Position numbers and translations under genes: made by a program. This document shows positions 1 through 63,588 of a stretch of DNA of 63,588 nucleotides, in pieces (positions within the stretch are counted from its first letter, which is position 1; each line of letters opens with the position of its first letter). The notes beneath the pieces were generated by a model. It worked only from the letters and a program-made list of their open reading frames with translations. It was not told the DNA's origin and did no database searches. The stretch is taken from positions 1-63,588 of the IMG/VR virus record IMGVR_UViG_3300042311_000607; one strand, 5' to 3'. The DNA comes from a virus. Lineage: Duplodnaviria; Caudoviricetes.

Positions 1-188
1 CACCAATCTAGCAGTGCCAGAAAGTGCTAGTAGCACTCCTGAGCACTCTTCTAGCAGTGCCCCGTCTCCGTCTCCGTCTCCGTCTCCGTCTCCGTCTCCG
101 TCTCCAAAGCAAGAGCAAGAGCTATCTTCGCTTCGCTCAGATTCGTCATCGGACGGAGCCGATGACAGCGAACGGCCGGCAGATCTGC
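1..188. repeat. Terminal direct repeat / assembly overlap, copy 1 (7 x CCGTCT)
   Basis: Identical to 63383-63588 except for 3 fewer CCGTCT units. Confidence 0.95.
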
Positions 189-568
189 CTGCAGACCCGA
201 AAGAGCGCAGGGCCCACGAGATCACGGCCGAGGCGATCGCGGCATACAACGCAGCGCTGGCGAAACCCACCGGGCTGCTGCCGGCCGTGGTGTTGCTGAC
301 GCCACAGCGCCGCAAGCAGGTGAAGCGCTGCATCGGTGTCGCGACGCTGATCTGCGAAAAGATGAACGGCAGCAAGCGCATCACGCCCGACTTCTGGGCG
401 ACCTACTTCGACGCCTGCGCCCAGGATCCGTTCTGGTCCGGCCGCGCTCCGCCTGGTCGCGGGCACGAGGGATGGACCCCCGACTTCAAGAACCTCACCC
501 ACCCCGACGTCATGACGCGCATCTTCGAGCGCACCGTGTCCGACGAGCCACTGGAGCCAGGCGCATGA
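1..568 (+). CDS. Phage replication initiator, 3' part (continues from 62955 across the junction)
   Basis: In frame with the ORF starting GTG 62955; (SP)n linker; C-terminal 'FWSGR...GWTPDFKNL' typical of phage initiators; DnaB-like gene downstream. Confidence 0.8.
   Translation, partial: TNLAVPESASSTPEHSSSSAPSPSPSPSPSPSPSPKQEQELSSLRSDSSSDGADDSERPADLPADPKERRAHEITAEAIAAYNAALAKPTGLLPAVVLLTPQRRKQVKRCIGVATLICEKMNGSKRITPDFWATYFDACAQDPFWSGRAPPGRGHEGWTPDFKNLTHPDVMTRIFERTVSDEPLEPGA
7..61. promoter_or_regulatory. Putative iteron-like origin inside the initiator gene
   Basis: TCTAGCAGTGCC at 7-18 and 50-61; AGTGCTA-g-TAGCACT inverted repeat at 23-37; AGCACTC twice; lambda-O-like position. Confidence 0.5.
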
Positions 569-1689
569 CCGTCGAGATCATCACCGGCGACTGCCTCAAC
601 ACCCTGCGCACGCTGCCGGCAGAGTCCGTGCACTGCTGCATCACGAGCCCGCCGTACTTCGGTCTGCGCGACTACGGCCTGCCGCCGACGCATTGGCCGG
701 CTGTTGAGTTCAGCCCGATGCCCGGCCTCCCAGTGATCGCGGTGCCGGCGCAGGCCTGCTGCCTCGGCCTGGAATCCGACCCGTGGGCCTTCATCGGCCA
801 CATCGTCGCGGTGTTCCGCGAAGTGCGTCGAGTACTCCGGGCCGACGGCACGCTGTGGGTAAACTTCGGGGATAGCTATGCCAACGACGGCAAGTGGGGC
901 GGCAGCAGTGGCGGTAAGCACGCACGCGCCCTGCATGGGGACACCGGAATCGGCCGCACGAAGGCGCAAACCGGCCTCAAGCCCAAGGACATGATGGGCA
1001 TCCCCTGGCGCGTCGCCTTCGCCCTGCAGGCGGACGGCTGGTATCTGCGGCAGGACATCATCTGGGCCAAGCCCAACCCGATGCCGGAGAGCGTCACCGA
1101 TCGCTGCACGAAGGCGCACGAGTACCTGTTCCTGCTGTCGAAGTCGCCGAGGTACTACTTCGACGCTGAGGCGATGCGGGAGCCTGCGGTTGCTCAGACG
1201 CCAGCGGGCAACGGATTCGCGGGCAGACAGGGCGGGGCGGCTCACATGCCCATGTCTGGCGGCGCCGGCAGCAGCGAGCCGTGGAGGCCGCGCAGCAAGC
1301 GCGACACCTTCAAGCGCGAAGGCAGCAAGCGTGCGCAGGCGATCCCTGGGCAATCGGTCGGGACGCATCGGCCTGACCGCGCTGAATCGGAGTTCGATAC
1401 CGAAACCCGCAACCGCCGCAGCGTCTGGACTGTCGCCACCCGCCCATTCAAGGGCGCCCACTTCGCCACCTTCCCGCCTGCCCTGATCGAGCCGTGCGTG
1501 CTGGCCGGCTGCCCCAAGGGCGGCAAGGTGCTCGACACGTTCGCCGGTGCTGGCACTACCGGGCTGGTGTGCCAGCGCAACGGGCGCGACGCGGTGCTGC
1601 TGGAGATCAAGCCCGAGTACTCCGCGATGGCTGACGCACGCATCCGGGCAGAGCGCCCGCACCCTGACCTGTTCGAGGCAACGCCATGA
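565..1689 (+). CDS. DNA methyltransferase, N4-C/N6-A (beta-type motif order)
   Basis: TSPPY motif IV near N-terminus, DTFAGAGTTG motif I near C-terminus, HFATFP; ATGA overlap with initiator. Confidence 0.92.
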   Translation: MTVEIITGDCLNTLRTLPAESVHCCITSPPYFGLRDYGLPPTHWPAVEFSPMPGLPVIAVPAQACCLGLESDPWAFIGHIVAVFREVRRVLRADGTLWVNFGDSYANDGKWGGSSGGKHARALHGDTGIGRTKAQTGLKPKDMMGIPWRVAFALQADGWYLRQDIIWAKPNPMPESVTDRCTKAHEYLFLLSKSPRYYFDAEAMREPAVAQTPAGNGFAGRQGGAAHMPMSGGAGSSEPWRPRSKRDTFKREGSKRAQAIPGQSVGTHRPDRAESEFDTETRNRRSVWTVATRPFKGAHFATFPPALIEPCVLAGCPKGGKVLDTFAGAGTTGLVCQRNGRDAVLLEIKPEYSAMADARIRAERPHPDLFEATP

Positions 1690-2360
1690 CCCCCGAAGTG
1701 CTCGACCGCATCCACGCCGCCTATGAGCTACTGCAGGGCCGCAAGCGCTGGCACGAACCGGTGCCGGTATGGCTGACGCCGCGAAAGTGCCTGATTGTGG
1801 GCGTCCGGCCGCGCATGCCCGAAGAACGCACGCTGGTGGCGCGCTACACCCAGCCGCTGCCGTCGCTCGAAGAGTTCACCGGCGATGTGGAGTTTGAGCT
1901 GAAACAGGCGGGGTTGCTCGATGTCGGCGGCCCTATCCGCGCCCAGATCCTGCGGGTGATCACCGCATCGCCCAAGCCAGTCTCTGCGCGGCAGATCGCC
2001 GACCAGGTGCTGTGCGACATGACGACGGTGGCGAAGCATTGCCGCGAGCTCACGGCAGCAGGCGCGATTCAGCACTTCGGCGAGACTGGCCGCCGCGGTC
2101 GCCCGCACAGCTGGTGGATGCGTCCAACAACCAACACCCCCGCCGCCCTGCCCGCCGGCCGAGGCTCGCCCACACGCTGCGTCGGCCGCCGCCCTGCGGC
2201 AGATGCCAAGACCTGCGCCGTGCGCGCCTGCTGCGCCCGCTTCCGCGCGATCGACGGATGGAACGACATGTCCGACGAGCTGAGAGCCACAACCCGCATG
2301 GCTTCGCACCTGTGCGAGGACAGCGATGGATTCCCCCACTACCTGGAGCCGCAGCCATGA
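1686..2360 (+). CDS. Hypothetical protein with winged-HTH-like segment
   Basis: ILRVI...SARQIADQVLCDMTTVAKHCRELTAAGAI pattern; ATGA overlap. Confidence 0.55.
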   Translation: MTPEVLDRIHAAYELLQGRKRWHEPVPVWLTPRKCLIVGVRPRMPEERTLVARYTQPLPSLEEFTGDVEFELKQAGLLDVGGPIRAQILRVITASPKPVSARQIADQVLCDMTTVAKHCRELTAAGAIQHFGETGRRGRPHSWWMRPTTNTPAALPAGRGSPTRCVGRRPAADAKTCAVRACCARFRAIDGWNDMSDELRATTRMASHLCEDSDGFPHYLEPQP

Positions 2361-2425
2361 GCGACATGCGAAAGCAGTGCAGCTACGACACCGGCACCCG
2401 CCCAACCACCCCACGGAGAACCGAC

Positions 2426-4399
2426 ATGCCCACAGACCCACAGCAGCCCGCCGGCCTCGGCGACGTCAACAGCAACGAGCCCGGCAGCGGCGCGCGCTTC
2501 AACGCAGGGAAACCCACCTTCGAGCTCGTGCCCCTGATCGCCTTCGAGGACTGCGCGCGCGTCTTCGACTACGGCCGAAAGAAGTACGCGGAATGGAACT
2601 GGGCCAAGGGCATGCCCTGGTCGGCCCCGCTGGGTTGCCTGCTGCGCCATATGAGCGCCTGGCAGGCCGGCGAAAACAACGATGCCGAGAGCGGCCTGCC
2701 GCACCTGGCGCACGCCATGGCGAACCTCGTGATGCTGAGCACCTACGCCCGCACCTACCCGCAGGGCGATGACCGCACGACGTGGCTGCAGCCAACCTGG
2801 GTCGGCATCGACCTGGGCAAGCCGCTGGAACCCGGTGTCAGCAACTTCGACACTGCGCTTGCCGAGCAGATCAAGGCAGCGCGGCACCAGCTCAACCGCG
2901 CCCGCGAAGATGTTCAGTTCGTCGCGATGCAGCGCGCGGACGCACAGGAGACGCCATTCTTCGACTTCGCCGGCACCAGAATCATGGAGGGCGATGAGAT
3001 CCGATGCAGAGCTAGCGGCCTGGGCGGGCGCGTATACAAGGGTCCGTTGGGTGACTGGCGGGTTGACTACGGCCCCACGTTCGGTGCGCTGCGGAGCGCG
3101 GTCGAGATCGGCGAAGCGGTGGTCGAGAAGCCAGCTTCGCCGTTCAAAAGCGCGGCAGTGTCAGAGTGGTACAAAGGCGCACGCGCCGAAATGCTGGCAG
3201 GCGCGGCGCGCGATGGGATACCGTTGCGCTGCACCGGCGACCCCGGGAACTGCCCTGAGAACAACGGCGCCGGGTGCTGCAACCCGAACCCGCAGCCCTC
3301 GCCCGCCGAAGACCCCGAGCGCGCCGCGTATCTGCGGCGGTGGGAGGGGGCGCCGGATTGGGCGATGTGGCTTGGACAGGACGATGACGGCGCGGCGGCG
3401 TGGTTTGACAGAAAGCCTCTCAACCACATCATTGTCGGCTGGCACATCGAGGAAGGCAGGTCAGAGCCAGCGCCCCAAGGCATCCTCGGCTCCGTCCGCT
3501 GCGAGCCCCGCCCACAGCCAGCAACACCGGCTAAACTGCCATGGCCCGATCGGCCGCTAGTCACGGTGGACTGCACGGCTGAAGACCTCGCCGCCGTCGA
3601 CGTGGACCTGCCCGACGACATCCGGAAACAGCGCGCAGGCCTGTTTGCCGAGCGCAACGCGCGTTTGGCGCTATGGAAGGACGCCCCTGCTGATGCGGAC
3701 TGGCTGACCGAGGACAAGGCCGGCGCATGCCACTACTGGCGCGGCAATCGGCCGCCGCTCAAGGACGGGTTGTGGTGGGCGGATCACGGGACGACGTTCC
3801 TGCGCCGCGCCATGAAGGACGGCAAGATGGGCCGTGTTGCATGCAGCCCCCGCCCGCAGGAGCTTCGGTCCGCTGATGTCCCCGCCCCAGCTCCGGCGGG
3901 CGAACACGCCAAGCGGTTTGAGCGCTGGAAGAACGCCCCGGAATGGGCTGAGTGGCTGACGCAGAATCCCAAGAACGACAGGCGGGCGTGTGCATTCCAC
4001 GAGAAGGAACCCCCCGGCCTGTTCGACTTCGGGCGTTGGACGTCCGCAGATGGCGGCAGAACTGCCCCTGCTGGGCACAACCTGCTGCCCGACGGAGTGA
4101 CCATTGAGCGCCGCCCCCAAGAGCTGCGCACCACAGCGGTTGGTCCGCAGGCCTTCACAGCGCACGTTGACCGCGACGTGAAGGCCGGGGAGGTGGTGTT
4201 CACCCACGAAGTGACGCAGCCGTCTCCGGAAGATCTCGCCGCAGCCGAAACGAAACTGCTACGCGAGGTGCTGAAGCGCGCGCGCGCAGTGGGGGCCTAC
4301 GATTGGTCGGAAAACGACGAAGACGCGGTGCACGCGGTCACGCGCTTGGCCGATGCAGTCGACCGCTACGAAGCCCGCTTCGGCAAGCAGGGGGACTGA
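2426..4399 (+). CDS. dATP/dGTP diphosphohydrolase-like (DUF5664-like) N-terminal domain fused to a repeat-containing C-terminus
   Basis: GARFNAGKP..ELVP...VFDYGRKKY.EWNW.KGM...RH..AW..GE..D.ESGLPHLAHA; GGAGA SD before ATG 2426 (alternative start 2357). Confidence 0.8.
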   Translation: MPTDPQQPAGLGDVNSNEPGSGARFNAGKPTFELVPLIAFEDCARVFDYGRKKYAEWNWAKGMPWSAPLGCLLRHMSAWQAGENNDAESGLPHLAHAMANLVMLSTYARTYPQGDDRTTWLQPTWVGIDLGKPLEPGVSNFDTALAEQIKAARHQLNRAREDVQFVAMQRADAQETPFFDFAGTRIMEGDEIRCRASGLGGRVYKGPLGDWRVDYGPTFGALRSAVEIGEAVVEKPASPFKSAAVSEWYKGARAEMLAGAARDGIPLRCTGDPGNCPENNGAGCCNPNPQPSPAEDPERAAYLRRWEGAPDWAMWLGQDDDGAAAWFDRKPLNHIIVGWHIEEGRSEPAPQGILGSVRCEPRPQPATPAKLPWPDRPLVTVDCTAEDLAAVDVDLPDDIRKQRAGLFAERNARLALWKDAPADADWLTEDKAGACHYWRGNRPPLKDGLWWADHGTTFLRRAMKDGKMGRVACSPRPQELRSADVPAPAPAGEHAKRFERWKNAPEWAEWLTQNPKNDRRACAFHEKEPPGLFDFGRWTSADGGRTAPAGHNLLPDGVTIERRPQELRTTAVGPQAFTAHVDRDVKAGEVVFTHEVTQPSPEDLAAAETKLLREVLKRARAVGAYDWSENDEDAVHAVTRLADAVDRYEARFGKQGD

Positions 4400-5874
4400 T
4401 GGACCCCACCGAGCTACTGCGCCAGCCGCCCTTCAGCCGCGACGCCGAGGAAGCGGTACTCGGCGCGCTGCTGCTGGCGCCTACCGCGCTACCGAAGGTC
4501 GCAGAGTTCCTGCAGCCGGAAGACTTCTACAACCGCGGCCACGGACTGCTGTACGCCGCAATCCGGCAGGCCGTGGCCGAGCTTCCTGCCGACGGCAGCC
4601 AGACCATGGACTGCTGGACCCTGGGCGATCGCATCGAAGGCACCGAGCTGCACACGCAGTGGGGATGGACGCCGGTTGAGCTGGTCGACCTGATGACCCA
4701 CACGCCCAGCGCGGCCAACATCCGCGCCTACGCCGACATCATCCGCGAGCACTCAGCCAAGCGGCAGCTGATCAGCGCATACATGCAGGGGATCGAGTCG
4801 CTGTATTCCGACCGCACGCGTGGCGCCGCCGAGATCGCCGCGAAGGTGCATCAGGCCACGGTGCACATCACCGGCCGCGCGGAGCGTAGTGGCGGGCTGC
4901 GGCCCATGAAAGAGTTCGTGCGCAGCTGGTTCCACGACCTGCAGGGGCGATACGAGCGCGGCGAGACGATCACGGGCCTGTGCAGCCCCTGGGCGATCAT
5001 CGACGCGAAGACCTTCGGCTGGCAGCCCAAGCACCTGATCACAGTCGCCGGCCGGCCGGGCATGGGCAAATCCATCTTCGGCTGGGAGCAGGCGGTGCAC
5101 ACCGGCGCGCAAGGCAAGCGAGCGGCGATCTTCTCGCTTGAGATGGGCGGTGACGAGCTTGTGCAGCGCAGCGTCTCCAGCCGTGGCCGGGTGCCGTGGG
5201 ACTTCCTGCGCAGCCCGCGTGCCTGGCGCGGCGGCGACGATGAAGAGTTCTGGGCGCGCACCGCGACGATCGCCGGCGACATGGCGCAATCGAAGATCCT
5301 GATCGACGAAACCCCTAGCCTGACGATCGGGCAGATCGAATCGCGGGCCGAGCGCGCGCACATGGAAGAGCCGCTGGCGCTGATCGTGCTCGACCACCTG
5401 CACCTGACCGACATCGAGCAGAAGAGCAACCAGAACAAGGCCGACGCGCTGGGCAAGGTCAGCGGGGGCCTGAAGCGGCTTGCAAAGCGGCTGAATATCC
5501 CAGTGATGGCGCTGGCGCAGCTCAACCGCGGCAACACCCAGCGGCCCGACAAGCGCCCAACGATGGCCGATCTGCGCGACTCGGGCGCTATCGAGCAGGA
5601 TTCGGACGTGGTGTTGCTGCTGCACCGCGATGACTACTACCAGCCGCCCGGCACGCCGAAGACGCACCGCACGGAAGTGATCTGGGGCAAGGGCCGCGGC
5701 CTGCCCGCTGGTGACACCACGGTGCTCCGCGACCGCTACGACCAGATGCGGCTGGAAGAGTGGGGCGAAGACGGCCCACCCGAGCCAGCCCCCGAGCCCA
5801 CCACGCCCCGCGAGCCCGCCCGGTCATGGGGCCGGCGCGGATCCAAGGCGATAGCACGACAGGACGAAGAATGA
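4399..5874 (+). CDS. dnaB: Replicative DNA helicase, DnaB-like
   Basis: AEEAVLGALL, AGRPGMGKS Walker A, FSLEM, LAQLNR, LRDSGAIEQDSD. Confidence 0.95.
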   Translation: MDPTELLRQPPFSRDAEEAVLGALLLAPTALPKVAEFLQPEDFYNRGHGLLYAAIRQAVAELPADGSQTMDCWTLGDRIEGTELHTQWGWTPVELVDLMTHTPSAANIRAYADIIREHSAKRQLISAYMQGIESLYSDRTRGAAEIAAKVHQATVHITGRAERSGGLRPMKEFVRSWFHDLQGRYERGETITGLCSPWAIIDAKTFGWQPKHLITVAGRPGMGKSIFGWEQAVHTGAQGKRAAIFSLEMGGDELVQRSVSSRGRVPWDFLRSPRAWRGGDDEEFWARTATIAGDMAQSKILIDETPSLTIGQIESRAERAHMEEPLALIVLDHLHLTDIEQKSNQNKADALGKVSGGLKRLAKRLNIPVMALAQLNRGNTQRPDKRPTMADLRDSGAIEQDSDVVLLLHRDDYYQPPGTPKTHRTEVIWGKGRGLPAGDTTVLRDRYDQMRLEEWGEDGPPEPAPEPTTPREPARSWGRRGSKAIARQDEE

Positions 5875-6242
5875 TTGCCTACCTGGTCGACAAGAACCTG
5901 AGCCTGATCACCATCCGCGCGCTCACGCCGCTGATGCTGGAAGACATCCGTGGGGCCAAACGGCTGATTGCGACGATGACCCGCTTCGAGGGTGATGACG
6001 TGAAGTACGAGGACGTTGCGGTGAATCTGTTGGGACAAGTCCACCCGTGCCGCCCGGATCATCTTGTTCTGGAGATTCCTTCTCGCTGGGAATTCGAACT
6101 CGTGAATCTGTTCCCGGACTGGAATTGCCGATCCTACAATGAGTTCCAAGAGGCGGTTCAGCTGTTCGAAATGTGGCGCAGCGAGCGAGCTGGAGCAGCC
6201 CACAACGTGAGCACAGGAGCTACCGCCGATGGCAATCGCTGA
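5871..6242 (+). CDS. Hypothetical protein
   Basis: ATGA overlap with helicase; more AT-rich; N-terminus resembles 51462-51833. Confidence 0.65.
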   Translation: MIAYLVDKNLSLITIRALTPLMLEDIRGAKRLIATMTRFEGDDVKYEDVAVNLLGQVHPCRPDHLVLEIPSRWEFELVNLFPDWNCRSYNEFQEAVQLFEMWRSERAGAAHNVSTGATADGNR

Positions 6243-6588
6243 ATACCTGATCCCCTGCAAGACCAAGAACCCGCTCAACGGCAACCGCGAGCACTGGACG
6301 AAGGTGTCCGCGACGCGCAAAAAGCAGAAGAAAATGGCGTGGGCGCTGACGCCTCGGCGCATGCGCGCCCCGTGCATCGTCCACATGACGCGCCTGGGCG
6401 TGCGCGTCATGGACGACGACAACCTTGGCGCGAGCCTGAAATCCATCCGAGACGGCATTGCTCAGGCGCTCGGCATTGACGACGGCGACACCACGGCCGC
6501 GCGCTGGGAGTACGCACAGGCCCGCTGCAAGCGCGGCGAGGAAGGCGTGCGCGTGCGGATCAGCAACGGCAAGGACTTGCCGACATGA
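6229..6588 (+). CDS. RusA-like Holliday junction resolvase
   Basis: DDDNLGASLKSIRDGIAQALGIDD catalytic pattern. Confidence 0.75.
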   Translation: MAIAEYLIPCKTKNPLNGNREHWTKVSATRKKQKKMAWALTPRRMRAPCIVHMTRLGVRVMDDDNLGASLKSIRDGIAQALGIDDGDTTAARWEYAQARCKRGEEGVRVRISNGKDLPT

Positions 6589-7064
6589 GCCAAGCGCCGA
6601 TCGAGCCGCAGGATTTCCTCCACGGGCCGAAGGTGGTCGATATCGGCGACCTGCGTGTCGCACGCGGCATGACACGACGCCCGCATTCTTCGTGCCGGCA
6701 TGCGCACCTGGTCTACGACGAGCGCGAGCGCCGCGTCTGGTGCACGGACTGCGAAACGGAGGTTGAGGCGTTCGACGCCTTCGTTCAGATCGTCGGGCAC
6801 TTCTCAGCCGCCCAGGGCAGCATCGAAAGGCGCAGGCAGGAGCTTGCCGAGGCCGAGGCATTCGCCCTGCGCAGCCGGGCGGCAAAGCGAATGGATGAGT
6901 ATTGGCGCAGCACCACGATGGCGCCGCTCTGCCCGCACTGCACACGCGCGATCCTTCCCGAGGACGTGGTGAACGGCCTGGCGCAGACGTCGAAGAGCTT
7001 CGAGTTTGCGGCCAGAAAGAAGCGGGAGAAGCCAGCGCGCGCCCCTCAGGATGTGCAGCCATGA
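6585..7064 (+). CDS. Hypothetical Zn-binding protein
   Basis: CRH...CTDC and CPHC motifs; overlaps both neighbours. Confidence 0.65.
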   Translation: MSQAPIEPQDFLHGPKVVDIGDLRVARGMTRRPHSSCRHAHLVYDERERRVWCTDCETEVEAFDAFVQIVGHFSAAQGSIERRRQELAEAEAFALRSRAAKRMDEYWRSTTMAPLCPHCTRAILPEDVVNGLAQTSKSFEFAARKKREKPARAPQDVQP

Positions 7065-7654
7065 GCGCCGCCGAGCGGATGCTGTGCATGCTCAGCCCGC
7101 AGAGCCTCGACCCCGCGCGCTTGCTCGAAGGCGCCAGCAGCACCAGCCCGCTCCGCACGGATGCCATGCAGGTGCGCGCAGCGCTGGAGTCGATGCGGCC
7201 GCGCGTGCTGTGCACGGCCCTGCTGCTGCGGCACCTGCCTGACCTGGTGCACGAGTCGGAGAGCTCCGTCTACCACCTGCACCTGCTGACAGAGCTGCAG
7301 CAGCGCCGTCAGAAGGAACCGCACTGGACGCGCAGGCTGCTGCACCAGGCCGGCATCGTGCGCGCCGCGGTAGCCGAGACAACGAGCCCCGAGCGCGTGT
7401 GCCGCGCGTGCGTAGGAGAAGGCCGTAGCCTGCCAGCCGCCGGCGCGCTCGTACGCGTGCCGCAGCCCTGCCGGCATTGCGACGGCACAGGGCTCAGGCG
7501 GTGGACGGAGAGCAAGCGGCGCCGGGCCGCAGGCGTGCGCAGTGAAAGCACCTGGGCGCGCAGCTGCGCTGATGCCCATGCGTGGCTAGTGCGCTACATC
7601 GAGCAGCACCAGCGCGAGGGTGAGCGGGTGCTGGCAAAGACCGTCGGGGCGTAA
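7061..7654 (+). CDS. Q-like antiterminator
   Basis: CRACVGEG...CRHCDGTG zinc finger plus C-terminal HTH-like segment; last early gene before the lysis region. Confidence 0.7.
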   Translation: MSAAERMLCMLSPQSLDPARLLEGASSTSPLRTDAMQVRAALESMRPRVLCTALLLRHLPDLVHESESSVYHLHLLTELQQRRQKEPHWTRRLLHQAGIVRAAVAETTSPERVCRACVGEGRSLPAAGALVRVPQPCRHCDGTGLRRWTESKRRRAAGVRSESTWARSCADAHAWLVRYIEQHQREGERVLAKTVGA

Positions 7655-7673
7655 ACAATTGTCGACGGCAGAG

Positions 7674-7711
7674 CAAACCGGATTGCGCAATCCGGTTTGA
7701 CGTGGGATGAT
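7674..7711 (+). promoter_or_regulatory. Perfect 26-bp palindrome overlapping a putative sigma70 promoter
   Basis: CAAACCGGATTGC|GCAATCCGGTTTG at 7674-7699; TTGCGC-17bp-GATGAT at 7683-7711. Confidence 0.6.
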
Positions 7712-7749
7712 GCTCTCAAGCCGGCAAGGGGCCGGGTTGGAGACGCAAA

Positions 7750-8013
7750 ATGATCACTAAGTTGTTGGAACTGCTGGCGGCATCAGAAGAAAAGCTGACG
7801 GCACACGTCCATGACTGGAATGCCTACGCCAACAATGGCAACGGTGGGCGCACCGTCGAGCTGAGGTACGTAGGCGCCTACAGCGGGCCGCTCTATTCCC
7901 GCGAGGTTCACCCAACTACGCAAAGCGCTGAAGATGCCGCTGCGCTTCTCCGAGTCCATCTGGGCGAGGCCAGCTGCCGCTGCGCTACTTGCTCCGCAGG
8001 AGTGGTGTCATGA
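7750..8013 (+). CDS. Hypothetical protein
   Basis: GGAG SD; first gene after the palindrome/promoter. Confidence 0.65.
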   Translation: MITKLLELLAASEEKLTAHVHDWNAYANNGNGGRTVELRYVGAYSGPLYSREVHPTTQSAEDAAALLRVHLGEASCRCATCSAGVVS

Positions 8014-8315
8014 GCGAGTTTGTGAAGTTCCTCGGCGGCTGCGCACTGGGCGGCAAGCAGGTGGCAGTCTACAAAGACGGCGACGGCTTCCGCCTCGCTG
8101 CTGAAACGGTCGGCGGCAAGCCCGTGACCTACACCTACAAAGACCGCGCGGGCATCCGGCAGGTGGCGACAGTGCGCGACAAGCACCTGTCGGCCGAAGG
8201 CATGGAGGCCTTCGAGGAAGCGGTTTCAGCCGGCTATCAGCCGCGAGACGCGAACATCGTGAACCGCGCGCTGCGTGCGATGGGGCACCCCGGCATGAAG
8301 GATTCGCGAGCATGA
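8010..8315 (+). CDS. Hypothetical protein
   Basis: AGGAG SD; ATGA overlap; GC3-rich codons. Confidence 0.7.
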   Translation: MSEFVKFLGGCALGGKQVAVYKDGDGFRLAAETVGGKPVTYTYKDRAGIRQVATVRDKHLSAEGMEAFEEAVSAGYQPRDANIVNRALRAMGHPGMKDSRA

Positions 8316-8659
8316 GCACCGACGATTACAGCCGGCTTGAGGCGCAAGTCGCATACGAAGATGCGCGCAAGGCGCAGCGCCGGGGAAAAGATGCTGAGTT
8401 TGCAGCGCGGAAAGAAGCGCGGCAGGCCAAACGTCGCGCGCTTACCTTCGCCGAAGCACTGAAGGGATTCATCGCCACGGCCCGTCGCGAGCTACGGCTG
8501 GAAACCAGCGACCAGAGCCTGATGCTGCTGATCATGGACGGGCTGCGCACGCTGTCGCCGGACGAAGAGCAGGATGCGGTAGACGCCGAAGTGCTGGCAG
8601 GTGCGATTGAAGTGGTCGAGTACCAGATGCGGCCAATGGAGCACCAGACCCATGGATGA
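8312..8659 (+). CDS. Hypothetical protein
   Basis: ATGA overlap; helical, charged. Confidence 0.65.
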   Translation: MSTDDYSRLEAQVAYEDARKAQRRGKDAEFAARKEARQAKRRALTFAEALKGFIATARRELRLETSDQSLMLLIMDGLRTLSPDEEQDAVDAEVLAGAIEVVEYQMRPMEHQTHG

Positions 8660-8897
8660 CACCGCCCGCGCCACAATGGCGGCCCAGCGCGCCGCCGCGA
8701 ACCGCGCCGCGCAGATACAGTGGGCGAAAGGCCACGCCCGCACTGGCTACCCGCTTTATCTGCGGCTGGCAGAGGCCTGCCGCCAGTGCGCTGACGCGCA
8801 AGGCGCGCTGGCGGCCTGCTACAGCCAACCCCAACAGCCCGAGCCGCGCCCGTCATTCTGGCGGCGCGTTGGCCAATTCTTCGGAGTGACCCCATGA
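8652..8897 (+). CDS. Hypothetical protein
   Basis: GGAG SD; overlaps neighbours; C-terminal FWRRVGQFFG. Confidence 0.6.
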   Translation: MDDTARATMAAQRAAANRAAQIQWAKGHARTGYPLYLRLAEACRQCADAQGALAACYSQPQQPEPRPSFWRRVGQFFGVTP

Positions 8898-9118
8898 GCC
8901 TTTCAGCACAGATCGCAGCTCTGCCCACAACGCCGAGCCCGGCAAAGCCCGGCGAGGAACACCTGCAGCTGCAGCGCATGGAAGTCGCAGCGGATGCTTT
9001 GGCAAACGCGACGCTCGAATGCACCGCGGCGAGTTCGTGCCCTGCCGGGCCGTTACTCGACGTGATCAACGCCCTTGCTGATTACGTCCACGTCCGCACC
9101 AAGGGCGGCGCGGCATGA
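8894..9118 (+). CDS. Hypothetical protein
   Basis: GGAG SD; ATGA overlap. Confidence 0.6.
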   Translation: MSLSAQIAALPTTPSPAKPGEEHLQLQRMEVAADALANATLECTAASSCPAGPLLDVINALADYVHVRTKGGAA

Positions 9119-9345
9119 GCAGGAAACGCACGATCCGCAAGGCATCAGCCGTGACGCTCGCCGCCCGCGCGAAGCGAATCGACGGTGGCGCGAAGCGCAT
9201 CGAGGTGGTGTTCACCGCTGAGGATCTGGTCCGGCTTTCCGTGCTGCGCGCCTCGGGCTACGGCGTGACAGACGCCGACATGATCCGCCGAGCTGTGCAC
9301 GACGCGGCCCGGCTGCTGCCGCACATCACAACGCCCGCAAGGTGA
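9115..9345 (+). CDS. Putative ribbon-helix-helix DNA-binding protein
   Basis: KRIEVVF strand followed by two helices (EDLVRLSVLR, DADMIRRAV). Confidence 0.5.
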   Translation: MSRKRTIRKASAVTLAARAKRIDGGAKRIEVVFTAEDLVRLSVLRASGYGVTDADMIRRAVHDAARLLPHITTPAR

Positions 9346-9346
9346 G

Positions 9347-9377
9347 TTGACAAATGGGGGTTTTTACCCCCTAAATT
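9347..9377 (+). promoter_or_regulatory. Putative late promoter (pR'-like)
   Basis: TTGACA 9347-9352 and TAAATT 9372-9377 (19-bp spacer containing GGGGGT-TTTT-ACCCCC). Confidence 0.5.
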
Positions 9378-9403
9378 CCCCATCCTGTCCGTTCCCTGCC
9401 CTG

Positions 9404-9436
9404 AGCCCCGCGCTAACCCCGCGGGGCTTTTTCTTT
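9404..9436 (+). terminator. Intrinsic terminator (tR'-like) before the lysis genes
   Basis: AGCCCCGCG-7nt-CGCGGGGCT followed by TTTTCTTT. Confidence 0.8.
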
Positions 9437-9446
9437 GGAGCATCCC

Positions 9447-10136
9447 ATGAGCAAGAGCCAGCCCCGTGGCATCCGCAACAACAACCCGGGCAATATCGAT
9501 CGAACCAAGCCGAAACGCACGCCGTGGCAGGGTCAAGTTCCGGCCGACCAGCTGACCGACCCACGCTTCGAACAGTTCGAGCACGCGAAATGGGGCATCC
9601 GGGCAATCTGCCGTACGCTGATCACGTACCAGGACAAGCACGAGCTGGCCAGCGTGCGCGAGATCATTGACCGCTGGGCACCGCCGGTCGAGAACAACAC
9701 CGAAGCCTACATCCAGGCAGTGGCGCGGAAGATCGGCGTGGCGCCGGATGAGGCGATCAGCGTCCACGAGTACGACGTCATGCGCGAGCTGGTGGTGGCG
9801 ATCATCACCCACGAGAACGGCCAGCAGCCGTACAGCGGCGCAGTCATTGACGAAGGCCTGCGCCTGGCTGGTGTGGTGCCAGCGAAGGCGAAGCCCGCGA
9901 GCCGCGACCCGGTGAATGTTGGTGGCGCGGTCGCGCTGGCCGGCGCCGGCGCCGAGATGGCCAGCCGTGTCGCCGGGTCGAGTGAAGCGGCTGAAGTCGC
10001 CGAGCAATCGGACCTGTTGAGCGAAGCGCTGCCGCTGATGTCCATGATCGGCGGATGGGCGCTGACGCTCACAGTGGCCGCCGCCGTAGGCCTGCTAGCC
10101 TATCGCTGGTGGCAGCGCCGGCAGGGCGTTGAGTGA
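9447..10136 (+). CDS. Putative endolysin (lysozyme-like RGIRNNNPGNI family) with C-terminal hydrophobic segments
   Basis: PRGIRNNNPGNI, IIDRWAPPVENNT, HENG motifs; first late gene; GGAG SD. Confidence 0.75.
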   Translation: MSKSQPRGIRNNNPGNIDRTKPKRTPWQGQVPADQLTDPRFEQFEHAKWGIRAICRTLITYQDKHELASVREIIDRWAPPVENNTEAYIQAVARKIGVAPDEAISVHEYDVMRELVVAIITHENGQQPYSGAVIDEGLRLAGVVPAKAKPASRDPVNVGGAVALAGAGAEMASRVAGSSEAAEVAEQSDLLSEALPLMSMIGGWALTLTVAAAVGLLAYRWWQRRQGVE

Positions 10137-10176
10137 TGGGGCGGGGTGAGGCAAGGGGCGCCAAGGAGAGATCGGC

Positions 10177-10500
10177 ATGGAAGTGACCGCGTTCATCTCA
10201 TTGACATCAGGGCTCGTCGCGATCATCGGCACCATCGTCGGATGGGTGCTGGTCCTGCAGCGACGACTGCACGAGCTCGACAAGCGCGTGCAGCGACAGG
10301 AAGACACCAGCGTCAAGACTCCGGAGCTGGTGACCGCAATGCGCGAACTGCGCGACTACCTTGACAAACGGTTCAAGGAGATCGAGCAGGATCTGGAGCC
10401 GATCAAGCGACAGTTGGCGGTGCTTGCTGATCGGGAAGGGCTCACGGATGTTGGCTACGAGGGGCCGAACACACGAGCAAAGGCGAGATCGAATGGATGA
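10177..10500 (+). CDS. Putative holin/antiholin-like membrane protein
   Basis: N-terminal TM plus coiled coil; follows the endolysin. Confidence 0.5.
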   Translation: MEVTAFISLTSGLVAIIGTIVGWVLVLQRRLHELDKRVQRQEDTSVKTPELVTAMRELRDYLDKRFKEIEQDLEPIKRQLAVLADREGLTDVGYEGPNTRAKARSNG

Positions 10501-10777
10501 TCGCGAGGACAGCCTACTGTTGCGCGCCCTGCGCGGCGGGAACAACACCACGACCGTCAACGTCAACGCCGGCGGCGTAGGCGTCTGGCTGTGCTTGACT
10601 GCATTGCTCGTGGTCTGCGTGGTGTCTGTCGTGACCGCCAGTGAACGCGCCAAAGATGTGGCTCGCCAGGACAAAGAAATCAGCGATCTACGCGACGATG
10701 TGCAGACCTTGAATGACTATCTCAGCGCCATCTACATGCAGGCCCCACACCTCAAGCCAAAGGAACCAGAGCAATGA
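10493..10777 (+). CDS. Single-TM membrane protein of the lysis cassette
   Basis: VGVWLCLTALLVVCVVSVV TM plus coiled coil. Confidence 0.6.
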   Translation: MDDREDSLLLRALRGGNNTTTVNVNAGGVGVWLCLTALLVVCVVSVVTASERAKDVARQDKEISDLRDDVQTLNDYLSAIYMQAPHLKPKEPEQ

Positions 10778-10923
10778 GCCGTCCCACTATCATCATCATC
10801 ACGCCGCCGCCCGAACAGCTGGCAGCGGTCATCTCTGCCATTGTGGCGGCGCTGAGCGATCAGCCGGCGCCTGCTGCAGCAGAAGTCGGAAACACCAACA
10901 ACAGCGACGGGAGCGAGACATGA
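10774..10923 (+). CDS. Small hypothetical protein (49 aa, MSRPTIIIITPPPEQ...)
   Basis: ATGA overlaps at both ends fill the gap exactly. Confidence 0.55.
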   Translation: MSRPTIIIITPPPEQLAAVISAIVAALSDQPAPAAAEVGNTNNSDGSET

Positions 10924-11708
10924 AGCGGATCGGAGTGGTGGGTGTGATGCTGGTGGCGGTACTGGCGCTGGCAGGGTGTGCGACGACGAAGCTCAACGAA
11001 AACCACAAGGCGTCCACGGATGCGTTCGTGCACCAGCAGACGCAGGTGTCAACGGCCATGCAGAAGCTGGCGGACGCGACCGCGTGCGGAACCGATGCGC
11101 GGTGCGTGGAGAACACCAAGGCCTTCGCGGCGATGACGATGCTGGGCATGGGGGTCAGTGGTGGCGGCTCGGCCGTGCCGGTGCACGTACAGCAGGAGCA
11201 CCCGGCGTGGCGGTTGCTCGACATCTTCGGGATGGGCCTGCGCGATGGAATCCGCGAATACGGCGCTACCACGCGGTCTGAGCACATGCGTGATCTGTCG
11301 ATCGAGCAGGAGCGAGGGCGAACGGCGACCGGGTTGGCGTCGTTCGGGCTGGCGGCAGCCGCGGTCGAGTCTGGCGGACGGCTGGGCGAGGCGTACGCAG
11401 GCGCGCTGCCTGGGCTGGCGCCGACGCAGACCTACACGTCGGGTGGACCGATGTCGCTCGGATCCATGAACATCGGCGACCAGGCCGGACACGACAACGT
11501 GCGCGACGGCTCGCAGGTTGGCCACAGCGGGCCGATCAACACGGGCACCGTCAACACCGGTGGCGTGATCGGAGCCGGACAGATTGGCAACGGCCGGCAG
11601 AACGCGCCAGGGCCGTGGACAGGGAACAACGATGGGGCCGGCTGCGTTGGGCCTGGGTGTCAGCGCGTGCCGCTGCCGGAGTTGGAAGACGAAGAGGAAG
11701 GCGAGTGA
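10920..11708 (+). CDS. Lipoprotein of unknown function
   Basis: Signal peptide II MKRIGVVGVMLVAVLALAG-C; GGGAG SD. Confidence 0.8.
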   Translation: MKRIGVVGVMLVAVLALAGCATTKLNENHKASTDAFVHQQTQVSTAMQKLADATACGTDARCVENTKAFAAMTMLGMGVSGGGSAVPVHVQQEHPAWRLLDIFGMGLRDGIREYGATTRSEHMRDLSIEQERGRTATGLASFGLAAAAVESGGRLGEAYAGALPGLAPTQTYTSGGPMSLGSMNIGDQAGHDNVRDGSQVGHSGPINTGTVNTGGVIGAGQIGNGRQNAPGPWTGNNDGAGCVGPGCQRVPLPELEDEEEGE

Positions 11709-12145
11709 GCATCGAAGACGAGATCCAGGCCAAGAGCCTGACTGCATCGCGGGTGACGCCGGCTGATGTTGAGGCCGAGATCGTGGGCGAGCACTACTTC
11801 TCAGCTTTTCACGGCGTGCATGGGTGCTCTGGGCTGGGAGCCGCCCTTGCTCTCCCGAAGTGGCACGCGATGGACGATGTGACGTTCTGCGTCCTCGTGC
11901 TGCGCAATGGGTGCAAGGTGATCGGGATCAACTACGGCCCGGTCGATCGAACCAACTTCGATAAAGAACACGGCCGACGCGATGCACGCGCAGACGCCAT
12001 TCGGCAGGTCTGGCCGCTGGTCGGGTTCCGGCTGCGAGATCAGCTTGCAATCGGCGTGCTGACTGAGGCGGATGCTGCTGCTGATCTGGCAGGCACGCCA
12101 CGGCCGGATTGGTCTTCATTCTCGTCGCCGGAAACACCAGCATGA
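11705..12145 (+). CDS. Phage Gp49/Sf6-gp66 family protein
   Basis: RVTPADVEAEI...TFCVLVLRNG..V.G....VDRTNFDKEHGR..AR..A..QVWPL.GFRLR. Confidence 0.85.
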   Translation: MSIEDEIQAKSLTASRVTPADVEAEIVGEHYFSAFHGVHGCSGLGAALALPKWHAMDDVTFCVLVLRNGCKVIGINYGPVDRTNFDKEHGRRDARADAIRQVWPLVGFRLRDQLAIGVLTEADAAADLAGTPRPDWSSFSSPETPA

Positions 12146-12495
12146 TCACCCGCGCACTGATCACGTACGCGCTGCTAGCCGGGTCGGTCGCAGCCAATGG
12201 ATGGTTCGCGATCGACAAGCTGGGCGAGAGTGGGCGGCACAAGGCAGCGTGCGAACTGGCTGCGGCCAAGGCACAGGCCGAGGCTTACGGCGCGCGCGCG
12301 GGCATGCTGGAGTGGCTGGTGCAGCAGGGTGCGCGGGACACGGAGGCGACCTTCGCGCGGCTGGATGCGGTAGCCGAAAGAGCGCAGGAGCGGGTGACGC
12401 GCTGGCGTGACCGGCCGTTGCCCGTGCCGACGTGCGGGCCTGGGCAGGATCGGCTCGACGCTACCAACGAGATGCTGGGGCATGGCCATGAGTAG
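12142..12495 (+). CDS. Putative i-spanin (Rz-like)
   Basis: N-terminal TM, helical periplasmic part, C-terminal Cys; precedes a lipoprotein. Confidence 0.65.
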   Translation: MITRALITYALLAGSVAANGWFAIDKLGESGRHKAACELAAAKAQAEAYGARAGMLEWLVQQGARDTEATFARLDAVAERAQERVTRWRDRPLPVPTCGPGQDRLDATNEMLGHGHE

Positions 12496-12820
12496 GCTGA
12501 TCGTGGGGCTGTTGGCGATGCTGCTGGCCGGGTGCGAGACGATCCAGACGGTGGTCGAAGACAAGCCGCCGACGCCGATCGTGTGCGAGGACGCGTGCAA
12601 GAAGCCTTGCGATGACGCTGCCGCGGTGGCGAAGTGGACATGCAGCAACCCTGATGCCGGCGAGTGCTGGGACCAGCAACAGGAGCAGGTCACCAACCCC
12701 CTGATTGAGCTGGCGGAGCGCTGCGAGGTGAAGCGGCAGGCGTGCTTTGCGTGCATTGAGCGCGCAGAAACTGCGGGCGCGACATGCGGGACCGTGATGG
12801 ACTGCAAAGCCAAGGAGTAG
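12488..12820 (+). CDS. Putative o-spanin (Rz1-like lipoprotein), Cys-rich
   Basis: Lipobox LLAG-C; overlaps the i-spanin end. Confidence 0.65.
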   Translation: MSRLIVGLLAMLLAGCETIQTVVEDKPPTPIVCEDACKKPCDDAAAVAKWTCSNPDAGECWDQQQEQVTNPLIELAERCEVKRQACFACIERAETAGATCGTVMDCKAKE

Positions 12821-12823
12821 ACC

Positions 12824-13435
12824 GTGGCACGAGGTGGGCGACCCAATCCGCATCAGAAGCTGCGCAACAGCAGTCGGCTCCAAAACGGGCTGAATCTGAA
12901 GCAAGCCGCGTTCGCCGCCGCCTATGCGGCCAATGGCGGGCAGGGCAAGGCTGCGGCGATCGCGGCCGGGTATGTGGAGAGCAACGCCGAGTCGCGGGCG
13001 TCGAAGCTGCTGACGGAGCCTGCGGTCCAGGCTGAGATCAAGCGGATTACGATGGCGGGCGCGGCACGCGCTGAGGTGACGGTCGAGCGGATCATGGACG
13101 AGCTGGCACTGGGCGGCTTCGCCGACATCACGGACTTCGTGGAGTGGGACAAGAAGGGCGTTCGGCTCAAGGATTCGGCGAAGCTGGACAAGGCCAAGCG
13201 GCGCGGGATCGTGGAAGTCAGTGAAGGCGCGCACGGGATCAGGATCAAGCTCATGAGCAAGGTCAACGCGCTGGAGCTGATGGGCAAGCAGATCGGGATG
13301 TTCAAGCAGCAGCTGGAGGTGGCCGGGGCTGGTGAGGGGCCGGTCGGATTCATCGTGGTGCCGGCAAAGGTGGCGCCGAACGACATCCCGCAGGAAGTGA
13401 AGGCGCATGTCGAAGTCGATGACGGAGACGACTAA
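12824..13435 (+). CDS. terS: Terminase small subunit
   Basis: KQAAFAAAY...AAIAAGY...ASKLLTEPAVQAEI; K..ALELMGKQIGMF. Confidence 0.9.
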   Translation: MARGGRPNPHQKLRNSSRLQNGLNLKQAAFAAAYAANGGQGKAAAIAAGYVESNAESRASKLLTEPAVQAEIKRITMAGAARAEVTVERIMDELALGGFADITDFVEWDKKGVRLKDSAKLDKAKRRGIVEVSEGAHGIRIKLMSKVNALELMGKQIGMFKQQLEVAGAGEGPVGFIVVPAKVAPNDIPQEVKAHVEVDDGDD

Positions 13436-14870
13436 ACCAGCGGCACCACCCATCATCTGGCAGCCGCTGCCAAAGCAAGCCGAATTCCTGGCGTGCTCAG
13501 ACTTCGAGGTGCTGTACGGCGGCGCGGCTGGCGGCGGCAAGTCAGACGCGCTGCTGATCGATGCATTGGGCATCCCGTACGGCGGCCCGCAAAACCCAAA
13601 GTGGCGCGCCATCATCTTCCGGCGCACGTCGCCCGAACTGGCCGACCTGATCGACCGCAGCCATGAGCTGTACCCGGCAGCGATGCCCGGGGCGAAGTAC
13701 AACGAGCAAAAGAGCTGTTGGACGCTGCCAGGCGGCGGCAAGGTGTTTCTGAGCCACCTTCAGCACGACACCGACCGGTACAAGCACCGCGGCCGCGCAT
13801 ACAACTGGGTCGGCTTCGATGAGCTGACGCTCTGGTCGACTGATCTTTGCTGGGAATACCTGATCACGCGCATTCGTACCACCGACCCGCGGCTGCCGCA
13901 GGTGATCAGGGGCACCACCAACCCGGACGGGCCCGGTCAGAAGTGGGTCATGGAGCGCTTCGGCATCGACGAACAGGGCGGGCCGACCCGACAGACCCGC
14001 ACAATTAATCGCGAGTTCTGGGACGAGGCGGCCGGGGAGTACGTCGAGCGGCCGGCGGTCACCGCAATCACCTTCATTCCAGCCAAGCTGGTCGACAACA
14101 AACACCTGCGCGGTACGGGCTACCGCGAGAACCTGCTCGACCGACCGCCTGAGGTGCGCGAGGCGCTGCTGCTGGGCCTGTGGCGCGGCAACGCGGTCAA
14201 GGGCGCCTACTACGCCAACCAGATGGCGAAGGTGCGCCAGGAGGACCGAATCACGCGCGTGCCTTGGCTGGTGGACGTGCCGGTGAACACCTTCTGGGAT
14301 CTGGGCATGAACGATGCGACATCAATCTGGTTTCATCAGTTCGCCGCCCTGGCGCATCGGTTCCCGCTGGCATACGAGAACAGCGGAGAGACGCTGCAGC
14401 ACTACGTGAACTTCCTGCAGGCAGTGGCCAAAGAGCACGGCATCGTCTACGGCACGCACTATCTGCCACACGACGCAGACAACCGAAGCCTACACACAGG
14501 CAAGACGGCAAAGATGGTGCTTCAAGAGGCACTGCCTGGGCATCGGTTCGAGGTGCTTCCACGGACGCCAAGTGTGACCCTAGGCATCCAGCAAACACGA
14601 GTGGCGTTCCCGCATGTGTGGATGGATCGCCAGGGCTGCGCTGACGGCATCGCAGCGCTCGATGCCTACCGCAAGAAGTGGAACCAACGCACCGAATCGT
14701 GGACCGACGAGCCCGAGCACGACCGTTTCTCCAACTATGCAGATGCGTTCAGGCAGTTCGGTGAGGGATACTTCCCCCGCCATCGGCATCGGGCGACGGT
14801 CACCAACGAAGCACGCGAGGGCCGCCCACGGCGCCGCGCCACCAAAAAAGGCAGCTGGAAATCCGCATGA
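13407..14870 (+). CDS. terL: Terminase large subunit
   Basis: YGGAAGGGKS Walker A, GFDELT Walker B, TTNPDG, WDLG..D and ADAFR nuclease motifs (start could be 13419). Confidence 0.93.
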   Translation: MSKSMTETTKPAAPPIIWQPLPKQAEFLACSDFEVLYGGAAGGGKSDALLIDALGIPYGGPQNPKWRAIIFRRTSPELADLIDRSHELYPAAMPGAKYNEQKSCWTLPGGGKVFLSHLQHDTDRYKHRGRAYNWVGFDELTLWSTDLCWEYLITRIRTTDPRLPQVIRGTTNPDGPGQKWVMERFGIDEQGGPTRQTRTINREFWDEAAGEYVERPAVTAITFIPAKLVDNKHLRGTGYRENLLDRPPEVREALLLGLWRGNAVKGAYYANQMAKVRQEDRITRVPWLVDVPVNTFWDLGMNDATSIWFHQFAALAHRFPLAYENSGETLQHYVNFLQAVAKEHGIVYGTHYLPHDADNRSLHTGKTAKMVLQEALPGHRFEVLPRTPSVTLGIQQTRVAFPHVWMDRQGCADGIAALDAYRKKWNQRTESWTDEPEHDRFSNYADAFRQFGEGYFPRHRHRATVTNEAREGRPRRRATKKGSWKSA

Positions 14871-15382
14871 GCACGATCTTCGTTCCAGGTTCACACCTCG
14901 CCAGCGCGTCCGCCGCGGCCGCCCGACCTGGGCAAGAGGCGCAGGCGGTGCTCGACGCCGAGGTGATGCCCACACTGGCCGCGTTGAAGCTGGACCTCAG
15001 CCAAGCCAAGGCGATCGGGAGCAAGGGCGATCTGCTGCTGTTCCGGGCCTACAAGGATTTCGGCATGGGTGCGCGGCCGGCCATGCTGCTGGCCCGCCGA
15101 CGCGACCCAGCCACCTCGCACGTATGGTTCCCGCTTGAATCGCTGTGGATCATCCGCGAGGGCGATCAGGCAGTGTCTGCAGCGATGAAAATCGCCAACC
15201 AGATCTACGGATTCGCCACCAAGGACGATGCGCACCGCGTGCTGGACTGCCTGTTCGAGTTCGCGGAAGACCTAGTGCGTACCCCGCCCGACCCGCGCAT
15301 GACGGCGCGCCAGTGGCTGGATGCGTGCGAGGAAGATGGCCTGACCGTGACGCACAGCTATGGGCCTGATGCCAATGGATAA
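14867..15382 (+). CDS. Hypothetical protein
   Basis: ATGA overlap; lies between terL and portal. Confidence 0.7.
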   Translation: MSTIFVPGSHLASASAAAARPGQEAQAVLDAEVMPTLAALKLDLSQAKAIGSKGDLLLFRAYKDFGMGARPAMLLARRRDPATSHVWFPLESLWIIREGDQAVSAAMKIANQIYGFATKDDAHRVLDCLFEFAEDLVRTPPDPRMTARQWLDACEEDGLTVTHSYGPDANG

Positions 15383-17552
15383 CGTCCGCACCGACTCAGC
15401 GTTTGACCCAGACAGCCGGTACAACCCGAAAAGCGGTGTGCGGGTCGAATCGCTGGCCGGTGAGGCCACGCCCTCGCGCAAAGCCGAGGAAGAGGCCCGC
15501 GATATCCTGCGGCTGGTCACGGACTACTGGAGCGAGGGCCGCGACATGCACGCGGACAACCGCCGCGAGCAGTTCATCGACAGCGATTTCTACGACGGCG
15601 ACCAGTTCGACCCGGAAACACGCGCTGAGCTCGAAGAACGCAACCAGGCGCCTCTGGTCTACAACATCGTGCACCCGACGATCCAGTGGGTGGTGGGCAC
15701 CGAGCGCCGGACCAGGATCGATTGGAAGGTGCTTCCCCGCGGCAGCGAGGACGTGGAAGCCGCCGGCGCCAAGACCAGCCTGCTGAAGTACGTGAGCGAT
15801 GCCAACTCGGCCGGCTGGAAGCGCAGCGCGGCGTTCAAGGACAGCGTGCGCGTGGGCGTGGGCTGGACTGAAGAGTTCCTGCGCACGGATGCGCTGGAGG
15901 AAGAGGTGGGCATCCGGCATCAGCGCTGGCAGGAAATGTGGTGGGACCCGTTCTCACGCGACCCGGACATGCGCGATTGCCGGTGGATCGACCGGAACAA
16001 GTACCTCGACCTCGACTACGCGATCGCCATGTGGCCGCAGCACGCGGATGCGCTCCGCGCGGCGGCTGTGCAGTTCGCGGAGGCCGAAGAAGACAAGGTA
16101 GACGAGTGGGATCTGCCGGGCATCTTCATGACGGCCGACCGCCGCGATGACCCGCGGCGCCGCTTCCTAGGCGTGACTGGCAACAGCAACCGCTGGCGGA
16201 CGCGGGTGCGCGTGCATGAGACGTGGTTCAAGCGGCCGAAGGTGCAGCGCCGCGTGCGCGCGCTGATTGAGGACTTCTCGGACCTCAACGGCGCCGCCTT
16301 CGACCCGGCCGAGCCGCTGCCCGACGAGATCCAGCGTGCCAAGGACCGTGGTGTGATCAGCCTGGTCGACTCGCTGACGGACACCATGTGGTGCGCGTTC
16401 TGGATTCCGGGCGTGCTGCTGCAGTCGCGGCCCAGCACGTACAGGCACAACCAGTTCCCGTTCACGCCGATCTGGTGCTACCGCCGCGAGCGCGACGGCA
16501 TGCCGTATGGCCTGATCCGCATGGTCCGCGACCCGCAAGAGGACTACAACAAGCGCCGCGGCAAGGCGCTGTTTGCGATGTCGACGCATCAAGTGCTGTA
16601 CGAGGACAGCGCATTCCACGAGGACGATGAGGACGAGATGCTGGAGCAGGCCACCATGCCCAATGGGCAGGTGCGGCTGGCTTCTGGCGGCCTCGCGAAG
16701 ATCGAAATCAAGACCATGGCTGATGTGGCCAAGGGCCATCTGGAGCTGGCGGAGCAGAGCAAGACCCAGATTCTGGAGACGTCGGGCGTCACGCGGGACA
16801 ACCTGGGGCAGGAGAGCGGCGCCACCAGCGGCCGGGCCATCCTGGCAAAGCAGCAGCAGGGCGCGGTGGTGACCGCTGAGGTGTTCGACAACTACCGCCT
16901 CGCGATCCAGCTGTCTGGACAGAAAGTGGTCAGCATCATGGAGCAGTTTGTGTCCATGCCGAAGCAGATCCGCATCCTTGGGCCCACCGGTGGCGCCGAG
17001 TTCCTGATGCTCAACGAGCCCGTGTTCGACGCGGAGACGGGGCAGGTGTGGTTCCGCAACGACGTCACCCGCGGCATCGCGGATTTCGTGGTCGACCAGC
17101 AGGACTACCGAGAAACGCAGCGCATGGCGATGGCTGAGCAGCTGTTCGAGATGATCGGCCGCCTGCCGCCGGAGATGGCCATCATGCTGATGGACCTGCC
17201 GATCGAGCTGAGCGACATCCCCAACAAGGCCGAGTTCATCCGCCGCATTCGGGCCATGAATGGCACCGATGCGCCGCCCGAAGATCCGAACGCAGCGGCC
17301 GAGCGGACAGCGCAGCAGCAGGCCGCGCAGCAGGCGCAGCAAGCGCAGGATGCGCTGCTGGCAGCCAAGACGGACAAGGAGCGCGCTGCGGCCGAGAATC
17401 TACGGGCGCAGGCCGCCCAGAAGCGTGTTGAGGGCCGTGGCAAGGCTCTCGACTTGGCAGGACTGGCAGCCGCGGCCGTGCCGCTGGTGCCCGCAGCGGA
17501 TAGGCTCTATGAGCCGCCGCAGATTCAACCGCAACCCACCTTCCAGCAGTGA
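15375..17552 (+). CDS. Portal protein, P22-like
   Basis: DFYDGDQF..., VYNIVHPTI.WVVG.E, FPFTP, PYGLIRMVRDPQ, SGRAI..KQQQG; Q/A-rich C-terminal barrel. Confidence 0.88.
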   Translation: MDNVRTDSAFDPDSRYNPKSGVRVESLAGEATPSRKAEEEARDILRLVTDYWSEGRDMHADNRREQFIDSDFYDGDQFDPETRAELEERNQAPLVYNIVHPTIQWVVGTERRTRIDWKVLPRGSEDVEAAGAKTSLLKYVSDANSAGWKRSAAFKDSVRVGVGWTEEFLRTDALEEEVGIRHQRWQEMWWDPFSRDPDMRDCRWIDRNKYLDLDYAIAMWPQHADALRAAAVQFAEAEEDKVDEWDLPGIFMTADRRDDPRRRFLGVTGNSNRWRTRVRVHETWFKRPKVQRRVRALIEDFSDLNGAAFDPAEPLPDEIQRAKDRGVISLVDSLTDTMWCAFWIPGVLLQSRPSTYRHNQFPFTPIWCYRRERDGMPYGLIRMVRDPQEDYNKRRGKALFAMSTHQVLYEDSAFHEDDEDEMLEQATMPNGQVRLASGGLAKIEIKTMADVAKGHLELAEQSKTQILETSGVTRDNLGQESGATSGRAILAKQQQGAVVTAEVFDNYRLAIQLSGQKVVSIMEQFVSMPKQIRILGPTGGAEFLMLNEPVFDAETGQVWFRNDVTRGIADFVVDQQDYRETQRMAMAEQLFEMIGRLPPEMAIMLMDLPIELSDIPNKAEFIRRIRAMNGTDAPPEDPNAAAERTAQQQAAQQAQQAQDALLAAKTDKERAAAENLRAQAAQKRVEGRGKALDLAGLAAAAVPLVPAADRLYEPPQIQPQPTFQQ

Positions 17553-17558
17553 GGCCGT

Positions 17559-18503
17559 ATGAGCACCGAACCCGAGAATGACACCAGCCGCGATGACCGA
17601 CTGGACCACGACGACTTGAGCGACGCCGAGCGCGCCGCAATCGAGGGCGATGATGACCAAGGCAACGCGACGCCAGCGCAGGCAGCAGCGCCTGCCGCGG
17701 CCAAGGCGGAGGACGTGCCCCCAGCAGCTGCTGCGGCGGTGGTCGACCGCGATGACAGCGTAAGCGAGCTGCGCGAGGCAGCGCACGCGCTGACGGAAGC
17801 AGCGCAGGCCTTGCGCACGCAGGCCCAGCCAGCAGCAGCAGAGCCCGCACAGCCCGCACAGCCCGAAGCCAAGCCCCGCGACTTCGCGGCCGAACTGGAA
17901 GCGCTGAAAGAGCGCTACGAAGGCGGCGGTTTGGAGCTAGCGGAGTATATGGAGCAGCGCGACGATATCCGCGAGGCCAAGATCGTGCAGCGGTTCGAGC
18001 AGGACCGCGCCGCACGCGAGCAGGAGCAGGCGCAACAGTCGCAGGCCCAGGCTCAGGCTGCGTTCGCGGGCGCCTACACCGAGTTCTTCTCGGGCGCCGA
18101 GGCTGCAATCAACGAGCGGCTGGCATCGCCTGCGCTCAAGCCCGGATTCGACGCGATCACGATCGATCTGGTACGGCAGGGGCGGACCTACACCGATGCG
18201 CTGGCGCAGGCGCGCGAGCAGGTGTTCCAGCAGATCGGCGTGGCGCTGCCATCAGCCGCGAACAAAGCCGAAGCCATCGCCAAGGCAACAGCGGCGCGCG
18301 CGCCCGAAGGCCGGCCCAGCCCGACGCTGGCCGACATGCCGGCCGCTGCGGCGCTGTCGACGGGCAAAACGGCCGAGCTCGACAACCTGCCGGTGGAAGA
18401 GCTGGAGCACCGCATTGCGCGGATGAACGACAAGGAGCTGGAGGAATACCTCGCCGATGCCGAAGGCGGACTCCGCGACCACCCGCGTGCTGGCCGGAAC
18501 TGA
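17559..18503 (+). CDS. Capsid scaffolding protein
   Basis: Acidic, Ala-rich helical protein between portal and capsid. Confidence 0.7.
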   Translation: MSTEPENDTSRDDRLDHDDLSDAERAAIEGDDDQGNATPAQAAAPAAAKAEDVPPAAAAAVVDRDDSVSELREAAHALTEAAQALRTQAQPAAAEPAQPAQPEAKPRDFAAELEALKERYEGGGLELAEYMEQRDDIREAKIVQRFEQDRAAREQEQAQQSQAQAQAAFAGAYTEFFSGAEAAINERLASPALKPGFDAITIDLVRQGRTYTDALAQAREQVFQQIGVALPSAANKAEAIAKATAARAPEGRPSPTLADMPAAAALSTGKTAELDNLPVEELEHRIARMNDKELEEYLADAEGGLRDHPRAGRN

Positions 18504-18513
18504 GTAGACCGAC

Positions 18514-18759
18514 ATGGCGATGTATCAGGATCTTCGGCCGGGTGACTCCATCCAGATCGGCGCGGCAGTCATCACCGTGGAGGCAAAGTCGGGCGCCCGC
18601 GCGCGCCTGAAGATCGACAGCCCCGACGATGTTCGGGTCATTCGAGCCGAAGATGCTGGCGCAGAGATCGCCAAGCCTGCAGCGCCATCTGCCCCCAAGC
18701 AGATGGCGACTGCGGCAAAACCCACACAGCTGGCTGTACCCGCGCTCAATTTCGGGTAA
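18514..18759 (+). CDS. CsrA-like small protein
   Basis: LRPGDSIQIGAAVITVEAKSGARARLKIDSPDDVRV parallels the CsrA strand pattern (GESI.IG...ITV....G..VR.GI.AP..V.V). Confidence 0.6.
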   Translation: MAMYQDLRPGDSIQIGAAVITVEAKSGARARLKIDSPDDVRVIRAEDAGAEIAKPAAPSAPKQMATAAKPTQLAVPALNFG

Positions 18760-18771
18760 GCTGGTGCCACT

Positions 18772-18818
18772 CCGTGCGCATGAGCGCGCGGTGCCAATCA
18801 ATCTGGCGCATGAGTGCC
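18772..18818 (+). promoter_or_regulatory. Two tandem RNA hairpins with AUGA loops in the capsid leader
   Basis: CCGTGCGC-ATGA-GCGCGCGG (18772-18791) and GGCGC-ATGA-GTGCC (18805-18818). Confidence 0.6.
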
Positions 18819-18846
18819 GACCCCTGTTCCCTCAAGGAGTCCATTC

Positions 18847-19959
18847 ATGGCCACGACTACACATGGCGTCAACAGCCCGCAGGCTGTCAAGCGTTTCTCT
18901 GCCACTCTCTACGTCGACCAGGTGCGCGAAAGCTACTTCGGCTCGCGCTTCGAGGGTGCCGGGCAGACCCCCAATACCCCCATTCAGGTGCTGACCGATC
19001 TGGCCAGCGAGGCGGGCGACACCATCCGCTTCGACCTGAGCAAGCAGCTCCGCGGCCGTGCCACCTACGGCGATGACCGGCTCGACGGCAAAGAGGAAGC
19101 CCTGCGCTTCGCTCAGGACTCGCTGCTGATCAATCAGGTGCGTTTCGGCGCTTCGGCCGGCGGCCGGATGAGCCGTAAGCGCGTGCTGCACGACCTGCGC
19201 CAGGTTGCCCGCGCCCGCATGTCCGAGTGGTGGGGCCGCTGGAACGACGAGCTGCACTCAATGACAGCAGCCGGTGCGCGTGGCATCAACGAGGATTTCA
19301 TCGAAGGCCTCGACTACACCGGTATTCCGGACACGCAGGTGTTCCAGGCGCCGGACGCCGCGCACACGCTGTATGGCGGCGCCGCGACCAGCAAGGCCTC
19401 GCTGGCGTCTACCGACAAGATGACCCTGCTGCTGATCGACAAGCTGCAGACGGCAGCCAAGACGCGTGGCGGTGGCAGCACCGACGAGTCGCGTATCAAG
19501 CCGATCCGCATCGATGGCGGCGATCACTTCGTGTTCCTGATCCACCCGTTTCAGGAATACGACCTGCGCACCAACACCTCGACCGGCCAGTGGCTGGATA
19601 TCCAGAAGGCGGCCGCGGGTGCCGAAGGGCGCAAGGGTCCGATCTTCAAAGGCGGCGTTGGCATGTACAACAACACCGTGATCCATGTGCACGAGACGGT
19701 GATCCGCTTCAGCGACTACGGCGCCGGCAGCAACGTCGATGCTGCGCGCTCGATCTTCATGGGCCGCCAGGCGCTTACCAAGGCGTACGGCTCGCCGGGC
19801 AACGACCTGCGCATGAAGTGGCACGAAGAGATGAAGGACCACGACAACGAGGTTGTGATGTCGTCGTCCTGCATCAAGGGTGTCAAGGCGACCCAGTTCG
19901 AGAACAAGCGCTTCGGTATGCTTGTCGCGGACACGGCCGCCGCGGACCCGAACGGCTGA
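18847..19959 (+). CDS. Major capsid protein (N4-gp56-like / DUF4043-like)
   Basis: GDTIRFDL...GDDRLDGKEE.L, HDLR..AR, IHPFQ.YDLR...WLDIQK..., IFKGG.GMYN; AAGGAG SD. Confidence 0.88.
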   Translation: MATTTHGVNSPQAVKRFSATLYVDQVRESYFGSRFEGAGQTPNTPIQVLTDLASEAGDTIRFDLSKQLRGRATYGDDRLDGKEEALRFAQDSLLINQVRFGASAGGRMSRKRVLHDLRQVARARMSEWWGRWNDELHSMTAAGARGINEDFIEGLDYTGIPDTQVFQAPDAAHTLYGGAATSKASLASTDKMTLLLIDKLQTAAKTRGGGSTDESRIKPIRIDGGDHFVFLIHPFQEYDLRTNTSTGQWLDIQKAAAGAEGRKGPIFKGGVGMYNNTVIHVHETVIRFSDYGAGSNVDAARSIFMGRQALTKAYGSPGNDLRMKWHEEMKDHDNEVVMSSSCIKGVKATQFENKRFGMLVADTAAADPNG

Positions 19960-19965
19960 TCCATT

Positions 19966-19989
19966 GAGCCGCCGGCCCGCCGGCGGCTC
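19966..19989 (+). terminator. GC hairpin after the capsid gene (attenuator/terminator)
   Basis: GAGCCGCCGG-CCCG-CCGGCGGCTC; weak U tract. Confidence 0.5.
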
Positions 19990-20016
19990 TCTCCGCACAC
20001 GCACGAGGACACCCCC

Positions 20017-20487
20017 ATGACTGACTTCTACAACCCCGCGACGCTGGTCGGCCCGCAGGCGGTGCCGCGTGAGGCTGGGCAGCTCACGCTGATTCCGTCC
20101 CGCTTCAACTTCGCCACGGCCTCGTATCGCCCCGCGGCGATCGTGGCCACCGACCGAATCCTGATCGGCATCGTCCCGGCCGGCTGCAAGCTGGTCGAGC
20201 ACCTGAGCCGCATTGCGATTCCGGCGCTGGACTCGGCAGGCTCGCCGACCGGTGATTACAGCGTTGGCGTGACCGGGGCCGCGGCCTCGCTCGCCGCCGC
20301 CGCCGCCGCTGAAACCGCCCGAACGCTGACCGTCGCCAACATCCTGGTGCCGGGCAACATCGGCAGCCGCGAGGTGGACACGCCGATCTATGCCGTGTTC
20401 ACCAACAACGTCGCCACCGTTCCAGTCACCGGCACGATCGTCGCCGATCTGGTGGTGCGCGCCTACGACACTTCGATCGACGGCTAA
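20017..20487 (+). CDS. Putative capsid decoration/structural protein
   Basis: GAGGA SD; beta-rich; directly after MCP. Confidence 0.6.
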   Translation: MTDFYNPATLVGPQAVPREAGQLTLIPSRFNFATASYRPAAIVATDRILIGIVPAGCKLVEHLSRIAIPALDSAGSPTGDYSVGVTGAAASLAAAAAAETARTLTVANILVPGNIGSREVDTPIYAVFTNNVATVPVTGTIVADLVVRAYDTSIDG

Positions 20488-20515
20488 GGCGACCGCCAGA
20501 AGCCACCCGTGACCC

Positions 20516-20542
20516 ACACGCCCGGCTTCGTGCCGGGCGTGT
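20516..20542 (+). terminator. 11-bp stem hairpin, intergenic
   Basis: ACACGCCCGGC-TTCGT-GCCGGGCGTGT; no U tract. Confidence 0.45.
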
Positions 20543-20559
20543 CATATGGAGACACCCAC

Positions 20560-21090
20560 ATGAGCACCTTCAAACCGCGTCTTGTCGAATGCCTGCTCCG
20601 CCGCGAAGGCGGCACCGTGGTTCCGTTCGACGCCTGCAGTCGCTGGCCCAAAGGCCGCTACCACTTCAAGCCTGGCGCGATGTCTGATGGCCGGCACTCC
20701 GCCGAGATCGACATCGAGGCCCATTACGAGCGCCTGATCAGCATTCCGGAGTCCTTCCGGCCGGTGCATCCCGATGACACCATCCGCGTGCCAACTCCGC
20801 CGCCACTTTCGCCGCAGGTGCCACTGCCACCGTCCACTGTGCCTGCCAGGCTGTTCGACCCGCCAAACGCGCACCCGCAGGTGCCGTTGCCCCCGTCCGC
20901 CGACGACGCCAGCGACGCTTGGGATCCGACCGCAGTGCTTGCGCTTGGCGTGAACAAGATCCTGGCCATGAGCAAGAGCTACAGCGACGAGCAGATCCGC
21001 CAGCTGATCCAGCTCGAGGGCGAGCGCGAAGACCCGCGCGAGAGCCTGACCAAGAACCTGACCGCCACCCTGCGCGGCCGCGCCGAGTAA
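20560..21090 (+). CDS. Hypothetical protein with duplicated PQVPLPPS linker
   Basis: GGAGA SD; typical post-capsid gene position. Confidence 0.7.
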   Translation: MSTFKPRLVECLLRREGGTVVPFDACSRWPKGRYHFKPGAMSDGRHSAEIDIEAHYERLISIPESFRPVHPDDTIRVPTPPPLSPQVPLPPSTVPARLFDPPNAHPQVPLPPSADDASDAWDPTAVLALGVNKILAMSKSYSDEQIRQLIQLEGEREDPRESLTKNLTATLRGRAE

Positions 21091-21093
21091 GCC

Positions 21094-21792
21094 ATGGAAC
21101 GCCGCACACTTCGCGACAGGCTCCGCAACCGGCTGGCCGACCAGAACGTCCCGCCGCTCTGGAGCGATGCCGAGCTCAACGGCTTCCTGTCGGAGGCCGT
21201 GCAGCAGGCGTGCATTCGTGCGCGCCTGCTGCAGGAGTCCGCCGACCCGGAGCTGACGCGGATCGAGCTGATCGAAGGTCAGTCGCTCTACACCCTGCAT
21301 CCGCAAGTGCTGGCCGTGCGATCAGCCTCGCTGCTGGTCGCGCGGCGCCTGTGCGAGCTGACCACCATGCGGCAGCTCCAGCGGCAGTACCCGGACTATC
21401 AGGTGCGCGGCACGGAGCACACCGGCCGCGACACCTACCTGGTGCTGGACGAGCAGCACGGGCACATCCGCGTGTGGCCCACGCCGCAGGCACCCGCTGA
21501 CGAGGACGCACCGGAAACCCTGGTGCTGACCGTGTGGCGGCTGCCGACCGAGTTTGAGGCCATGGAATCGGACTCTGACGAGCCAGCCATTCCGCCGCAC
21601 ATGCACGAGGATCTGCTCGACTGGGCGGAGCATCTGGCCTACCTCAAGGCGGACGCGGAGACGCGCGATTTGGGGCGCTCCGGTGAATCGGCCGGGCGCT
21701 TCGCGGCCAAGTTCGGCGACTTGCCGAGCTGGCGGCAGATCCAGCTGTGGGGCTTCTCGCCGCGCCGCGGCGCTGCCGCGAGGTTCAACTGA
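21094..21792 (+). CDS. Head-tail adaptor-like protein
   Basis: LWSDAELNGFLSEA, VWPTP, P.IPP.MHE.LLDW...AY.K.D. Confidence 0.7.
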   Translation: MERRTLRDRLRNRLADQNVPPLWSDAELNGFLSEAVQQACIRARLLQESADPELTRIELIEGQSLYTLHPQVLAVRSASLLVARRLCELTTMRQLQRQYPDYQVRGTEHTGRDTYLVLDEQHGHIRVWPTPQAPADEDAPETLVLTVWRLPTEFEAMESDSDEPAIPPHMHEDLLDWAEHLAYLKADAETRDLGRSGESAGRFAAKFGDLPSWRQIQLWGFSPRRGAAARFN

Positions 21793-22202
21793 TGGCCCGC
21801 ACCTTCGGTGAGTACAGCACAGACGTCCCGCTGGGCACGACCTGGGAGGAATCCTTTGTGCTGGCCGATGAGGACGGGGTTGCGCTCGACCTGACCGGAT
21901 ACAAAGCCCGGGCCCAGTTGCGCACGAGCAAGGCCGCACTGGGCGCACCGGTGTTTGAACTGACTAGCGAGGGCGCTACACCGTCGATGTTCGTGCAGCC
22001 TGGCGCCGTCGCTGGGCTGCTGACCATTCTGGTGCCGAGCTCGCAAGTCAGCGCACTGTCGCCGAACAACGCCAAGCTCAAGCTGGTCTGGGACATCGAG
22101 CTGTATATCCCCGGCACCGGCGGCGAGGACGATTACGTGATCCCCTGCATTCAAGGCAAGGTCAACCTGCTGCCGCGCGCAACCCGGGCTGACCTGACAT
22201 GA
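21792..22202 (+). CDS. Putative virion structural protein
   Basis: DLTGYKARAQLR...WDIEL...QGKV beta-sandwich pattern seen in phage tail genes. Confidence 0.6.
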   Translation: MARTFGEYSTDVPLGTTWEESFVLADEDGVALDLTGYKARAQLRTSKAALGAPVFELTSEGATPSMFVQPGAVAGLLTILVPSSQVSALSPNNAKLKLVWDIELYIPGTGGEDDYVIPCIQGKVNLLPRATRADLT

Positions 22203-22678
22203 GCATCACCGTTCGCCGCACTGTGGTGACCGTCCGCGGCGGCAGACAGACCGTGGTGCGCGTGGACCGGAACACCTCGACCCGGATCGCTGCAGGTGTG
22301 GGCCCGCGCGGCCCAGCCGGGCAGGATGCTGCTGGCGCCACCCTGGTGTTGCCAACGGCCACGAGCATCCACGCTGGCCGCGCCGTGCGGCTGGTAAGCG
22401 GCGAGCTGAGCCACCCAAGCACCAGCAACCCCGACCATGCCGGCCAGGTGGCAGGCGTGGCCGAGACGGCAGCAGCAAGCGGCGCAACGGCCCGAATTCG
22501 CACTGCTGGCGTGACCGAGAATGACGCGTGGACCTGGGTCGAAGGGCCTGTATTCGTCGGGAACGACGGGGTGCTGACCCAGGCCACACTGAGCAGTGGC
22601 TGGCTGCTGTCTATCGGTCGCGCACTGGGCGCCACCACCCTGCTGGTCGACATCGAAACACCCATCTACCGGAGCTGA
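22199..22678 (+). CDS. Putative virion protein
   Basis: GPRGPAG collagen-like triplets; G.V....W.W..GPVF.G.DG.LTQ; IGRA. Confidence 0.6.
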   Translation: MSITVRRTVVTVRGGRQTVVRVDRNTSTRIAAGVGPRGPAGQDAAGATLVLPTATSIHAGRAVRLVSGELSHPSTSNPDHAGQVAGVAETAAASGATARIRTAGVTENDAWTWVEGPVFVGNDGVLTQATLSSGWLLSIGRALGATTLLVDIETPIYRS

Positions 22679-22682
22679 CCCC

Positions 22683-23207
22683 ATGGCACAGAAAACCCTA
22701 CAGCTGGTCGGAAACCTTCGGACTGAGGTGGAAGCCATCACTACCAGCGCCGGCTCAGGCGACGCAGGGAAAATCCCCGCCCTCGACTCAACTGGCCGGT
22801 TCGACAGCAGCATGATGCCGGTCGGTATCGGCGCTGACACTGGCACGTACGAGTCCAGCGAAAACCTCACCGCCGGCGATTTCGTGAACGTCTACAACGA
22901 TGCAGGCACAACCAAGGTGCGTAAGGCCGACGCCAGCACCGCATCGGCCGCGCGACGCGCCAACGGCTTCGTGCTCGCGAACGTCACCTCACCGGCGAAC
23001 GCCACGGTCTATTTCGAGGGGCAGAACACGCAGCTCAGCGGCCTGACCGCAGGCACCACATACGCGCTTAGCCACACGACGCCGGGCGGCGTCGTAGCGT
23101 TGGCATCTGCCACTGCTACGGCCGGCCACATCCTGCAGGTGTTGGGCGACGCCGTGGGCACCACCGTGATCAGCACCGAGATCGCACAACCCATCGTGAG
23201 GGGCTAA
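22683..23207 (+). CDS. Putative virion protein
   Basis: GGAG SD; ENLTAGDFVN...VRKADAS...ANGFV...LSGLTAG..Y.LS..PG. Confidence 0.65.
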   Translation: MAQKTLQLVGNLRTEVEAITTSAGSGDAGKIPALDSTGRFDSSMMPVGIGADTGTYESSENLTAGDFVNVYNDAGTTKVRKADASTASAARRANGFVLANVTSPANATVYFEGQNTQLSGLTAGTTYALSHTTPGGVVALASATATAGHILQVLGDAVGTTVISTEIAQPIVRG

Positions 23208-23209
23208 GC

Positions 23210-24208
23210 ATGGCAACGACTATCTTCGGGCTCAACAGCAGCAACCAGGTGGTCGCTGAGCCCACTGTCGAGGTGTCGGCCGGTGCGGCCAATGCAGGTG
23301 GAGTGCCGCGCCTGAATGCGGACGGTGTGCTCAACCCATCCATGCTGCCTGCTGAGATCGTCATGGAGTGGGACACGCCAGGCACCTACAGCGGCATCGC
23401 CCGGCCTGATCCGGCGGCATATCCATGGTGCGATTTTGTGGTGATCGCAGCCGGCGCCGGCGGCGGATCAGGGCGCGTCAGTGACCCAACAGTCGCGGCT
23501 CGCGCAGGATCTGGCGGCGGCGGTGGCCGCCTGATTGGCGGGCGCAGGCGTACGCAGGATTTCCCGACAGCTTTCGATGTGGTTGTTGGGGCGGGGGGAG
23601 CTGGCGGCGCAGCTGTTGGGACTGGCAGCACAAATGGCAACGCAGGCAGTGCAGGCGGGGATTCGTCGCTTGAGCTGAGCGCCGCAACGATTGTGTGTGC
23701 TGGGGGGCTTGGCGGGTCGGGTGGAGCTACATCAGGAGGCTCCGGAGGAACTGGCTCTTCTTTGACGCGCCCAAACATTTTCTCGGATGTTCCGGGGAGC
23801 CAATCAACCAACGGTGGTGGCGCGGTAAACACGACCCCGGGGGAGCTTTCAGTGCCCGACGTTGGGCCCTCGGGTGGCGCGGCTGGTGGGTCGCTGGCGG
23901 CAAACAACACGACCGAGAACTCAGGTGGCAGCTGTGCAAGCCGCATGTTTAGCTCGGCCGCAGCGACTGGCGGCTCCCCAAGCAGCAAAAACGGCAACAA
24001 CGCGTCCGCGCCGTACTCAATCACCCCTCCGATTGCCTCTGTCGGCGGTGCAGGTGGCGCATCCAAAGTAGCAGAGAGCGCCGGAGATGGCGGTGATGGA
24101 ATTTATGGGTCAGGTGGCGGCGGTGGCGGCGCTGCGCGTGACGGCTTTTCATCCGGCGCAGGCGGCGATGGTGGGGACGGCTACGTTTGGTTGAGGTTCC
24201 ACGCATGA
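23210..24208 (+). CDS. Glycine-rich tail fibre/whisker-like protein
   Basis: GAGGGSG, GGGGG and GGDGGDG repeats; distal half has lower GC3. Confidence 0.7.
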   Translation: MATTIFGLNSSNQVVAEPTVEVSAGAANAGGVPRLNADGVLNPSMLPAEIVMEWDTPGTYSGIARPDPAAYPWCDFVVIAAGAGGGSGRVSDPTVAARAGSGGGGGRLIGGRRRTQDFPTAFDVVVGAGGAGGAAVGTGSTNGNAGSAGGDSSLELSAATIVCAGGLGGSGGATSGGSGGTGSSLTRPNIFSDVPGSQSTNGGGAVNTTPGELSVPDVGPSGGAAGGSLAANNTTENSGGSCASRMFSSAAATGGSPSSKNGNNASAPYSITPPIASVGGAGGASKVAESAGDGGDGIYGSGGGGGGAARDGFSSGAGGDGGDGYVWLRFHA

Positions 24209-24810
24209 GCATGCTCGCACTGTTCCTCGCCGCGGCTGGCAGTTTCTCTGACCTCCCCTGGCCGCTTGAGCAGGCGGGCTACTCCGTCGAGTACCACGTT
24301 CACCCCACCATTCCGCCTGACCCGTCTGGTGGCTGGTATTGCATCGTGGACGAGAAGCCGAAGGGCGCAATCTGCTACGAAGTGCGAGCGCTGAGAGGTG
24401 GCAGCTTCTGCCCTGCCGAGCGGAACCTCGGCCCGAATGAGCACCCGATTGTGGAACTGCGGTGGGAAGAGCCGAACACGCAGGGGTACTTCTGGGTGGA
24501 AGGCAACCCGGTCATCCCGCCTGGGCAACAGCCGGATTTCTTCTGGACGCCGACGGTCTGGTTCACGTTCGACCGCTTCGAGATCATCCCAGTCGACCCG
24601 CAATGCCAATCGGGCGCGGGCTGTTCTCGCCTCGCGCACCTGTTCATCAAGAACGCCACCAATGAGATCCTGTTCAGAAACGGGTTTTCCTACCGGTGGA
24701 ACCCCAGTTGGGCGGCCCACACCAGCGCATACCCAAGAGCTTGGGGGGTGCCCTACGGCACCGAAACGCCTTGTCGCGGGTTTTGGGTGTTCGCGCAGAT
24801 CGGTACGTGA
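24205..24810 (+). CDS. Hypothetical protein with hydrophobic N-terminus
   Basis: ATGA overlap; MSMLALFLAAAG; aromatic- and Cys-rich. Confidence 0.55.
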   Translation: MSMLALFLAAAGSFSDLPWPLEQAGYSVEYHVHPTIPPDPSGGWYCIVDEKPKGAICYEVRALRGGSFCPAERNLGPNEHPIVELRWEEPNTQGYFWVEGNPVIPPGQQPDFFWTPTVWFTFDRFEIIPVDPQCQSGAGCSRLAHLFIKNATNEILFRNGFSYRWNPSWAAHTSAYPRAWGVPYGTETPCRGFWVFAQIGT

Positions 24811-24831
24811 GGGGCTGCACAGGAGCAAAGC

Positions 24832-26157
24832 ATGCCCAAGGTTGCTGACGACGAGCTGATCCAGATCGCCGGGTTCTCCGGCCTCAACAACGTCGACCGC
24901 GAGATGGCAGCGGTGCTGGGCGGTGAGGCGGGCGGCCCGCGCGTGTCGCAGCTGCGGACGGCTGAAAACGTCGACATCGACAACGCGGCCAAGCTCCGCA
25001 CGCGGCAGGGGTGGTCGCGGCTGCTCGCTGCTACGGCCGCGCGCGGGCTCTGGTCGGCGGATGGGCTGGGCTGGGGGCTAGTCGCCTTCGGGAGCGAGCT
25101 GCACCAGGTGCAGGAAGACGGCAGCACTGCAGTGGTGGTCACCGGCATCGATCCGAACGCCACACCCTGCTATGCCGAGATCGGCGGCGTCGCGTTCTGG
25201 TCGGATGGCTCCCGCATCGGCCGCGTGTTCGCCGACGGCACCACCGCGCCGGTGGCGTGCGAGCAGCCGGCCGGGCAGCCGCTGGTGAGCCCATCCGCCG
25301 CGGGTGGGCTGCCGGCAGGCACCTATCAGGTGTGCATCACCTACCAGGACGCCAGCGGGCAGGAGTCCGGCGCCGGCCTGGCCGTGGAGCTCGACCTGCA
25401 GGACGGGCAGGGCATCCAGCTCGACGCCATCCCCCAGCCAGCGGTCAACACCACGCGCATCAACCTGTATGCGTCGTCCGCCAACGGCGAAGAGCTGTAT
25501 CTGCGCGGGCAGATCCCCGCCGGCGCCACTGGCGTGGTGATCGGCTACGGCCCAGAGGGTCGGCGGCTCGAAACGCAGTTCCTGACGCCCATGCCCGCTG
25601 GCCAGATGATGGCTGCGGCCAACGGCCGGCTGTACGTCTTCAGCGGGCATGCGCTCTGGTACTCGCAACCGCCCTACTACGGTCTGACGCGCGCCGCGGC
25701 GAACTGGGTGCAGTACGCCGGCCGACCCAGCCTGCTGCTGGCTGTGGGCTCCGCTGATGCGGGCAGCGGCCTGTACGTCACCGCTGGCGCGCGCACCTAC
25801 TGGCAGTCTGGCGCTGACCCGCGGGCCTGGCAGCGCGTAATCGCCTACCCGCACGGCGCGATCGTCGGCACGGGCATGACTGCGCCGGGCAGCTACTTCG
25901 GGCTGGAGACGACGCAGCCGGTCGCGTACTGGCTGGCCGACAACGGAGTGTTCTGCATCGGCTCGCCCGGCGGCGCGGTGTCGCCCTTCTCGGAGCGCGT
26001 CTTTGTCGCGGATCCGGCCGAGCAGGGCGCAAGCCTGCTGCGCGAGGTGGACGGTATTCGGCAAGCAATCACTGTCACTCGGAACCCGATCCGGTCAAAC
26101 TTCGGCCTGCGGGATTCGGCCTCGGCCCGCGTGTTCCGGAACGGAGTGGAAATCTGA
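24832..26157 (+). CDS. Putative tail protein (beta-propeller/nozzle-like)
   Basis: FSGLNNV...LRTAENVDID...TRQG N-terminus; AGGAG SD; position. Confidence 0.6.
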   Translation: MPKVADDELIQIAGFSGLNNVDREMAAVLGGEAGGPRVSQLRTAENVDIDNAAKLRTRQGWSRLLAATAARGLWSADGLGWGLVAFGSELHQVQEDGSTAVVVTGIDPNATPCYAEIGGVAFWSDGSRIGRVFADGTTAPVACEQPAGQPLVSPSAAGGLPAGTYQVCITYQDASGQESGAGLAVELDLQDGQGIQLDAIPQPAVNTTRINLYASSANGEELYLRGQIPAGATGVVIGYGPEGRRLETQFLTPMPAGQMMAAANGRLYVFSGHALWYSQPPYYGLTRAAANWVQYAGRPSLLLAVGSADAGSGLYVTAGARTYWQSGADPRAWQRVIAYPHGAIVGTGMTAPGSYFGLETTQPVAYWLADNGVFCIGSPGGAVSPFSERVFVADPAEQGASLLREVDGIRQAITVTRNPIRSNFGLRDSASARVFRNGVEI

Positions 26158-26351
26158 TGGCGATCAAGGCCGCCCAAAGCGACATTGATCGTCGCCGGGC
26201 CATCTGCAGCGGTGGCAAGGATTCGAAGCCCTGCGACCAGTTCAAACCCGCGACACCACTCAAGCCCTGGGCGCACTGCGGCAGCTGCGGCTGCATGATC
26301 GCCGCCAAGACCGCGCTCGCCAACCAGTCCTGCCCACTCAAGAAATGGTGA
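26157..26351 (+). CDS. Small Cys-rich protein
   Basis: R..IC...C...CGSCGC.I..KT......CPL.KW. Confidence 0.65.
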   Translation: MAIKAAQSDIDRRRAICSGGKDSKPCDQFKPATPLKPWAHCGSCGCMIAAKTALANQSCPLKKW

Positions 26352-26355
26352 CCAC

Positions 26356-26946
26356 ATGAACGCCCTGACCAACCGCCTGATCCGCGACCACACCTTCATC
26401 GACCGCGCGCTGCGCAACCACCACTACGAGCGCGCACCCGGCGGCCTGCGGCTGCGCAATGGCCTGTTCATCGGTGGGCATGCCGAGGTGAGCGTCAACG
26501 GCGGCCCGGCGCTGATCGCGCCCAACCTCGTGGTCGACCAGGGCATCAACTACCTGCTCGGCGCCGGCATTCTGGCGGTGACGCAGGACGGCCAGTGGCA
26601 TCTGGCGCCGTACTCCGGCACCACCAGCGTGGCCGCCTCGCTGACCGCCGCATCGTTTGCCGGCACGCAGACCGAGTTCACCAACTACTCCGAGTCCGCC
26701 CGGCCGAACTGGACTGCCGTAGCCGGCACGAAGTCGTTGACCAACTCGGCCGCGCCGGCGGTGATCACGATCAACGCCGACAACCAGACCATTCGCGGAC
26801 TGGGCGTCATCAGCGTGGGCACGAAGAGCGCATCCAGCGGAATTCTGCTGGCCGCTGTGCCGTTCGGCGCAGCGAAGACCGGGATGAACACCAACGAAAC
26901 CCTGAGCCTGACTTACACCCTCACCGGTGACGACGACGGCGCGTGA
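26356..26946 (+). CDS. Putative tail structural protein
   Basis: NLVVDQG.NYLL, EFTNYS...RP.W, beta-rich. Confidence 0.65.
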   Translation: MNALTNRLIRDHTFIDRALRNHHYERAPGGLRLRNGLFIGGHAEVSVNGGPALIAPNLVVDQGINYLLGAGILAVTQDGQWHLAPYSGTTSVAASLTAASFAGTQTEFTNYSESARPNWTAVAGTKSLTNSAAPAVITINADNQTIRGLGVISVGTKSASSGILLAAVPFGAAKTGMNTNETLSLTYTLTGDDDGA

Positions 26947-26949
26947 TGC

Positions 26950-29900
26950 GTGCGCTACGAAGGCGAAATCGTTTGGCGGTTCAAGGGTGACCGCCCGCTT
27001 GCCCAGCAGTACCGGCAACTCGGCCGGTTGCTGCTGGGCGAGCTGCTGAGCACGCTCAGCCCTGGCGTTGAGACGCTGGGCAAGGAGTACCGCCGCGGCG
27101 GTCTGCGCGTGCATGTGCAGATCGTTGCCGGGTCGCTGCCGATTGTGGAGATTGATGTCAGCGGGCTGGAAGGCGAGCAGGTGCTGCGTGGCGTGCAGCT
27201 GTGGATCCCCGAGGGCTTCGTCATCTACCCCGCGTCGGACACCTCGCCCAACGGATGGGGCCTGCCGATCAACTACGTCGAAGACGCGATGCTGCCGGCG
27301 GAGCTGCAGGAGTTCGCGCCTGGCAACCTGCGGCCCGGGCTGGACGTGACCCGTTGGACTCCGGCCGGCCTGCTTGGGCAGGTGCTGCTCAGCCAGGCTC
27401 AGAACGCCGGATACCCCGACCCGATCGTGCGCCGCGCGGGCGTCGTGATCACGCCGCACTATCACCCGCAGTTCGGCCCCGTGCCGACCAGTGCCGCGCG
27501 GCCTGAGCCCACGGGCTGGCAGGCCTATCGGCTGGAGTTCGCCGACTACACGGCGCAGGCGCTCGGGCTCGACGCCAATGCGCGCGCTGCGCTGGTGAGC
27601 TGGAAGCGCGAGACGTTCGAGCGGATCAACGCCTACCGCGAGGGGCTGGGGCGCGATCGCATCTACCCGCAGTTCCGTGGCGTGTTCGATATCTCGCAGG
27701 CCTGCGCCGAGATGGCTTGGGCGACCGGGTGGAGCGGCCACATGGTCGAGGCCTTCCCCATCACCTACCGCACCTACAACGACCGCGGCGGCAAGAACGG
27801 CAGTGCCAGCGAGGAAGCCAACTGCTACGTCAGCACGCTGACCATGGCTGAGGCAGCCTTCTGGTACAGCGGTGAAATCCTGGTGACCTTCGCGCAGTCG
27901 CTGGTGCCGGGCTACAACGATGCGAACGGCTGGCCAGTAGAGCAGGTGGTCGGACTGCGCTTTGATATCAGCCCTGAACAGGCGCTCGACGCCTGGGCCG
28001 CGTCCTCACGACATGCCGCCTACCTGTCCAGCACCAGTTGGGACTTGGGCGAGCACCAGTCGTGCGCATCGACCATGAGCTTGGGCTACCGACAGGGTAC
28101 CGCCGTCGCGCTGTTCTCGCACGATGGTCAGTGGATTCAGTGTGGGAACCGCTTCTGGCACTCGCAGCACGCCGAGGTGCCGGCGCTGTCGTGGCGCGGC
28201 TTCGAGACGGAAAACCTGCTGTGGGAAACCTGGCCGGTGAAATTCACGATGCTGCGCGAGGGCACGGACCCGGCGTACACCTACCGCACCGCGATCGACG
28301 TGCAAGCGCCTTTCATCGCTGAGAGCACCGTCAGCGCGGAGCCCGGCGGCGCATCCTACCCGGCTGCCTTCAGCAATCAGTTCCTGTACGGCATCGCCAC
28401 CGATTACACCGCAGCACCTGCAGGCGTGACGCGGCGCAATGTGCTGGGGGGCGAGATCTTTGCCCGCGGGCGCGCCATTGCGATCGCCCCGGACATGGGG
28501 CTGGTGCTGGGAGCGGGCATTCACCGCATCGGCGCCGGCGACAGCGCGACCTATCGGCTGATCGCGATCTGTCACCACGAGGATGACCAGGGCAGCGATC
28601 AGGTGGCCGACGGCATGACCCGCTACCTGCGCGTGTGGTGGGCCGACATGGTGCCCGATGATCCGCTGCTGGCTGACCGCGACGGCGGCATCGCCTCGCT
28701 GAGGTGCCACCCGCGCACGCTGATCCGCAAGAAGTTCGGCGAAGAAGACGCGCAGGACGACGGCCCATGGACTGAGTTGAACGGGGTGAACAACTGGCGC
28801 GGCGGGCAGCTGATCGATGTGGGGACCACCGAGCAGTTCGAGGTGCCGGACCTGCTCAAGTACGACTGCCTGTGGCGGTTCAACGCGTCCGGAACCAAGG
28901 CCATCTGCATCCGCAGCAGCTTCGACCCGGCATGGTTCGAGGCGCGGGAAAGCTGGACCGCGGAGGATCCGGGCTTTGTGCCCGCCATGTTCGGGGAAGA
29001 GCGCTGGCTGTTCCCCGGCCATTCGGACGTTGGCGGGCTGCTGCGCACCCCTGGCGTGGTTTCGTATGCCTCGCACGCCTACTGCGAGGGCGGCGAGCCC
29101 TGGTTTCTCGAGCTCGAGTTCCAACACGGCGAATCGTCCATGACCGCCGAGCTGACGCTTTTCCCGCACGGCGCCGGCGCAGGCGGCCGCATCGAAGAAG
29201 GCGGCTGGTGGTTCGAGACGGTGCTGGCCGACTACTACGGCAAGTGGATCGAGACGCCCAGCGCCGACCCGCAGTTCCCGGCGCCGATCCATTTCCGGCC
29301 GATCGTCGCCTACTACGCCGAGGACGGAAGCGCCCGGGCCGTGTATGACGTCACTGCCAGCGCGTTCCGCCAGTTTGCATTCGACACCACCAGCGCGCTG
29401 ATCCCGCGCTGGTGGGTCGGCTGGGACCGCGGCGTGCACTTCCGCGGGCTGGTGCGTGGCGCGGCCCCAATCACTGTCTCGCAGGCGCGCGCGGCGCTGC
29501 CGGACGTGCAGCGGTATTCATCCGAGATCGCGCTGAGCGCCGACGACTTCATGGCTTCGCATCCGGCTGTCTTCTTCGCCGACGATGAGCACATGGCCTA
29601 TGCTGCAGCGGGCTGTGCTCCCGGCGTTGCAACGGTCGAGCCGAGCGATTTCAGCCCCTTTGTGGAGCGGCGCGCGTATGCGCTGGAGCTCGACAACCCT
29701 GACGAGGCCGCCGCGTTGGCAGCGGCGATCACTGCGGATGCCAACGCGGCGTGGCCCGGGTACTGCGGCATCGCCCCGACCGAGGCCCTGATCTGGCGGT
29801 ACGCCGCCTGGGTCAACGGCGAGCGCGTGCACTACTCAGAGGCCGCCAACCCGCAGAAAGACTACCCGCATGCGGCGCTGACCACGTACTACGGTGTGCT

Positions 29901-30309
29901 GCCCGGGCCGATTATCGGGACGGTGTGGGAAGGAGGGCCGTGGACGATCGGCTGGGTCAACCAGCGGCTGACTGGCGCGCACTGGCAGGGCGGTTTCGCC
30001 AAGGACCGGGCCGGCGCGTGGGTGTTCGGCGCCTCGCTCTGTCGGCAGCCGGCAGGCACACTACGTCGCAGTCGCGACGATTCCCCGATCCCCGACAACC
30101 CGGCGGTGAATCAATGGGTTTACGATTGTGGGGGCGGCGCGGCCGCATACTTCCTGCATCAGAACCTCATGGCGTCCTTCTCGCACGCGGGCAGGCCTGA
30201 GAACTTCGGGGGTTTCATGGTGGCCTCGTTTGCCGACCAATCTGAGCTTGCAACGCTCACCGGAACGCCCGGCGCCGCGCCGCGCACGCTGTACGCGAGG
30301 GTGGTCTGA
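26950..30309 (+). CDS. Large tail/virion protein with CAP(SCP)-like domain
   Basis: 1119 aa; FERINAYR...GH...GEIL...ALDAWAASSRH...MSLGY pattern at about 27610-28110. Confidence 0.65.
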   Translation: MRYEGEIVWRFKGDRPLAQQYRQLGRLLLGELLSTLSPGVETLGKEYRRGGLRVHVQIVAGSLPIVEIDVSGLEGEQVLRGVQLWIPEGFVIYPASDTSPNGWGLPINYVEDAMLPAELQEFAPGNLRPGLDVTRWTPAGLLGQVLLSQAQNAGYPDPIVRRAGVVITPHYHPQFGPVPTSAARPEPTGWQAYRLEFADYTAQALGLDANARAALVSWKRETFERINAYREGLGRDRIYPQFRGVFDISQACAEMAWATGWSGHMVEAFPITYRTYNDRGGKNGSASEEANCYVSTLTMAEAAFWYSGEILVTFAQSLVPGYNDANGWPVEQVVGLRFDISPEQALDAWAASSRHAAYLSSTSWDLGEHQSCASTMSLGYRQGTAVALFSHDGQWIQCGNRFWHSQHAEVPALSWRGFETENLLWETWPVKFTMLREGTDPAYTYRTAIDVQAPFIAESTVSAEPGGASYPAAFSNQFLYGIATDYTAAPAGVTRRNVLGGEIFARGRAIAIAPDMGLVLGAGIHRIGAGDSATYRLIAICHHEDDQGSDQVADGMTRYLRVWWADMVPDDPLLADRDGGIASLRCHPRTLIRKKFGEEDAQDDGPWTELNGVNNWRGGQLIDVGTTEQFEVPDLLKYDCLWRFNASGTKAICIRSSFDPAWFEARESWTAEDPGFVPAMFGEERWLFPGHSDVGGLLRTPGVVSYASHAYCEGGEPWFLELEFQHGESSMTAELTLFPHGAGAGGRIEEGGWWFETVLADYYGKWIETPSADPQFPAPIHFRPIVAYYAEDGSARAVYDVTASAFRQFAFDTTSALIPRWWVGWDRGVHFRGLVRGAAPITVSQARAALPDVQRYSSEIALSADDFMASHPAVFFADDEHMAYAAAGCAPGVATVEPSDFSPFVERRAYALELDNPDEAAALAAAITADANAAWPGYCGIAPTEALIWRYAAWVNGERVHYSEAANPQKDYPHAALTTYYGVLPGPIIGTVWEGGPWTIGWVNQRLTGAHWQGGFAKDRAGAWVFGASLCRQPAGTLRRSRDDSPIPDNPAVNQWVYDCGGGAAAYFLHQNLMASFSHAGRPENFGGFMVASFADQSELATLTGTPGAAPRTLYARVV

Positions 30310-30620
30310 TGCCGTGCTTCTGGGCCGGATTCATCGGCAGCCGGGAACCCGGATGCTCCGGCGACACGCCGCCCCCGGACCCATGCGATGGCATTGGCGA
30401 TCCGCCGACGCAGCTGGACATTGAGGGGTCTACTGGCTGCATCCCTGGCGGAGTATCGTGGGCGCCGGTCGAGGGCGGGCTTCCTGCAGGGTACAACGTG
30501 GTTTCAGGACTGGGGTGCATTGCAGGAACGACTCCACCTACCAGCGTTGTCCTGGTGCGCAAGTGCGACGCCACAGAGTTTGTTGTCCCCGTCGGCGATG
30601 CCGACATCATTTGCTGCTGA
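30309..30620 (+). CDS. Small Cys-rich hypothetical protein
   Basis: TGATG overlap; 8 Cys; ends IICC. Confidence 0.5.
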   Translation: MPCFWAGFIGSREPGCSGDTPPPDPCDGIGDPPTQLDIEGSTGCIPGGVSWAPVEGGLPAGYNVVSGLGCIAGTTPPTSVVLVRKCDATEFVVPVGDADIICC

Positions 30621-30628
30621 GGTTCCCC

Positions 30629-31099
30629 ATGCTTCAGGTGTCGACCGGATTCAAATCGCGCATCCTCGGGCCGGCGAGCTTCGAGTCCATCTTCAACGGT
30701 GGATGCATTGAGATCCGCAGCGGCGGCCGGCCGGAGTTTGCAGACGATGCCGCCGGCGGAGTGCTGCTCGGCCGGTTTACAGTCAACGGCGCGGCCTGGT
30801 CGACGTCCAACACCACCAACGGCATCAACTGGTTCCGCGTCGACAGCTTCGTCTACAAGCCCGAGGACGAGGTGTGGGCCATCAACCCTATCGCCACCGG
30901 GCTGGCCACCTGGTTCCGTATCGTGGGCCCTCGCACCGACAGCGGCGGCTTCTCAGTGACCGCGCCGCGCATCGACGGCGACATCAGCAGCGTGCCGCAG
31001 GCTGCCGAGATGCGGCTCGTGAATGCGGTGCTGCAGGTCGGCGTGCTCAAAACGCTGGATCAGTTCGTCTACACCATTCCCCCAATCCCTGGAGCTTGA
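30629..31099 (+). CDS. Putative tail structural protein
   Basis: IEIRSG..P..ADDA..G.LL; G.ATWFR...RIDG; resembles the next gene. Confidence 0.65.
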   Translation: MLQVSTGFKSRILGPASFESIFNGGCIEIRSGGRPEFADDAAGGVLLGRFTVNGAAWSTSNTTNGINWFRVDSFVYKPEDEVWAINPIATGLATWFRIVGPRTDSGGFSVTAPRIDGDISSVPQAAEMRLVNAVLQVGVLKTLDQFVYTIPPIPGA

Positions 31100-31102
31100 C
31101 CC

Positions 31103-31618
31103 ATGACCATCCTGACCACCACCGCCGCCAAGAACGCCATGCTCGCCGCCCTGCGCACTGCGCTGGAAGCCGAGAACGCCACCCCGGACGGCCTGTATCT
31201 GTACCTGTTCAATGGCGCTGTGCCCGAGACGGCTGATGAAGCGCTCGACATGGCAACCGAGCACACTCAGCTCGTGCAGTACGCCGCAGATGACCCTGCT
31301 GAAGAGGCGGGTGTCGAGCCGCTGGAGTTCGATGCGCCCACCGGCGGCGTGCTGTCGAAGGACGCCACCCAGACCTGGCAGGGCGTGGCCGCATTCGATG
31401 GCGCGAACGATGGCGAGGCGACCCTGCCTGCGACCTTCTTCCGCCTGTGCGCCGGCACCGACGACGGCCGCGGCGCAGGCGATGCCACTACCTACCGACT
31501 GCAGGGCACGGTCGGCCCGACGGTGGGGGCTGACCTGCTGATGCCCAACACCACGATCACCAACGGTGGCACTGAGACGCGCGGGCTGTCGGTCGCGCAG
31601 TTCAACGTGTTCAACTGA
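31103..31618 (+). CDS. Putative tail structural protein
   Basis: LYLFNG.VP.TADEA; ATFFRL...RLQGTVG; GGAG SD. Confidence 0.65.
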   Translation: MTILTTTAAKNAMLAALRTALEAENATPDGLYLYLFNGAVPETADEALDMATEHTQLVQYAADDPAEEAGVEPLEFDAPTGGVLSKDATQTWQGVAAFDGANDGEATLPATFFRLCAGTDDGRGAGDATTYRLQGTVGPTVGADLLMPNTTITNGGTETRGLSVAQFNVFN

Positions 31619-31643
31619 TCAATCGCCAAGTAAGGGGGCAGGC

Positions 31644-31823
31644 ATGAAGAACTGCGAAGCATTGGGCATGATCCGCGAGGCTCGCGCCTTGCTACGTGAT
31701 GAATCCAAGACCGCGAACAGCCGTGAGCTCGCGATGGTGCTCACAAAGCTGGACGAGGCCGAGCTGTGGCGACAGCGCGACATGCAGCTCAAGGCACCGC
31801 CGGAAAATGGAAGTTGTAGCTGA
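31644..31823 (+). CDS. Small protein with Acb2/Tad1-like helical hairpin motif
   Basis: SRELAMVLTKLDEAELW; AAGGGGG SD. Confidence 0.55.
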   Translation: MKNCEALGMIREARALLRDESKTANSRELAMVLTKLDEAELWRQRDMQLKAPPENGSCS

Positions 31824-31825
31824 TC

Positions 31826-32095
31826 ATGGCGCTGCGCAAGCTCACCCAGTACGCATTGCTGACGCCGTTTCAGCCGGGCGTGCTTGCGCAGCCGGCGCGC
31901 GCCTACTGCGTGCCGAAGTTCCGGCCAATCGGTGGCGGTGCAGTATCCCCAGGCAACCCGAACCCGCCACCGCCCAACAGCGGCACCAACCCACCCTGCC
32001 CCATCACCATCTCGGTTCCTCCTTGCGTGCCGAGTGGATCCATTGAGATTGGCGCCCCGCAGTCCTGCGCTACGCGCACGATTTCCTGCCCGTGA
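31826..32095 (+). CDS. Pro/Cys-rich hypothetical protein
   Basis: ORF fills the gap in the tail operon. Confidence 0.55.
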   Translation: MALRKLTQYALLTPFQPGVLAQPARAYCVPKFRPIGGGAVSPGNPNPPPPNSGTNPPCPITISVPPCVPSGSIEIGAPQSCATRTISCP

Positions 32096-32103
32096 GGTGA
32101 GCC

Positions 32104-32631
32104 GTGTCACAGCCGTGCGTGGAAATCAGCGATTCGCCGTACTACACCTGCTACAGCTGCCCGGCCGTGGCGGGCGTGCAGGCGCAGCCGCCTGTGTACG
32201 GACCGGTGGCCACCTTCGGGTGGGATGCCGCCGCGCGCAGCGATGATCTGCTGAGCGGGAATGTCTACACGCAGTTCGTGGTGCAGCTGGCGGCCGGGAT
32301 TGCCTGCGGGCTGTCGCCGGCGCCATTCGGCGTGCGCGGCGACGATCTGTTGCGCACGTCCTCGCCCAGCGAGATCGCCCACGGCTTCCTGTTCGAGGTG
32401 GTGAACGGCTTCGGCTTCTGGTCGCCGATCGAGTACGGCGCCCGCGTGGCCGCCCCGCAGCCGGCACCGCCGGGCGCGTCCTGGCGCGTGCAGCGCTGGC
32501 GGGGCGCCATCACCTGGCTGATCAATGGCGTGCCGCAGCTGACACGGCCCGCGCTCGAGCTTGGCCGCCTGATGGTGGTGGGCACGCTCTACAGCAGCTT
32601 CGATGTGATCGGCACGGAGGATCCGGCGTGA
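32104..32631 (+). CDS. Putative virion protein
   Basis: GAGGTGA SD; GWDAAARS; GTLYSSFDVI C-terminus. Confidence 0.6.
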   Translation: MSQPCVEISDSPYYTCYSCPAVAGVQAQPPVYGPVATFGWDAAARSDDLLSGNVYTQFVVQLAAGIACGLSPAPFGVRGDDLLRTSSPSEIAHGFLFEVVNGFGFWSPIEYGARVAAPQPAPPGASWRVQRWRGAITWLINGVPQLTRPALELGRLMVVGTLYSSFDVIGTEDPA

Positions 32632-34202
32632 CGGGGATCGTCTTCGAGCCGCTGGCCGGCCTGACTGCTTTCGATGAGCTGCGCGGCCGGCTGGAGTTGC
32701 GCGGGCGCCTGCTCGACGCTGAGGCCGGCACGGATATCGTCATCGGCCACATCGAGCTGCGCGGCACGCTCACCAGCGTGACCCGGCACGACGACAGCCT
32801 GGAGGGCGCGCTGCGCTTCGGTGGGCTGGTCATCGAGCCGGCCGGCGACTACGTGTTGGGCACGCTGTCCGCGCTGGTGTTCCGCGGAATCGAATCAGAG
32901 CCGACGCCCGAGTACAGCATGCTGGTCGGTACGCTGCAGGGCCTGGGCTTCACTGGCACCAGCACCGTGCGGTGGATGGACACGCTGGAGGGCACGCTGG
33001 CGGGTGTGTCTGGGCTCATCATTGAGCCCGAAGGCGACTACGTGCTGGGCACGCTGCCTGCCGTCAAGAGCGTGCTGCGCGAGCAACAGCCGCCGCTGGT
33101 GAACTACGCGATCGCCACCCAGAGCGCAGGCTACGTCTGGAGCTACGGCGCCTATGAGGTTGTGCAGGCAACGGATGTGCTGCGCTTCTCCGAGTCGCTG
33201 GCCAGCTCCATCGGCGTGATCATCGCGGATCAGCTCACCTTCGGCGAAGTCGGCCGCAGCCTGCTCGCCGCGCGGCAGGTGGCGTCCGATGGCTTGCGGC
33301 TGGCCGAGGTGCTGGGCTTCGGCTTCCGGCTGGTGCTGACCGACGGTTTCACGCTGGGCGAGAGCCTGACCTTCTCCGCCGGCGCCGTTGAGGATCTGGT
33401 CGACTACCTGATGTTCAACGACGTGGTGGAGACGCGCGCCGCGGCGTTGGCCATCATCACGTCGGCCTTGGCGTTCGCGGATCTTGCGGCCATCGGTGAT
33501 GCCGTGGTGCTTGAGGACGAGCTGGCGCTGGGCGACGCACTGGCCGAGCGGCTGAACGCCGCCGCGGTGGCGCTGGATACGCTGCTGCTGAGCGAGGCCG
33601 TCACCCACTCGGCCGGCTTCACAGTGCTGGTGGCGGATGGCTTGGCGCTGGGGGACAGCGTGGCGAGCGCCGCAGCGCTGATTGAGGCTCTGGTCGACGG
33701 CTTCCGCGTGATCGGCCGGATTCGCCTGAGCGGCGAGGAATACGTGGGCTACGTGTGCAACACCGCGAACAGGGCTTTCTCCACCTACGCGAACTTCCCC
33801 TTCAACAGCATGGCGCGGATCGGCGGGACGTACTTCGGCGCGGCCGACGATGGGCTGTATGCGCTGGGCGGCGCGGATGACGATGGTGCGCAGATCCGCG
33901 CGCGCGCGCGCATCGCGGTCACCAACCTGGGCACCGGCAAACAAAAGCGCATGCCGTCGGCCTACATCGGCCACCAGGGCGGCCGGATCGTGCTGAAGAC
34001 GATCACCACCAGCGACACCGGCGACAAGGAAGAAAACTGGTACGCGATCGAACCACGGCCAGCCGCTGCAACCCGCGAAAGCCGCATTCCCATTGGCAAG
34101 GGTCTGCGGTCGGTCTACTGGGGCTTCGAGATCGAGGCCGTTGAGCCGTTCGAACTGGACAGCCTGCAGCTGTTCCCGATGATTCTGGAGCGCCGCCTAT
34201 GA
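32628..34202 (+). CDS. Putative virion protein with internal beta repeats
   Basis: EP.GDYVLGTL twice; periodic D.L.[LF].[ED] motif; C-terminal YANFPFNSM...GKGLRS.YW.F. Confidence 0.7.
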   Translation: MTGIVFEPLAGLTAFDELRGRLELRGRLLDAEAGTDIVIGHIELRGTLTSVTRHDDSLEGALRFGGLVIEPAGDYVLGTLSALVFRGIESEPTPEYSMLVGTLQGLGFTGTSTVRWMDTLEGTLAGVSGLIIEPEGDYVLGTLPAVKSVLREQQPPLVNYAIATQSAGYVWSYGAYEVVQATDVLRFSESLASSIGVIIADQLTFGEVGRSLLAARQVASDGLRLAEVLGFGFRLVLTDGFTLGESLTFSAGAVEDLVDYLMFNDVVETRAAALAIITSALAFADLAAIGDAVVLEDELALGDALAERLNAAAVALDTLLLSEAVTHSAGFTVLVADGLALGDSVASAAALIEALVDGFRVIGRIRLSGEEYVGYVCNTANRAFSTYANFPFNSMARIGGTYFGAADDGLYALGGADDDGAQIRARARIAVTNLGTGKQKRMPSAYIGHQGGRIVLKTITTSDTGDKEENWYAIEPRPAAATRESRIPIGKGLRSVYWGFEIEAVEPFELDSLQLFPMILERRL

Positions 34203-36067
34203 GCACCCCCAATCCCGTGACCGAGTTCGACCTGGTAAGCGGGAACTTCGACAGCTTCCGGGGGTTCGCGAGCAACAGCATCGCCAACGCGCAAGCCGCA
34301 CTGGCGTCGCTGGGCGGCGTGGCGATCAGCAACATCAATGCCGCGCACGGATTCGGCACCCCCAACATCGGCACCGGGGCCATTCCTAGCGTCACTGAGG
34401 GTGGCGCGGCCGCCCCCGACGACTCCATCGACATCCCTGACCCGACCACCACCATGCCCAGCGGCGTGGCACTGTCGGCGCCGGGGATCGATATCCCGCT
34501 GCCGCCGACCCTGGGTCTGACGGTCCGGCCGCCCACGATCAACCTTGGCGTGGAGCCCAGCCCGTTCAACGAGCCGCGACCAGGCCCGCGCCCTGCGCTG
34601 ATCCCGATCACGCTGCCGGATGAGCCCGAGCTGCGCGATATCGCCATCCCGGTGCTGATCGAGCTCGACGTGCCCGAGTACGTGCCGGTCACCGTGCCGA
34701 CCTTCGAGGGCGTGCGGCCGGTGCGCGACTTCACCGCGCCCGACAACACGTTCAGCTTTGTGCCCACCGTCTTCAGCGACGCGCTGCTCGACTCGACCAA
34801 GGCCCGGCTGCAGCAGATGCAGCAGGGCGGCACGGGCCTGCCGGCAGCAGTGGAACAGGCGCTGTTCGCGCGCGGGCGCGATCGCGACGAAGCCGAAACT
34901 GCCAGAGCGATTCAGGAGGCGTGGGCCGACTCTGGCAACCGCGGTTTTGATATCCCGACCGGCGCCACGCTGGCGCGTGTGGCCGAGGTGCGCCAGCAGG
35001 CCGCCAACCGCCGCGCCGGCTTCAATCGCGACGTCTACATCCGCGGGCACGAGGAAGAGCTGGTCAACCTGCGCTTCTCCGTGACCCAGGGTGTGGCGCT
35101 GGTGCAGGTGCTCACCGGCCTGCACATCCAGTACCAGGAGCTGCTGCTGCGCACCGAACAGGCCGCGATTCAGGCTGCCATCGATGTGCTCAACGCGCGA
35201 ATCGCCATCTTCAACGCCGACCAGCAGGCCTACAGCGTCGACGCGCAGGTGTTCCGCGATCGCGTGGCCGCCGCGCGCGATCAGGTGGACATGTACCGCA
35301 CCCGGGTCGAGGCGGAGATTGCCAAGAACCAGATCAACCGCGACACGGTGCAGCTGTACGCCGAGAGCATCCGCGCCGAGAACCTGCTGGTGGAGCGCTA
35401 CCGGGCGTTCGTGGATGCCCGCCGGGTGCAGTCCGAAATCAACGAACAGGCGCTGCGCGCGTACACGGCCGAGGTAGGCGCGTTCGCGGAGCTGGCGCGC
35501 GTGCACGGTATTGAGTGGGAGGCCTACGCCTCGCGCATCCGCGGACAGGAGTCGAAGGTGACCCTGTTCGATTCGCAGGTGCGGGCCTATGCCACCAACG
35601 TGGGCGCCTGGGCTCAGGTCGCGCAGGTGCGCATTGAGGAAGCCCGGCAGAAGACGGCGATTGAGGAAGCCCGGCTCCGCGAGTTCGAGGCCAAGATCAG
35701 CGGCGCGCGCGCGCTGCTCGACAAAGAGCGCGCCGTCATCGAGGCGCGGCTGGGCGCGTATCAGGCCACGTCGCAGCGGCTGGAGGCCCGGAGCCGCATC
35801 CGGCAGTCGGAAGAAGGCACCCGCACGGCGCGGCTCGGCCTGCAGCTGCAGGAAGAAACCACGAAGGCGCAGCTCACGCTGGAGCAGGGCCGTGTCAACA
35901 TTGCGCAGATGCAGGAGTCTGCGCGGATCGCCATCGGCCAGTTCGAAGGCATTGCGCGCACGCAGGCTCAGCTGGCCGCTGCGTCCTTGTCCGCGATCAA
36001 CGTGAGTGCGTCCGTCAGCGCCGGCAGCAGCTTTGGCGTGTCCTACAACTACAGCGGGGAGATTTGA
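34199..36067 (+). CDS. Putative internal virion/ejection protein
   Basis: Pro-rich N-terminus, long coiled coil, GGTGLP.AVEQAL..R.R.R. Confidence 0.65.
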   Translation: MSTPNPVTEFDLVSGNFDSFRGFASNSIANAQAALASLGGVAISNINAAHGFGTPNIGTGAIPSVTEGGAAAPDDSIDIPDPTTTMPSGVALSAPGIDIPLPPTLGLTVRPPTINLGVEPSPFNEPRPGPRPALIPITLPDEPELRDIAIPVLIELDVPEYVPVTVPTFEGVRPVRDFTAPDNTFSFVPTVFSDALLDSTKARLQQMQQGGTGLPAAVEQALFARGRDRDEAETARAIQEAWADSGNRGFDIPTGATLARVAEVRQQAANRRAGFNRDVYIRGHEEELVNLRFSVTQGVALVQVLTGLHIQYQELLLRTEQAAIQAAIDVLNARIAIFNADQQAYSVDAQVFRDRVAAARDQVDMYRTRVEAEIAKNQINRDTVQLYAESIRAENLLVERYRAFVDARRVQSEINEQALRAYTAEVGAFAELARVHGIEWEAYASRIRGQESKVTLFDSQVRAYATNVGAWAQVAQVRIEEARQKTAIEEARLREFEAKISGARALLDKERAVIEARLGAYQATSQRLEARSRIRQSEEGTRTARLGLQLQEETTKAQLTLEQGRVNIAQMQESARIAIGQFEGIARTQAQLAAASLSAINVSASVSAGSSFGVSYNYSGEI

Positions 36068-36069
36068 CT

Positions 36070-37473
36070 ATGGCCATCGGTCCCAGCGACACGCTCATGC
36101 CGCAGCGCCGCGACCCGCGCCCACGGCTGGAAAACCTGCCGATCGCGACCAGCGCGCCGGCGCCGCCGAGCCCCGCCAACCGCCCTCGAGGTGCTGGTGC
36201 GGTGGTGCCTGGCGTTCCATCGCTGCCGAGTGTGATGCCCGCCGAGCAGGCAACAGCTCGACCGCGCACAGAAGCGACCGCGGCAGCGCGACCGCCGCAG
36301 CCGCCCAGCGTGTTGGCGCCTGGGTTGGCGCCAGCGGAGCGCGGCGCCGCCTTCCGTGATGTGGTGGCGGGCCAAGTCGACAAGGCAAAGACGTTCTATG
36401 GCGGCGTTGCCGCTGGCGCGGGCGCGGTGAGCGATGTCGCACTGGCGCCGGTGCGTGCGGTGGGAGAATTCGCCCAGGGCGCGCTGGGCGTGCCGCCCCC
36501 GGTTGCCCCCGGGCTGCGCGAGAAGATGCTGCAGGCTCAAGCCGCGCGCGCGGAGAGCGGTGGACCCGGAAGTAATCCGCAGGTATCAATGCTTGGCGCG
36601 CCCACCGCTGCGGCGCCGTCGGCAGCTCAGGCAGCAGCGGGGGCGCCCGCCGCGCCGCAACCGCCAGCGGCGCCTGCCTTCGACCCTCGCACGGACAATC
36701 GAAACTTCATCATCGGCCCGGATGGGCAGCCGCGCTTCATCTCCGCTGGCGCGCCAAGTGCGGCCCAGACGCCCGCTCAGGTACAGACGCCGCCAGCGGC
36801 AGCACAGAACGCCCCGCCGCCGCTGCCAAGCGTGAACGTGCCGTCCAGCGTGCCGCGCGCCGACCCGAGCCGAACCGCTGCCGGCGACGAGGCGACGCGC
36901 AGCGCAATGCAGGAGATCCAGTCGCAGCTGTTCCGCAACAGCTTCGCGGCCGGCCGTGGCTCGCGATCCGCGCGCGCGCTGCAGGGGACGCTCACGCAGT
37001 CGCTGGCCAGCCTGGCGCCAACGCTGGGCGCGTCTGCCGATGCGGCTGACGCCCGCAATGCTCAGACACGTGCGGCGCTGGCGCAGCAGCAGGTTCAGCA
37101 GCGGCTTGGCGAACAGCAGGCGCAGACTGCTGCTAGCATCAACGACCGGAGATCGCAGTCGGCGGAGCTGGTCGCCCAGATCGGCGCCGGCGCGCGGGCT
37201 CCGACCCTGATCACCGGAGAGCAGGGGGCGTTTTCGGTGGGGCCGAACGGCCAGGCCGCGCCGGTGCTGGCGCCGGACGGCCAGCAGGTAAGACCCGCTG
37301 GCGCCGCTGCAAACCAGCAGGTGCGACCGGATACCCTGTTCAAGGAGTTCAACGGCAGGCTCACTGCAATCCAGGGCGATGTGACGCTGAGCCCCGAAGT
37401 CAAAGCGCAGCAGATTCAGCAGCTCTATTCCGACCCACTGTTCCAAGGCCTCGCGCAGTACCTGCCCCAGTAA
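36070..37473 (+). CDS. Low-complexity Ala/Pro/Gln-rich putative internal virion protein
   Basis: GGGGAG SD; precedes the giant gene. Confidence 0.65.
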   Translation: MAIGPSDTLMPQRRDPRPRLENLPIATSAPAPPSPANRPRGAGAVVPGVPSLPSVMPAEQATARPRTEATAAARPPQPPSVLAPGLAPAERGAAFRDVVAGQVDKAKTFYGGVAAGAGAVSDVALAPVRAVGEFAQGALGVPPPVAPGLREKMLQAQAARAESGGPGSNPQVSMLGAPTAAAPSAAQAAAGAPAAPQPPAAPAFDPRTDNRNFIIGPDGQPRFISAGAPSAAQTPAQVQTPPAAAQNAPPPLPSVNVPSSVPRADPSRTAAGDEATRSAMQEIQSQLFRNSFAAGRGSRSARALQGTLTQSLASLAPTLGASADAADARNAQTRAALAQQQVQQRLGEQQAQTAASINDRRSQSAELVAQIGAGARAPTLITGEQGAFSVGPNGQAAPVLAPDGQQVRPAGAAANQQVRPDTLFKEFNGRLTAIQGDVTLSPEVKAQQIQQLYSDPLFQGLAQYLPQ

Positions 37474-37485
37474 AGGACACCAGCA

Positions 37486-40400
37486 ATGCCAACCGACCAG
37501 AACCCTCGCCCGCGGACGAAGCTCGCCGACTTCGCGCCGCCTCAGCTGCAAGGGACTCTGGCGCCACCATTGCCCAAGCGCCGAACCGGTGGGGAGATCG
37601 TGGCCGACACCGCGCGCGGCGTGGCGCAGGGCGGCCAGACACTGGCGACAGGGCTGGCGCAGGTGCCGAATCTGCTGACAGGTGGCGCGCTGGACGACTA
37701 CGTGGTGAAGCCGGCCCAGCGTGCACTCGACCGTGCGCTGGGTGGACCTGGCACTGCGGGAGGCATCGCAGGCGGCAGCCAACAGATTTCCGAGGGCATT
37801 GCCGCGGGCTACAGCCCGGTGCTGAAGGCCGAACAGCAGAAGCTGCAGGACGCCCAGGGTTTTTTCGGGAAAGCGGCGACCGTGGCCACCAACCCGACCC
37901 TGCTGGGCCAGTTCGCCGCCGAGCAGGTGCCGAACCTGTTCACCCTCGGCGCGGGCGCGGCTGGGTCAGCCAGCGCCAAGACGGCGCAGGTGCTGGCGCG
38001 TGGAGGCACAGAAGCTGCGGCAGGTGCGGCCGGCCGTACCGCCGCCGAGCGCGCGCTGGTCGGCGCCAATGCGGCCATGGGTGGCGGCTTCGCCGGCAAC
38101 GCAGCGATGCAAGACGCGCTCAGCCAGCCGCAGGAGACGTGGGACGCGAACCCGGAGTATCAGGCGCTGGTGCGCGCGGGCACAGCGCCCGACCAGGCCA
38201 AACAGCAGCTGGCGCTGCGCGCTGGCCAGATCGCCGGCGCCGTGGCCGCGCCGATCAGCGCGGCGGCCGGCGCGATCACTGCACCGCTCGAGGCCCAGAT
38301 CTTTACCCGCGCGCTGGGCACCGAAGTCCCGCGGCTGTTCTCGCGCGAGGCGGGCGGCATCGTGGCGCGTGGCACCGCGAAGGAAGCCGCCGAGGAGGCG
38401 ATTCAGGAGGGTGGCGAGCAGTTCGGCCAGAACGTGGGCATCCAGCAAGCCGCCGACCCGACACGCGCGCTGTCGCAGGACGTGGCCGAGAACGCGGCCG
38501 TGGGCGGTGTGTTGGGTGGCATCCTGGGCGGCGGGCTCACCGCTGGCGGCCTGGCCGCCTCGCGCCCCCGCGCGCAACCGCAGGTGCCGAGCCTCGCGCC
38601 CGAGACGGCGCCGCAGCAGGCCGCCCCGGAAGCCGCACAGCCATTGGCGCCGGAGCCTGTAGCCGCCACCGAGCAGGCCGCCCCTGCCGCGCCGGTGCAG
38701 CCATTCCCAGGCGCCGCGCCCGGCACGCTGCAGGATGCCGTCAACGCGATCAGCGAGAACCAGCCGGCTGCGTCCACCGCGCCTATTGCGCCGCTGCTGC
38801 AGCCGGGGGAAACTCTGGATGCCGCGACGGGCGAGGTGCAGCCGCGCCAGCCCACGGAAGCCGAGAAGCGCCAGCGCGAAATGCAGGCCCTGCTCGACGC
38901 CAGCCCGCAGCCCGATCTATTCACCCCGGCCGCGCAACGCGGCAAGGAGCAAGGCCGTGACACGCAAGACAAACCCGCACGCCGGGGAACGACTCTTCAA
39001 CAAACTCCGCCAGAAAGCGCAGCAGATCGGCCTACAACCGACGCGTCTGCACTGGCTCAAGAGCCTGTCGCATCGCCGGAAGGTGCAGCTCAAGCGCGAG
39101 TTCAAGGCCCGGCCGCCGGGCTACAGCCAGATCCTGGCGCAGAGTTTGGCAGCGCTCAAAGCGCGCAACCGGCCGCCGGCGGAGCCACTGTTAGCGCCTC
39201 TGAAAACCCTGGTGCAACAGCCGCTGATGGCGGTGGTGTCACCGGCGGAGCACGACCACTGGAAGGACAAGGTGGGGCTGACGCTCGTGCCGGTGAAGAC
39301 GCTGAACCAGCCACGCGGGCCAGAAGCCCCCGAGCTGCGGATGGAGATTCGGCGCTTGACGCGGATAGCAGCCCACCCGCTGGCGGAGCGCTGACCGATG
39401 GCCAGCAACCTGATCAGCGAGCGGTCAATACGCGACGACTGGAACAACCTGTCGCTGGCGCAGAAGGTGTTCCGCAAGCGGCGGACGGCCCAATGGCGGA
39501 GGGAGACGCTTCGCCATCAGATGATGGCGCGCTACGTAATGCGGAACCGGCTGGCAGAGCTGTTCAACAGGATGCGGTTCAAAACGCTGACCCTGCCGCC
39601 GTAACCCAGCCCGAGAGCACCCCCAATGCACGAGAAGCAACTGCGCCACCTGCTGAATCAGGCGGAGCTGAGGGCGTACCACTTGGCGGGATTGGTGGCG
39701 AGGGAGCGACTGCTGCGCGTGATGCTGGTGGTGAACCTGCAGCACCGCCGGCCGCTGGCGCCACTGCCCCCGCCGCTGCAGCGCCTGGAACCGCCGAAGT
39801 AGATGCCGCCGCGGCCGGCCCTGCCGCGAACACCCTGGAGAGCACTGATGTACGGACGAATCCCGAACAAGGGGCCGGCCCCGGCCAAAGCCCCGCCCAA
39901 GCAGTCGAAGGCACCGCCGGCCAAGAAGAAGGCCAAGCTCGAGGCCTGACGCCCGAGCAACTGACGAGTGAGCGGAAACGCATCGGCCTACCCCGCGTGG
40001 TGCGGAAGGCCGATGCAATCATTGCGCTGCGGCGCAGTGGGATGAAGGTGCCGGAAGCCGAGGCGGCGTTCAACACGCTGGGGCGGAAGGGGCTGAAAGA
40101 AGGCACCCGAATGGGTGACGACGTGGCCGCGCTGATCGTGGCGCGAACGCAGCCGGCGGCGCCAACGCCGGCAACCGAGGGGGTGATCCAGAATGCCGAC
40201 GATCGACAACAGTCGGTTACTGTAGAGCCACCCGCCGCGGCATCCCCAGCCGCGGCGGGTGCAACCCCCAAGGCCCCGAAGCGTCGCACCGGAGAATCCA
40301 ATGCAGAACCCACAGCAGAAGACGCCGCAGGCTTGCCGGAACCAGGCCCTGCTGCGGTATCAGGCGATGGAGACACAGGCCAGGCGGTTGGCAAGCCTGT

Positions 40401-43400
40401 TCGTCAAACGGTTCCGCGCCGCGGTCCGGCCGACCGCCAAGCGATTGCAGAGCGCGGCATCGTGCCGGGCATGCGTGTCAGCTACGAGAAGCCCGACGGA
40501 ACGCGCGTAGAAGGCGCAGTTCGGGCGATCGAGAAATCAGGCGTTGAGGTTGACGTCGATGGCGTGTGGGTGCGCGGACTGAAGCTTGAGCCGGTGGCTG
40601 CCGCTCAGTCAGCAGACGCGCCTGCGGCTGTGCTGCAAGGCCCGGCGGAGCAGGTGCGCGCAGCCGTAGTGGGCGCGCCGGCTGGGCTGGCCAAGACCTT
40701 CACCAAGCTGGCCGACGCGATTGAGGCGAAGAACGAAGGCGCTTTGAACAACATCCTGGCGTCTGTCAGCAACGCGAAGTCCCGCGAGCTGTTCCAAGCC
40801 GCCACTGGCGTCAAGCTGCCCCGCACCGTCAGCGGCACAAAAGCCGCAATCAGCGCATGGGCGCAGCAACCGCCGCCGACCGAAACCCCGCGCGTTGAGG
40901 CCGCCGCAGCCGATACTCCAACTGGAGAAAGCAATGCAGTACGAGCAGTGGAAGACACAGGCCCGGCAGCACTGGAAGGAGCACCGGCCACAGATGTTCA
41001 AGCACCTGCAGGAGGGGAGCCAACTGCAGAAGGCGCTGACGAGGGCAGTCGAGCAGACCGCCGCGGACCTGGAAGAGCTTCAGGCCGAGGGGATGAACTG
41101 GCACCAGGCGTGGGAGATGGTGCGCGAACGCTACCTGTTCCTGCCGCCGGAGCAGAGCAAGAGAGCGGAACCGATGGGAAGCCAGGGCTATCCGGCAATG
41201 CGGGAGATGCAAAGACTGCGCCGAAATCTCGCCGAAGCAAGCGACTAAGCGCCGAGGCAAAAACAGACGGACAACCCGGGCTGACAGCGCCGGAGCCGCC
41301 CCAGATCCCCGCGCAGGACTTCGCGATCACCGACGAGATCGAGCTTGGCGAGGGCGGACAGAAGACCAAGTACCGCCGAAACGTCGACGCCATCCGTTTG
41401 CTGAACACCCTACAGGCCGAGGGTCGCAACGCCACGCCGGAAGAGCAGCGCACCCTGGCGCTGTACGTCGGCTGGGGCGGCTTGGCGCAAGCCTTTGATG
41501 CCGACAACGCGCAGTGGTCTCGTGAGTTCGCCGAGCTCAAGGAATTGCTGACCGAGGACGAGTACGAAACCGCGCGGCAGTCCACGCAGTACGCGCACTA
41601 CACCAGCCGCGAGATCATCAACGGCATCTACGCCGGCATGCAGCGCATGGGCTTTACCGGCGGCAACGTGCTGGAGGCGGGCGGCGGCGTGGGCAACTTC
41701 ATCGGCCTCATGCCCGATAGCATGCGCTCCGCTGGGCGCTTCACTCTGGTCGAGCGTGAGCGCATCGCCGCAGGCATCGCCAAGGCGCTGTACCCAAGGC
41801 AGAACGTGCAGCTGGGCGACTTCCGCGCCTTCGGCAAGGGTGACGACGGGTATTTCGATGCCGTGATCGGCAACCCGCCTTTCGGCCGTGTCGACATGAC
41901 CGACCTGTCCGGCCGCAAGCACCTGAGCGGCCTGCGCATCCACAACTACTTCATCGCCAAGAGCATAGACCTGCTGCGCGAGGGCGGCCTACTGGTGAAC
42001 GTGGTGTCGCATGGATTCATGGATGCTGGCGACCAGCGCGCGCGCCAGTACATCGCCGAGCGTGCCGAGCTGGTGGCCGCAATCCGCCTGCCCAACGATG
42101 CCTTCAAGGGCAACGCGCACACGGAGGTAACCACGGACATCGTGATCTTCCGTAAGCGGCCTGAATCCGAATGGCGCAGCCGCAAGGCGGCCGAAGAGGC
42201 GAAGGCCTGGCTCGAATCCACGACCGTGCCGGACCCGGACGGCGGCGACCCGATCCCGACCAACGCCTACTTCGTGCGCAACCCCGACAAGATGCTGGGC
42301 GAGTGGGGGCGATACGGAACCATGCGCACCGGCAACATGCCGGCGCTCCGTGCGCGCGCTGGGCAGGACACTGGCGCACTGCTGCGGCAGGTGGCCAAGC
42401 AGCTGCCGCAGGGGCTGTTCGAGGCGCGCTCAATCGCGCGCACGGAAGCCATGGTGCAGCGGCAGGCCGTGAAGTTGCTGAATCCACCGGTGTCTGAGGG
42501 CGGGCACTTCATTCAGGACGGCAAGCTGATTCAGCGCACGCAGAACATCGCGGGCGAAGCCGTGGGGCGTGAGCTGACGCCTGACACCCCGTGGACCGAG
42601 AAAACCACGCTTGGCGCCAAGGGCTTTGAGCGACTGCGCCAGCTGGCAGGGCTACGCCAGACCGTGCGCGAACTGCTGGCTGCGGAGCTCTCCGACTCGC
42701 TCAGCATCGAGACACTGCGCGCGCGGCTCAACACCGAGTACGACGCCTATGCGAAGGACGGTCTGTTGAACGACGCTGGCACGGCACGCCTGTTCGGGGA
42801 CGACCCGGACTACCCGCTGCTGGCTTCGCTGGAGCTGGATTACAAGCCTGGCATGGGTGCGGCTGCGGCGAAGACAGCTGGCGTCAAGCCGTTCAAGAGC
42901 TCCGCCAAGAAAGCCGCTATCTTCGAGCGCCGCGTGATTCCGGTGCGCAAGGAGGTTGAGCGCGCCAGCAGCCCGCAGGACGCTCTGAATGTGAGCCTGG
43001 CCGAGCGCGGCCGGCTCGATGCCGAATACATCGGCAAGTTGCTGGGCCGCGATTCGGCCGAAGCGCTGCGCGAGCTGTCGACCGGCTCAAACCCGCTGCT
43101 GTATCTGGATCCCGCATCGGGGGAATATGCCCTGCGCGATGCCTACCTGTCTGGTAACGTCCGCAAGAAGCTGGCGCAGGCGCGGGAGTCCGGCATGATG
43201 AACAACGCGGCTGCGCTCGAATCCGTGCTTCCCAAGGATGTGGGCGCCGCCGAGATTTCCGTGCGCATTGGCGCGCCCTGGGTTCCGCCAGCCGTCTACG
43301 AGGACTTCGCGAAATCGCTTCTCGGCGATGGGACAAAGGCCCGGCTGCGCTACATCGCGTTCGATTCGAGCTTTTCGGGGGAAATCGTTGCGGGCTCGGC

Positions 43401-46400
43401 AGTCGCAAGCGCCAACACCTACGGAACGCAGAGCTACCCAGCGGGCGACCTGATGTTGGCCATGCTCAACAATCGGGAAATCAAGGTCACTCGCCGCGAC
43501 AGCGACGGCAAGACCTGGGTCGACAAGGATGCTACCGAGGAAGCGAAGGACAAGGCCAAGGAGATCCGGGCCAAGTTCCAAGATTGGGCGTTCGCCGATC
43601 CCGATCGCGCCGAGGTGCTGGTGCGCACCTACAACGACGCCAACAACAACTACGTCACCCGCGCTTACGATGGCAGCTGGCTGACCTTCCCGGGCAAGGT
43701 GCCCGACGAGATCATCAAGTTCCGTCGGCACCAGCGGAATTTCATCGCGCGCGTGGTTCAGGACCGCACGGCGCTGGCCGATCATGTCGTTGGCGCCGGC
43801 AAGACCTACAGCGCTATCTCTGCCGCCATGGAGCTCAAGCGCACCGGCTTGGCCAACAAGCCCATGATCGTGGTGCCAAATCATCTGGTGAAACAGTGGG
43901 CCGCTGACTTCTACCGCCTGTACCCAGGCGCCAACATCCTGACCGCGAGCAAAAAGGACTTCGAGCGCTCCAGCCGTCGCCGCTTCCTGGCCAAGATCGC
44001 GCAGAACGATTGGGACGCGGTGATCATCGCGCATAGCAGTTTTGGCTTCGTGCGGCCGTCTCCTGAGTTCGAAGAGTCGTTCATTGCCGGTGAAACGACC
44101 GAACTTCGCAAGCTATTGACCGAGCTGAAAGGCAGCGAAGACAAAAGCGACAAGCGCAAGGTGAAGCAAATTGAGGCCTCGCTGGAGCGGCTGGACAACC
44201 GGCTCAAGTCTCTGCGCGACAAGCCCATGGACGATCTGCTGGATCTTGAGCAGCTGGGCGTGGATCAGCTTTTCGTGGACGAGGCGCACCTGTTCAAGAA
44301 CCTGATGTTCAGCACCAAGATGCAGAACATTCGCGGCCTGGGCGACTCCGCAGGCAGCCAGCGTGCCTACGACATGTTGATCAAGACGCGCCAGATCATG
44401 GGCAAGAACGGCCGCGATCAAGGCGTGGTCTTCCTCACCGGCACGCCGGTCAGCAACTCGCTGGCCGAGATGTACCACATGATGCGATACCTGATGCCAA
44501 CCGCCATGAAGGAGGGCGGCTTCGACAACTTCGACGCCTGGGCCAACACCTTTGCGGACATCGAAGAGACGCTTAAGCCCACGACCGCGGGCGGCTACAA
44601 GACCATCACCGCATTCGAGCGTTTCTTCAACGTGATCGAGCTGCTGCAGATGTTCGATCAGGTGTCGGACACCGTGACCATGGACGATATCAAGGCCGCG
44701 TATCGAGAAGAAAACGACGGCCGCGAGTTCCCGCTACCCAAGCTCAAGGGCGGCCGCCGGCAGCCGGTGGCCATGGAAATGAGCGAGCGCCAGCGGGCCT
44801 ACATGGAAGAGGTGGGCAAGCGCGCTGAGGCGTTGGAGGCACGCAAGGGCCCGCCCAAGAAGGGCGAAGACAACCACCTGAGCCTGATGAGCGACGCCCG
44901 AAAGGCGGCGATGGACATCCGGCTGGTAGACCTTGACGTGACCGAGCGCGAGGCCGGCGCGCGTATTGATCGCGCCGCGTCCAATGTCTTCGAGCGCTGG
45001 CAGAAGTGGGACAAGCAAAAGGGCGTGCAGCTGGTGTTCTCGGACCTGGGAACGCCGCTGAGCGGGGTCAAGAAAGAGCTGGCGGAGTATCAGGAGATCA
45101 AGGCCGCCGCCGCCCCGCTGGAAGATGCAGACGTGCAGCGCCGCGCCGAGTTGGGCGACGAGCAGGCCTTGGCTGCGCTGGAGGATGCTGAGGAAGCACA
45201 GGCGAAGCTGGACGCGGCCGGGCCTGATTGGCTTGACGCGATCCGCGCCGCTGAGCGTGGATTCTCCGTGTACGACGACATGCGCGCAGCGCTGGTTGAG
45301 CGCGGCGTGCCGGCCGAGCAAATCGCTTTCATCCACGACTACAACAGCGACAACGCCAAGGCCGCGCTCTTCCGCAAGGTCAACGATGGCGAGATCCGCG
45401 TGCTGCTGGGCTCCACCCCGAAGATGGGCGCCGGCACTAACGTGCAGAAGCGCCTCGTGGCTCTGCACCACCTGGACATCCCGTGGAAGCCGTCGGACGT
45501 GGAGCAGCGCGAGGGCCGCATCATCCGGCAGGGCAACCTGCTGGCGGACACGCTGCCCGACTTTGAGGCGGAAATCCTGGCCTACGTGACCAAGGACACG
45601 CTCGACAAGAACATGTGGGACATTCAGGAGCGCAAGATCCGCGGCATCAACCAGCTGCGCAGCCGGCAGATCAGCCGCGAGATCGAGAACAGCTTCGATG
45701 AAATGGAGATGTCGGCCAGCGAGATGCAGGCCGCGGCCACTGGAAACACCGACTTGCTGCGCGAGATCCAGCTGCGCAACGACATCACCAAGTTGGAGCG
45801 CAAGGGCCGCTCTTACCAGGCCCAGCAGTCTGAGGTGGTGCAGGCAAAGCGCCGCGCCGAGGCTGCTGTTCAGACGCTTCCGGCACAAATCAAGCGCGAA
45901 GAGCAATGGAACTCACTGGCCGCCAAGTACGACCAATCTACCGACCTGCCTGCGAACTGGAAGGTAGAGATCGGCGGCAAGACGTTCAAAGAACCCCGCG
46001 CTGCACGCGCCGAGGCGCTTCGTATCGAGAATGAGCGGGTCACCGACAAGGACGGAAAGGAGAAAGCCAAGCCGCTCGACGTGACCGTCGATGGCGAGCG
46101 TTTCACCGGGCGCGTGGCGTTCAGCGAGGCGGTGCTGGATAAGGTGGGTGACCAAGAGCCGATCCGCTGGGATTTCCCCGGCGGGCCGCTGACGCGGCGT
46201 GCCCGCGTTGCTGCTGAAGTGCAGAAGAGGATTGCGGATGCGCTCGCCGAAAGGCAGGACGAGGTAGAACTTGGTCGACTTGGCGATTTTGCCGTTCGGC
46301 TGGACCTCGGCGCGCGCCGCTGGGTGCTGACTGTTGAGGGCGATCAGGTGGGCGATCGCCAGACGGATTACTACGTCGACATCTCGCCCGATGGCGGGGT

Positions 46401-49400
46401 GTCGGACCAGGATCTTCTGCGCGTCGCCAAGGGCATCGCCGGAGCGGCGCCCAACATGGTCGGCGGCTCCCGCGTCGAAATGCTTCGCCGTGACCTGGCC
46501 AGCGCCGAGCGCACTCTGAAGGATCTGGCAGACAAGGACATGACCGCCCCATGGGCTGACCAGGGTGCGCTCGACGCTTTGCGTGCAGAGCAGCGGGAAA
46601 TCATCAAGCGGATTCAGGCTGCCAAAGCGGAGGCCGCTGCGGCGCGCGCCGCCGAAGCGCCTGCACAGAAGGAACCGGAAACGCCCGTCAGCCCCACGCG
46701 CGGCAAGCCGCAGACGCGCCGGGTCTACAACCCAGATGGAAGCTACTACGACGCGCCCGCGAGCGCGCCCCAGTCGACTCCGGAAGGCGGCCCACTGTTC
46801 TCCAACATCCCCGGCCGGCCGCCTGCTGTCCCAGGCGCTGATGCCGCCAAGCTCCGCACCGCCGTCGCGCGCATCACCCGCGGCTGGGCCGCAGACACCG
46901 CCCCAACTGTGCGCGTGATCGCCACGCCGGCAGATCTGCCGGCCGCCGCGCGCCGCGACCGCCGCCACACGGACGCGGAGGGCTTCTTCGAGCCCAGCAC
47001 CAGCACGATCTACCTGGTGGCATCGAACCTGCCCACCGAGCAGCGCGCACTGCAGGTGCTGGCACACGAGGCGGTTGGCCACTACGGCATGGAGGCGATC
47101 ACCGGGCCGGAGCTGTGGGGCGAGCTGGAAACAGCGATTGAGCGGCTGGAGACGAGCGCCCAGGGCCGCACGCGTGAGGCGTTGGCCAGCGCGCGCCGTC
47201 GATACGCCGGCGCCGACCGCACCACCTTCACCCGCGAGGCGATCGCGATCATGGCCGAGCTGGGTGTGCAGAACAGTGTCATCGCGCGCGTCACCGCGGC
47301 CCTGCGCCGCTTCCTGCGCACGCTGGGCTTCGATCTGAAGCTGAGCGAGGCGGACGTGCTGGCCATGCTGCGCGACAGCGAGCGCTACCTGCAGCGTGGT
47401 GGCGCCGGCCAGCAGCAGGCCGCGGAGGGCGCCTTCAGCTTCGCGGGTATGCGCTCACGCACGGCAGACCGCTACGCCAAGCTCACCGCCATGAAGCGCC
47501 TGGCCGCCGGCGAAGACGCCGAGACGATCCGGCAGGAAACCGGCTGGCACAAGGGCAAGGACGGCCAGTGGCGCTACGAGATCAGCGACGATACGGCGCG
47601 GATGCTGGTCGACGGGGAGACGATCGGCCAGGCCATGAACGGCGACGCCAGCACAGTCGGGCAGGTGCTCGACCACCCAAGCCTGTTCGCCGCCTACCCG
47701 GACCTTGCGCGCCTGCCGTTGGACCTGCTGCCCGCCGAAGGCCGCAGCCGTGGCTCCATGGGCCCGGCCGGCGCAAGCCTGCGCGAGAACCTGGACATGG
47801 GCACCGCGCGCAGCGTGCTGCTGCACGAGCTGCAGCACGCCATCCAGAACATCGAGCAGTTCGCGCGCGGCGGCAACCTCGACACGGTGAAGGGGACTTC
47901 CGAGTACCGCCAGCTGGATGCGACGTTCCAGCGGCGCGGCCAGCCCACGCCTGTGTCTGTCGCCACTGAGGTGTACCGCCGTTTGGCCGGCGAGGTGGAA
48001 GCGCGGAACACGCAGGCGCGCCTGAACATGACGACCGAAGAGCGCCGCCTGATGGAGCCCGAGCTGACCGCAGACGTGCCGGTAGAGCGCACCATCGTGG
48101 TGTTCAACGGCAAGGAGGCGAAGGACGTCCCGGCGCCAGCGAACGCAGAGCCCGACGGCGCCTTCAGCCTGCGTGAGCCCGGCGGCCTGGGTGCTGCTGC
48201 CGCATCTGACCCGCCCGGCTTCCTCGCCCGTCTGGGCGCGCTGATGAAGCCCGACAACCTGACCCTGATGGAGGCGATCAAGGCCAAGGGACAGGACTTG
48301 GCGCCGGCCGCACTCGGCGCGCTGACGCTCCGCCACATCGCGGACCTAGGCAAGAAGTACCTGCCGCAGCTGCCGCGCTACATCGACTACCTCAACCGCA
48401 TGCAGACCGACCGGAACCTGCTGCAGGAGGAAGGCAACGCGCTGGCCGAGAAATGGCGCGGCATGCAACGCAAGCGCTCCGAGCGGCCGCATGCCAGTGC
48501 GATGGCGGACCTGATGCACGACGCCACGATCGAGGGGGTCGACCCGGCCGAGGAATACCAGCCCCTGACCTTCAAGAACCTGCAGCGCGAGACGGTGCCG
48601 CTCACGGACAAGACGCTCCGCGACCACATCAAGGCCCTGCGCGCGCAGATGCTCAGCCGGCCCGGTGATAGCAAGGTCGAGAAGATGGCCGAGGTGCGCG
48701 ACCTGCGCAAGAAGCTGGCACAGGAGAAGCGCCGCCGCCGCGCGTACCCGCAGATGGTGGCCCGCTGGAATCAGCTTCCGCCGCAGTGGCAGGCGCTGTA
48801 CCGCGAGGCCCGCGACATGTACGCCAAGCGGTCCGACGAGACGCTGCAGGCGCTGATCGCGCGCGTGGGCGAGCTCGACATGCCGGACGAGCAGCGGCGC
48901 AAGACCAACGCCGAGATCCGGCTGATGTTCGAGCAGGCTCGCGTGGCCGGGCCGTACTTCCCGCTGCAGCGCTTCGGCAACTACTGGATCGCCGCGAAGA
49001 ACCCGGACACGGGCAAGCGGGATTTCTTCATGTTCGAGTCCGCGGCCGACCAGCTGGCGGCACAGCGCGACCTGAAGCTGCAGGGGTACACCGACCAGTC
49101 ATCGGGCAAAAAGCTCGAGCAGGCCCGCGATGCGTTCGGCGCCGGCGAGGGATTCATCACCGAGGTGCAGCGCAAGCTGACCGCCAGCGGTGCGCCGTCA
49201 GATCTGCAGGATGAGATCTGGCAGCTGTACCTGCGCACCCTGCCGGACCTGAGCCAGCGGAAGCACATGATTCACCGCAAGAAGGTGGCCGGCTACAACC
49301 CGGACGCGCTGCGTGCATTCGCGGCCAACGCCAACCATGCGGCCTACCAGATCGCCCGGCTGCGCTTCGGCCACAAAATGCAGCGGCTGGTGATGGAGGC

Positions 49401-51027
49401 GAAGGGCTGGGCGGACTCGAGCTCGAAGACCGAGGGCGGCAACGCGGCGAGCATCTACTACAACGAGTTGATCAAGCGGCACGAATGGGTCATGAACCCA
49501 AGCGACAACGCGCTGGTCAACAAGATCAGCGGGCTGGGCTTCGCGTGGTATCTGGGCGTGACGCCTGGCGCGGCGATGGTCAACCTGACGCAGACCGCCA
49601 TCGTGGCCGGCCCGGTGCTGGCCTCAAGGTTCGGCGCGGCGAAGTCGATGAACGCGCTGACCGCCGGCATGCGCGATTCAATCCGCACCGGTGGCAATAT
49701 CGAGCGCACGCTGCGAGATGACGAGCTGCGCGCCTACCAGGCCATGCGCGCATCGGGCGCGATCGACAAGACACAGGCGCACAACCTGGCCGGCATGGCC
49801 GAGACGGACAGCGCGCAGTACAACGACAGCTGGCACCGGGTGATGTCGGGGATCAGCTTCCTGTTCCACAAGGCCGAGGTGGTGAACCGCGAAGCCACCG
49901 GCATGGCCGCGTACCGGCTGGGTCGCGAGAGCGGCATGAGCTTCGATGCGGCCGTCCAGTACGCTGAGGACATCATCTGGGAGAGCCACTTCGACTACAG
50001 CAACGCGAACCGAGCCCGCTTCATGCAGTCCGGCGCGGCCAAGGTGCTGCTGATGTTCCGGCAGTACAGCCTGAGCATGAGCTACTTCCTGTGGCGCAAC
50101 TTCTACCAGTCGCTGAAGGGTGAGACCCCGCGGATCCGCACTGAGGCCCGCCGCAAGCTGGTTGGCGTGCTGGGCATGACCGCGGTGTTCTCCGGCACCC
50201 TAGGCCTACCAGCGATGAGCATGCTGTTCGGCGTGGCCAACGCCATGGCGGATGCCTTTGGCGAGGACGATGACCCGCCGTTCGACGCTGAGGCCGAGTT
50301 CCGGAACTTCCTGACCGACTTCATGGGCGCCGACGTCGCGCGCCTGATTGCCCGCGGTCCGGTGAACTTCGCCACCGGCGCCGACATCGCCAGCCGCGTG
50401 ACCCTGGATGGGCTGTGGCTGCGCGAGCCTGAGCGCGAGCTCGAGGGCAAGGCGTTGGCCAGCTACTGGCTGGAGCAGGCGGCCGGCCCGATCGGCGGCA
50501 TCTTCGTCAACGGAATGCAGGGCCTGAGCCTGATGCACGAGGGCGAGTGGTGGCGCGGCGTGGAGGCGATGACCCCAAAGGCGATCAAGGACGGCATGCG
50601 CTCTGTGCGGTACACCACAGAAGGCGTGAACACCCTGCGCGGGGATGCCCTGATCGAAGATCTGAGCCCGCTGCAGGCAGTGCTTCAGCTGTCGGGCCTG
50701 ACGCCGGCGCAGATCAACGAGCGGTACGACGCCAACAACGCGATCAAGCGCTACGAGGAAAGCATCCTGCGCAATCGATCGCGCCTGCTCGACGGCATCG
50801 CCCTGGCGGTGCGCATGGGCGACGACACCATGCGCGAGCTCGCTTTGCAGCGGATCCGATCATTCAACGCCGCCAACCCGGAGATTCCCATCGACAGCCG
50901 CACGATCATGACCAGCCTGAAGGCCCGCCAGCGCTTCACGGAGCGCAGCCTGGGCGGCATTGCCGTCAACCCGAAACTGGAAGGCCGCGCGCGCGAGCAG
51001 GGTCGGTTCGCCGAGGAAAACCCATGA
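37486..51027 (+). CDS. Giant DarB-like large polyvalent protein (N6-MTase + SNF2 helicase + zincin-like + LPD23-like + PLxRFG), 4513 aa
   Basis: VLEAGGGVGNF and IGNPPF MTase motifs; DHVVGAGKT, VDEAH, TGTPVSN, QREGRIIRQGN helicase motifs; AHEAVGH and LLHELQH; ETGWHKG.DG.WRYEI.D; YFPLQRFG. Confidence 0.9.
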   Translation: MPTDQNPRPRTKLADFAPPQLQGTLAPPLPKRRTGGEIVADTARGVAQGGQTLATGLAQVPNLLTGGALDDYVVKPAQRALDRALGGPGTAGGIAGGSQQISEGIAAGYSPVLKAEQQKLQDAQGFFGKAATVATNPTLLGQFAAEQVPNLFTLGAGAAGSASAKTAQVLARGGTEAAAGAAGRTAAERALVGANAAMGGGFAGNAAMQDALSQPQETWDANPEYQALVRAGTAPDQAKQQLALRAGQIAGAVAAPISAAAGAITAPLEAQIFTRALGTEVPRLFSREAGGIVARGTAKEAAEEAIQEGGEQFGQNVGIQQAADPTRALSQDVAENAAVGGVLGGILGGGLTAGGLAASRPRAQPQVPSLAPETAPQQAAPEAAQPLAPEPVAATEQAAPAAPVQPFPGAAPGTLQDAVNAISENQPAASTAPIAPLLQPGETLDAATGEVQPRQPTEAEKRQREMQALLDASPQPDLFTPAAQRGKEQGRDTQDKPARRGTTLQQTPPESAADRPTTDASALAQEPVASPEGAAQARVQGPAAGLQPDPGAEFGSAQSAQPAAGGATVSASENPGATAADGGGVTGGARPLEGQGGADARAGEDAEPATRARSPRAADGDSALDADSSPPAGGALTDGQQPDQRAVNTRRLEQPVAGAEGVPQAADGPMAEGDASPSDDGALRNAEPAGRAVQQDAVQNADPAAVTQPESTPNAREATAPPAESGGAEGVPLGGIGGEGATAARDAGGEPAAPPAAGATAPAAAAPGTAEVDAAAAGPAANTLESTDVRTNPEQGAGPGQSPAQAVEGTAGQEEGQARGLTPEQLTSERKRIGLPRVVRKADAIIALRRSGMKVPEAEAAFNTLGRKGLKEGTRMGDDVAALIVARTQPAAPTPATEGVIQNADDRQQSVTVEPPAAASPAAAGATPKAPKRRTGESNAEPTAEDAAGLPEPGPAAVSGDGDTGQAVGKPVRQTVPRRGPADRQAIAERGIVPGMRVSYEKPDGTRVEGAVRAIEKSGVEVDVDGVWVRGLKLEPVAAAQSADAPAAVLQGPAEQVRAAVVGAPAGLAKTFTKLADAIEAKNEGALNNILASVSNAKSRELFQAATGVKLPRTVSGTKAAISAWAQQPPPTETPRVEAAAADTPTGESNAVRAVEDTGPAALEGAPATDVQAPAGGEPTAEGADEGSRADRRGPGRASGRGDELAPGVGDGARTLPVPAAGAEQESGTDGKPGLSGNAGDAKTAPKSRRSKRLSAEAKTDGQPGLTAPEPPQIPAQDFAITDEIELGEGGQKTKYRRNVDAIRLLNTLQAEGRNATPEEQRTLALYVGWGGLAQAFDADNAQWSREFAELKELLTEDEYETARQSTQYAHYTSREIINGIYAGMQRMGFTGGNVLEAGGGVGNFIGLMPDSMRSAGRFTLVERERIAAGIAKALYPRQNVQLGDFRAFGKGDDGYFDAVIGNPPFGRVDMTDLSGRKHLSGLRIHNYFIAKSIDLLREGGLLVNVVSHGFMDAGDQRARQYIAERAELVAAIRLPNDAFKGNAHTEVTTDIVIFRKRPESEWRSRKAAEEAKAWLESTTVPDPDGGDPIPTNAYFVRNPDKMLGEWGRYGTMRTGNMPALRARAGQDTGALLRQVAKQLPQGLFEARSIARTEAMVQRQAVKLLNPPVSEGGHFIQDGKLIQRTQNIAGEAVGRELTPDTPWTEKTTLGAKGFERLRQLAGLRQTVRELLAAELSDSLSIETLRARLNTEYDAYAKDGLLNDAGTARLFGDDPDYPLLASLELDYKPGMGAAAAKTAGVKPFKSSAKKAAIFERRVIPVRKEVERASSPQDALNVSLAERGRLDAEYIGKLLGRDSAEALRELSTGSNPLLYLDPASGEYALRDAYLSGNVRKKLAQARESGMMNNAAALESVLPKDVGAAEISVRIGAPWVPPAVYEDFAKSLLGDGTKARLRYIAFDSSFSGEIVAGSAVASANTYGTQSYPAGDLMLAMLNNREIKVTRRDSDGKTWVDKDATEEAKDKAKEIRAKFQDWAFADPDRAEVLVRTYNDANNNYVTRAYDGSWLTFPGKVPDEIIKFRRHQRNFIARVVQDRTALADHVVGAGKTYSAISAAMELKRTGLANKPMIVVPNHLVKQWAADFYRLYPGANILTASKKDFERSSRRRFLAKIAQNDWDAVIIAHSSFGFVRPSPEFEESFIAGETTELRKLLTELKGSEDKSDKRKVKQIEASLERLDNRLKSLRDKPMDDLLDLEQLGVDQLFVDEAHLFKNLMFSTKMQNIRGLGDSAGSQRAYDMLIKTRQIMGKNGRDQGVVFLTGTPVSNSLAEMYHMMRYLMPTAMKEGGFDNFDAWANTFADIEETLKPTTAGGYKTITAFERFFNVIELLQMFDQVSDTVTMDDIKAAYREENDGREFPLPKLKGGRRQPVAMEMSERQRAYMEEVGKRAEALEARKGPPKKGEDNHLSLMSDARKAAMDIRLVDLDVTEREAGARIDRAASNVFERWQKWDKQKGVQLVFSDLGTPLSGVKKELAEYQEIKAAAAPLEDADVQRRAELGDEQALAALEDAEEAQAKLDAAGPDWLDAIRAAERGFSVYDDMRAALVERGVPAEQIAFIHDYNSDNAKAALFRKVNDGEIRVLLGSTPKMGAGTNVQKRLVALHHLDIPWKPSDVEQREGRIIRQGNLLADTLPDFEAEILAYVTKDTLDKNMWDIQERKIRGINQLRSRQISREIENSFDEMEMSASEMQAAATGNTDLLREIQLRNDITKLERKGRSYQAQQSEVVQAKRRAEAAVQTLPAQIKREEQWNSLAAKYDQSTDLPANWKVEIGGKTFKEPRAARAEALRIENERVTDKDGKEKAKPLDVTVDGERFTGRVAFSEAVLDKVGDQEPIRWDFPGGPLTRRARVAAEVQKRIADALAERQDEVELGRLGDFAVRLDLGARRWVLTVEGDQVGDRQTDYYVDISPDGGVSDQDLLRVAKGIAGAAPNMVGGSRVEMLRRDLASAERTLKDLADKDMTAPWADQGALDALRAEQREIIKRIQAAKAEAAAARAAEAPAQKEPETPVSPTRGKPQTRRVYNPDGSYYDAPASAPQSTPEGGPLFSNIPGRPPAVPGADAAKLRTAVARITRGWAADTAPTVRVIATPADLPAAARRDRRHTDAEGFFEPSTSTIYLVASNLPTEQRALQVLAHEAVGHYGMEAITGPELWGELETAIERLETSAQGRTREALASARRRYAGADRTTFTREAIAIMAELGVQNSVIARVTAALRRFLRTLGFDLKLSEADVLAMLRDSERYLQRGGAGQQQAAEGAFSFAGMRSRTADRYAKLTAMKRLAAGEDAETIRQETGWHKGKDGQWRYEISDDTARMLVDGETIGQAMNGDASTVGQVLDHPSLFAAYPDLARLPLDLLPAEGRSRGSMGPAGASLRENLDMGTARSVLLHELQHAIQNIEQFARGGNLDTVKGTSEYRQLDATFQRRGQPTPVSVATEVYRRLAGEVEARNTQARLNMTTEERRLMEPELTADVPVERTIVVFNGKEAKDVPAPANAEPDGAFSLREPGGLGAAAASDPPGFLARLGALMKPDNLTLMEAIKAKGQDLAPAALGALTLRHIADLGKKYLPQLPRYIDYLNRMQTDRNLLQEEGNALAEKWRGMQRKRSERPHASAMADLMHDATIEGVDPAEEYQPLTFKNLQRETVPLTDKTLRDHIKALRAQMLSRPGDSKVEKMAEVRDLRKKLAQEKRRRRAYPQMVARWNQLPPQWQALYREARDMYAKRSDETLQALIARVGELDMPDEQRRKTNAEIRLMFEQARVAGPYFPLQRFGNYWIAAKNPDTGKRDFFMFESAADQLAAQRDLKLQGYTDQSSGKKLEQARDAFGAGEGFITEVQRKLTASGAPSDLQDEIWQLYLRTLPDLSQRKHMIHRKKVAGYNPDALRAFAANANHAAYQIARLRFGHKMQRLVMEAKGWADSSSKTEGGNAASIYYNELIKRHEWVMNPSDNALVNKISGLGFAWYLGVTPGAAMVNLTQTAIVAGPVLASRFGAAKSMNALTAGMRDSIRTGGNIERTLRDDELRAYQAMRASGAIDKTQAHNLAGMAETDSAQYNDSWHRVMSGISFLFHKAEVVNREATGMAAYRLGRESGMSFDAAVQYAEDIIWESHFDYSNANRARFMQSGAAKVLLMFRQYSLSMSYFLWRNFYQSLKGETPRIRTEARRKLVGVLGMTAVFSGTLGLPAMSMLFGVANAMADAFGEDDDPPFDAEAEFRNFLTDFMGADVARLIARGPVNFATGADIASRVTLDGLWLREPERELEGKALASYWLEQAAGPIGGIFVNGMQGLSLMHEGEWWRGVEAMTPKAIKDGMRSVRYTTEGVNTLRGDALIEDLSPLQAVLQLSGLTPAQINERYDANNAIKRYEESILRNRSRLLDGIALAVRMGDDTMRELALQRIRSFNAANPEIPIDSRTIMTSLKARQRFTERSLGGIAVNPKLEGRAREQGRFAEENP
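38957..39394 (+). CDS. Nested ORF 1 (+1 frame in giant gene), 145 aa basic protein
   Basis: AAGGAG 7 nt before GTG; GC3-rich in its own frame while host-frame GC3 drops. Confidence 0.6.
   Translation: MTRKTNPHAGERLFNKLRQKAQQIGLQPTRLHWLKSLSHRRKVQLKREFKARPPGYSQILAQSLAALKARNRPPAEPLLAPLKTLVQQPLMAVVSPAEHDHWKDKVGLTLVPVKTLNQPRGPEAPELRMEIRRLTRIAAHPLAER
39398..39604 (+). CDS. Nested ORF 2 (+1 frame), 68 aa
   Basis: GGAG SD; ATG 3 nt after the ORF 1 stop. Confidence 0.55.
   Translation: MASNLISERSIRDDWNNLSLAQKVFRKRRTAQWRRETLRHQMMARYVMRNRLAELFNRMRFKTLTLPP
39626..39802 (+). CDS. Nested ORF 3 (+1 frame), 58 aa MHEKQLRHLLNQAELRAY...
   Basis: GAGAG upstream; 21 nt after the ORF 2 stop; GC3-rich. Confidence 0.5.
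   Translation: MHEKQLRHLLNQAELRAYHLAGLVARERLLRVMLVVNLQHRRPLAPLPPPLQRLEPPK
39848..39949 (+). CDS. Nested ORF 4 (+1 frame), 33 aa Lys/Pro/Ala-rich peptide
   Basis: GGAG 7 nt before ATG; MYGRIPNKGPAPAKAPPKQSKAPPAKKKAKLEA. Confidence 0.45.
   Translation: MYGRIPNKGPAPAKAPPKQSKAPPAKKKAKLEA
40301..40510 (+). CDS. Nested ORF 5 (+1 frame), 69 aa
   Basis: CCGGAGAATCCA-ATG start context, nearly the same as ORF 6. Confidence 0.45.
   Translation: MQNPQQKTPQACRNQALLRYQAMETQARRLASLFVKRFRAAVRPTAKRLQSAASCRACVSATRSPTERA
40934..41248 (+). CDS. Nested ORF 6 (+1 frame), 104 aa helical protein
   Basis: CTGGAGAAAGCA-ATG; 36/40 GC3 in first 40 codons vs 13/40 in host frame; globular-looking HWKEHRPQM...AWEMVRERYLFLPPE. 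Confidence 0.75.
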   Translation: MQYEQWKTQARQHWKEHRPQMFKHLQEGSQLQKALTRAVEQTAADLEELQAEGMNWHQAWEMVRERYLFLPPEQSKRAEPMGSQGYPAMREMQRLRRNLAEASD

Positions 51028-51248
51028 GCACGGTGATTGAGGCCTTCGGGCCGCACGCGAGGATGACCACGGAGCAGGCCCTATGCGAGGCGCAGGCAGC
51101 GGCCGGGGAGCTGGCCGAGGTGATCGTGGTGGGGATCTACAAGGGCGGCGAGCTGTACGTGCGGTCTGGCAGCCCCGAGGGTGGCATCAGCTGTCGGGAT
51201 GCTCTGTGGCTGCTGGAGAAGGCAAAGCAGTGGGCGCTCGACGGGTAG
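51024..51248 (+). CDS. Hypothetical protein (74 aa)
   Basis: GAGG SD; ATGA overlap with the giant gene; VIVVG....GELYVRS....DALWLLE. Confidence 0.65.
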   Translation: MSTVIEAFGPHARMTTEQALCEAQAAAGELAEVIVVGIYKGGELYVRSGSPEGGISCRDALWLLEKAKQWALDG

Positions 51249-51462
51249 CGCTGCCGTCGCCTGAAGTCAGCTCAGCATGCCGCCGGAACAGCAGCTCCAG
51301 CGCCAGAAGGTGATCAGCGGCAGGCTTCCCGTCGAGCCCTTCGCAGATGGCCCTTTCCACGGGCGCCAGCGTGAGCATCACCGCCCGTAACTCCGCTGCC
51401 GAGATTGATCCGATGAAGGTCACCAGCCCGGCGTTGTCCCATCTTTCCATGTGGAAATACAT
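51187..51462 (-). CDS. Hypothetical protein
   Basis: TGATG overlap with upstream gene; converges on and overlaps 51024-51248. Confidence 0.45.
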   Translation of the reverse strand: MYFHMERWDNAGLVTFIGSISAAELRAVMLTLAPVERAICEGLDGKPAADHLLALELLFRRHAELTSGDGSATRRAPTALPSPAATEHPDS

Positions 51463-51833
51463 CAGTCTTCCCCTTCGCCATGCGCCGAGCGCAGCATGAG
51501 GTTCAGCATCTCAAGGGCGCCCCTGCCGCGGCCACGGTTGAACACCTCGTTGACCGCCGGCTGCTGCCCAGCCAGGAACGTCGCCTGCAGCGTGAGCGCG
51601 TCCACCTCGTCATCCGTCTGCAGGATGGTCAGCTGCCGGACCAGAGGCCGCAGCCGGACCGTGCGCATTCTGAAATCAAACGGGGTTGCCAGCGGGTCGT
51701 GAACTGTGCGCGGCGGGTCCATGCAGGCAAGCACCAGCACGCCGCGTGGCTCACGCAGCACTTCAACCATGAACGGCGTCAGCTCGACGATGGTGACCGG
51801 CTCCATGTCGCGGTTGACGATGACCGCCTTCAT
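51462..51833 (-). CDS. Hypothetical protein
   Basis: GGGAGG SD; ATGA overlap. Confidence 0.7.
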   Translation of the reverse strand: MKAVIVNRDMEPVTIVELTPFMVEVLREPRGVLVLACMDPPRTVHDPLATPFDFRMRTVRLRPLVRQLTILQTDDEVDALTLQATFLAGQQPAVNEVFNRGRGRGALEMLNLMLRSAHGEGED

Positions 51834-52045
51834 GCCCCGCCTCCCCTGCCACGCTCCACGTAATCAATCATCTCCTGCCGCTGCTCCGGCGTGCCCTTGC
51901 GGATCAGGGTGCAGTCAGCCAGCAGGCTCTGTGATCGCGGCCAGCCAGCCGGCTCCAGATACTCGCCGATCACGCGAAGCACAACCCAGTCTTCGCCGCT
52001 CGGCGCGTGGTGTACGTGGTCGCCTGGTTCGATTTCAGTCGACAT
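51830..52045 (-). CDS. Hypothetical protein (71 aa)
   Basis: SD inside junction repeat; IEPGDHVHHAPSGEDWVV...PAGWP. Confidence 0.7.
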   Translation of the reverse strand: MSTEIEPGDHVHHAPSGEDWVVLRVIGEYLEPAGWPRSQSLLADCTLIRKGTPEQRQEMIDYVERGRGGGA

Positions 52046-52316
52046 GCCCGCCTCCCTTGTCGCGCAGGGCGGCCGCCTGAGGGCGAAGACCGATGCTATT
52101 GAGCGTGCCAACGGCTTCGCTGTTCACCGGTGAGTGCAGGCCGGTTGGCTCGGATAGCCGAACCTCCGCGATTGCAAAGCGACGCCCATCGGCGAATCCA
52201 AGCTGATTGAACAGGGTCATTGCTTTCTCGGCGCCAGACCTATCGCCGTGCGGGCCGTCTGCGAGCCTGGCATTTCCGTACCGATCGAGCTCTGCAAGCC
52301 ACCATTGGTCACGCAT
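52035..52316 (-). CDS. Hypothetical protein (93 aa)
   Basis: GGGGGAG SD in junction repeat B. Confidence 0.7.
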   Translation of the reverse strand: MRDQWWLAELDRYGNARLADGPHGDRSGAEKAMTLFNQLGFADGRRFAIAEVRLSEPTGLHSPVNSEAVGTLNSIGLRPQAAALRDKGGGHVD

Positions 52317-52319
52317 GAT

Positions 52320-52511
52320 CTACTCCCCCTCGCCCTTGCGGGCCTGCTGCGCTGACTCGTTGCGAGTGTCTACTTCGATGGTCATGTGCATGAAGTAGAT
52401 GAAGACCACCGGGCCAGTTACCGGGCCGTGGTTGATGTAGTTCAGACTGGCGATGAAGGCAGCCGTGACCGGTCCCAAGCCCATCCACCGGAGAACCTTG
52501 TATCTGCCCAT
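52320..52511 (-). CDS. Small membrane protein (63 aa)
   Basis: Two hydrophobic stretches; flanked by repeats A and B. Confidence 0.55.
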   Translation of the reverse strand: MGRYKVLRWMGLGPVTAAFIASLNYINHGPVTGPVVFIYFMHMTIEVDTRNESAQQARKGEGE

Positions 52512-52846
52512 CACCCGCCTCCCTTGTCGCGCATTCCGGATACCACGCGCATCAGGCGCGCTTGGCCGCGCAGGGTTGACGCCACGCCTTGGGTAACCGC
52601 GCGATCCAGCGACTTGCGCGCGACCAATTCGGCTGCGACCCATTCCAAGAATTCAGAGCCTCCGCTCGGCGGCGATAGAGCACCCCCTGCTTCCCAAGCC
52701 CGATGCAGCAGTCTGGATTCCTCGGCCAAGAATGATCCGTCCTTGGCCTGGCCCCATGCGCGCTTGACGTGCGGCTGTGCTGCCTGCCAAAACTCACGGC
52801 ATGCGGTCTGCGTCGGCGTTTCGGGTGGTGCGTCCTTGTGGCTCAC
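52511..52846 (-). CDS. Hypothetical protein (111 aa)
   Basis: GTG after repeat-A SD; ends in repeat A. Confidence 0.6.
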   Translation of the reverse strand: MSHKDAPPETPTQTACREFWQAAQPHVKRAWGQAKDGSFLAEESRLLHRAWEAGGALSPPSGGSEFLEWVAAELVARKSLDRAVTQGVASTLRGQARLMRVVSGMRDKGGG

Positions 52847-53049
52847 TGACCGCCTCCCTTGTCGCGCAGGGCGGCGTTCAGACCATCTGCATGCGCTTGG
52901 GCGCCATTTCGAGTCCAGAACCGAAGCGCAGTGCCGCGCTTCGACTTTGCCCACGCATAGCCTATGCCGGCGAAATCAGCGTAGACGATCCGGGCGACCA
53001 CGTACCTGAATCCAGCCCGCTGCGGCTTCCACTCGTATTCCTCGTACAC
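52843..53049 (-). CDS. Hypothetical protein (68 aa)
   Basis: GTG after repeat-B SD; ends in repeat A. Confidence 0.6.
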   Translation of the reverse strand: MYEEYEWKPQRAGFRYVVARIVYADFAGIGYAWAKSKRGTALRFWTRNGAQAHADGLNAALRDKGGGQ

Positions 53050-53270
53050 TACTCCCCCTCGCCCTTTCGGGCCTGCTGTGCTGTGCGGTCGCGCGGACCG
53101 CCCTTGGCTACCCACTCGTACACCGGGCGGCCGTTGCTGAACACGTAGGCCCCTGAGTACGGGCCGACGCTGACACGCTCCTGCTGCCGGATCATCAGCA
53201 CGCCGCGCACCATCTTCGTGTCGCCGGCCTGGGGCTTTGGGCGCTGCGTCGAAACCAGTGTGATTTTCAC
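53049..53270 (-). CDS. Hypothetical protein (73 aa)
   Basis: GTGA overlap; ends in repeat B. Confidence 0.6.
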   Translation of the reverse strand: MKITLVSTQRPKPQAGDTKMVRGVLMIRQQERVSVGPYSGAYVFSNGRPVYEWVAKGGPRDRTAQQARKGEGE

Positions 53271-53854
53271 GCCCCACCCCCTCGCGATCCGTCGCCCAGA
53301 AGCAGCGCCGTCTTTCGGAAGCACTCAAACGGGAAATCGACCCCGTATTCGACGCATCGGCAGCCTTCGCCGCACCACTCGCTTACCGTCACCGGAGCCA
53401 GCAGGCCGCACTCGACAGCGATATCCTGCAGGTCGCCGCCGTCTATACCGCCTTCCGGCCACGACTCCATCACCCGCTGGGCAAACCGGCGCAGCCCCGC
53501 AATCGTCGCCTCGGCGTTATCCAACAGCTCGCGTATGCTTTCGACCCAACCGCACAGAGAGCGCGATTCACCGGCTGGATAGATCGGGGCTAGGCCCTTC
53601 TCGACGCGGTCGGCGTCCCATTGCTCAGTGAGTTCGCACGCGTGGTTGTAGGCGTCCGCTCCCCGGGCGACGTAGGTCGATTCGCAAAGGCGTTCGAGTT
53701 CTGCGTTCTTCGCCTCCAGCTCGATCACCCGCTCCCGCAGCGCGGCGTAATCGTCGTATTTGACGTACTCTCCATCGCTGTCCTCTTGCATTTGGTAGCA
53801 GCCGTAGCAATAACTGGCATTCCCATTCCCGCATTCGTATCTCTTTGCGCTCAC
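53267..53854 (-). CDS. Hypothetical early protein (Ea22/Eaa-like mosaic)
   Basis: DGEYVKYDDYAAL plus coiled coil plus DGGDLQDIA...GLL....CGEGC.C motif. Confidence 0.6.
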   Translation of the reverse strand: MSAKRYECGNGNASYCYGCYQMQEDSDGEYVKYDDYAALRERVIELEAKNAELERLCESTYVARGADAYNHACELTEQWDADRVEKGLAPIYPAGESRSLCGWVESIRELLDNAEATIAGLRRFAQRVMESWPEGGIDGGDLQDIAVECGLLAPVTVSEWCGEGCRCVEYGVDFPFECFRKTALLLGDGSRGGGA

Positions 53855-54204
53855 AACTCTTCTCCTGCTGCGCGGAGGGCGGAATCAATTCTGCTGGCCT
53901 CGAATCCGGACGCAAGGCACCAATCGCCGTAATCGTCAACATGCATTGATTCTCTCACGTACTTCAACGCACTGACCAATGGCGCCACCTTCGCCCGCTC
54001 CTTAGCCTCTCCGGCGGCGAAGCACTGGCGGCCATAGTGGTGAAGATTCTCCTGCATCCAAGGGCTATACCGCCCATATAGAGCCGGCATCTCCCCCGCG
54101 TCGGGCTGGGTCACCAGAGTGGCGATCCGAAAAGCCTCGTCGTAGTCAAAGCCCGCATCGCGGAGGGCGAATTCGATTTTGTCGCGCGTGGTTTGGTCAC
54201 TCAT
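53851..54204 (-). CDS. Hypothetical protein
   Basis: GGGAG SD; overlaps neighbours. Confidence 0.6.
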   Translation of the reverse strand: MSDQTTRDKIEFALRDAGFDYDEAFRIATLVTQPDAGEMPALYGRYSPWMQENLHHYGRQCFAAGEAKERAKVAPLVSALKYVRESMHVDDYGDWCLASGFEASRIDSALRAAGEEL

Positions 54205-54475
54205 GGCTTGCGCTCCCGTAGACCTTGGCGATGGCGGAAGCCGAAGCGGACTCGGCTTGCTCCCAGTCCTCGGGCGCTTCGGCCTTGCCGAATTTCTCCA
54301 ACGCCTCCAAACACTCCAGCGCCCCGCAGGCGGTGAGGGCGGCTTGGGCCTCACAGGTCAGTGCCGGCAGCTCGGCCATCCAGTCGGGGTCATCATGCGG
54401 GCCGTCGCCAAAGCGCGAGACGAACAGCGCCCGCGCCGCCTTCATCACCATCGGATGAACTTCCTGTGCGCTCAC
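54197..54475 (-). CDS. Hypothetical protein
   Basis: GGAGG SD; GTGA overlap; C-terminal LEALE...ASAIAKV.G. Confidence 0.6.
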   Translation of the reverse strand: MSAQEVHPMVMKAARALFVSRFGDGPHDDPDWMAELPALTCEAQAALTACGALECLEALEKFGKAEAPEDWEQAESASASAIAKVYGSASHE

Positions 54476-54795
54476 TGGCTTGCCTCCAGTGCGGCGAGAA
54501 GGGCGTCGGCGGCCCGTAGTGCGTGCTCTGTCATACCGGTTACACACCACGCCTGCCATTGATCGACTGTAAGGGCCTTGTCTGCCCTGTCTCCATACCG
54601 CTGATCGTCCGGAACTGAAAGCATCCCCTGCACAAATCTCCCCGCCAGCTCCCGCCGCACAGCCTCGCGTATCATTGCGTCGAGAACCGCGTCACCGGAC
54701 TGCGGGATGCGTAGCGCTATGCACTCTTCGCGGTGCCGGTGCATGTCTTCATCGCTGAAGTGGATCGGCGCCGGCTTGCCGAGGTTGGTGGTCAT
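54472..54795 (-). CDS. Hypothetical protein (phage Gp38-like C-terminus)
   Basis: RRELAGRFVQGML...A.RAADALLAALE. Confidence 0.65.
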   Translation of the reverse strand: MTTNLGKPAPIHFSDEDMHRHREECIALRIPQSGDAVLDAMIREAVRRELAGRFVQGMLSVPDDQRYGDRADKALTVDQWQAWCVTGMTEHALRAADALLAALEASQ

Positions 54796-55007
54796 GGCGT
54801 GGTGTCCTGGGCTGGGTTTGGCGGAAGTGGCATGAAGTGCGTTGGCTGCACCGGATCGGGGTCAACATCCGCCAGCAGTTCGTCAGCCCATATCCAAAGC
54901 GCCCAATCCTCGCCTTGGCTCCACTTCATGCGGGCCTGTTCACCGTTGTAGGCCCAAATCTCGGAGCCATCTTTCGGCGCATCTTCAATCGGCAGCCACT
55001 GGCTCAT
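54792..55007 (-). CDS. DUF551-like protein
   Basis: W.PIEDAPKDG...PTHFMPLPP.P. Confidence 0.8.
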   Translation of the reverse strand: MSQWLPIEDAPKDGSEIWAYNGEQARMKWSQGEDWALWIWADELLADVDPDPVQPTHFMPLPPNPAQDTTP

Positions 55008-55025
55008 TGCATCCTCCGCGTAGGT

Positions 55026-55102
55026 TGGCGCGCCCGGCAGGATTCGAACCTGCGGCTCCCGGATTAGAACTCCGGTGCTCTATCCGGCTGAGCTACGGGC
55101 GC
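55026..55102 (-). tRNA. tRNA-Arg (anticodon TCT)
   Basis: GCGCCCG-TA-GCTC..GAGC-A-CCGGA[GTTCTAA]TCCGG..GCAGG-TTCGAAT-CCTGC-CGGGCGC-G-CCA; full cloverleaf, 77 nt. Confidence 0.92.
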
Positions 55103-55119
55103 TTTGGTGTGCGGCCGTG

Positions 55120-55449
55120 TCAGAGAGTGCAGCCGCCTTCCCGATACCCGTCATGATTCATTGCTGGCTCTTTCCGACGTCTTGACGGGACGCCGTGCTG
55201 CTCGAAGCACGCGACCCCGACAGCTACGACCTTGCGCAACTCGTCAAGCGCAGACTCGTCGCCCCGGCTCTCGGCGAACGCTAGCTCTGCGTCAGCAAGC
55301 AGCTTTCGCATTAGGGTTAGGTAGGTGCCGACCTCTCGCGGCCGCGACGTAATAGGCCCCCACTTCTGGTCCTGAAAGCTGCGCTCGCCGATGACTGCGG
55401 CCAGCGCATCCGCCTGGCGCGCGCTTGTGCAATTCAGTTCTGTGCTCAT
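55120..55449 (-). CDS. Putative MazG-like all-alpha protein
   Basis: ER.FQDQKWG...DELRKVVAVGVAC.E; GGAGAA SD. Confidence 0.55.
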   Translation of the reverse strand: MSTELNCTSARQADALAAVIGERSFQDQKWGPITSRPREVGTYLTLMRKLLADAELAFAESRGDESALDELRKVVAVGVACFEQHGVPSRRRKEPAMNHDGYREGGCTL

Positions 55450-55482
55450 GGTGTTCTCCGTTATTGGGTGTGCGGTGCGTTC

Positions 55483-55652
55483 AGTGCTGGCGGCTGCCGG
55501 GACTCGAACCCGGATTGCCGCAGTTTCGTCGCGCTGATCTGCGACACGTGGGTTTAACCTTGAGCGCGGAAGCGGGCCTCTCGGCTTGCGCCCCATCCGT
55601 ATTGGCTTAGTCCACACGCCTGTATGCCAGTTCCAGTACAACCGCCAGCACT
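55483..55652 (-). ncRNA. tRNA-like structured RNA (Leu-like, class II) with insertion and extended acceptor stem
   Basis: 14-bp terminal stem; D arm CTG-GAACTGGCATA-CAG; 8-bp variable arm; T arm CCGGG-TTCGAGT-CCCGG; intergenic. Confidence 0.7.
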
Positions 55653-55659
55653 CAAAGCA

Positions 55660-55974
55660 CTAAACCTTTGGCCGCTTCGGTTCCAGCTTCACCCAGTGCC
55701 GGAACGAAAGATCCCAATCGACATCTTCGCCCTCATTGCGCCATGTCGGATTGCCGGATGTCCGGCTCCATACGTTCCAGATGCAGCACTCCCGCGTGCG
55801 GGCCAGCAGCTTGAGCTTGGTTTCACCCCAGCGCACAGACGTCCCTTCCCGGCCGACGATGACATCGCCGATCTCAAGCCCGAGCTGTCTGGACTGTGCC
55901 GCAGGCGTTCCGGGCCGCGGCCTTTTGCCCAGTTTCTTTGCTGCTGCGGCCGCCTGTTTCACGAAGGCGCTCAC
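55660..55974 (-). CDS. Hypothetical protein
   Basis: GTGA overlap; LGLEIGDVIVGRE...W.L..R.W. Confidence 0.65.
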   Translation of the reverse strand: MSAFVKQAAAAAKKLGKRPRPGTPAAQSRQLGLEIGDVIVGREGTSVRWGETKLKLLARTRECCIWNVWSRTSGNPTWRNEGEDVDWDLSFRHWVKLEPKRPKV

Positions 55975-56294
55975 GACCGCACCGCCCGTATCGCACGCCG
56001 CGCGTTGCTGATCGCGCGCTCCAGCCGCAGGCGTGAGTGTTCAAGGTCCGCCCACTGCTCCGGGTGCGTGCTCGACAGGATCGGCACCTGCTGCTTGGTC
56101 ATCGTCTTCATGGCCTGGCTGCTTTCAGCGAGGTGCCGGTTGGCGGCACAGATCAGCTGGCTGGCTTCGCGCACCCACTGCGCGTTGGCGCTCTCACGGC
56201 CGGCGATCAGGCCAGCGTGGTAGCCGTGCATCTCGCTCATCGGCCGCGCGCCCAGGTATCGGACCCACAGCAGGAAATTTCGGATCAGTCGCAT
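55971..56294 (-). CDS. Hypothetical protein
   Basis: GGAGG SD. Confidence 0.6.
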   Translation of the reverse strand: MRLIRNFLLWVRYLGARPMSEMHGYHAGLIAGRESANAQWVREASQLICAANRHLAESSQAMKTMTKQQVPILSSTHPEQWADLEHSRLRLERAISNARRAIRAVRS

Positions 56295-56306
56295 GTCGCC
56301 TCCAAG

Positions 56307-56331
56307 ACCCGGCCGCACGCGGCGGCCGGGT
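56307..56331. terminator. 10-bp GC hairpin between genes
   Basis: ACCCGGCCGC-ACGCG-GCGGCCGGGT. Confidence 0.45.
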
Positions 56332-56357
56332 GGTAGAACCGTAGTCAGCCGCCCGGA

Positions 56358-57302
56358 TCAGGGCGCGAAGGTGCCGATAAAGCTCGGAACGTCCAGGCGC
56401 TCCTTCAGCAGGGTCTGGAACTCGTCCGCCATCTCCTTGTTCAGGGCTTCGAGCCCGGTCACGCGGAGCGACATGCGCATCGCCTTGCCCTCAGTCGGCG
56501 GGTAGACCGTCAGCACCGCATCGACCGCGCGCAACTTCAGATCCTCGTACGGGTGCAGGCTGAAACGGAAACCGGCCGGCAGCTCCAGACCGTCGCCGCT
56601 GCGCATCTGCAGGGCTTCGAAGCTCGACAGCTCGGCCCCGTGGGCCTGCAGCTTGCTCGACGCGCTCTGCGAGGCCTCGGTCTTGACATGCAGCACCGCC
56701 TGAATTGCCGCCGTGACGGTATCGCGGGGCAGGGCTTCAGTGATCAGGCCCGGGTCGCCGTAGAGCGGGGTGAAGATGCCACGCCAGTCCTGCAGCCAGT
56801 CAGCCATCTGGCGCTGGGTGAGCTGCGTCTGGTTCACTTCCATCAGCGCCTTCCACTCGGCCGACTGCACCAGCTTCAGCTTGGCCAGGTCATCGCAGTG
56901 CCCGGGCGCGGACAGGTCGCCGAGGTTGTGGATGCCGACGGCCGTGAAGGTTTCCGGATCGACAAACAGGGTGGTGCTGTCGGGCCCGCGGCCGGCCTCC
57001 CGATAGCTCATGACATCGCTGATGTCACCGCCTTCGCCTGTTTCCGGCGACTCGCCAGCGTCCGCGCGCCCGCCCTGGGCTTCCATCGAGCGGATCGCCA
57101 CATACTGCACAAAGGCCGACAGCGAGCGGGTAGCGAAGGTGCCGCGGAAGCGATCGCGGAGCGGGCGCAGCTTTTCGAGGTTGTGGACCTGGCCGCCAAG
57201 CACGAGGGCGTGCGGCAAGGTGCCGAGGTGGCTGAATTGCGTCGACTGACTGGCCTGAACGGCCAGATCAGCGACAGCATTAACAGCGGATGCGTCTTGC
57301 AT
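56358..57302 (-). CDS. DUF2303 (YfdQ-like) family protein
   Basis: LEKLRP.RDRFRG.F.T.S...F..Y; NLG....PGHCDD.A.L; Q..MADWL.DW; LP..F.F...PYE.L; FIGTF. Confidence 0.85.
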   Translation of the reverse strand: MQDASAVNAVADLAVQASQSTQFSHLGTLPHALVLGGQVHNLEKLRPLRDRFRGTFATRSLSAFVQYVAIRSMEAQGGRADAGESPETGEGGDISDVMSYREAGRGPDSTTLFVDPETFTAVGIHNLGDLSAPGHCDDLAKLKLVQSAEWKALMEVNQTQLTQRQMADWLQDWRGIFTPLYGDPGLITEALPRDTVTAAIQAVLHVKTEASQSASSKLQAHGAELSSFEALQMRSGDGLELPAGFRFSLHPYEDLKLRAVDAVLTVYPPTEGKAMRMSLRVTGLEALNKEMADEFQTLLKERLDVPSFIGTFAP

Positions 57303-57359
57303 GTGGGTGTTCCTTGCGTGGTGAGTGGTGTCGCGCCCGGCATGCCCTGCCGGCAGGGG

Positions 57360-57770
57360 TTACTTGTTGCGGCCGCCCTTCTGCGGCAGTTCCAGCTCCA
57401 GCTGGTCCGGGCCCTGGAAGGGTGTAACGCCGCCGCCCTTCTGGACAAACATGACGGCCTCGCCGCCCGTTTCCTCGGACTTCTTGCCGCGCGCAGTCGG
57501 GCACTTGAAGGTCAGCGTGTGGGTCAGCTCGACCTGGCTGGTGCCCTTGATCGGCTTCGTGGAGACCTTGAACAGCAGCTCGCCCTTGCCCTGATGCAGC
57601 GCAGACGACAGCGAGATGTTGTTCAGGGCCACAGAGAGCGCGTCCTTGACCGCGCCGCCGTCCAAGTCGTCCAGCAGCTGCGGGAAGGTGTGCAGCCGCG
57701 TATTGGGCGTCTGCATGGTGGGAACGCCGCTGATCGGCGCGACATTGGCGGGTTTCTCGTCGTTGCTCAT
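57360..57770 (-). CDS. Hypothetical protein, usual partner of DUF2303 (YfdP-like)
   Basis: LLDDLDGG...V...H.L.F..PT.RG...EE.....MFV..GG; GGAGG SD. Confidence 0.75.
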   Translation of the reverse strand: MSNDEKPANVAPISGVPTMQTPNTRLHTFPQLLDDLDGGAVKDALSVALNNISLSSALHQGKGELLFKVSTKPIKGTSQVELTHTLTFKCPTARGKKSEETGGEAVMFVQKGGGVTPFQGPDQLELELPQKGGRNK

Positions 57771-57806
57771 TGCGTGGTGCCTCCGTGATAGGCCCGGATG
57801 GGTCGG

Positions 57807-58142
57807 TTAGTTGGGTTTGGTGGTGGTGTCGACGCCATCCAGAAGGTCGGCAGCCATGTGCTTGCGCGCCTGTGCCGCCAGATCCTCCAAGGCCGCTAGC
57901 AAAGCCTCAGAACCGAACAGCTCGTAAATTTGTCCGGCGAGAGCCGCCGCTAGCCCACCGAGCAGTTCACCGGTGCGCTGCGGATCAGGCTCTGTGCTTC
58001 CCTTGCCTGTTGCCAGGGTGCAAACCATCGGCCAGATCACTGCCTCGAACAGGCTATGCGCCTGCTCGCTGGGCTCGTCTGCGAGGCGGATTTCAACCGA
58101 CAGTCCGTGCACGACGGGAGCGGATTCAGATTTGTCGGACAT
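57807..58142 (-). CDS. Hypothetical protein
   Basis: AAGGA SD before ATG 58142. Confidence 0.6.
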   Translation of the reverse strand: MSDKSESAPVVHGLSVEIRLADEPSEQAHSLFEAVIWPMVCTLATGKGSTEPDPQRTGELLGGLAAALAGQIYELFGSEALLAALEDLAAQARKHMAADLLDGVDTTTKPN

Positions 58143-58241
58143 GTCAGATCCTTTCGGCAAGGGACCGCAGCCAGCGCCGGAACCGCGCGCGCAGCCGCTG
58201 AATCAGGGTGGGTGCGCCAAGGCGCGTGATGGTTGGCGGGA

Positions 58242-58688
58242 TCACGGCTTTTCGGCCAATGGCAGCTCGCCCGACGGGTAAATCTCCACAACCTCGGACC
58301 CGCCAGACGGCGTAGTGAAGGTGGCCACCACGGACGGCGCCGTACCGGCCGCAGCCGCATCCAATCGGGACACGACCTGCTGCAGGTACGGATCGGCATC
58401 AGTGCCACCCAGCACCGTCGAGGGGTCGACAGCATCGCCCTCCAGCGGCAGCGCCGCCGTCGGCGACGTCTCGGCCTGCACCGCCCGCTCGATGACATGG
58501 CCATCGATCACAGCCTGGGCGCCGGCCAGCCCGTCGCACAGCTCGACATCGAACGTGCTGCGGCTGACGAAGTTCAATGCCTGCTCCTGTCGGTGGGCGA
58601 CGACAAAGCGAACGGCCGGCTTCGCGTCGGGCTCAGCTGCCGAAAGCCCTCGGCGAACAATGACGCGGTACAGATATTCCTTGGGCAT
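58242..58688 (-). CDS. Hypothetical protein
   Basis: GGAGG SD; RFVVA....QAL.FV....F.V. Confidence 0.65.
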   Translation of the reverse strand: MPKEYLYRVIVRRGLSAAEPDAKPAVRFVVAHRQEQALNFVSRSTFDVELCDGLAGAQAVIDGHVIERAVQAETSPTAALPLEGDAVDPSTVLGGTDADPYLQQVVSRLDAAAAGTAPSVVATFTTPSGGSEVVEIYPSGELPLAEKP

Positions 58689-58717
58689 GATTGCCTCCAT
58701 GGGGTGTTGCGGTGGGA

Positions 58718-58930
58718 TCAGAGAAGCGGGCGGCTGACTTCGAAGCGATCGCGGCAGCCGGCCGGGTAGAACAGATGGCGGGTTTCGCCGCCTTCGGTGT
58801 AGGTGTGCCGCGTGGTGTTGTCCGCCATGATTTCGACAGCCGTCGCCACGTACTCGAACGGCTCACCCACGGCCACCTGGGTGCGCTTGACGGTATCTCC
58901 GGGCCGGCACTCGACCGCGCGCAGGGTCAT
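58718..58930 (-). CDS. Hypothetical protein (70 aa)
   Basis: GC3-biased beta-rich ORF; AGGGG SD. Confidence 0.55.
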   Translation of the reverse strand: MTLRAVECRPGDTVKRTQVAVGEPFEYVATAVEIMADNTTRHTYTEGGETRHLFYPAGCRDRFEVSRPLL

Positions 58931-58946
58931 CGGCCAGCGGCCGCCC

Positions 58947-59186
58947 CTACCGCGCACGGTTGCGCCGGGCCTTTGCTGCTCGCCGGATCGCCCGCACGCC
59001 GCTGTGACGCTTCGCGGCGCGCCACGGCTTGTTCGGGAGCCAGCGGCAGCCGATGCGCCATGTCGAGCGCGGCCCGCTCCAGCCCTCAAAGCCAGCGCCG
59101 AGACGCGCGCCGCCGTGTGCATGCAGCGCCGCGCCAGCGGCCAATCCGAGCAGCATCCGTTCAATGAGTGGTCCCAAGATGCCCAT
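58947..59186 (-). CDS. Hypothetical basic protein
   Basis: GGGAG SD; C-terminal RAAKARRNRAR. Confidence 0.5.
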   Translation of the reverse strand: MGILGPLIERMLLGLAAGAALHAHGGARLGAGFEGWSGPRSTWRIGCRWLPNKPWRAAKRHSGVRAIRRAAKARRNRAR

Positions 59187-59187
59187 G

Positions 59188-59445
59188 TCAGCGCTCCCGA
59201 GCTTTGAGCTGATTCGCCCGCGCCTGACCGATGCGCACTGCCTGCGTCGTGTTGAGGCCGTTGCGCTGCGCCCAGGCGACGGCCGCATCGGTGGTGGAGT
59301 CGCTGGCGCCGATCGTGCCGCAGTACGTGCGCACAACACGCTCAACGGCGGGGCGGTCCAGCAGCTCCGGTGGGCGATCGGTCACCGGCAGGACCGGGCG
59401 GAAGTCCAGCCCGGCAACGAGGGAAGGTGTAGCGGCGTGGTGCAT
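59188..59445 (-). CDS. Hypothetical protein, first leftward gene
   Basis: GGAG SD; downstream of the leftward promoter. Confidence 0.6.
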   Translation of the reverse strand: MHHAATPSLVAGLDFRPVLPVTDRPPELLDRPAVERVVRTYCGTIGASDSTTDAAVAWAQRNGLNTTQAVRIGQARANQLKARER

Positions 59446-59473
59446 GGCGTGCTCCGGCTGTGATGACGGTGCC

Positions 59474-59502
59474 ACGATAGCAACAGGAATTACATTCCGC
59501 AA
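59474..59502 (-). promoter_or_regulatory. Leftward sigma70-like promoter (pL-like)
   Basis: TTGCGG-17bp-TATCGT on the minus strand; GGAAT-TAC-ATTCC inverted repeat at 59486-59498. Confidence 0.55.
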
Positions 59503-59508
59503 GGGGGG

Positions 59509-59537
59509 TTGACAAAATAATCAAAAAAAAAGATGAT
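59509..59537 (+). promoter_or_regulatory. Rightward sigma70-like promoter (pR-like)
   Basis: TTGACA-17bp-GATGAT; A9 tract in the spacer. Confidence 0.7.
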
Positions 59538-59566
59538 GGCCCCAACGCCGAAAGCTGGAGCACTGA

Positions 59567-59968
59567 GTGAACGACTTTGACCTTGCTGTGCTGATCGTCG
59601 GCAAGCCCGCCGAGCTGGCGCGGCGCCTGGGCTGCAGCCGGCAAAACCTGATAGAGAGATCGAAGGGCAGCGTGCTGAACCCTGACCTGGCGGGCCGGAT
59701 TGAGCTCGCCGTCCGCGCTGCAGTCGCCGAAGACCCCGAAGCCGCCGCGCGCGCCGATATGGTTGGGCGCCTGCCGACTGCTGAGGCGATGTCCCCCGGC
59801 CGAGTGTTCCTGCGCGAGCCGGACGGCGGCCTGCACCTGACGATTGGCCGCGTACCGAACCCGGTGCTGAGCCGCCGCAAGGCGTCACGCCCCGCCGCGC
59901 GCGTGCTGACGCATGGCCGGATGTCGTCGCCGATCGTCACCGGCCGCCGCAGGCCCGACCCCGCATGA
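59567..59968 (+). CDS. Cro-like HTH regulator
   Basis: AVLIVGKPAELARRLGCSRQNL; GGAG SD; first rightward gene. Confidence 0.7.
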   Translation: MNDFDLAVLIVGKPAELARRLGCSRQNLIERSKGSVLNPDLAGRIELAVRAAVAEDPEAAARADMVGRLPTAEAMSPGRVFLREPDGGLHLTIGRVPNPVLSRRKASRPAARVLTHGRMSSPIVTGRRRPDPA

Positions 59969-60375
59969 ACGTCGACACCGCATGGATTGCCCTCCCGCTG
60001 GAGCCGTGCCGCGTGTACGCCAAGCGTGCGGACCACGGCACCGAAGTCGAGCTCGGCGCACGCCCTGGGAAGGATTGGCAGTTCGTGGGCTGGGCCAGCC
60101 GCGGCACCCTGCTCGAAACCTTCCGCCGCGACTGCGCGGCCGCACTGGGTCACGTCGAAATGGCAGTGACGGCCGCTCTGCAGGAGGGCTACGACAGCCC
60201 ATACGGCCTCGCCACCAGCGGGATTTCGTCAACGCGGCGCGTGTACGAGGCCTGCGCAGCGATGCGTCAGCGGCGCAAGGTGGTCGAGATCCCCATGTTC
60301 GAGCCCGCTGTCCGCGTGCATCGGCACCTGGTGATGGAGCCGAAGGTGGTGCTGGCACTCGCTGAGGCCATGTGA
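59965..60375 (+). CDS. Hypothetical protein
   Basis: ATGA overlap; GC3 bias. Confidence 0.6.
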   Translation: MNVDTAWIALPLEPCRVYAKRADHGTEVELGARPGKDWQFVGWASRGTLLETFRRDCAAALGHVEMAVTAALQEGYDSPYGLATSGISSTRRVYEACAAMRQRRKVVEIPMFEPAVRVHRHLVMEPKVVLALAEAM

Positions 60376-60731
60376 TGCAAAGCTCCCTACCCGCCGCAAC
60401 CGAGGCCCAGAAATGGCGCTTCGTGCTGATGAAGGAAATCGGCTGCGTGTGCTGCATCCTGCGCGGCTGGCACAACGTGCCGCCGGAGATCCACCACCTG
60501 AAGTCGGGAAACATGCGGATCAGCCACGACCACACCGTGGCGCTGTGCCAGTGGCACCACAAGGCGTGGCCGCATGAAGGCCGATCGCACGCATGGTGCC
60601 GCAAGAACCTCGGCGGCAGCCTCCTGGAATCGCCGCGCGATCTACACGCAGAATTCGGCAGCGACACCGAGCTGCTGATCATCCAAAACGCATTCATCGC
60701 TGCAGCCACCGGAGAACCCCATGGCACGTAA
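60375..60731 (+). CDS. Ref-like (recombination enhancement) HNH-type nuclease
   Basis: IGCVCC...PPEIHHL...HDHTVALCQWHH...SL....R.....FGSD.ELL. Confidence 0.75.
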   Translation: MQSSLPAATEAQKWRFVLMKEIGCVCCILRGWHNVPPEIHHLKSGNMRISHDHTVALCQWHHKAWPHEGRSHAWCRKNLGGSLLESPRDLHAEFGSDTELLIIQNAFIAAATGEPHGT

Positions 60732-61023
60732 CCCCAGAGCACTGCCGCAGACCCTGCCGGAGATCAGCGACTTCCGCGCCCGGCTGGACAAGGCCCAGCA
60801 CGCGAAGGCGATGAGCTGGCTGTACGAGCGCAAGAGCTGGACGGTGGGCGACATGTGCCGTCACCTGATCGACGCGAAGATCATCCACACCGAGCGGAAG
60901 CTTCTGATCGAGGCATACCACGCCGTTGACCGCCTGCTGCGCGAGCTGATCAAGGCAGGCAAGGTCCGCGTCATCCCGTCCGAGCACCTGCTGATGTACG
61001 CCTGGGTGCGCAACGATGGCTGA
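60721..61023 (+). CDS. Hypothetical protein (possible winged helix)
   Basis: GGAGA SD; VDRLLRELIKAGKV. Confidence 0.6.
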   Translation: MARNPRALPQTLPEISDFRARLDKAQHAKAMSWLYERKSWTVGDMCRHLIDAKIIHTERKLLIEAYHAVDRLLRELIKAGKVRVIPSEHLLMYAWVRNDG

Positions 61024-61198
61024 GCGCGCTGTCTACGTCCCCGAGCTGCAGCTGCTGCACGCCATTCGGGGCGCCCTACGGGTCGAGCGCGAGAGCGAGC
61101 GGCCTTTGATCCTGGCCGGAGTCAGCGATTGGCTGGCACGGACCGGGCACACGATGCCGCGGATGACCGCGGCGATCAACCTGGACGAAACCACATGA
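61016..61198 (+). CDS. Hypothetical protein
   Basis: Overlaps both neighbours. Confidence 0.5.
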   Translation: MAERAVYVPELQLLHAIRGALRVERESERPLILAGVSDWLARTGHTMPRMTAAINLDETT

Positions 61199-62073
61199 AT
61201 GACACAGCCAACAACACCATCGGCAACATCCGTCGCGCGGACCTTGGCCCAGTCAACGACGACGATGTTGAACGCGCAATCGTCACTGAGATCTACACTT
61301 GCGTGTATGACGAGCCGCTGGTGCTCTCCGGGCAATTGGGGCAGCTCAGCGTTGTCCGGTGCACCCTGCACGCAGGCCCTATCACCGCGAGTTGGATGGC
61401 ATCTGTCGGGCCATTCTCCGTTTCAGCGGAAGATTGGGATACCGGCCGCCGGCAAGCTCGCGCTGGGGCCATTGAGGTGCTGCGCAAACAGCTGGGCGAA
61501 GAGATGGTAAAGGTTGACCTTACCGAGCCTTCGGCCCTTGCCCAGAGCGCTGAAGCCGCCACGGCCTTGGGCGCCGCATGCAGCAGCGGTGCGGGGCGCC
61601 CCACTCCAGCGCACGAGGGCGCAGGCGTTGCCTGGAACACCCCCCAGCGGACAACCCTCGTAAGCGGCGGCGCCAGCAGTTCGTTCGGCTACGCCAACGC
61701 AGGCGAGACACCCGAAGCCAGCTGCCGCGCCGTTGACCCAGGCCCGCCTGTGCTGGTGCCGCGTGGGAGCATTGAGCAGGTGCTGGACGGCGAGGTGCGC
61801 CGCGAGATCATTGAACAAACGGACAGCACCCGGATCACGCACTATCCGCGAATTCGACCCTATGAAGAAGACGGCCGCGCGGAGGCGTTCACTGCTCGGA
61901 CCGAGGTCCGTTCACGTTTCGGATTGCACGCTTTCGAGGTTACGGTGGATGACCCAGACAAAGTGCGTGCAGATGCTGCGGTGCTCAGTGCCAAGATGGC
62001 GGCCCGGCAACAGCTCCGCGACGCCCTGAACGACGAGCTGATCGAGAAGCCCGAGGGGAGCCCGCCGCAGTGA
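61195..62073 (+). CDS. Hypothetical protein with divergent Gp49-like N-terminus
   Basis: VNDDDVERAIV.E.Y...C.L......DTGRRQARAGAI resembles 11705-12145. Confidence 0.6.
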   Translation: MNDTANNTIGNIRRADLGPVNDDDVERAIVTEIYTCVYDEPLVLSGQLGQLSVVRCTLHAGPITASWMASVGPFSVSAEDWDTGRRQARAGAIEVLRKQLGEEMVKVDLTEPSALAQSAEAATALGAACSSGAGRPTPAHEGAGVAWNTPQRTTLVSGGASSSFGYANAGETPEASCRAVDPGPPVLVPRGSIEQVLDGEVRREIIEQTDSTRITHYPRIRPYEEDGRAEAFTARTEVRSRFGLHAFEVTVDDPDKVRADAAVLSAKMAARQQLRDALNDELIEKPEGSPPQ

Positions 62074-62537
62074 GCGCCGCGCCGCCAATCCCACCAGAGC
62101 TGTTCGCGATCGGCCAGAGCCTGCTGGCTGATCGCAAGGACAACACGCACTGCACCGCGGACCCGATTTACACGGTGCAGAAAGAGCACCGGGTGTATTG
62201 GGTCGAGGATGGCGAAGACGGGGCAGTGTGGATTGAGGATGGCGAAGAGTGCGACGCTGCGCTGTCGGCCAGGCTGGAGCGCCGGCACCGCCGAGGGTGG
62301 GAGATCCCTGAGCGCTACAAGCGGTGCGGGTTCCTGGTCACCTGGGAGTTCGTTGACGTCTTCCTGTCGATTGAGGCAGCCAAGGCGATGGTCGAGAACA
62401 TGAATCGGCGCCACGGAGAGAGGCACCGCCTGTACGTGGAGAGCGGCTACCGAAACCACGAGTGGCAGCTGCTGCAGACGTTCCTGATGGACCTTGCCAA
62501 GCACCACAACGCGACCGCCGGAGCGCCCAATGGCTGA
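62070..62537 (+). CDS. Ead/Ea22-associated-like domain protein
   Basis: TADPIY.VQ...WEFV..F....AA...LYVESGYRN.E. Confidence 0.65.
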   Translation: MSAAPPIPPELFAIGQSLLADRKDNTHCTADPIYTVQKEHRVYWVEDGEDGAVWIEDGEECDAALSARLERRHRRGWEIPERYKRCGFLVTWEFVDVFLSIEAAKAMVENMNRRHGERHRLYVESGYRNHEWQLLQTFLMDLAKHHNATAGAPNG

Positions 62538-62760
62538 GCCCACCCACACCATCGGCTTCGCCCGATCTGATATTCCCCTGCTACACGAAGCGTTGACGCT
62601 GAAGGTGGCGCAGATTGACCAGGGTCTGGCCAGCATTCGCCGCACAGAGCGGATGACCAGCGCAGATGCTCGGGCGATCTTCCCGGGCTACCGACTGGAC
62701 GAGCAGCGGCGGCTGCGGTGCCAGGAGCTGATCGCCCATCTGAAGTCGCTGCCGCTGTAG
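62530..62760 (+). CDS. Hypothetical protein
   Basis: GGAG SD; overlap. Confidence 0.55.
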   Translation: MAEPTHTIGFARSDIPLLHEALTLKVAQIDQGLASIRRTERMTSADARAIFPGYRLDEQRRLRCQELIAHLKSLPL

Positions 62761-62763
62761 CAC

Positions 62764-62934
62764 ATGTACCGCTTGACGCCCACTGACCTGCGGCACCTGG
62801 CTTGGATGGCTAGGTGCCAGCAGATCGCGGACATCGAGCACACAGACGACGAGATCCGCGCCGCCGCGCGCGCGCTCGACCGAGAGCACCACCTACCCGA
62901 CCCTGAGCAGCTGGAGCTGCTGCCGGCCGAGTAA
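62764..62934 (+). CDS. Hypothetical protein (56 aa, MYRLTPTDLRHLAWM...)
   Basis: Fills the gap; GC3-biased. Confidence 0.5.
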   Translation: MYRLTPTDLRHLAWMARCQQIADIEHTDDEIRAAARALDREHHLPDPEQLELLPAE

Positions 62935-62954
62935 CCACCGGGGACCGTGACACC

Positions 62955-63588
62955 GTGAATGACGACGCCCGTATCGCAGTGGGCCTGCCGGGGCACCACA
63001 AGACGAAGAAGTTGAAGCGCCGGCTGGGGGATTCGGGTGTTCTCGCCCTGGTCTGGCTGTTCTTGTACGCCGCGCAGCACCGCCCAGACGGCGACTTGGC
63101 CGGCATGGAAGACGAGGACATCGAGGACGCCGTTGACTGGAAAGGCGAGCCCGGAACGCTGGTAAAAACCCTGGTCGAGGTCCGCTTTCTTGAAGGCGAT
63201 ATCGGCGAGCGCCGGCTGCACGACTGGGCCGAGCACAACCCGTGGGCGGCCGGCTCTGAGGCGCGATCCGAAAAGGCCAGGTGGGCTGCTCTGTGCAAGC
63301 AACGAGGACGCCGCGAGGCTGCTCGACTGATGCCGGAGTATGCCGCGCGCTTGCTCGAAGGAAGCGACACGCACCCTCCTGGCACCAATCTAGCAGTGCC
63401 AGAAAGTGCTAGTAGCACTCCTGAGCACTCTTCTAGCAGTGCCCCGTCTCCGTCTCCGTCTCCGTCTCCGTCTCCGTCTCCGTCTCCGTCTCCGTCTCCG
63501 TCTCCAAAGCAAGAGCAAGAGCTATCTTCGCTTCGCTCAGATTCGTCATCGGACGGAGCCGATGACAGCGAACGGCCGGCAGATCTGC
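62955..63588 (+). CDS. Phage replication initiator, 5' part (runs off the end, continues at window start)
   Basis: GTG start; DARIAVGLPGH.KTKKL.RRLG...L..L.L.AA..RPDGDL.GM..EDIE.AVDW...LHDW.EHNPWAAG; open to the end of the window. Confidence 0.8.
   Translation, partial: MNDDARIAVGLPGHHKTKKLKRRLGDSGVLALVWLFLYAAQHRPDGDLAGMEDEDIEDAVDWKGEPGTLVKTLVEVRFLEGDIGERRLHDWAEHNPWAAGSEARSEKARWAALCKQRGRREAARLMPEYAARLLEGSDTHPPGTNLAVPESASSTPEHSSSSAPSPSPSPSPSPSPSPSPSPSPKQEQELSSLRSDSSSDGADDSERPADL
63383..63588. repeat. Terminal direct repeat / assembly overlap, copy 2 (10 x CCGTCT)
   Basis: Matches 1-188 plus 18 bp; hexamer run at 63444-63503. Confidence 0.95.

What the first reader, a model, noticed from the sequence alone, without database searches (positions are those of the whole stretch)
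38957..41248. Hidden run of small genes overprinted in the +1 frame inside the giant DarB-like gene
Seen: the 4513-aa ORF stays open through a ~2.3-kb A/G/P/E-rich linker. The same strand, shifted +1, holds consecutive ORFs at 38957-39394, 39398-39604, 39626-39802, 39848-39949, 40301-40510 and 40934-41248, plus a 10-codon one at 40193-40225. Each has an SD-like motif at normal spacing (AAGGAG, GGAG, GAGAG, GGAG, GGAGA, GGAGA), and the first four are packed like an operon (gaps of 3, 21 and 45 nt). The SD+ATG leaves a footprint in the host protein: TGESNA twice, plus LESTDV and PESTPNA. Host-frame third positions turn A/T-rich over these ORFs (13/40 GC3 vs 36/40 in the nested frame at 40934) and look GC-rich again outside them. 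Inference: a dual-coded region in which the disordered linker of a probable virion-injected protein carries accessory genes that normal annotation would miss. Caveat: G-starting codons in an Ala/Gly/Glu linker inflate +1-frame GC3, so the host-frame drop and the SDs are the real evidence. I do not know of a description of this arrangement, but cannot check the literature.
Basis: partly seen in the sequence, partly recalled or inferred. Interest (0 to 1): 0.92.

Follow-up and report, generated by a model that had tools for sequence, protein, structure and literature searches.

The report
Small genes nested inside giant phage gene
Inside the floppy linkers of this phage's 4,513-codon DarB-like virion gene, at least two and probably four small genes are written one base out of frame, while two of the listed ORFs have no support.

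Summary
All listed +1-frame ORFs, SD motifs, gaps and host-frame footprints are at the stated coordinates, and host-frame GC3 falls from about 0.85 to 0.4-0.5 over them.

ORF length alone is what chance gives in 66% GC DNA. The evidence is codon statistics and comparison with relatives.

- **ORF G (40934-41248):** a real TnpV-like gene. It sits in the same +1 frame, just before the methyltransferase domain, in 94 of 128 distinct related loci. It has its own SD and ATG, shows +1-frame purifying selection, and has free-standing homologues. This scan already reported it on at least 8 other genomes.
- **ORF C (39626-39802):** shows the same selection signature in two close relatives and in a natural variant.
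- **ORF D and a gene starting at A's conserved SD+GTG:** weaker support of the same kind.
- **A's body and B:** strong +1 codon statistics, but no homologue anywhere, and the relatives lack them.
- **ORF F and the 10-codon ORF:** unsupported.

Independent contigs rule out an assembly frameshift. No expression data exist.

The parts
37486..51027 (+). Host gene: a 4513-codon DarB-like polyvalent virion protein. It has an N-terminal domain, linkers, small domains, an N6-methyltransferase, an SNF2 helicase, LPD23 and LPD39.
   Evidence: ORF. Pfam matches: LPD39 6.9e-31, LPD23 1.6e-18, Eco57I 6.9e-10, SNF2-rel 6.6e-9, ResIII 2e-7. A Logan contig of 18858 nt matches across 38700-41400 with 1 difference and no gaps.
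38957..39394 (+). ORF A, +1 frame, 145 codons, GTG start behind AAGGAG. The start region is probably real. The body is unresolved.
   Evidence: +1 frame preferred by 55.5 nats. SD -7.7. AAGGAG, a 7-nt spacer and GTG are conserved in L153 and L159. There the +1 ORF from that GTG has syn:nonsyn 12:16, against 5:20 in the host frame and 1:24 in the unused frame, over its two alignable ends. The body 38975-39430 has no counterpart in L153 or L159. No homologue among 1.84 billion representatives. Single-sequence AF2 gives pLDDT 47.
39398..39604 (+). ORF B, +1 frame, 68 codons, ATG 3 nt after A's stop. Unresolved.
   Evidence: +1 frame preferred by 32.1 nats. SD -5.8. Only the WNNLSL..KV motif is shared with the relatives' A-like ORF. 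The natural variant has 24 substitutions spread 8/9/7 over host codon positions, mostly non-synonymous in all three frames; B's stop is kept as TAA to TAG. No homologue found.
39626..39802 (+). ORF C, +1 frame, 58 codons. A real nested gene under +1-frame purifying selection.
   Evidence: +1 frame preferred by 28.3 nats. Same length, ATG and stop in L153 and L159, where the SD is -10.8. Window vs L159: amino-acid identity 42/59 nested, 28/58 host, 28/58 unused frame; changed codons syn:nonsyn 14:17 nested against 2:30 host. Substitutions by host position 1/2/3 are 15/8/5, against 38/33/142 in the host-only N-terminus. Both variant substitutions here are synonymous in +1 and non-synonymous in the host frame. 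Five other natural 58-aa variants exist.
39803..39949 (+). ORF D, +1 frame. ATG 39803 directly follows C's TAG, and there is an inner ATG at 39848 with an SD. Probably real, with weak evidence.
   Evidence: Both ATGs are conserved in L153 and L159, and the inner one has SD -8.8 there. Syn:nonsyn for window-L153 is 9:14 nested, 3:17 host and 0:22 unused frame. The one variant substitution here is synonymous in +1. The codon model ties at -0.7, and substitutions are flat over codon positions.
39949..40200 (+). Host-frame-only small domain between nested genes.
   Evidence: Host frame preferred by 56 nats. Substitutions against L153 and L159 are 13/11/28 and 8/5/26, dominated by host position 3.
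40193..40225 (+). 10-codon +1 ORF. No support.
   Evidence: It has a strong SD-like match (-12.2), but it is not conserved in the translations of L153 and L159. It also lies where the host frame scores best.
40301..40510 (+). ORF F, +1 frame, 69 codons. Unsupported, probably spurious or a remnant.
   Evidence: The codon model ties at +0.5. Its 3' part, 40432-40510, lies in a segment that evolves as host-only: 9/8/22 and 6/6/21. No homologue. It does not match the G profile.
40934..41248 (+). ORF G, +1 frame, 104 codons. A conserved TnpV-like nested gene ending about 70 nt before the methyltransferase core.
   Evidence: phrog_938 2.1e-13. Present in 141 loci, 128 distinct. In 94 of the 128 it is fully nested in a +1 relation to a giant frame of at least 1000 codons. 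Starts are ATG in 119, GTG in 7 and TTG in 2. Median SD is -6.6 against a background of -2.6. Variability is highest at nested position 3, and host-frame amino-acid identity equals that of the unused frame. Codon choice keeps the host frame open in 65 of 93 loci at P<0.05. AF2 mean pLDDT is 85, with four helices.

Best explanation
The 2.3-kb stretch is a mosaic. Short host-frame-only domains alternate with inter-domain linkers of the giant DarB-like polyvalent gene, and those linkers are dual-coded.

In the linkers the information under selection lies in the +1 frame. ORF G (a TnpV-like four-helix protein) and ORF C are real small genes. ORF D, and a gene that begins at A's conserved AAGGAG-N7-GTG, are probably real too. 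Over them the host frame is kept free of stops and yields an Ala/Gly/Pro/Glu-rich spacer. For G and C that spacer's sequence evolves as freely as an unused frame.

Inferred, not shown: the small genes are translated from the same late mRNA by internal initiation at their own SD and start codons. Coupling may occur where a start follows a stop directly (A to B, 3 nt; C to D, 0 nt).

The slot between the N-terminal domain and ORF C turns over fast. The window's A body and B are its lineage-specific content and may or may not be functional. F and the 10-codon ORF are most likely chance ORFs.
For: Shown for the window:
- The host-frame GC3 collapse and the +1 codon-model preference are confined to A-C and G.

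Shown for ORF G:
- It lies in the +1 frame of the annotated giant CDS in 7 of the 9 named phage loci fetched: Pavtok, SopranoGao, PEp14, POI1126, Atu_ph08, VvAW1 and Mwe-JY07. The two exceptions, PBC5 and Itty13, are described under evidence against.
- It is present in all 80 IMG/VR loci and all 61 genome loci fetched.
- 94 of 128 distinct loci are fully nested. 111 of 128 starts have SD -5 or lower, against 19% of background positions.
- Nested position 3 is the most variable. For 36 close pairs the rates at nested positions 1/2/3 are 0.061/0.044/0.142. Nested amino-acid identity is 0.92, against 0.82 for both the host and the unused frame.
- Host-frame openness is non-random given the nested protein. 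The null mean is 3.8 stops and the observed count is 0 in all 93 loci tested.
- Free-standing copies exist in L101, L102, L108 and L152.
- The same codon scan on 92 relatives' giant frames flags the G homologue in 78 and little else, so the scan is specific.

Shown for C, D and the A-like gene:
- Starts, stops and SDs are conserved in L153 and L159, and synonymous changes are in excess only in the +1 frame.
- A natural variant contig carries 3 substitutions in C and D. All are synonymous in +1 and non-synonymous in the host frame.

Other support:
- The protein collection holds A, B, C, D, F and G as predicted products with exactly these ends, on the 18858-nt Logan contig.
- Assembly error is excluded by contigs from three other runs.
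Against: - There is no expression evidence of any kind. No RNA holder is listed, and no Ribo-seq or mass-spectrometry data exist.
- In this high-GC window neither frame's openness is significant on its own.
- A's body and B have no homologue among 5.8 billion proteins by word search or, for A, among 1.84 billion by HMMER. They are absent from the two closest relatives.
- B's tail shows no frame-specific constraint.
- The language-model recognition score for A is low.
- The evidence for C and D rests on three related sequences and about 30-50 substitutions per comparison. The three pairs are not independent.
- D's codon model and position pattern are neutral.
- C's SD in the window itself is weak, at -3.0.
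- In 34 of 128 loci G is not fully nested. In 12 the host-like frame opens within 300 nt upstream, and in 22 it spans fewer than 1000 codons; these 22 include free-standing copies, decayed prophages and short contigs.
- In PBC5, G is in frame with the upstream part of the gene.
- In Itty13 the record annotates only opposite-strand CDSs over G, so the record gives no giant-CDS frame to compare with, although a long + strand frame is open there.
Confidence: 0.72

Rival explanations
1. Only ORF G is a functional nested gene. The +1 coding look of A-D is a fossil: pieces of coding DNA were captured out of frame into a tolerant linker and are slowly decaying, and their SD-start pairs are incidental.
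For: - A's body and B have no homologue and are missing from L153 and L159.
- B's tail varies equally at all codon positions.
- D and F tie in the codon model.
- ORF lengths are at chance.
- SD-like matches of -6 or lower occur at 17% of linker positions.
Against: - ORF C keeps its start, stop and length in three lineages and five further variants.
- C has 14 synonymous changes among 31 changed codons in +1, against 2 of 32 in the host frame.
- Host position 3 diverges at 0.11-0.17 over C, against 0.38-0.45 in the flanks. A fossil would have drifted toward GC3 of about 0.85.
- The SD-start pairs of A, C and D are conserved.
Confidence: 0.15
2. The giant ORF is not one gene here. The true genes are an N-terminal gene, a row of small genes in two frames, and a methyltransferase-helicase gene. 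On this view the host frame stays open through the small genes only because the DNA is 66% GC.
For: - In the window, host-frame openness given the nested proteins is not individually significant, with P from 0.09 to 0.58 per ORF.
- Predicted proteins with exactly the ends of A, B, C, D, F and G are on record from the 18858-nt Logan contig.
- In Verrucomicrobial elements the frame of the roughly 1725-codon methyltransferase-helicase gene opens only about 150 nt before the small ORF.
Against: - The host frame has no stop from 37486 to 51027, so ribosomes that start at 37486 must read through.
- The giant frame stays open over the G homologue in 94 of 128 loci, down to 39-50% GC. There 5-10 stops would be expected and none is seen.
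- Host-only domains at 39949-40200 and 40432-40600 lie between nested ORFs and evolve under host-frame selection.
- In the related phage JC1 the 4515-aa DarB-like protein is listed among the virion proteins found by mass spectrometry (PMC9144972, passages read).
Confidence: 0.05
3. The +1 ORFs are reached by programmed ribosomal frameshifting from the host frame. This would give truncated fusion products that end at the nested stops, rather than independent small proteins.
For: - In the PBC5 record the upstream part of the gene is in frame with G and ends at G's stop.
- The PHROG profile phrog_938 carries G at its C-terminal end.
Against: - A +1-frame stop lies a median of 54 nt upstream of G's start.
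- G starts with ATG, GTG or TTG at the aligned position in all 128 distinct loci, and an SD is present in 87%.
- Free-standing copies start at the same residue.
- No slippery site was looked for.
Confidence: 0.04
4. The frame switch is an assembly or sequencing artefact: compensating indels in a single-frame gene.
For: None was found. The old PBC5 record may contain such an error.
Against: - An 18858-nt contig of run X2 spans 38700-41400 with 1 substitution and no gap.
- Pieces from runs X3, X4 and X5 agree with the window.
- The same layout is seen in 94 distinct loci from unrelated assemblies.
Confidence: 0.01

Closest known systems
Embedded same-strand phage genes, such as the Rz1 spanin gene wholly inside Rz (the embedded class is also present in Bcep22-like phages: PMC9144972, passage read) and genes B, K and E of phiX174 (recalled)
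   Same: A complete gene with its own SD, start and stop lies inside a longer gene on the same strand in another frame. Both readings are kept.
   Different: Here several unrelated small genes sit in series in the linkers of a 13.5-kb gene. The host reading over them is only a spacer, and for G and C its sequence is no better conserved than an unused frame. Expression has not been shown.
Out-of-frame HNH endonuclease hidden in the ShiLan insertion of a phage DNA methylase gene (Arsenault, Gosselin and Gogarten 2025, PMC11855218; abstract and outline read)
   Same: An inserted segment gives no stop when read in the host frame and carries a whole gene (GTG start, own stop) in another frame. It is present in some homologues and absent from others. 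That matches the window's roughly 440-nt extra A/B segment relative to L153 and L159.
   Different: No nested ORF here matches HNH or any nuclease family. G is fixed at one position across distant phages rather than homing. No intein-like or intron-like behaviour is at issue.
TnpV (Pfam PF14198), named in the Tn4451/Tn4453 transposons (naming recalled; function unknown as far as I recall)
   Same: A helical protein of about 100-120 aa carried by mobile elements. 6 of 10 G homologues give weak matches, with a best E-value of 1.8e-4.
   Different: The window's G scores 13.3 bits against a cut-off of 27. The best fold match in the PDB is only 2apl, at E 0.92.
This scan's earlier reports of a TnpV-like gene nested in DarB-like genes on other genomes (e1-5974219, e1-5930728, e1-3260275, e1-3423319, e1-6093044 and others)
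   Same: The same gene family, the same +1 nesting just before the methyltransferase domain, and the same conclusion that both frames are kept.
   Different: Those reports concern one nested gene (two paralogues in one case). Here G is accompanied upstream by a separate, clade-restricted cluster (A-like, C, D) in a different linker.

Membership tests
TnpV (Pfam PF14198), for ORF G | Score at or above Pfam's gathering cut-off of 27 bits | tested here: not met
   13.3 bits, E 0.081 for the window's G. 6 of 10 homologues match at E<=1, with a best of 1.8e-4.
TnpV (Pfam PF14198), for ORF G | Small all-helical protein of about 100-120 aa encoded on mobile elements | tested here: met
   104 aa. AF2 mean pLDDT 85, with four helices in residues 1-67. 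Found in phages, prophages and other elements.
Embedded same-strand overlapping genes (Rz1-in-Rz type) | A complete ORF with its own start and stop inside a longer ORF, on the same strand and in a different frame | tested here: met
   for the window. 94 of 128 distinct loci for G. C and D are also nested in L153 and L159.
Embedded same-strand overlapping genes (Rz1-in-Rz type) | Own ribosome-binding site at the inner start | tested here: met
   G family: median -6.6 against a background of -2.6. In the window A is -7.7, D -6.4 and G -6.4; C is weak at -3.0 but reaches -10.8 in the relatives.
Embedded same-strand overlapping genes (Rz1-in-Rz type) | Selection on the inner frame and maintenance of the outer frame | tested here: met
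   G. C. D and the A-like gene show a weaker version. Not met for B's tail or F.
Embedded same-strand overlapping genes (Rz1-in-Rz type) | Both products made in infected cells | not testable with these tools
   No RNA, Ribo-seq or proteome data are available for this uncultured phage. The only run labelled as metatranscriptomic is marked as probably DNA.
Out-of-frame homing-endonuclease insertions (ShiLan type, PMC11855218) | The hidden frame encodes an HNH or other homing endonuclease | tested here: not met
   Pfam gives no match at or above its gathering cut-off for A-F; the only hits are DUF6455 for F (12.3 bits, cut-off 23.7) and Rpf1_C for A read from its upstream ATG (14.6 bits, cut-off 21.2). 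PHROGs gives one weak hit, for C (phrog_20599, E 0.057). None is a nuclease family.
Out-of-frame homing-endonuclease insertions (ShiLan type, PMC11855218) | Segment present or absent among close homologues, and stop-free in the host frame | tested here: met
   Window 38975-39430 has no counterpart in L153 or L159. The host frame is open throughout.
DarB-like / large polyvalent protein (the host gene) | N6-methyltransferase, SNF2-type helicase and LPD domains in one giant protein | tested here: met
   Pfam matches to LPD39, LPD23, Eco57I/N6_Mtase, SNF2-rel, ResIII and Helicase_C. Homologues are annotated as DarB-like antirestriction or PLxRFG protein.

The most novel reading that the evidence does not exclude
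The inter-domain linkers of giant polyvalent virion proteins serve as a hidden, fast-turning accessory-gene slot. A small operon of +1-frame genes (here A-like, B, C, D and G) would be translated by internal initiation and coupling from the giant gene's own late mRNA. Lineage-specific cargo (A body, B) would be swapped in and out, as with morons. The small proteins would act with, or on behalf of, the injected methyltransferase-helicase, for example as chaperones, adaptors or counter-defence factors. Other nested families seen in relatives would be further cargo of the same slot: the IDPPSPFDTLxxW family at two different positions, and a second ORF in PEp14 and Pavtok.
Probability: 0.3. Interest if true: 0.82.

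Novelty: new variant of a known kind. Interest (0 to 1): 0.62.

Why it matters
- Annotation allows one gene per stretch, so genes inside a 13.5-kb ORF go unseen. G alone is missing from the annotation of cultured Erwinia, Klebsiella, Pseudomonas, Vibrio, Agrobacterium, Sinorhizobium and Ochrobactrum phages.
- If several such genes share the linkers, the proteome of this widespread phage group is under-counted. This matters for phages considered for therapy and biocontrol.
- Mutations or deletions made in the "linker" of the DarB-like gene would hit other genes.
- The case also shows how a disordered spacer can arise simply by reading through pre-existing genes in another frame.
- It gives a practical detector for similar cases: a local collapse of host-frame GC3 combined with a codon-model frame switch. 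That detector picked out the G homologue in 78 of 92 relatives with few other calls.

Tried and rejected
**Searches for relatives that found little**
- Megablast of the giant gene against phages and plasmids found nothing.
- Distant blastn of 38900-41300 hit only Itty13, over G.
- Single-sequence locus searches with G found none, and with the methyltransferase segment found one distant locus.
- The record behind L153 holds no clear G homologue (best E 0.004, on the other strand). It is 90% complete and the giant gene runs off its end.
- A further IMG/VR scan with the ORF C alignment found only the L153 contig again.

**Searches with ORFs A-F**
- tblastn of A-F found no hit in 9 named phage loci (best E above 0.05), in 80 IMG/VR loci (E<=0.01) or in 61 genome loci (E<=0.1, apart from one chance-level A hit at 0.05).
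- Pfam and PHROGs give nothing for A-F above noise.
- A: word search, full HMMER search and atlas each returned only the query itself or nothing. Single-sequence AF2 gave pLDDT 47, which is uninformative.
- B: tblastn against phages and the word search returned nothing but itself.
- F as a decayed paralogue of G: rejected by the profile search (E 0.3) and by blastn.
- Repeats or paralogues of the nested ORFs elsewhere in the window: none beyond chance 13-15-mers.
- Pfam and PHROGs on 10 extra nested ORFs of relatives: nothing significant.

**Other tests**
- Internal promoters or + strand terminators in 37000-42000: none.
- An antisense gene as the source of the periodicity: the +1 sense frame beats all three antisense frames for A, B, C and G.
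- Fold search of the G model against the PDB: no match at E<=0.001. The best is 2apl at E 0.92.
- Complex prediction of G with the first 600 residues of the methyltransferase core: no support, score 0.00, no verdict either way.
- Expression: no RNA holder is listed.

**Literature**
- Searches with PLxRFG; Bcep22 with overlapping; polyvalent protein with overlapping gene; DarB with overprinting; TnpV; DarB with alternative reading frame; and a six-term overlapping-gene query.
- No listed paper describes genes nested in DarB-like genes. Only listings were seen, except PMC9144972 (passages) and PMC11855218 (abstract and outline).
- Supplements were closed, so virion proteome tables of Bcep22-like phages that might hold out-of-frame peptides could not be checked.

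**Rows dropped before counts**
- reduced 141 loci to 128 by removing identical nested DNA.
- One search used the 94 fully nested loci plus the window, and only pairs that had a 900-nt control stretch.
- One search used 93 of the 94.
- One search scanned only the 92 loci whose longest + strand frame is at least 9 kb.

Full report
**Observation.** The window is a complete 63,588-bp IMG/VR virus record at about 66% GC. The ORF 37486..51027 (4513 aa) is a DarB-like polyvalent protein with methyltransferase, SNF2 helicase, LPD23 and LPD39 domains. The GC3 count of 36/40 nested against 13/40 host at 40934 is exact. Host-frame GC3 is 0.76-0.88 before 38985, 0.41-0.51 over 38986-39885, 0.39-0.50 over 40786-41235 and 0.8-0.95 afterwards.

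**Is it more than chance?** ORF length is not. With the host protein fixed and synonymous codons resampled, the A-D region yields 4.3 +/- 1.2 +1-frame stops, against 4 observed. Host-frame openness given each nested protein is also unremarkable in this GC-rich DNA.

SD strength is typical of the window's genes (A -7.7, B -5.8, D -6.4, F -6.6, G -6.4; C only -3.0). But 17% of linker positions reach -6, so this is modest evidence.

Composition is decisive. A six-frame codon model trained on the window's own genes prefers the +1 sense frame by 55.5 (A), 32.1 (B), 28.3 (C) and 49.7 (G) nats. It ties for D and F. In five control stretches the host frame wins by 53-300 nats over every other frame, including an equally Ala/Pro-rich linker at 38386-38955 that keeps GC3 at 0.81-0.86. 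The same scan on 92 relatives' giant frames flags a +1 segment in 78. In each of those one flagged segment lies on the ORF G homologue, with few other internal calls. The 14 unflagged loci are nearly all at 56% GC or lower.

**ORF G.** It matches phrog_938 at 2.1e-13 and TnpV weakly. tblastn finds it in 21 phage records under genes annotated as DarB-like. In 7 of the 9 named phage loci fetched it lies in the +1 frame of the annotated giant CDS, with ATG at the aligned position and its own stop. PBC5 has it in frame with the upstream half. Itty13 annotates the opposite strand although a long + strand frame is open there.

An alignment-based scan gave 80 IMG/VR and 61 genome loci, and all hold it. 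Of the 128 distinct copies:
- 94 are fully nested in a frame of at least 1000 codons.
- In 12 the host-like frame opens within 300 nt upstream.
- In 22 the host-like frame spans fewer than 1000 codons. These include free-standing genes in L101, L102, L108 and L152.
- Starts are ATG in 119, GTG in 7 and TTG in 2.
- Median SD energy is -6.6, against a background of -2.6.

Across 95 sequences, variability is highest at nested codon position 3. Nested amino-acid identity exceeds host-frame identity, which equals that of the unused frame. In 65 of 93 loci, codon choice in the nested gene keeps the host frame open beyond chance. At low GC, 5-10 stops are expected and none is seen. The AF2 model is a confident four-helix protein with mean pLDDT 85 and no significant PDB match. 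This repeats what the scan reported on at least 8 other genomes. I reached it independently before looking.

**The upstream cluster.** Two close relatives were found. L153 is an IMG/VR contig with 77% amino-acid identity in the N-terminal domain. L159 is a metagenome contig whose G homologue is 71% identical.

Host-only stretches show the usual excess of changes at host position 3. For window against L159 the counts are 38/33/142 in the N-terminus and 62/46/197 in the methyltransferase. ORF C shows 15/8/5, 13/8/8 and 9/2/4 in the three pairs, the same pattern as ORF G at 17/7/5.

In an ungapped alignment of C (window against L159):

| Measure | Nested frame | Host frame | Unused frame |
|---|---|---|---|
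| Amino-acid identity | 42/59 | 28/58 | 28/58 |
| Changed codons, syn:nonsyn | 14:17 | 2:30 | 3:30 |

For G the changed codons are 22:30 in the nested frame against 3:49 in the host frame. C keeps its ATG, stop and 58 codons in both relatives, where its SD is -10.8, and in five further variants in the protein collection.

D keeps both candidate ATGs. Its synonymous share is higher in +1 (9:14, 7:12, 4:8) than in the host frame (3:17, 3:13, 2:11) or the unused frame (0:22, 2:14, 4:9), but its codon model and position pattern are neutral.

A's AAGGAG-N7-GTG is conserved in both relatives. From it runs a +1 ORF of 102-147 codons. Over that ORF's alignable ends, syn:nonsyn is 12:16 in +1, against 5:20 in the host frame and 1:24 in the unused frame.

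**A body, B, F and the 10-codon ORF.** The window's 38975-39430 has no counterpart in the relatives, whose ORF joins A's first residues directly to B's WNNLSL..KV motif and then diverges. Neither A nor B has a homologue in the large collections. The AF2 and atlas results for A are uninformative.

F's 3' third lies in a segment that evolves as host-only, and F is no relative of G. The 10-codon ORF has only a strong SD-like match.

**Reads.** Contigs of four lake-water runs were laid on 38700-41400. One 18858-nt contig spans the whole stretch with a single substitution and no gap, and pieces from other runs agree. The giant ORF is therefore not split by an assembly error.

A variant contig (39454-40020) carries three groups of changes:
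- 24 substitutions in B's second half, spread 8/9/7 over host positions and mostly non-synonymous in every frame. B's stop is kept.
- 3 substitutions in C and D, all synonymous in +1 and non-synonymous in the host frame.
- 2 substitutions in the host-only domain, both synonymous in the host frame.

That is an independent algorithmic call, not proof.

**Mechanism.** Shown: in the G and C stretches selection acts on the +1 frame while the host frame is only kept open. Host-only domains lie between the nested genes. Inferred: the small genes are translated from the giant gene's late mRNA by internal initiation at their own SDs. No promoter-like or + strand terminator-like site lies in 37000-42000. 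Termination-reinitiation may occur at the A/B junction (3 nt) and the C/D junction (0 nt). The host reading supplies a disordered spacer.

What G does is unknown. Its fixed place before the methyltransferase core, and its pairing with stand-alone methyltransferase-helicase genes, suggest an accessory role for that module. This is inference only.

**Comparison and novelty.** Embedded same-strand genes are classical in phages. One example is Rz1 in Rz, noted for Bcep22-like phages in PMC9144972 (passage read). A whole out-of-frame gene inside a read-through insertion of a phage methylase has also been described (PMC11855218, abstract read). My seven literature searches listed no paper on genes nested in DarB-like genes. 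The G-type gene is a repeat discovery within this scan. What this window adds is a second, clade-restricted cluster of nested genes in another linker of the same giant gene, which makes it a run rather than a single case.

**Verdict.** G and C are real. D and an A-like gene are probable. A's body and B are open. F and the 10-codon ORF are not supported.

Noticed in passing
L041 16496-16687, L049 16523-16699, L058 15736-15912, L103 16619-16819, L121 16496-16687; L112 9401-9595: A second family of +1-frame nested ORFs, with the motif IDPP(S/T)PFDTLxxW followed by LKQA. In giant genes of Rhizobiales-type phages it lies far downstream of the helicase. In L112 the same family lies just upstream of the G homologue. 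It was flagged by the codon scan and has no Pfam or PHROG match.
   Followed up: partly
L091 (PEp14) 7763-7993; L002 (Pavtok) 3529-3759: A further 76-codon +1 ORF (LKFLLQHRLISNEQYVAAWKV...) is conserved between the two Erwinia phages, about 2.2 kb upstream of their G homologue. The codon scan flags it in PEp14.
   Followed up: partly
L001 (Pseudomonas phage Itty13, MW460249.1) 987-12282: The record annotates three CDSs on the opposite strand. On the + strand, however, a frame is open for more than 3,760 codons and contains the nested G homologue. The giant gene appears to have been missed in the deposited annotation.
   Followed up: partly
L007 / L039 (Sinorhizobium phage PBC5): The upstream half of the giant gene is in frame with G and ends at G's stop (gp22). 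The methyltransferase half opens in the other frame about 270 nt before G's ATG. This is either a real split or a frameshift error in an old record. It explains why phrog_938 carries G at its C-terminal end.
   Followed up: partly
L134, L137, L138, L143, L145-L147 (Verrucomicrobial contigs): The G homologue overlaps only the 5' end of a frame of about 1725 codons, presumably holding the methyltransferase-helicase gene alone, which opens about 150 nt before the small ORF's ATG. This could be the ancestral gene pair before the giant gene engulfed it.
   Followed up: no
window 40968-40989 and 41107-41141: Contigs of three lake-water runs match only these two short conserved parts of G, with a diverged 117-nt middle. 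Other phage lineages with G homologues seem to live in the same waters (tables 5 and 8).
   Followed up: no
L094 13247-13786: The helicase part of this prophage's giant gene continues in the +1 frame after a host-frame stop. That looks like a frameshifted, decaying copy rather than a nested gene.
   Followed up: no
L153 and L159, downstream of the ORF C/D cluster: Between the C/D cluster and the position of G, the two closest relatives carry extra host-frame domains that the window lacks, for example one reading NYKKGALSLHGLRISIENPAGT. The inter-domain region therefore gains and loses host-frame modules as well as nested genes.
   Followed up: no
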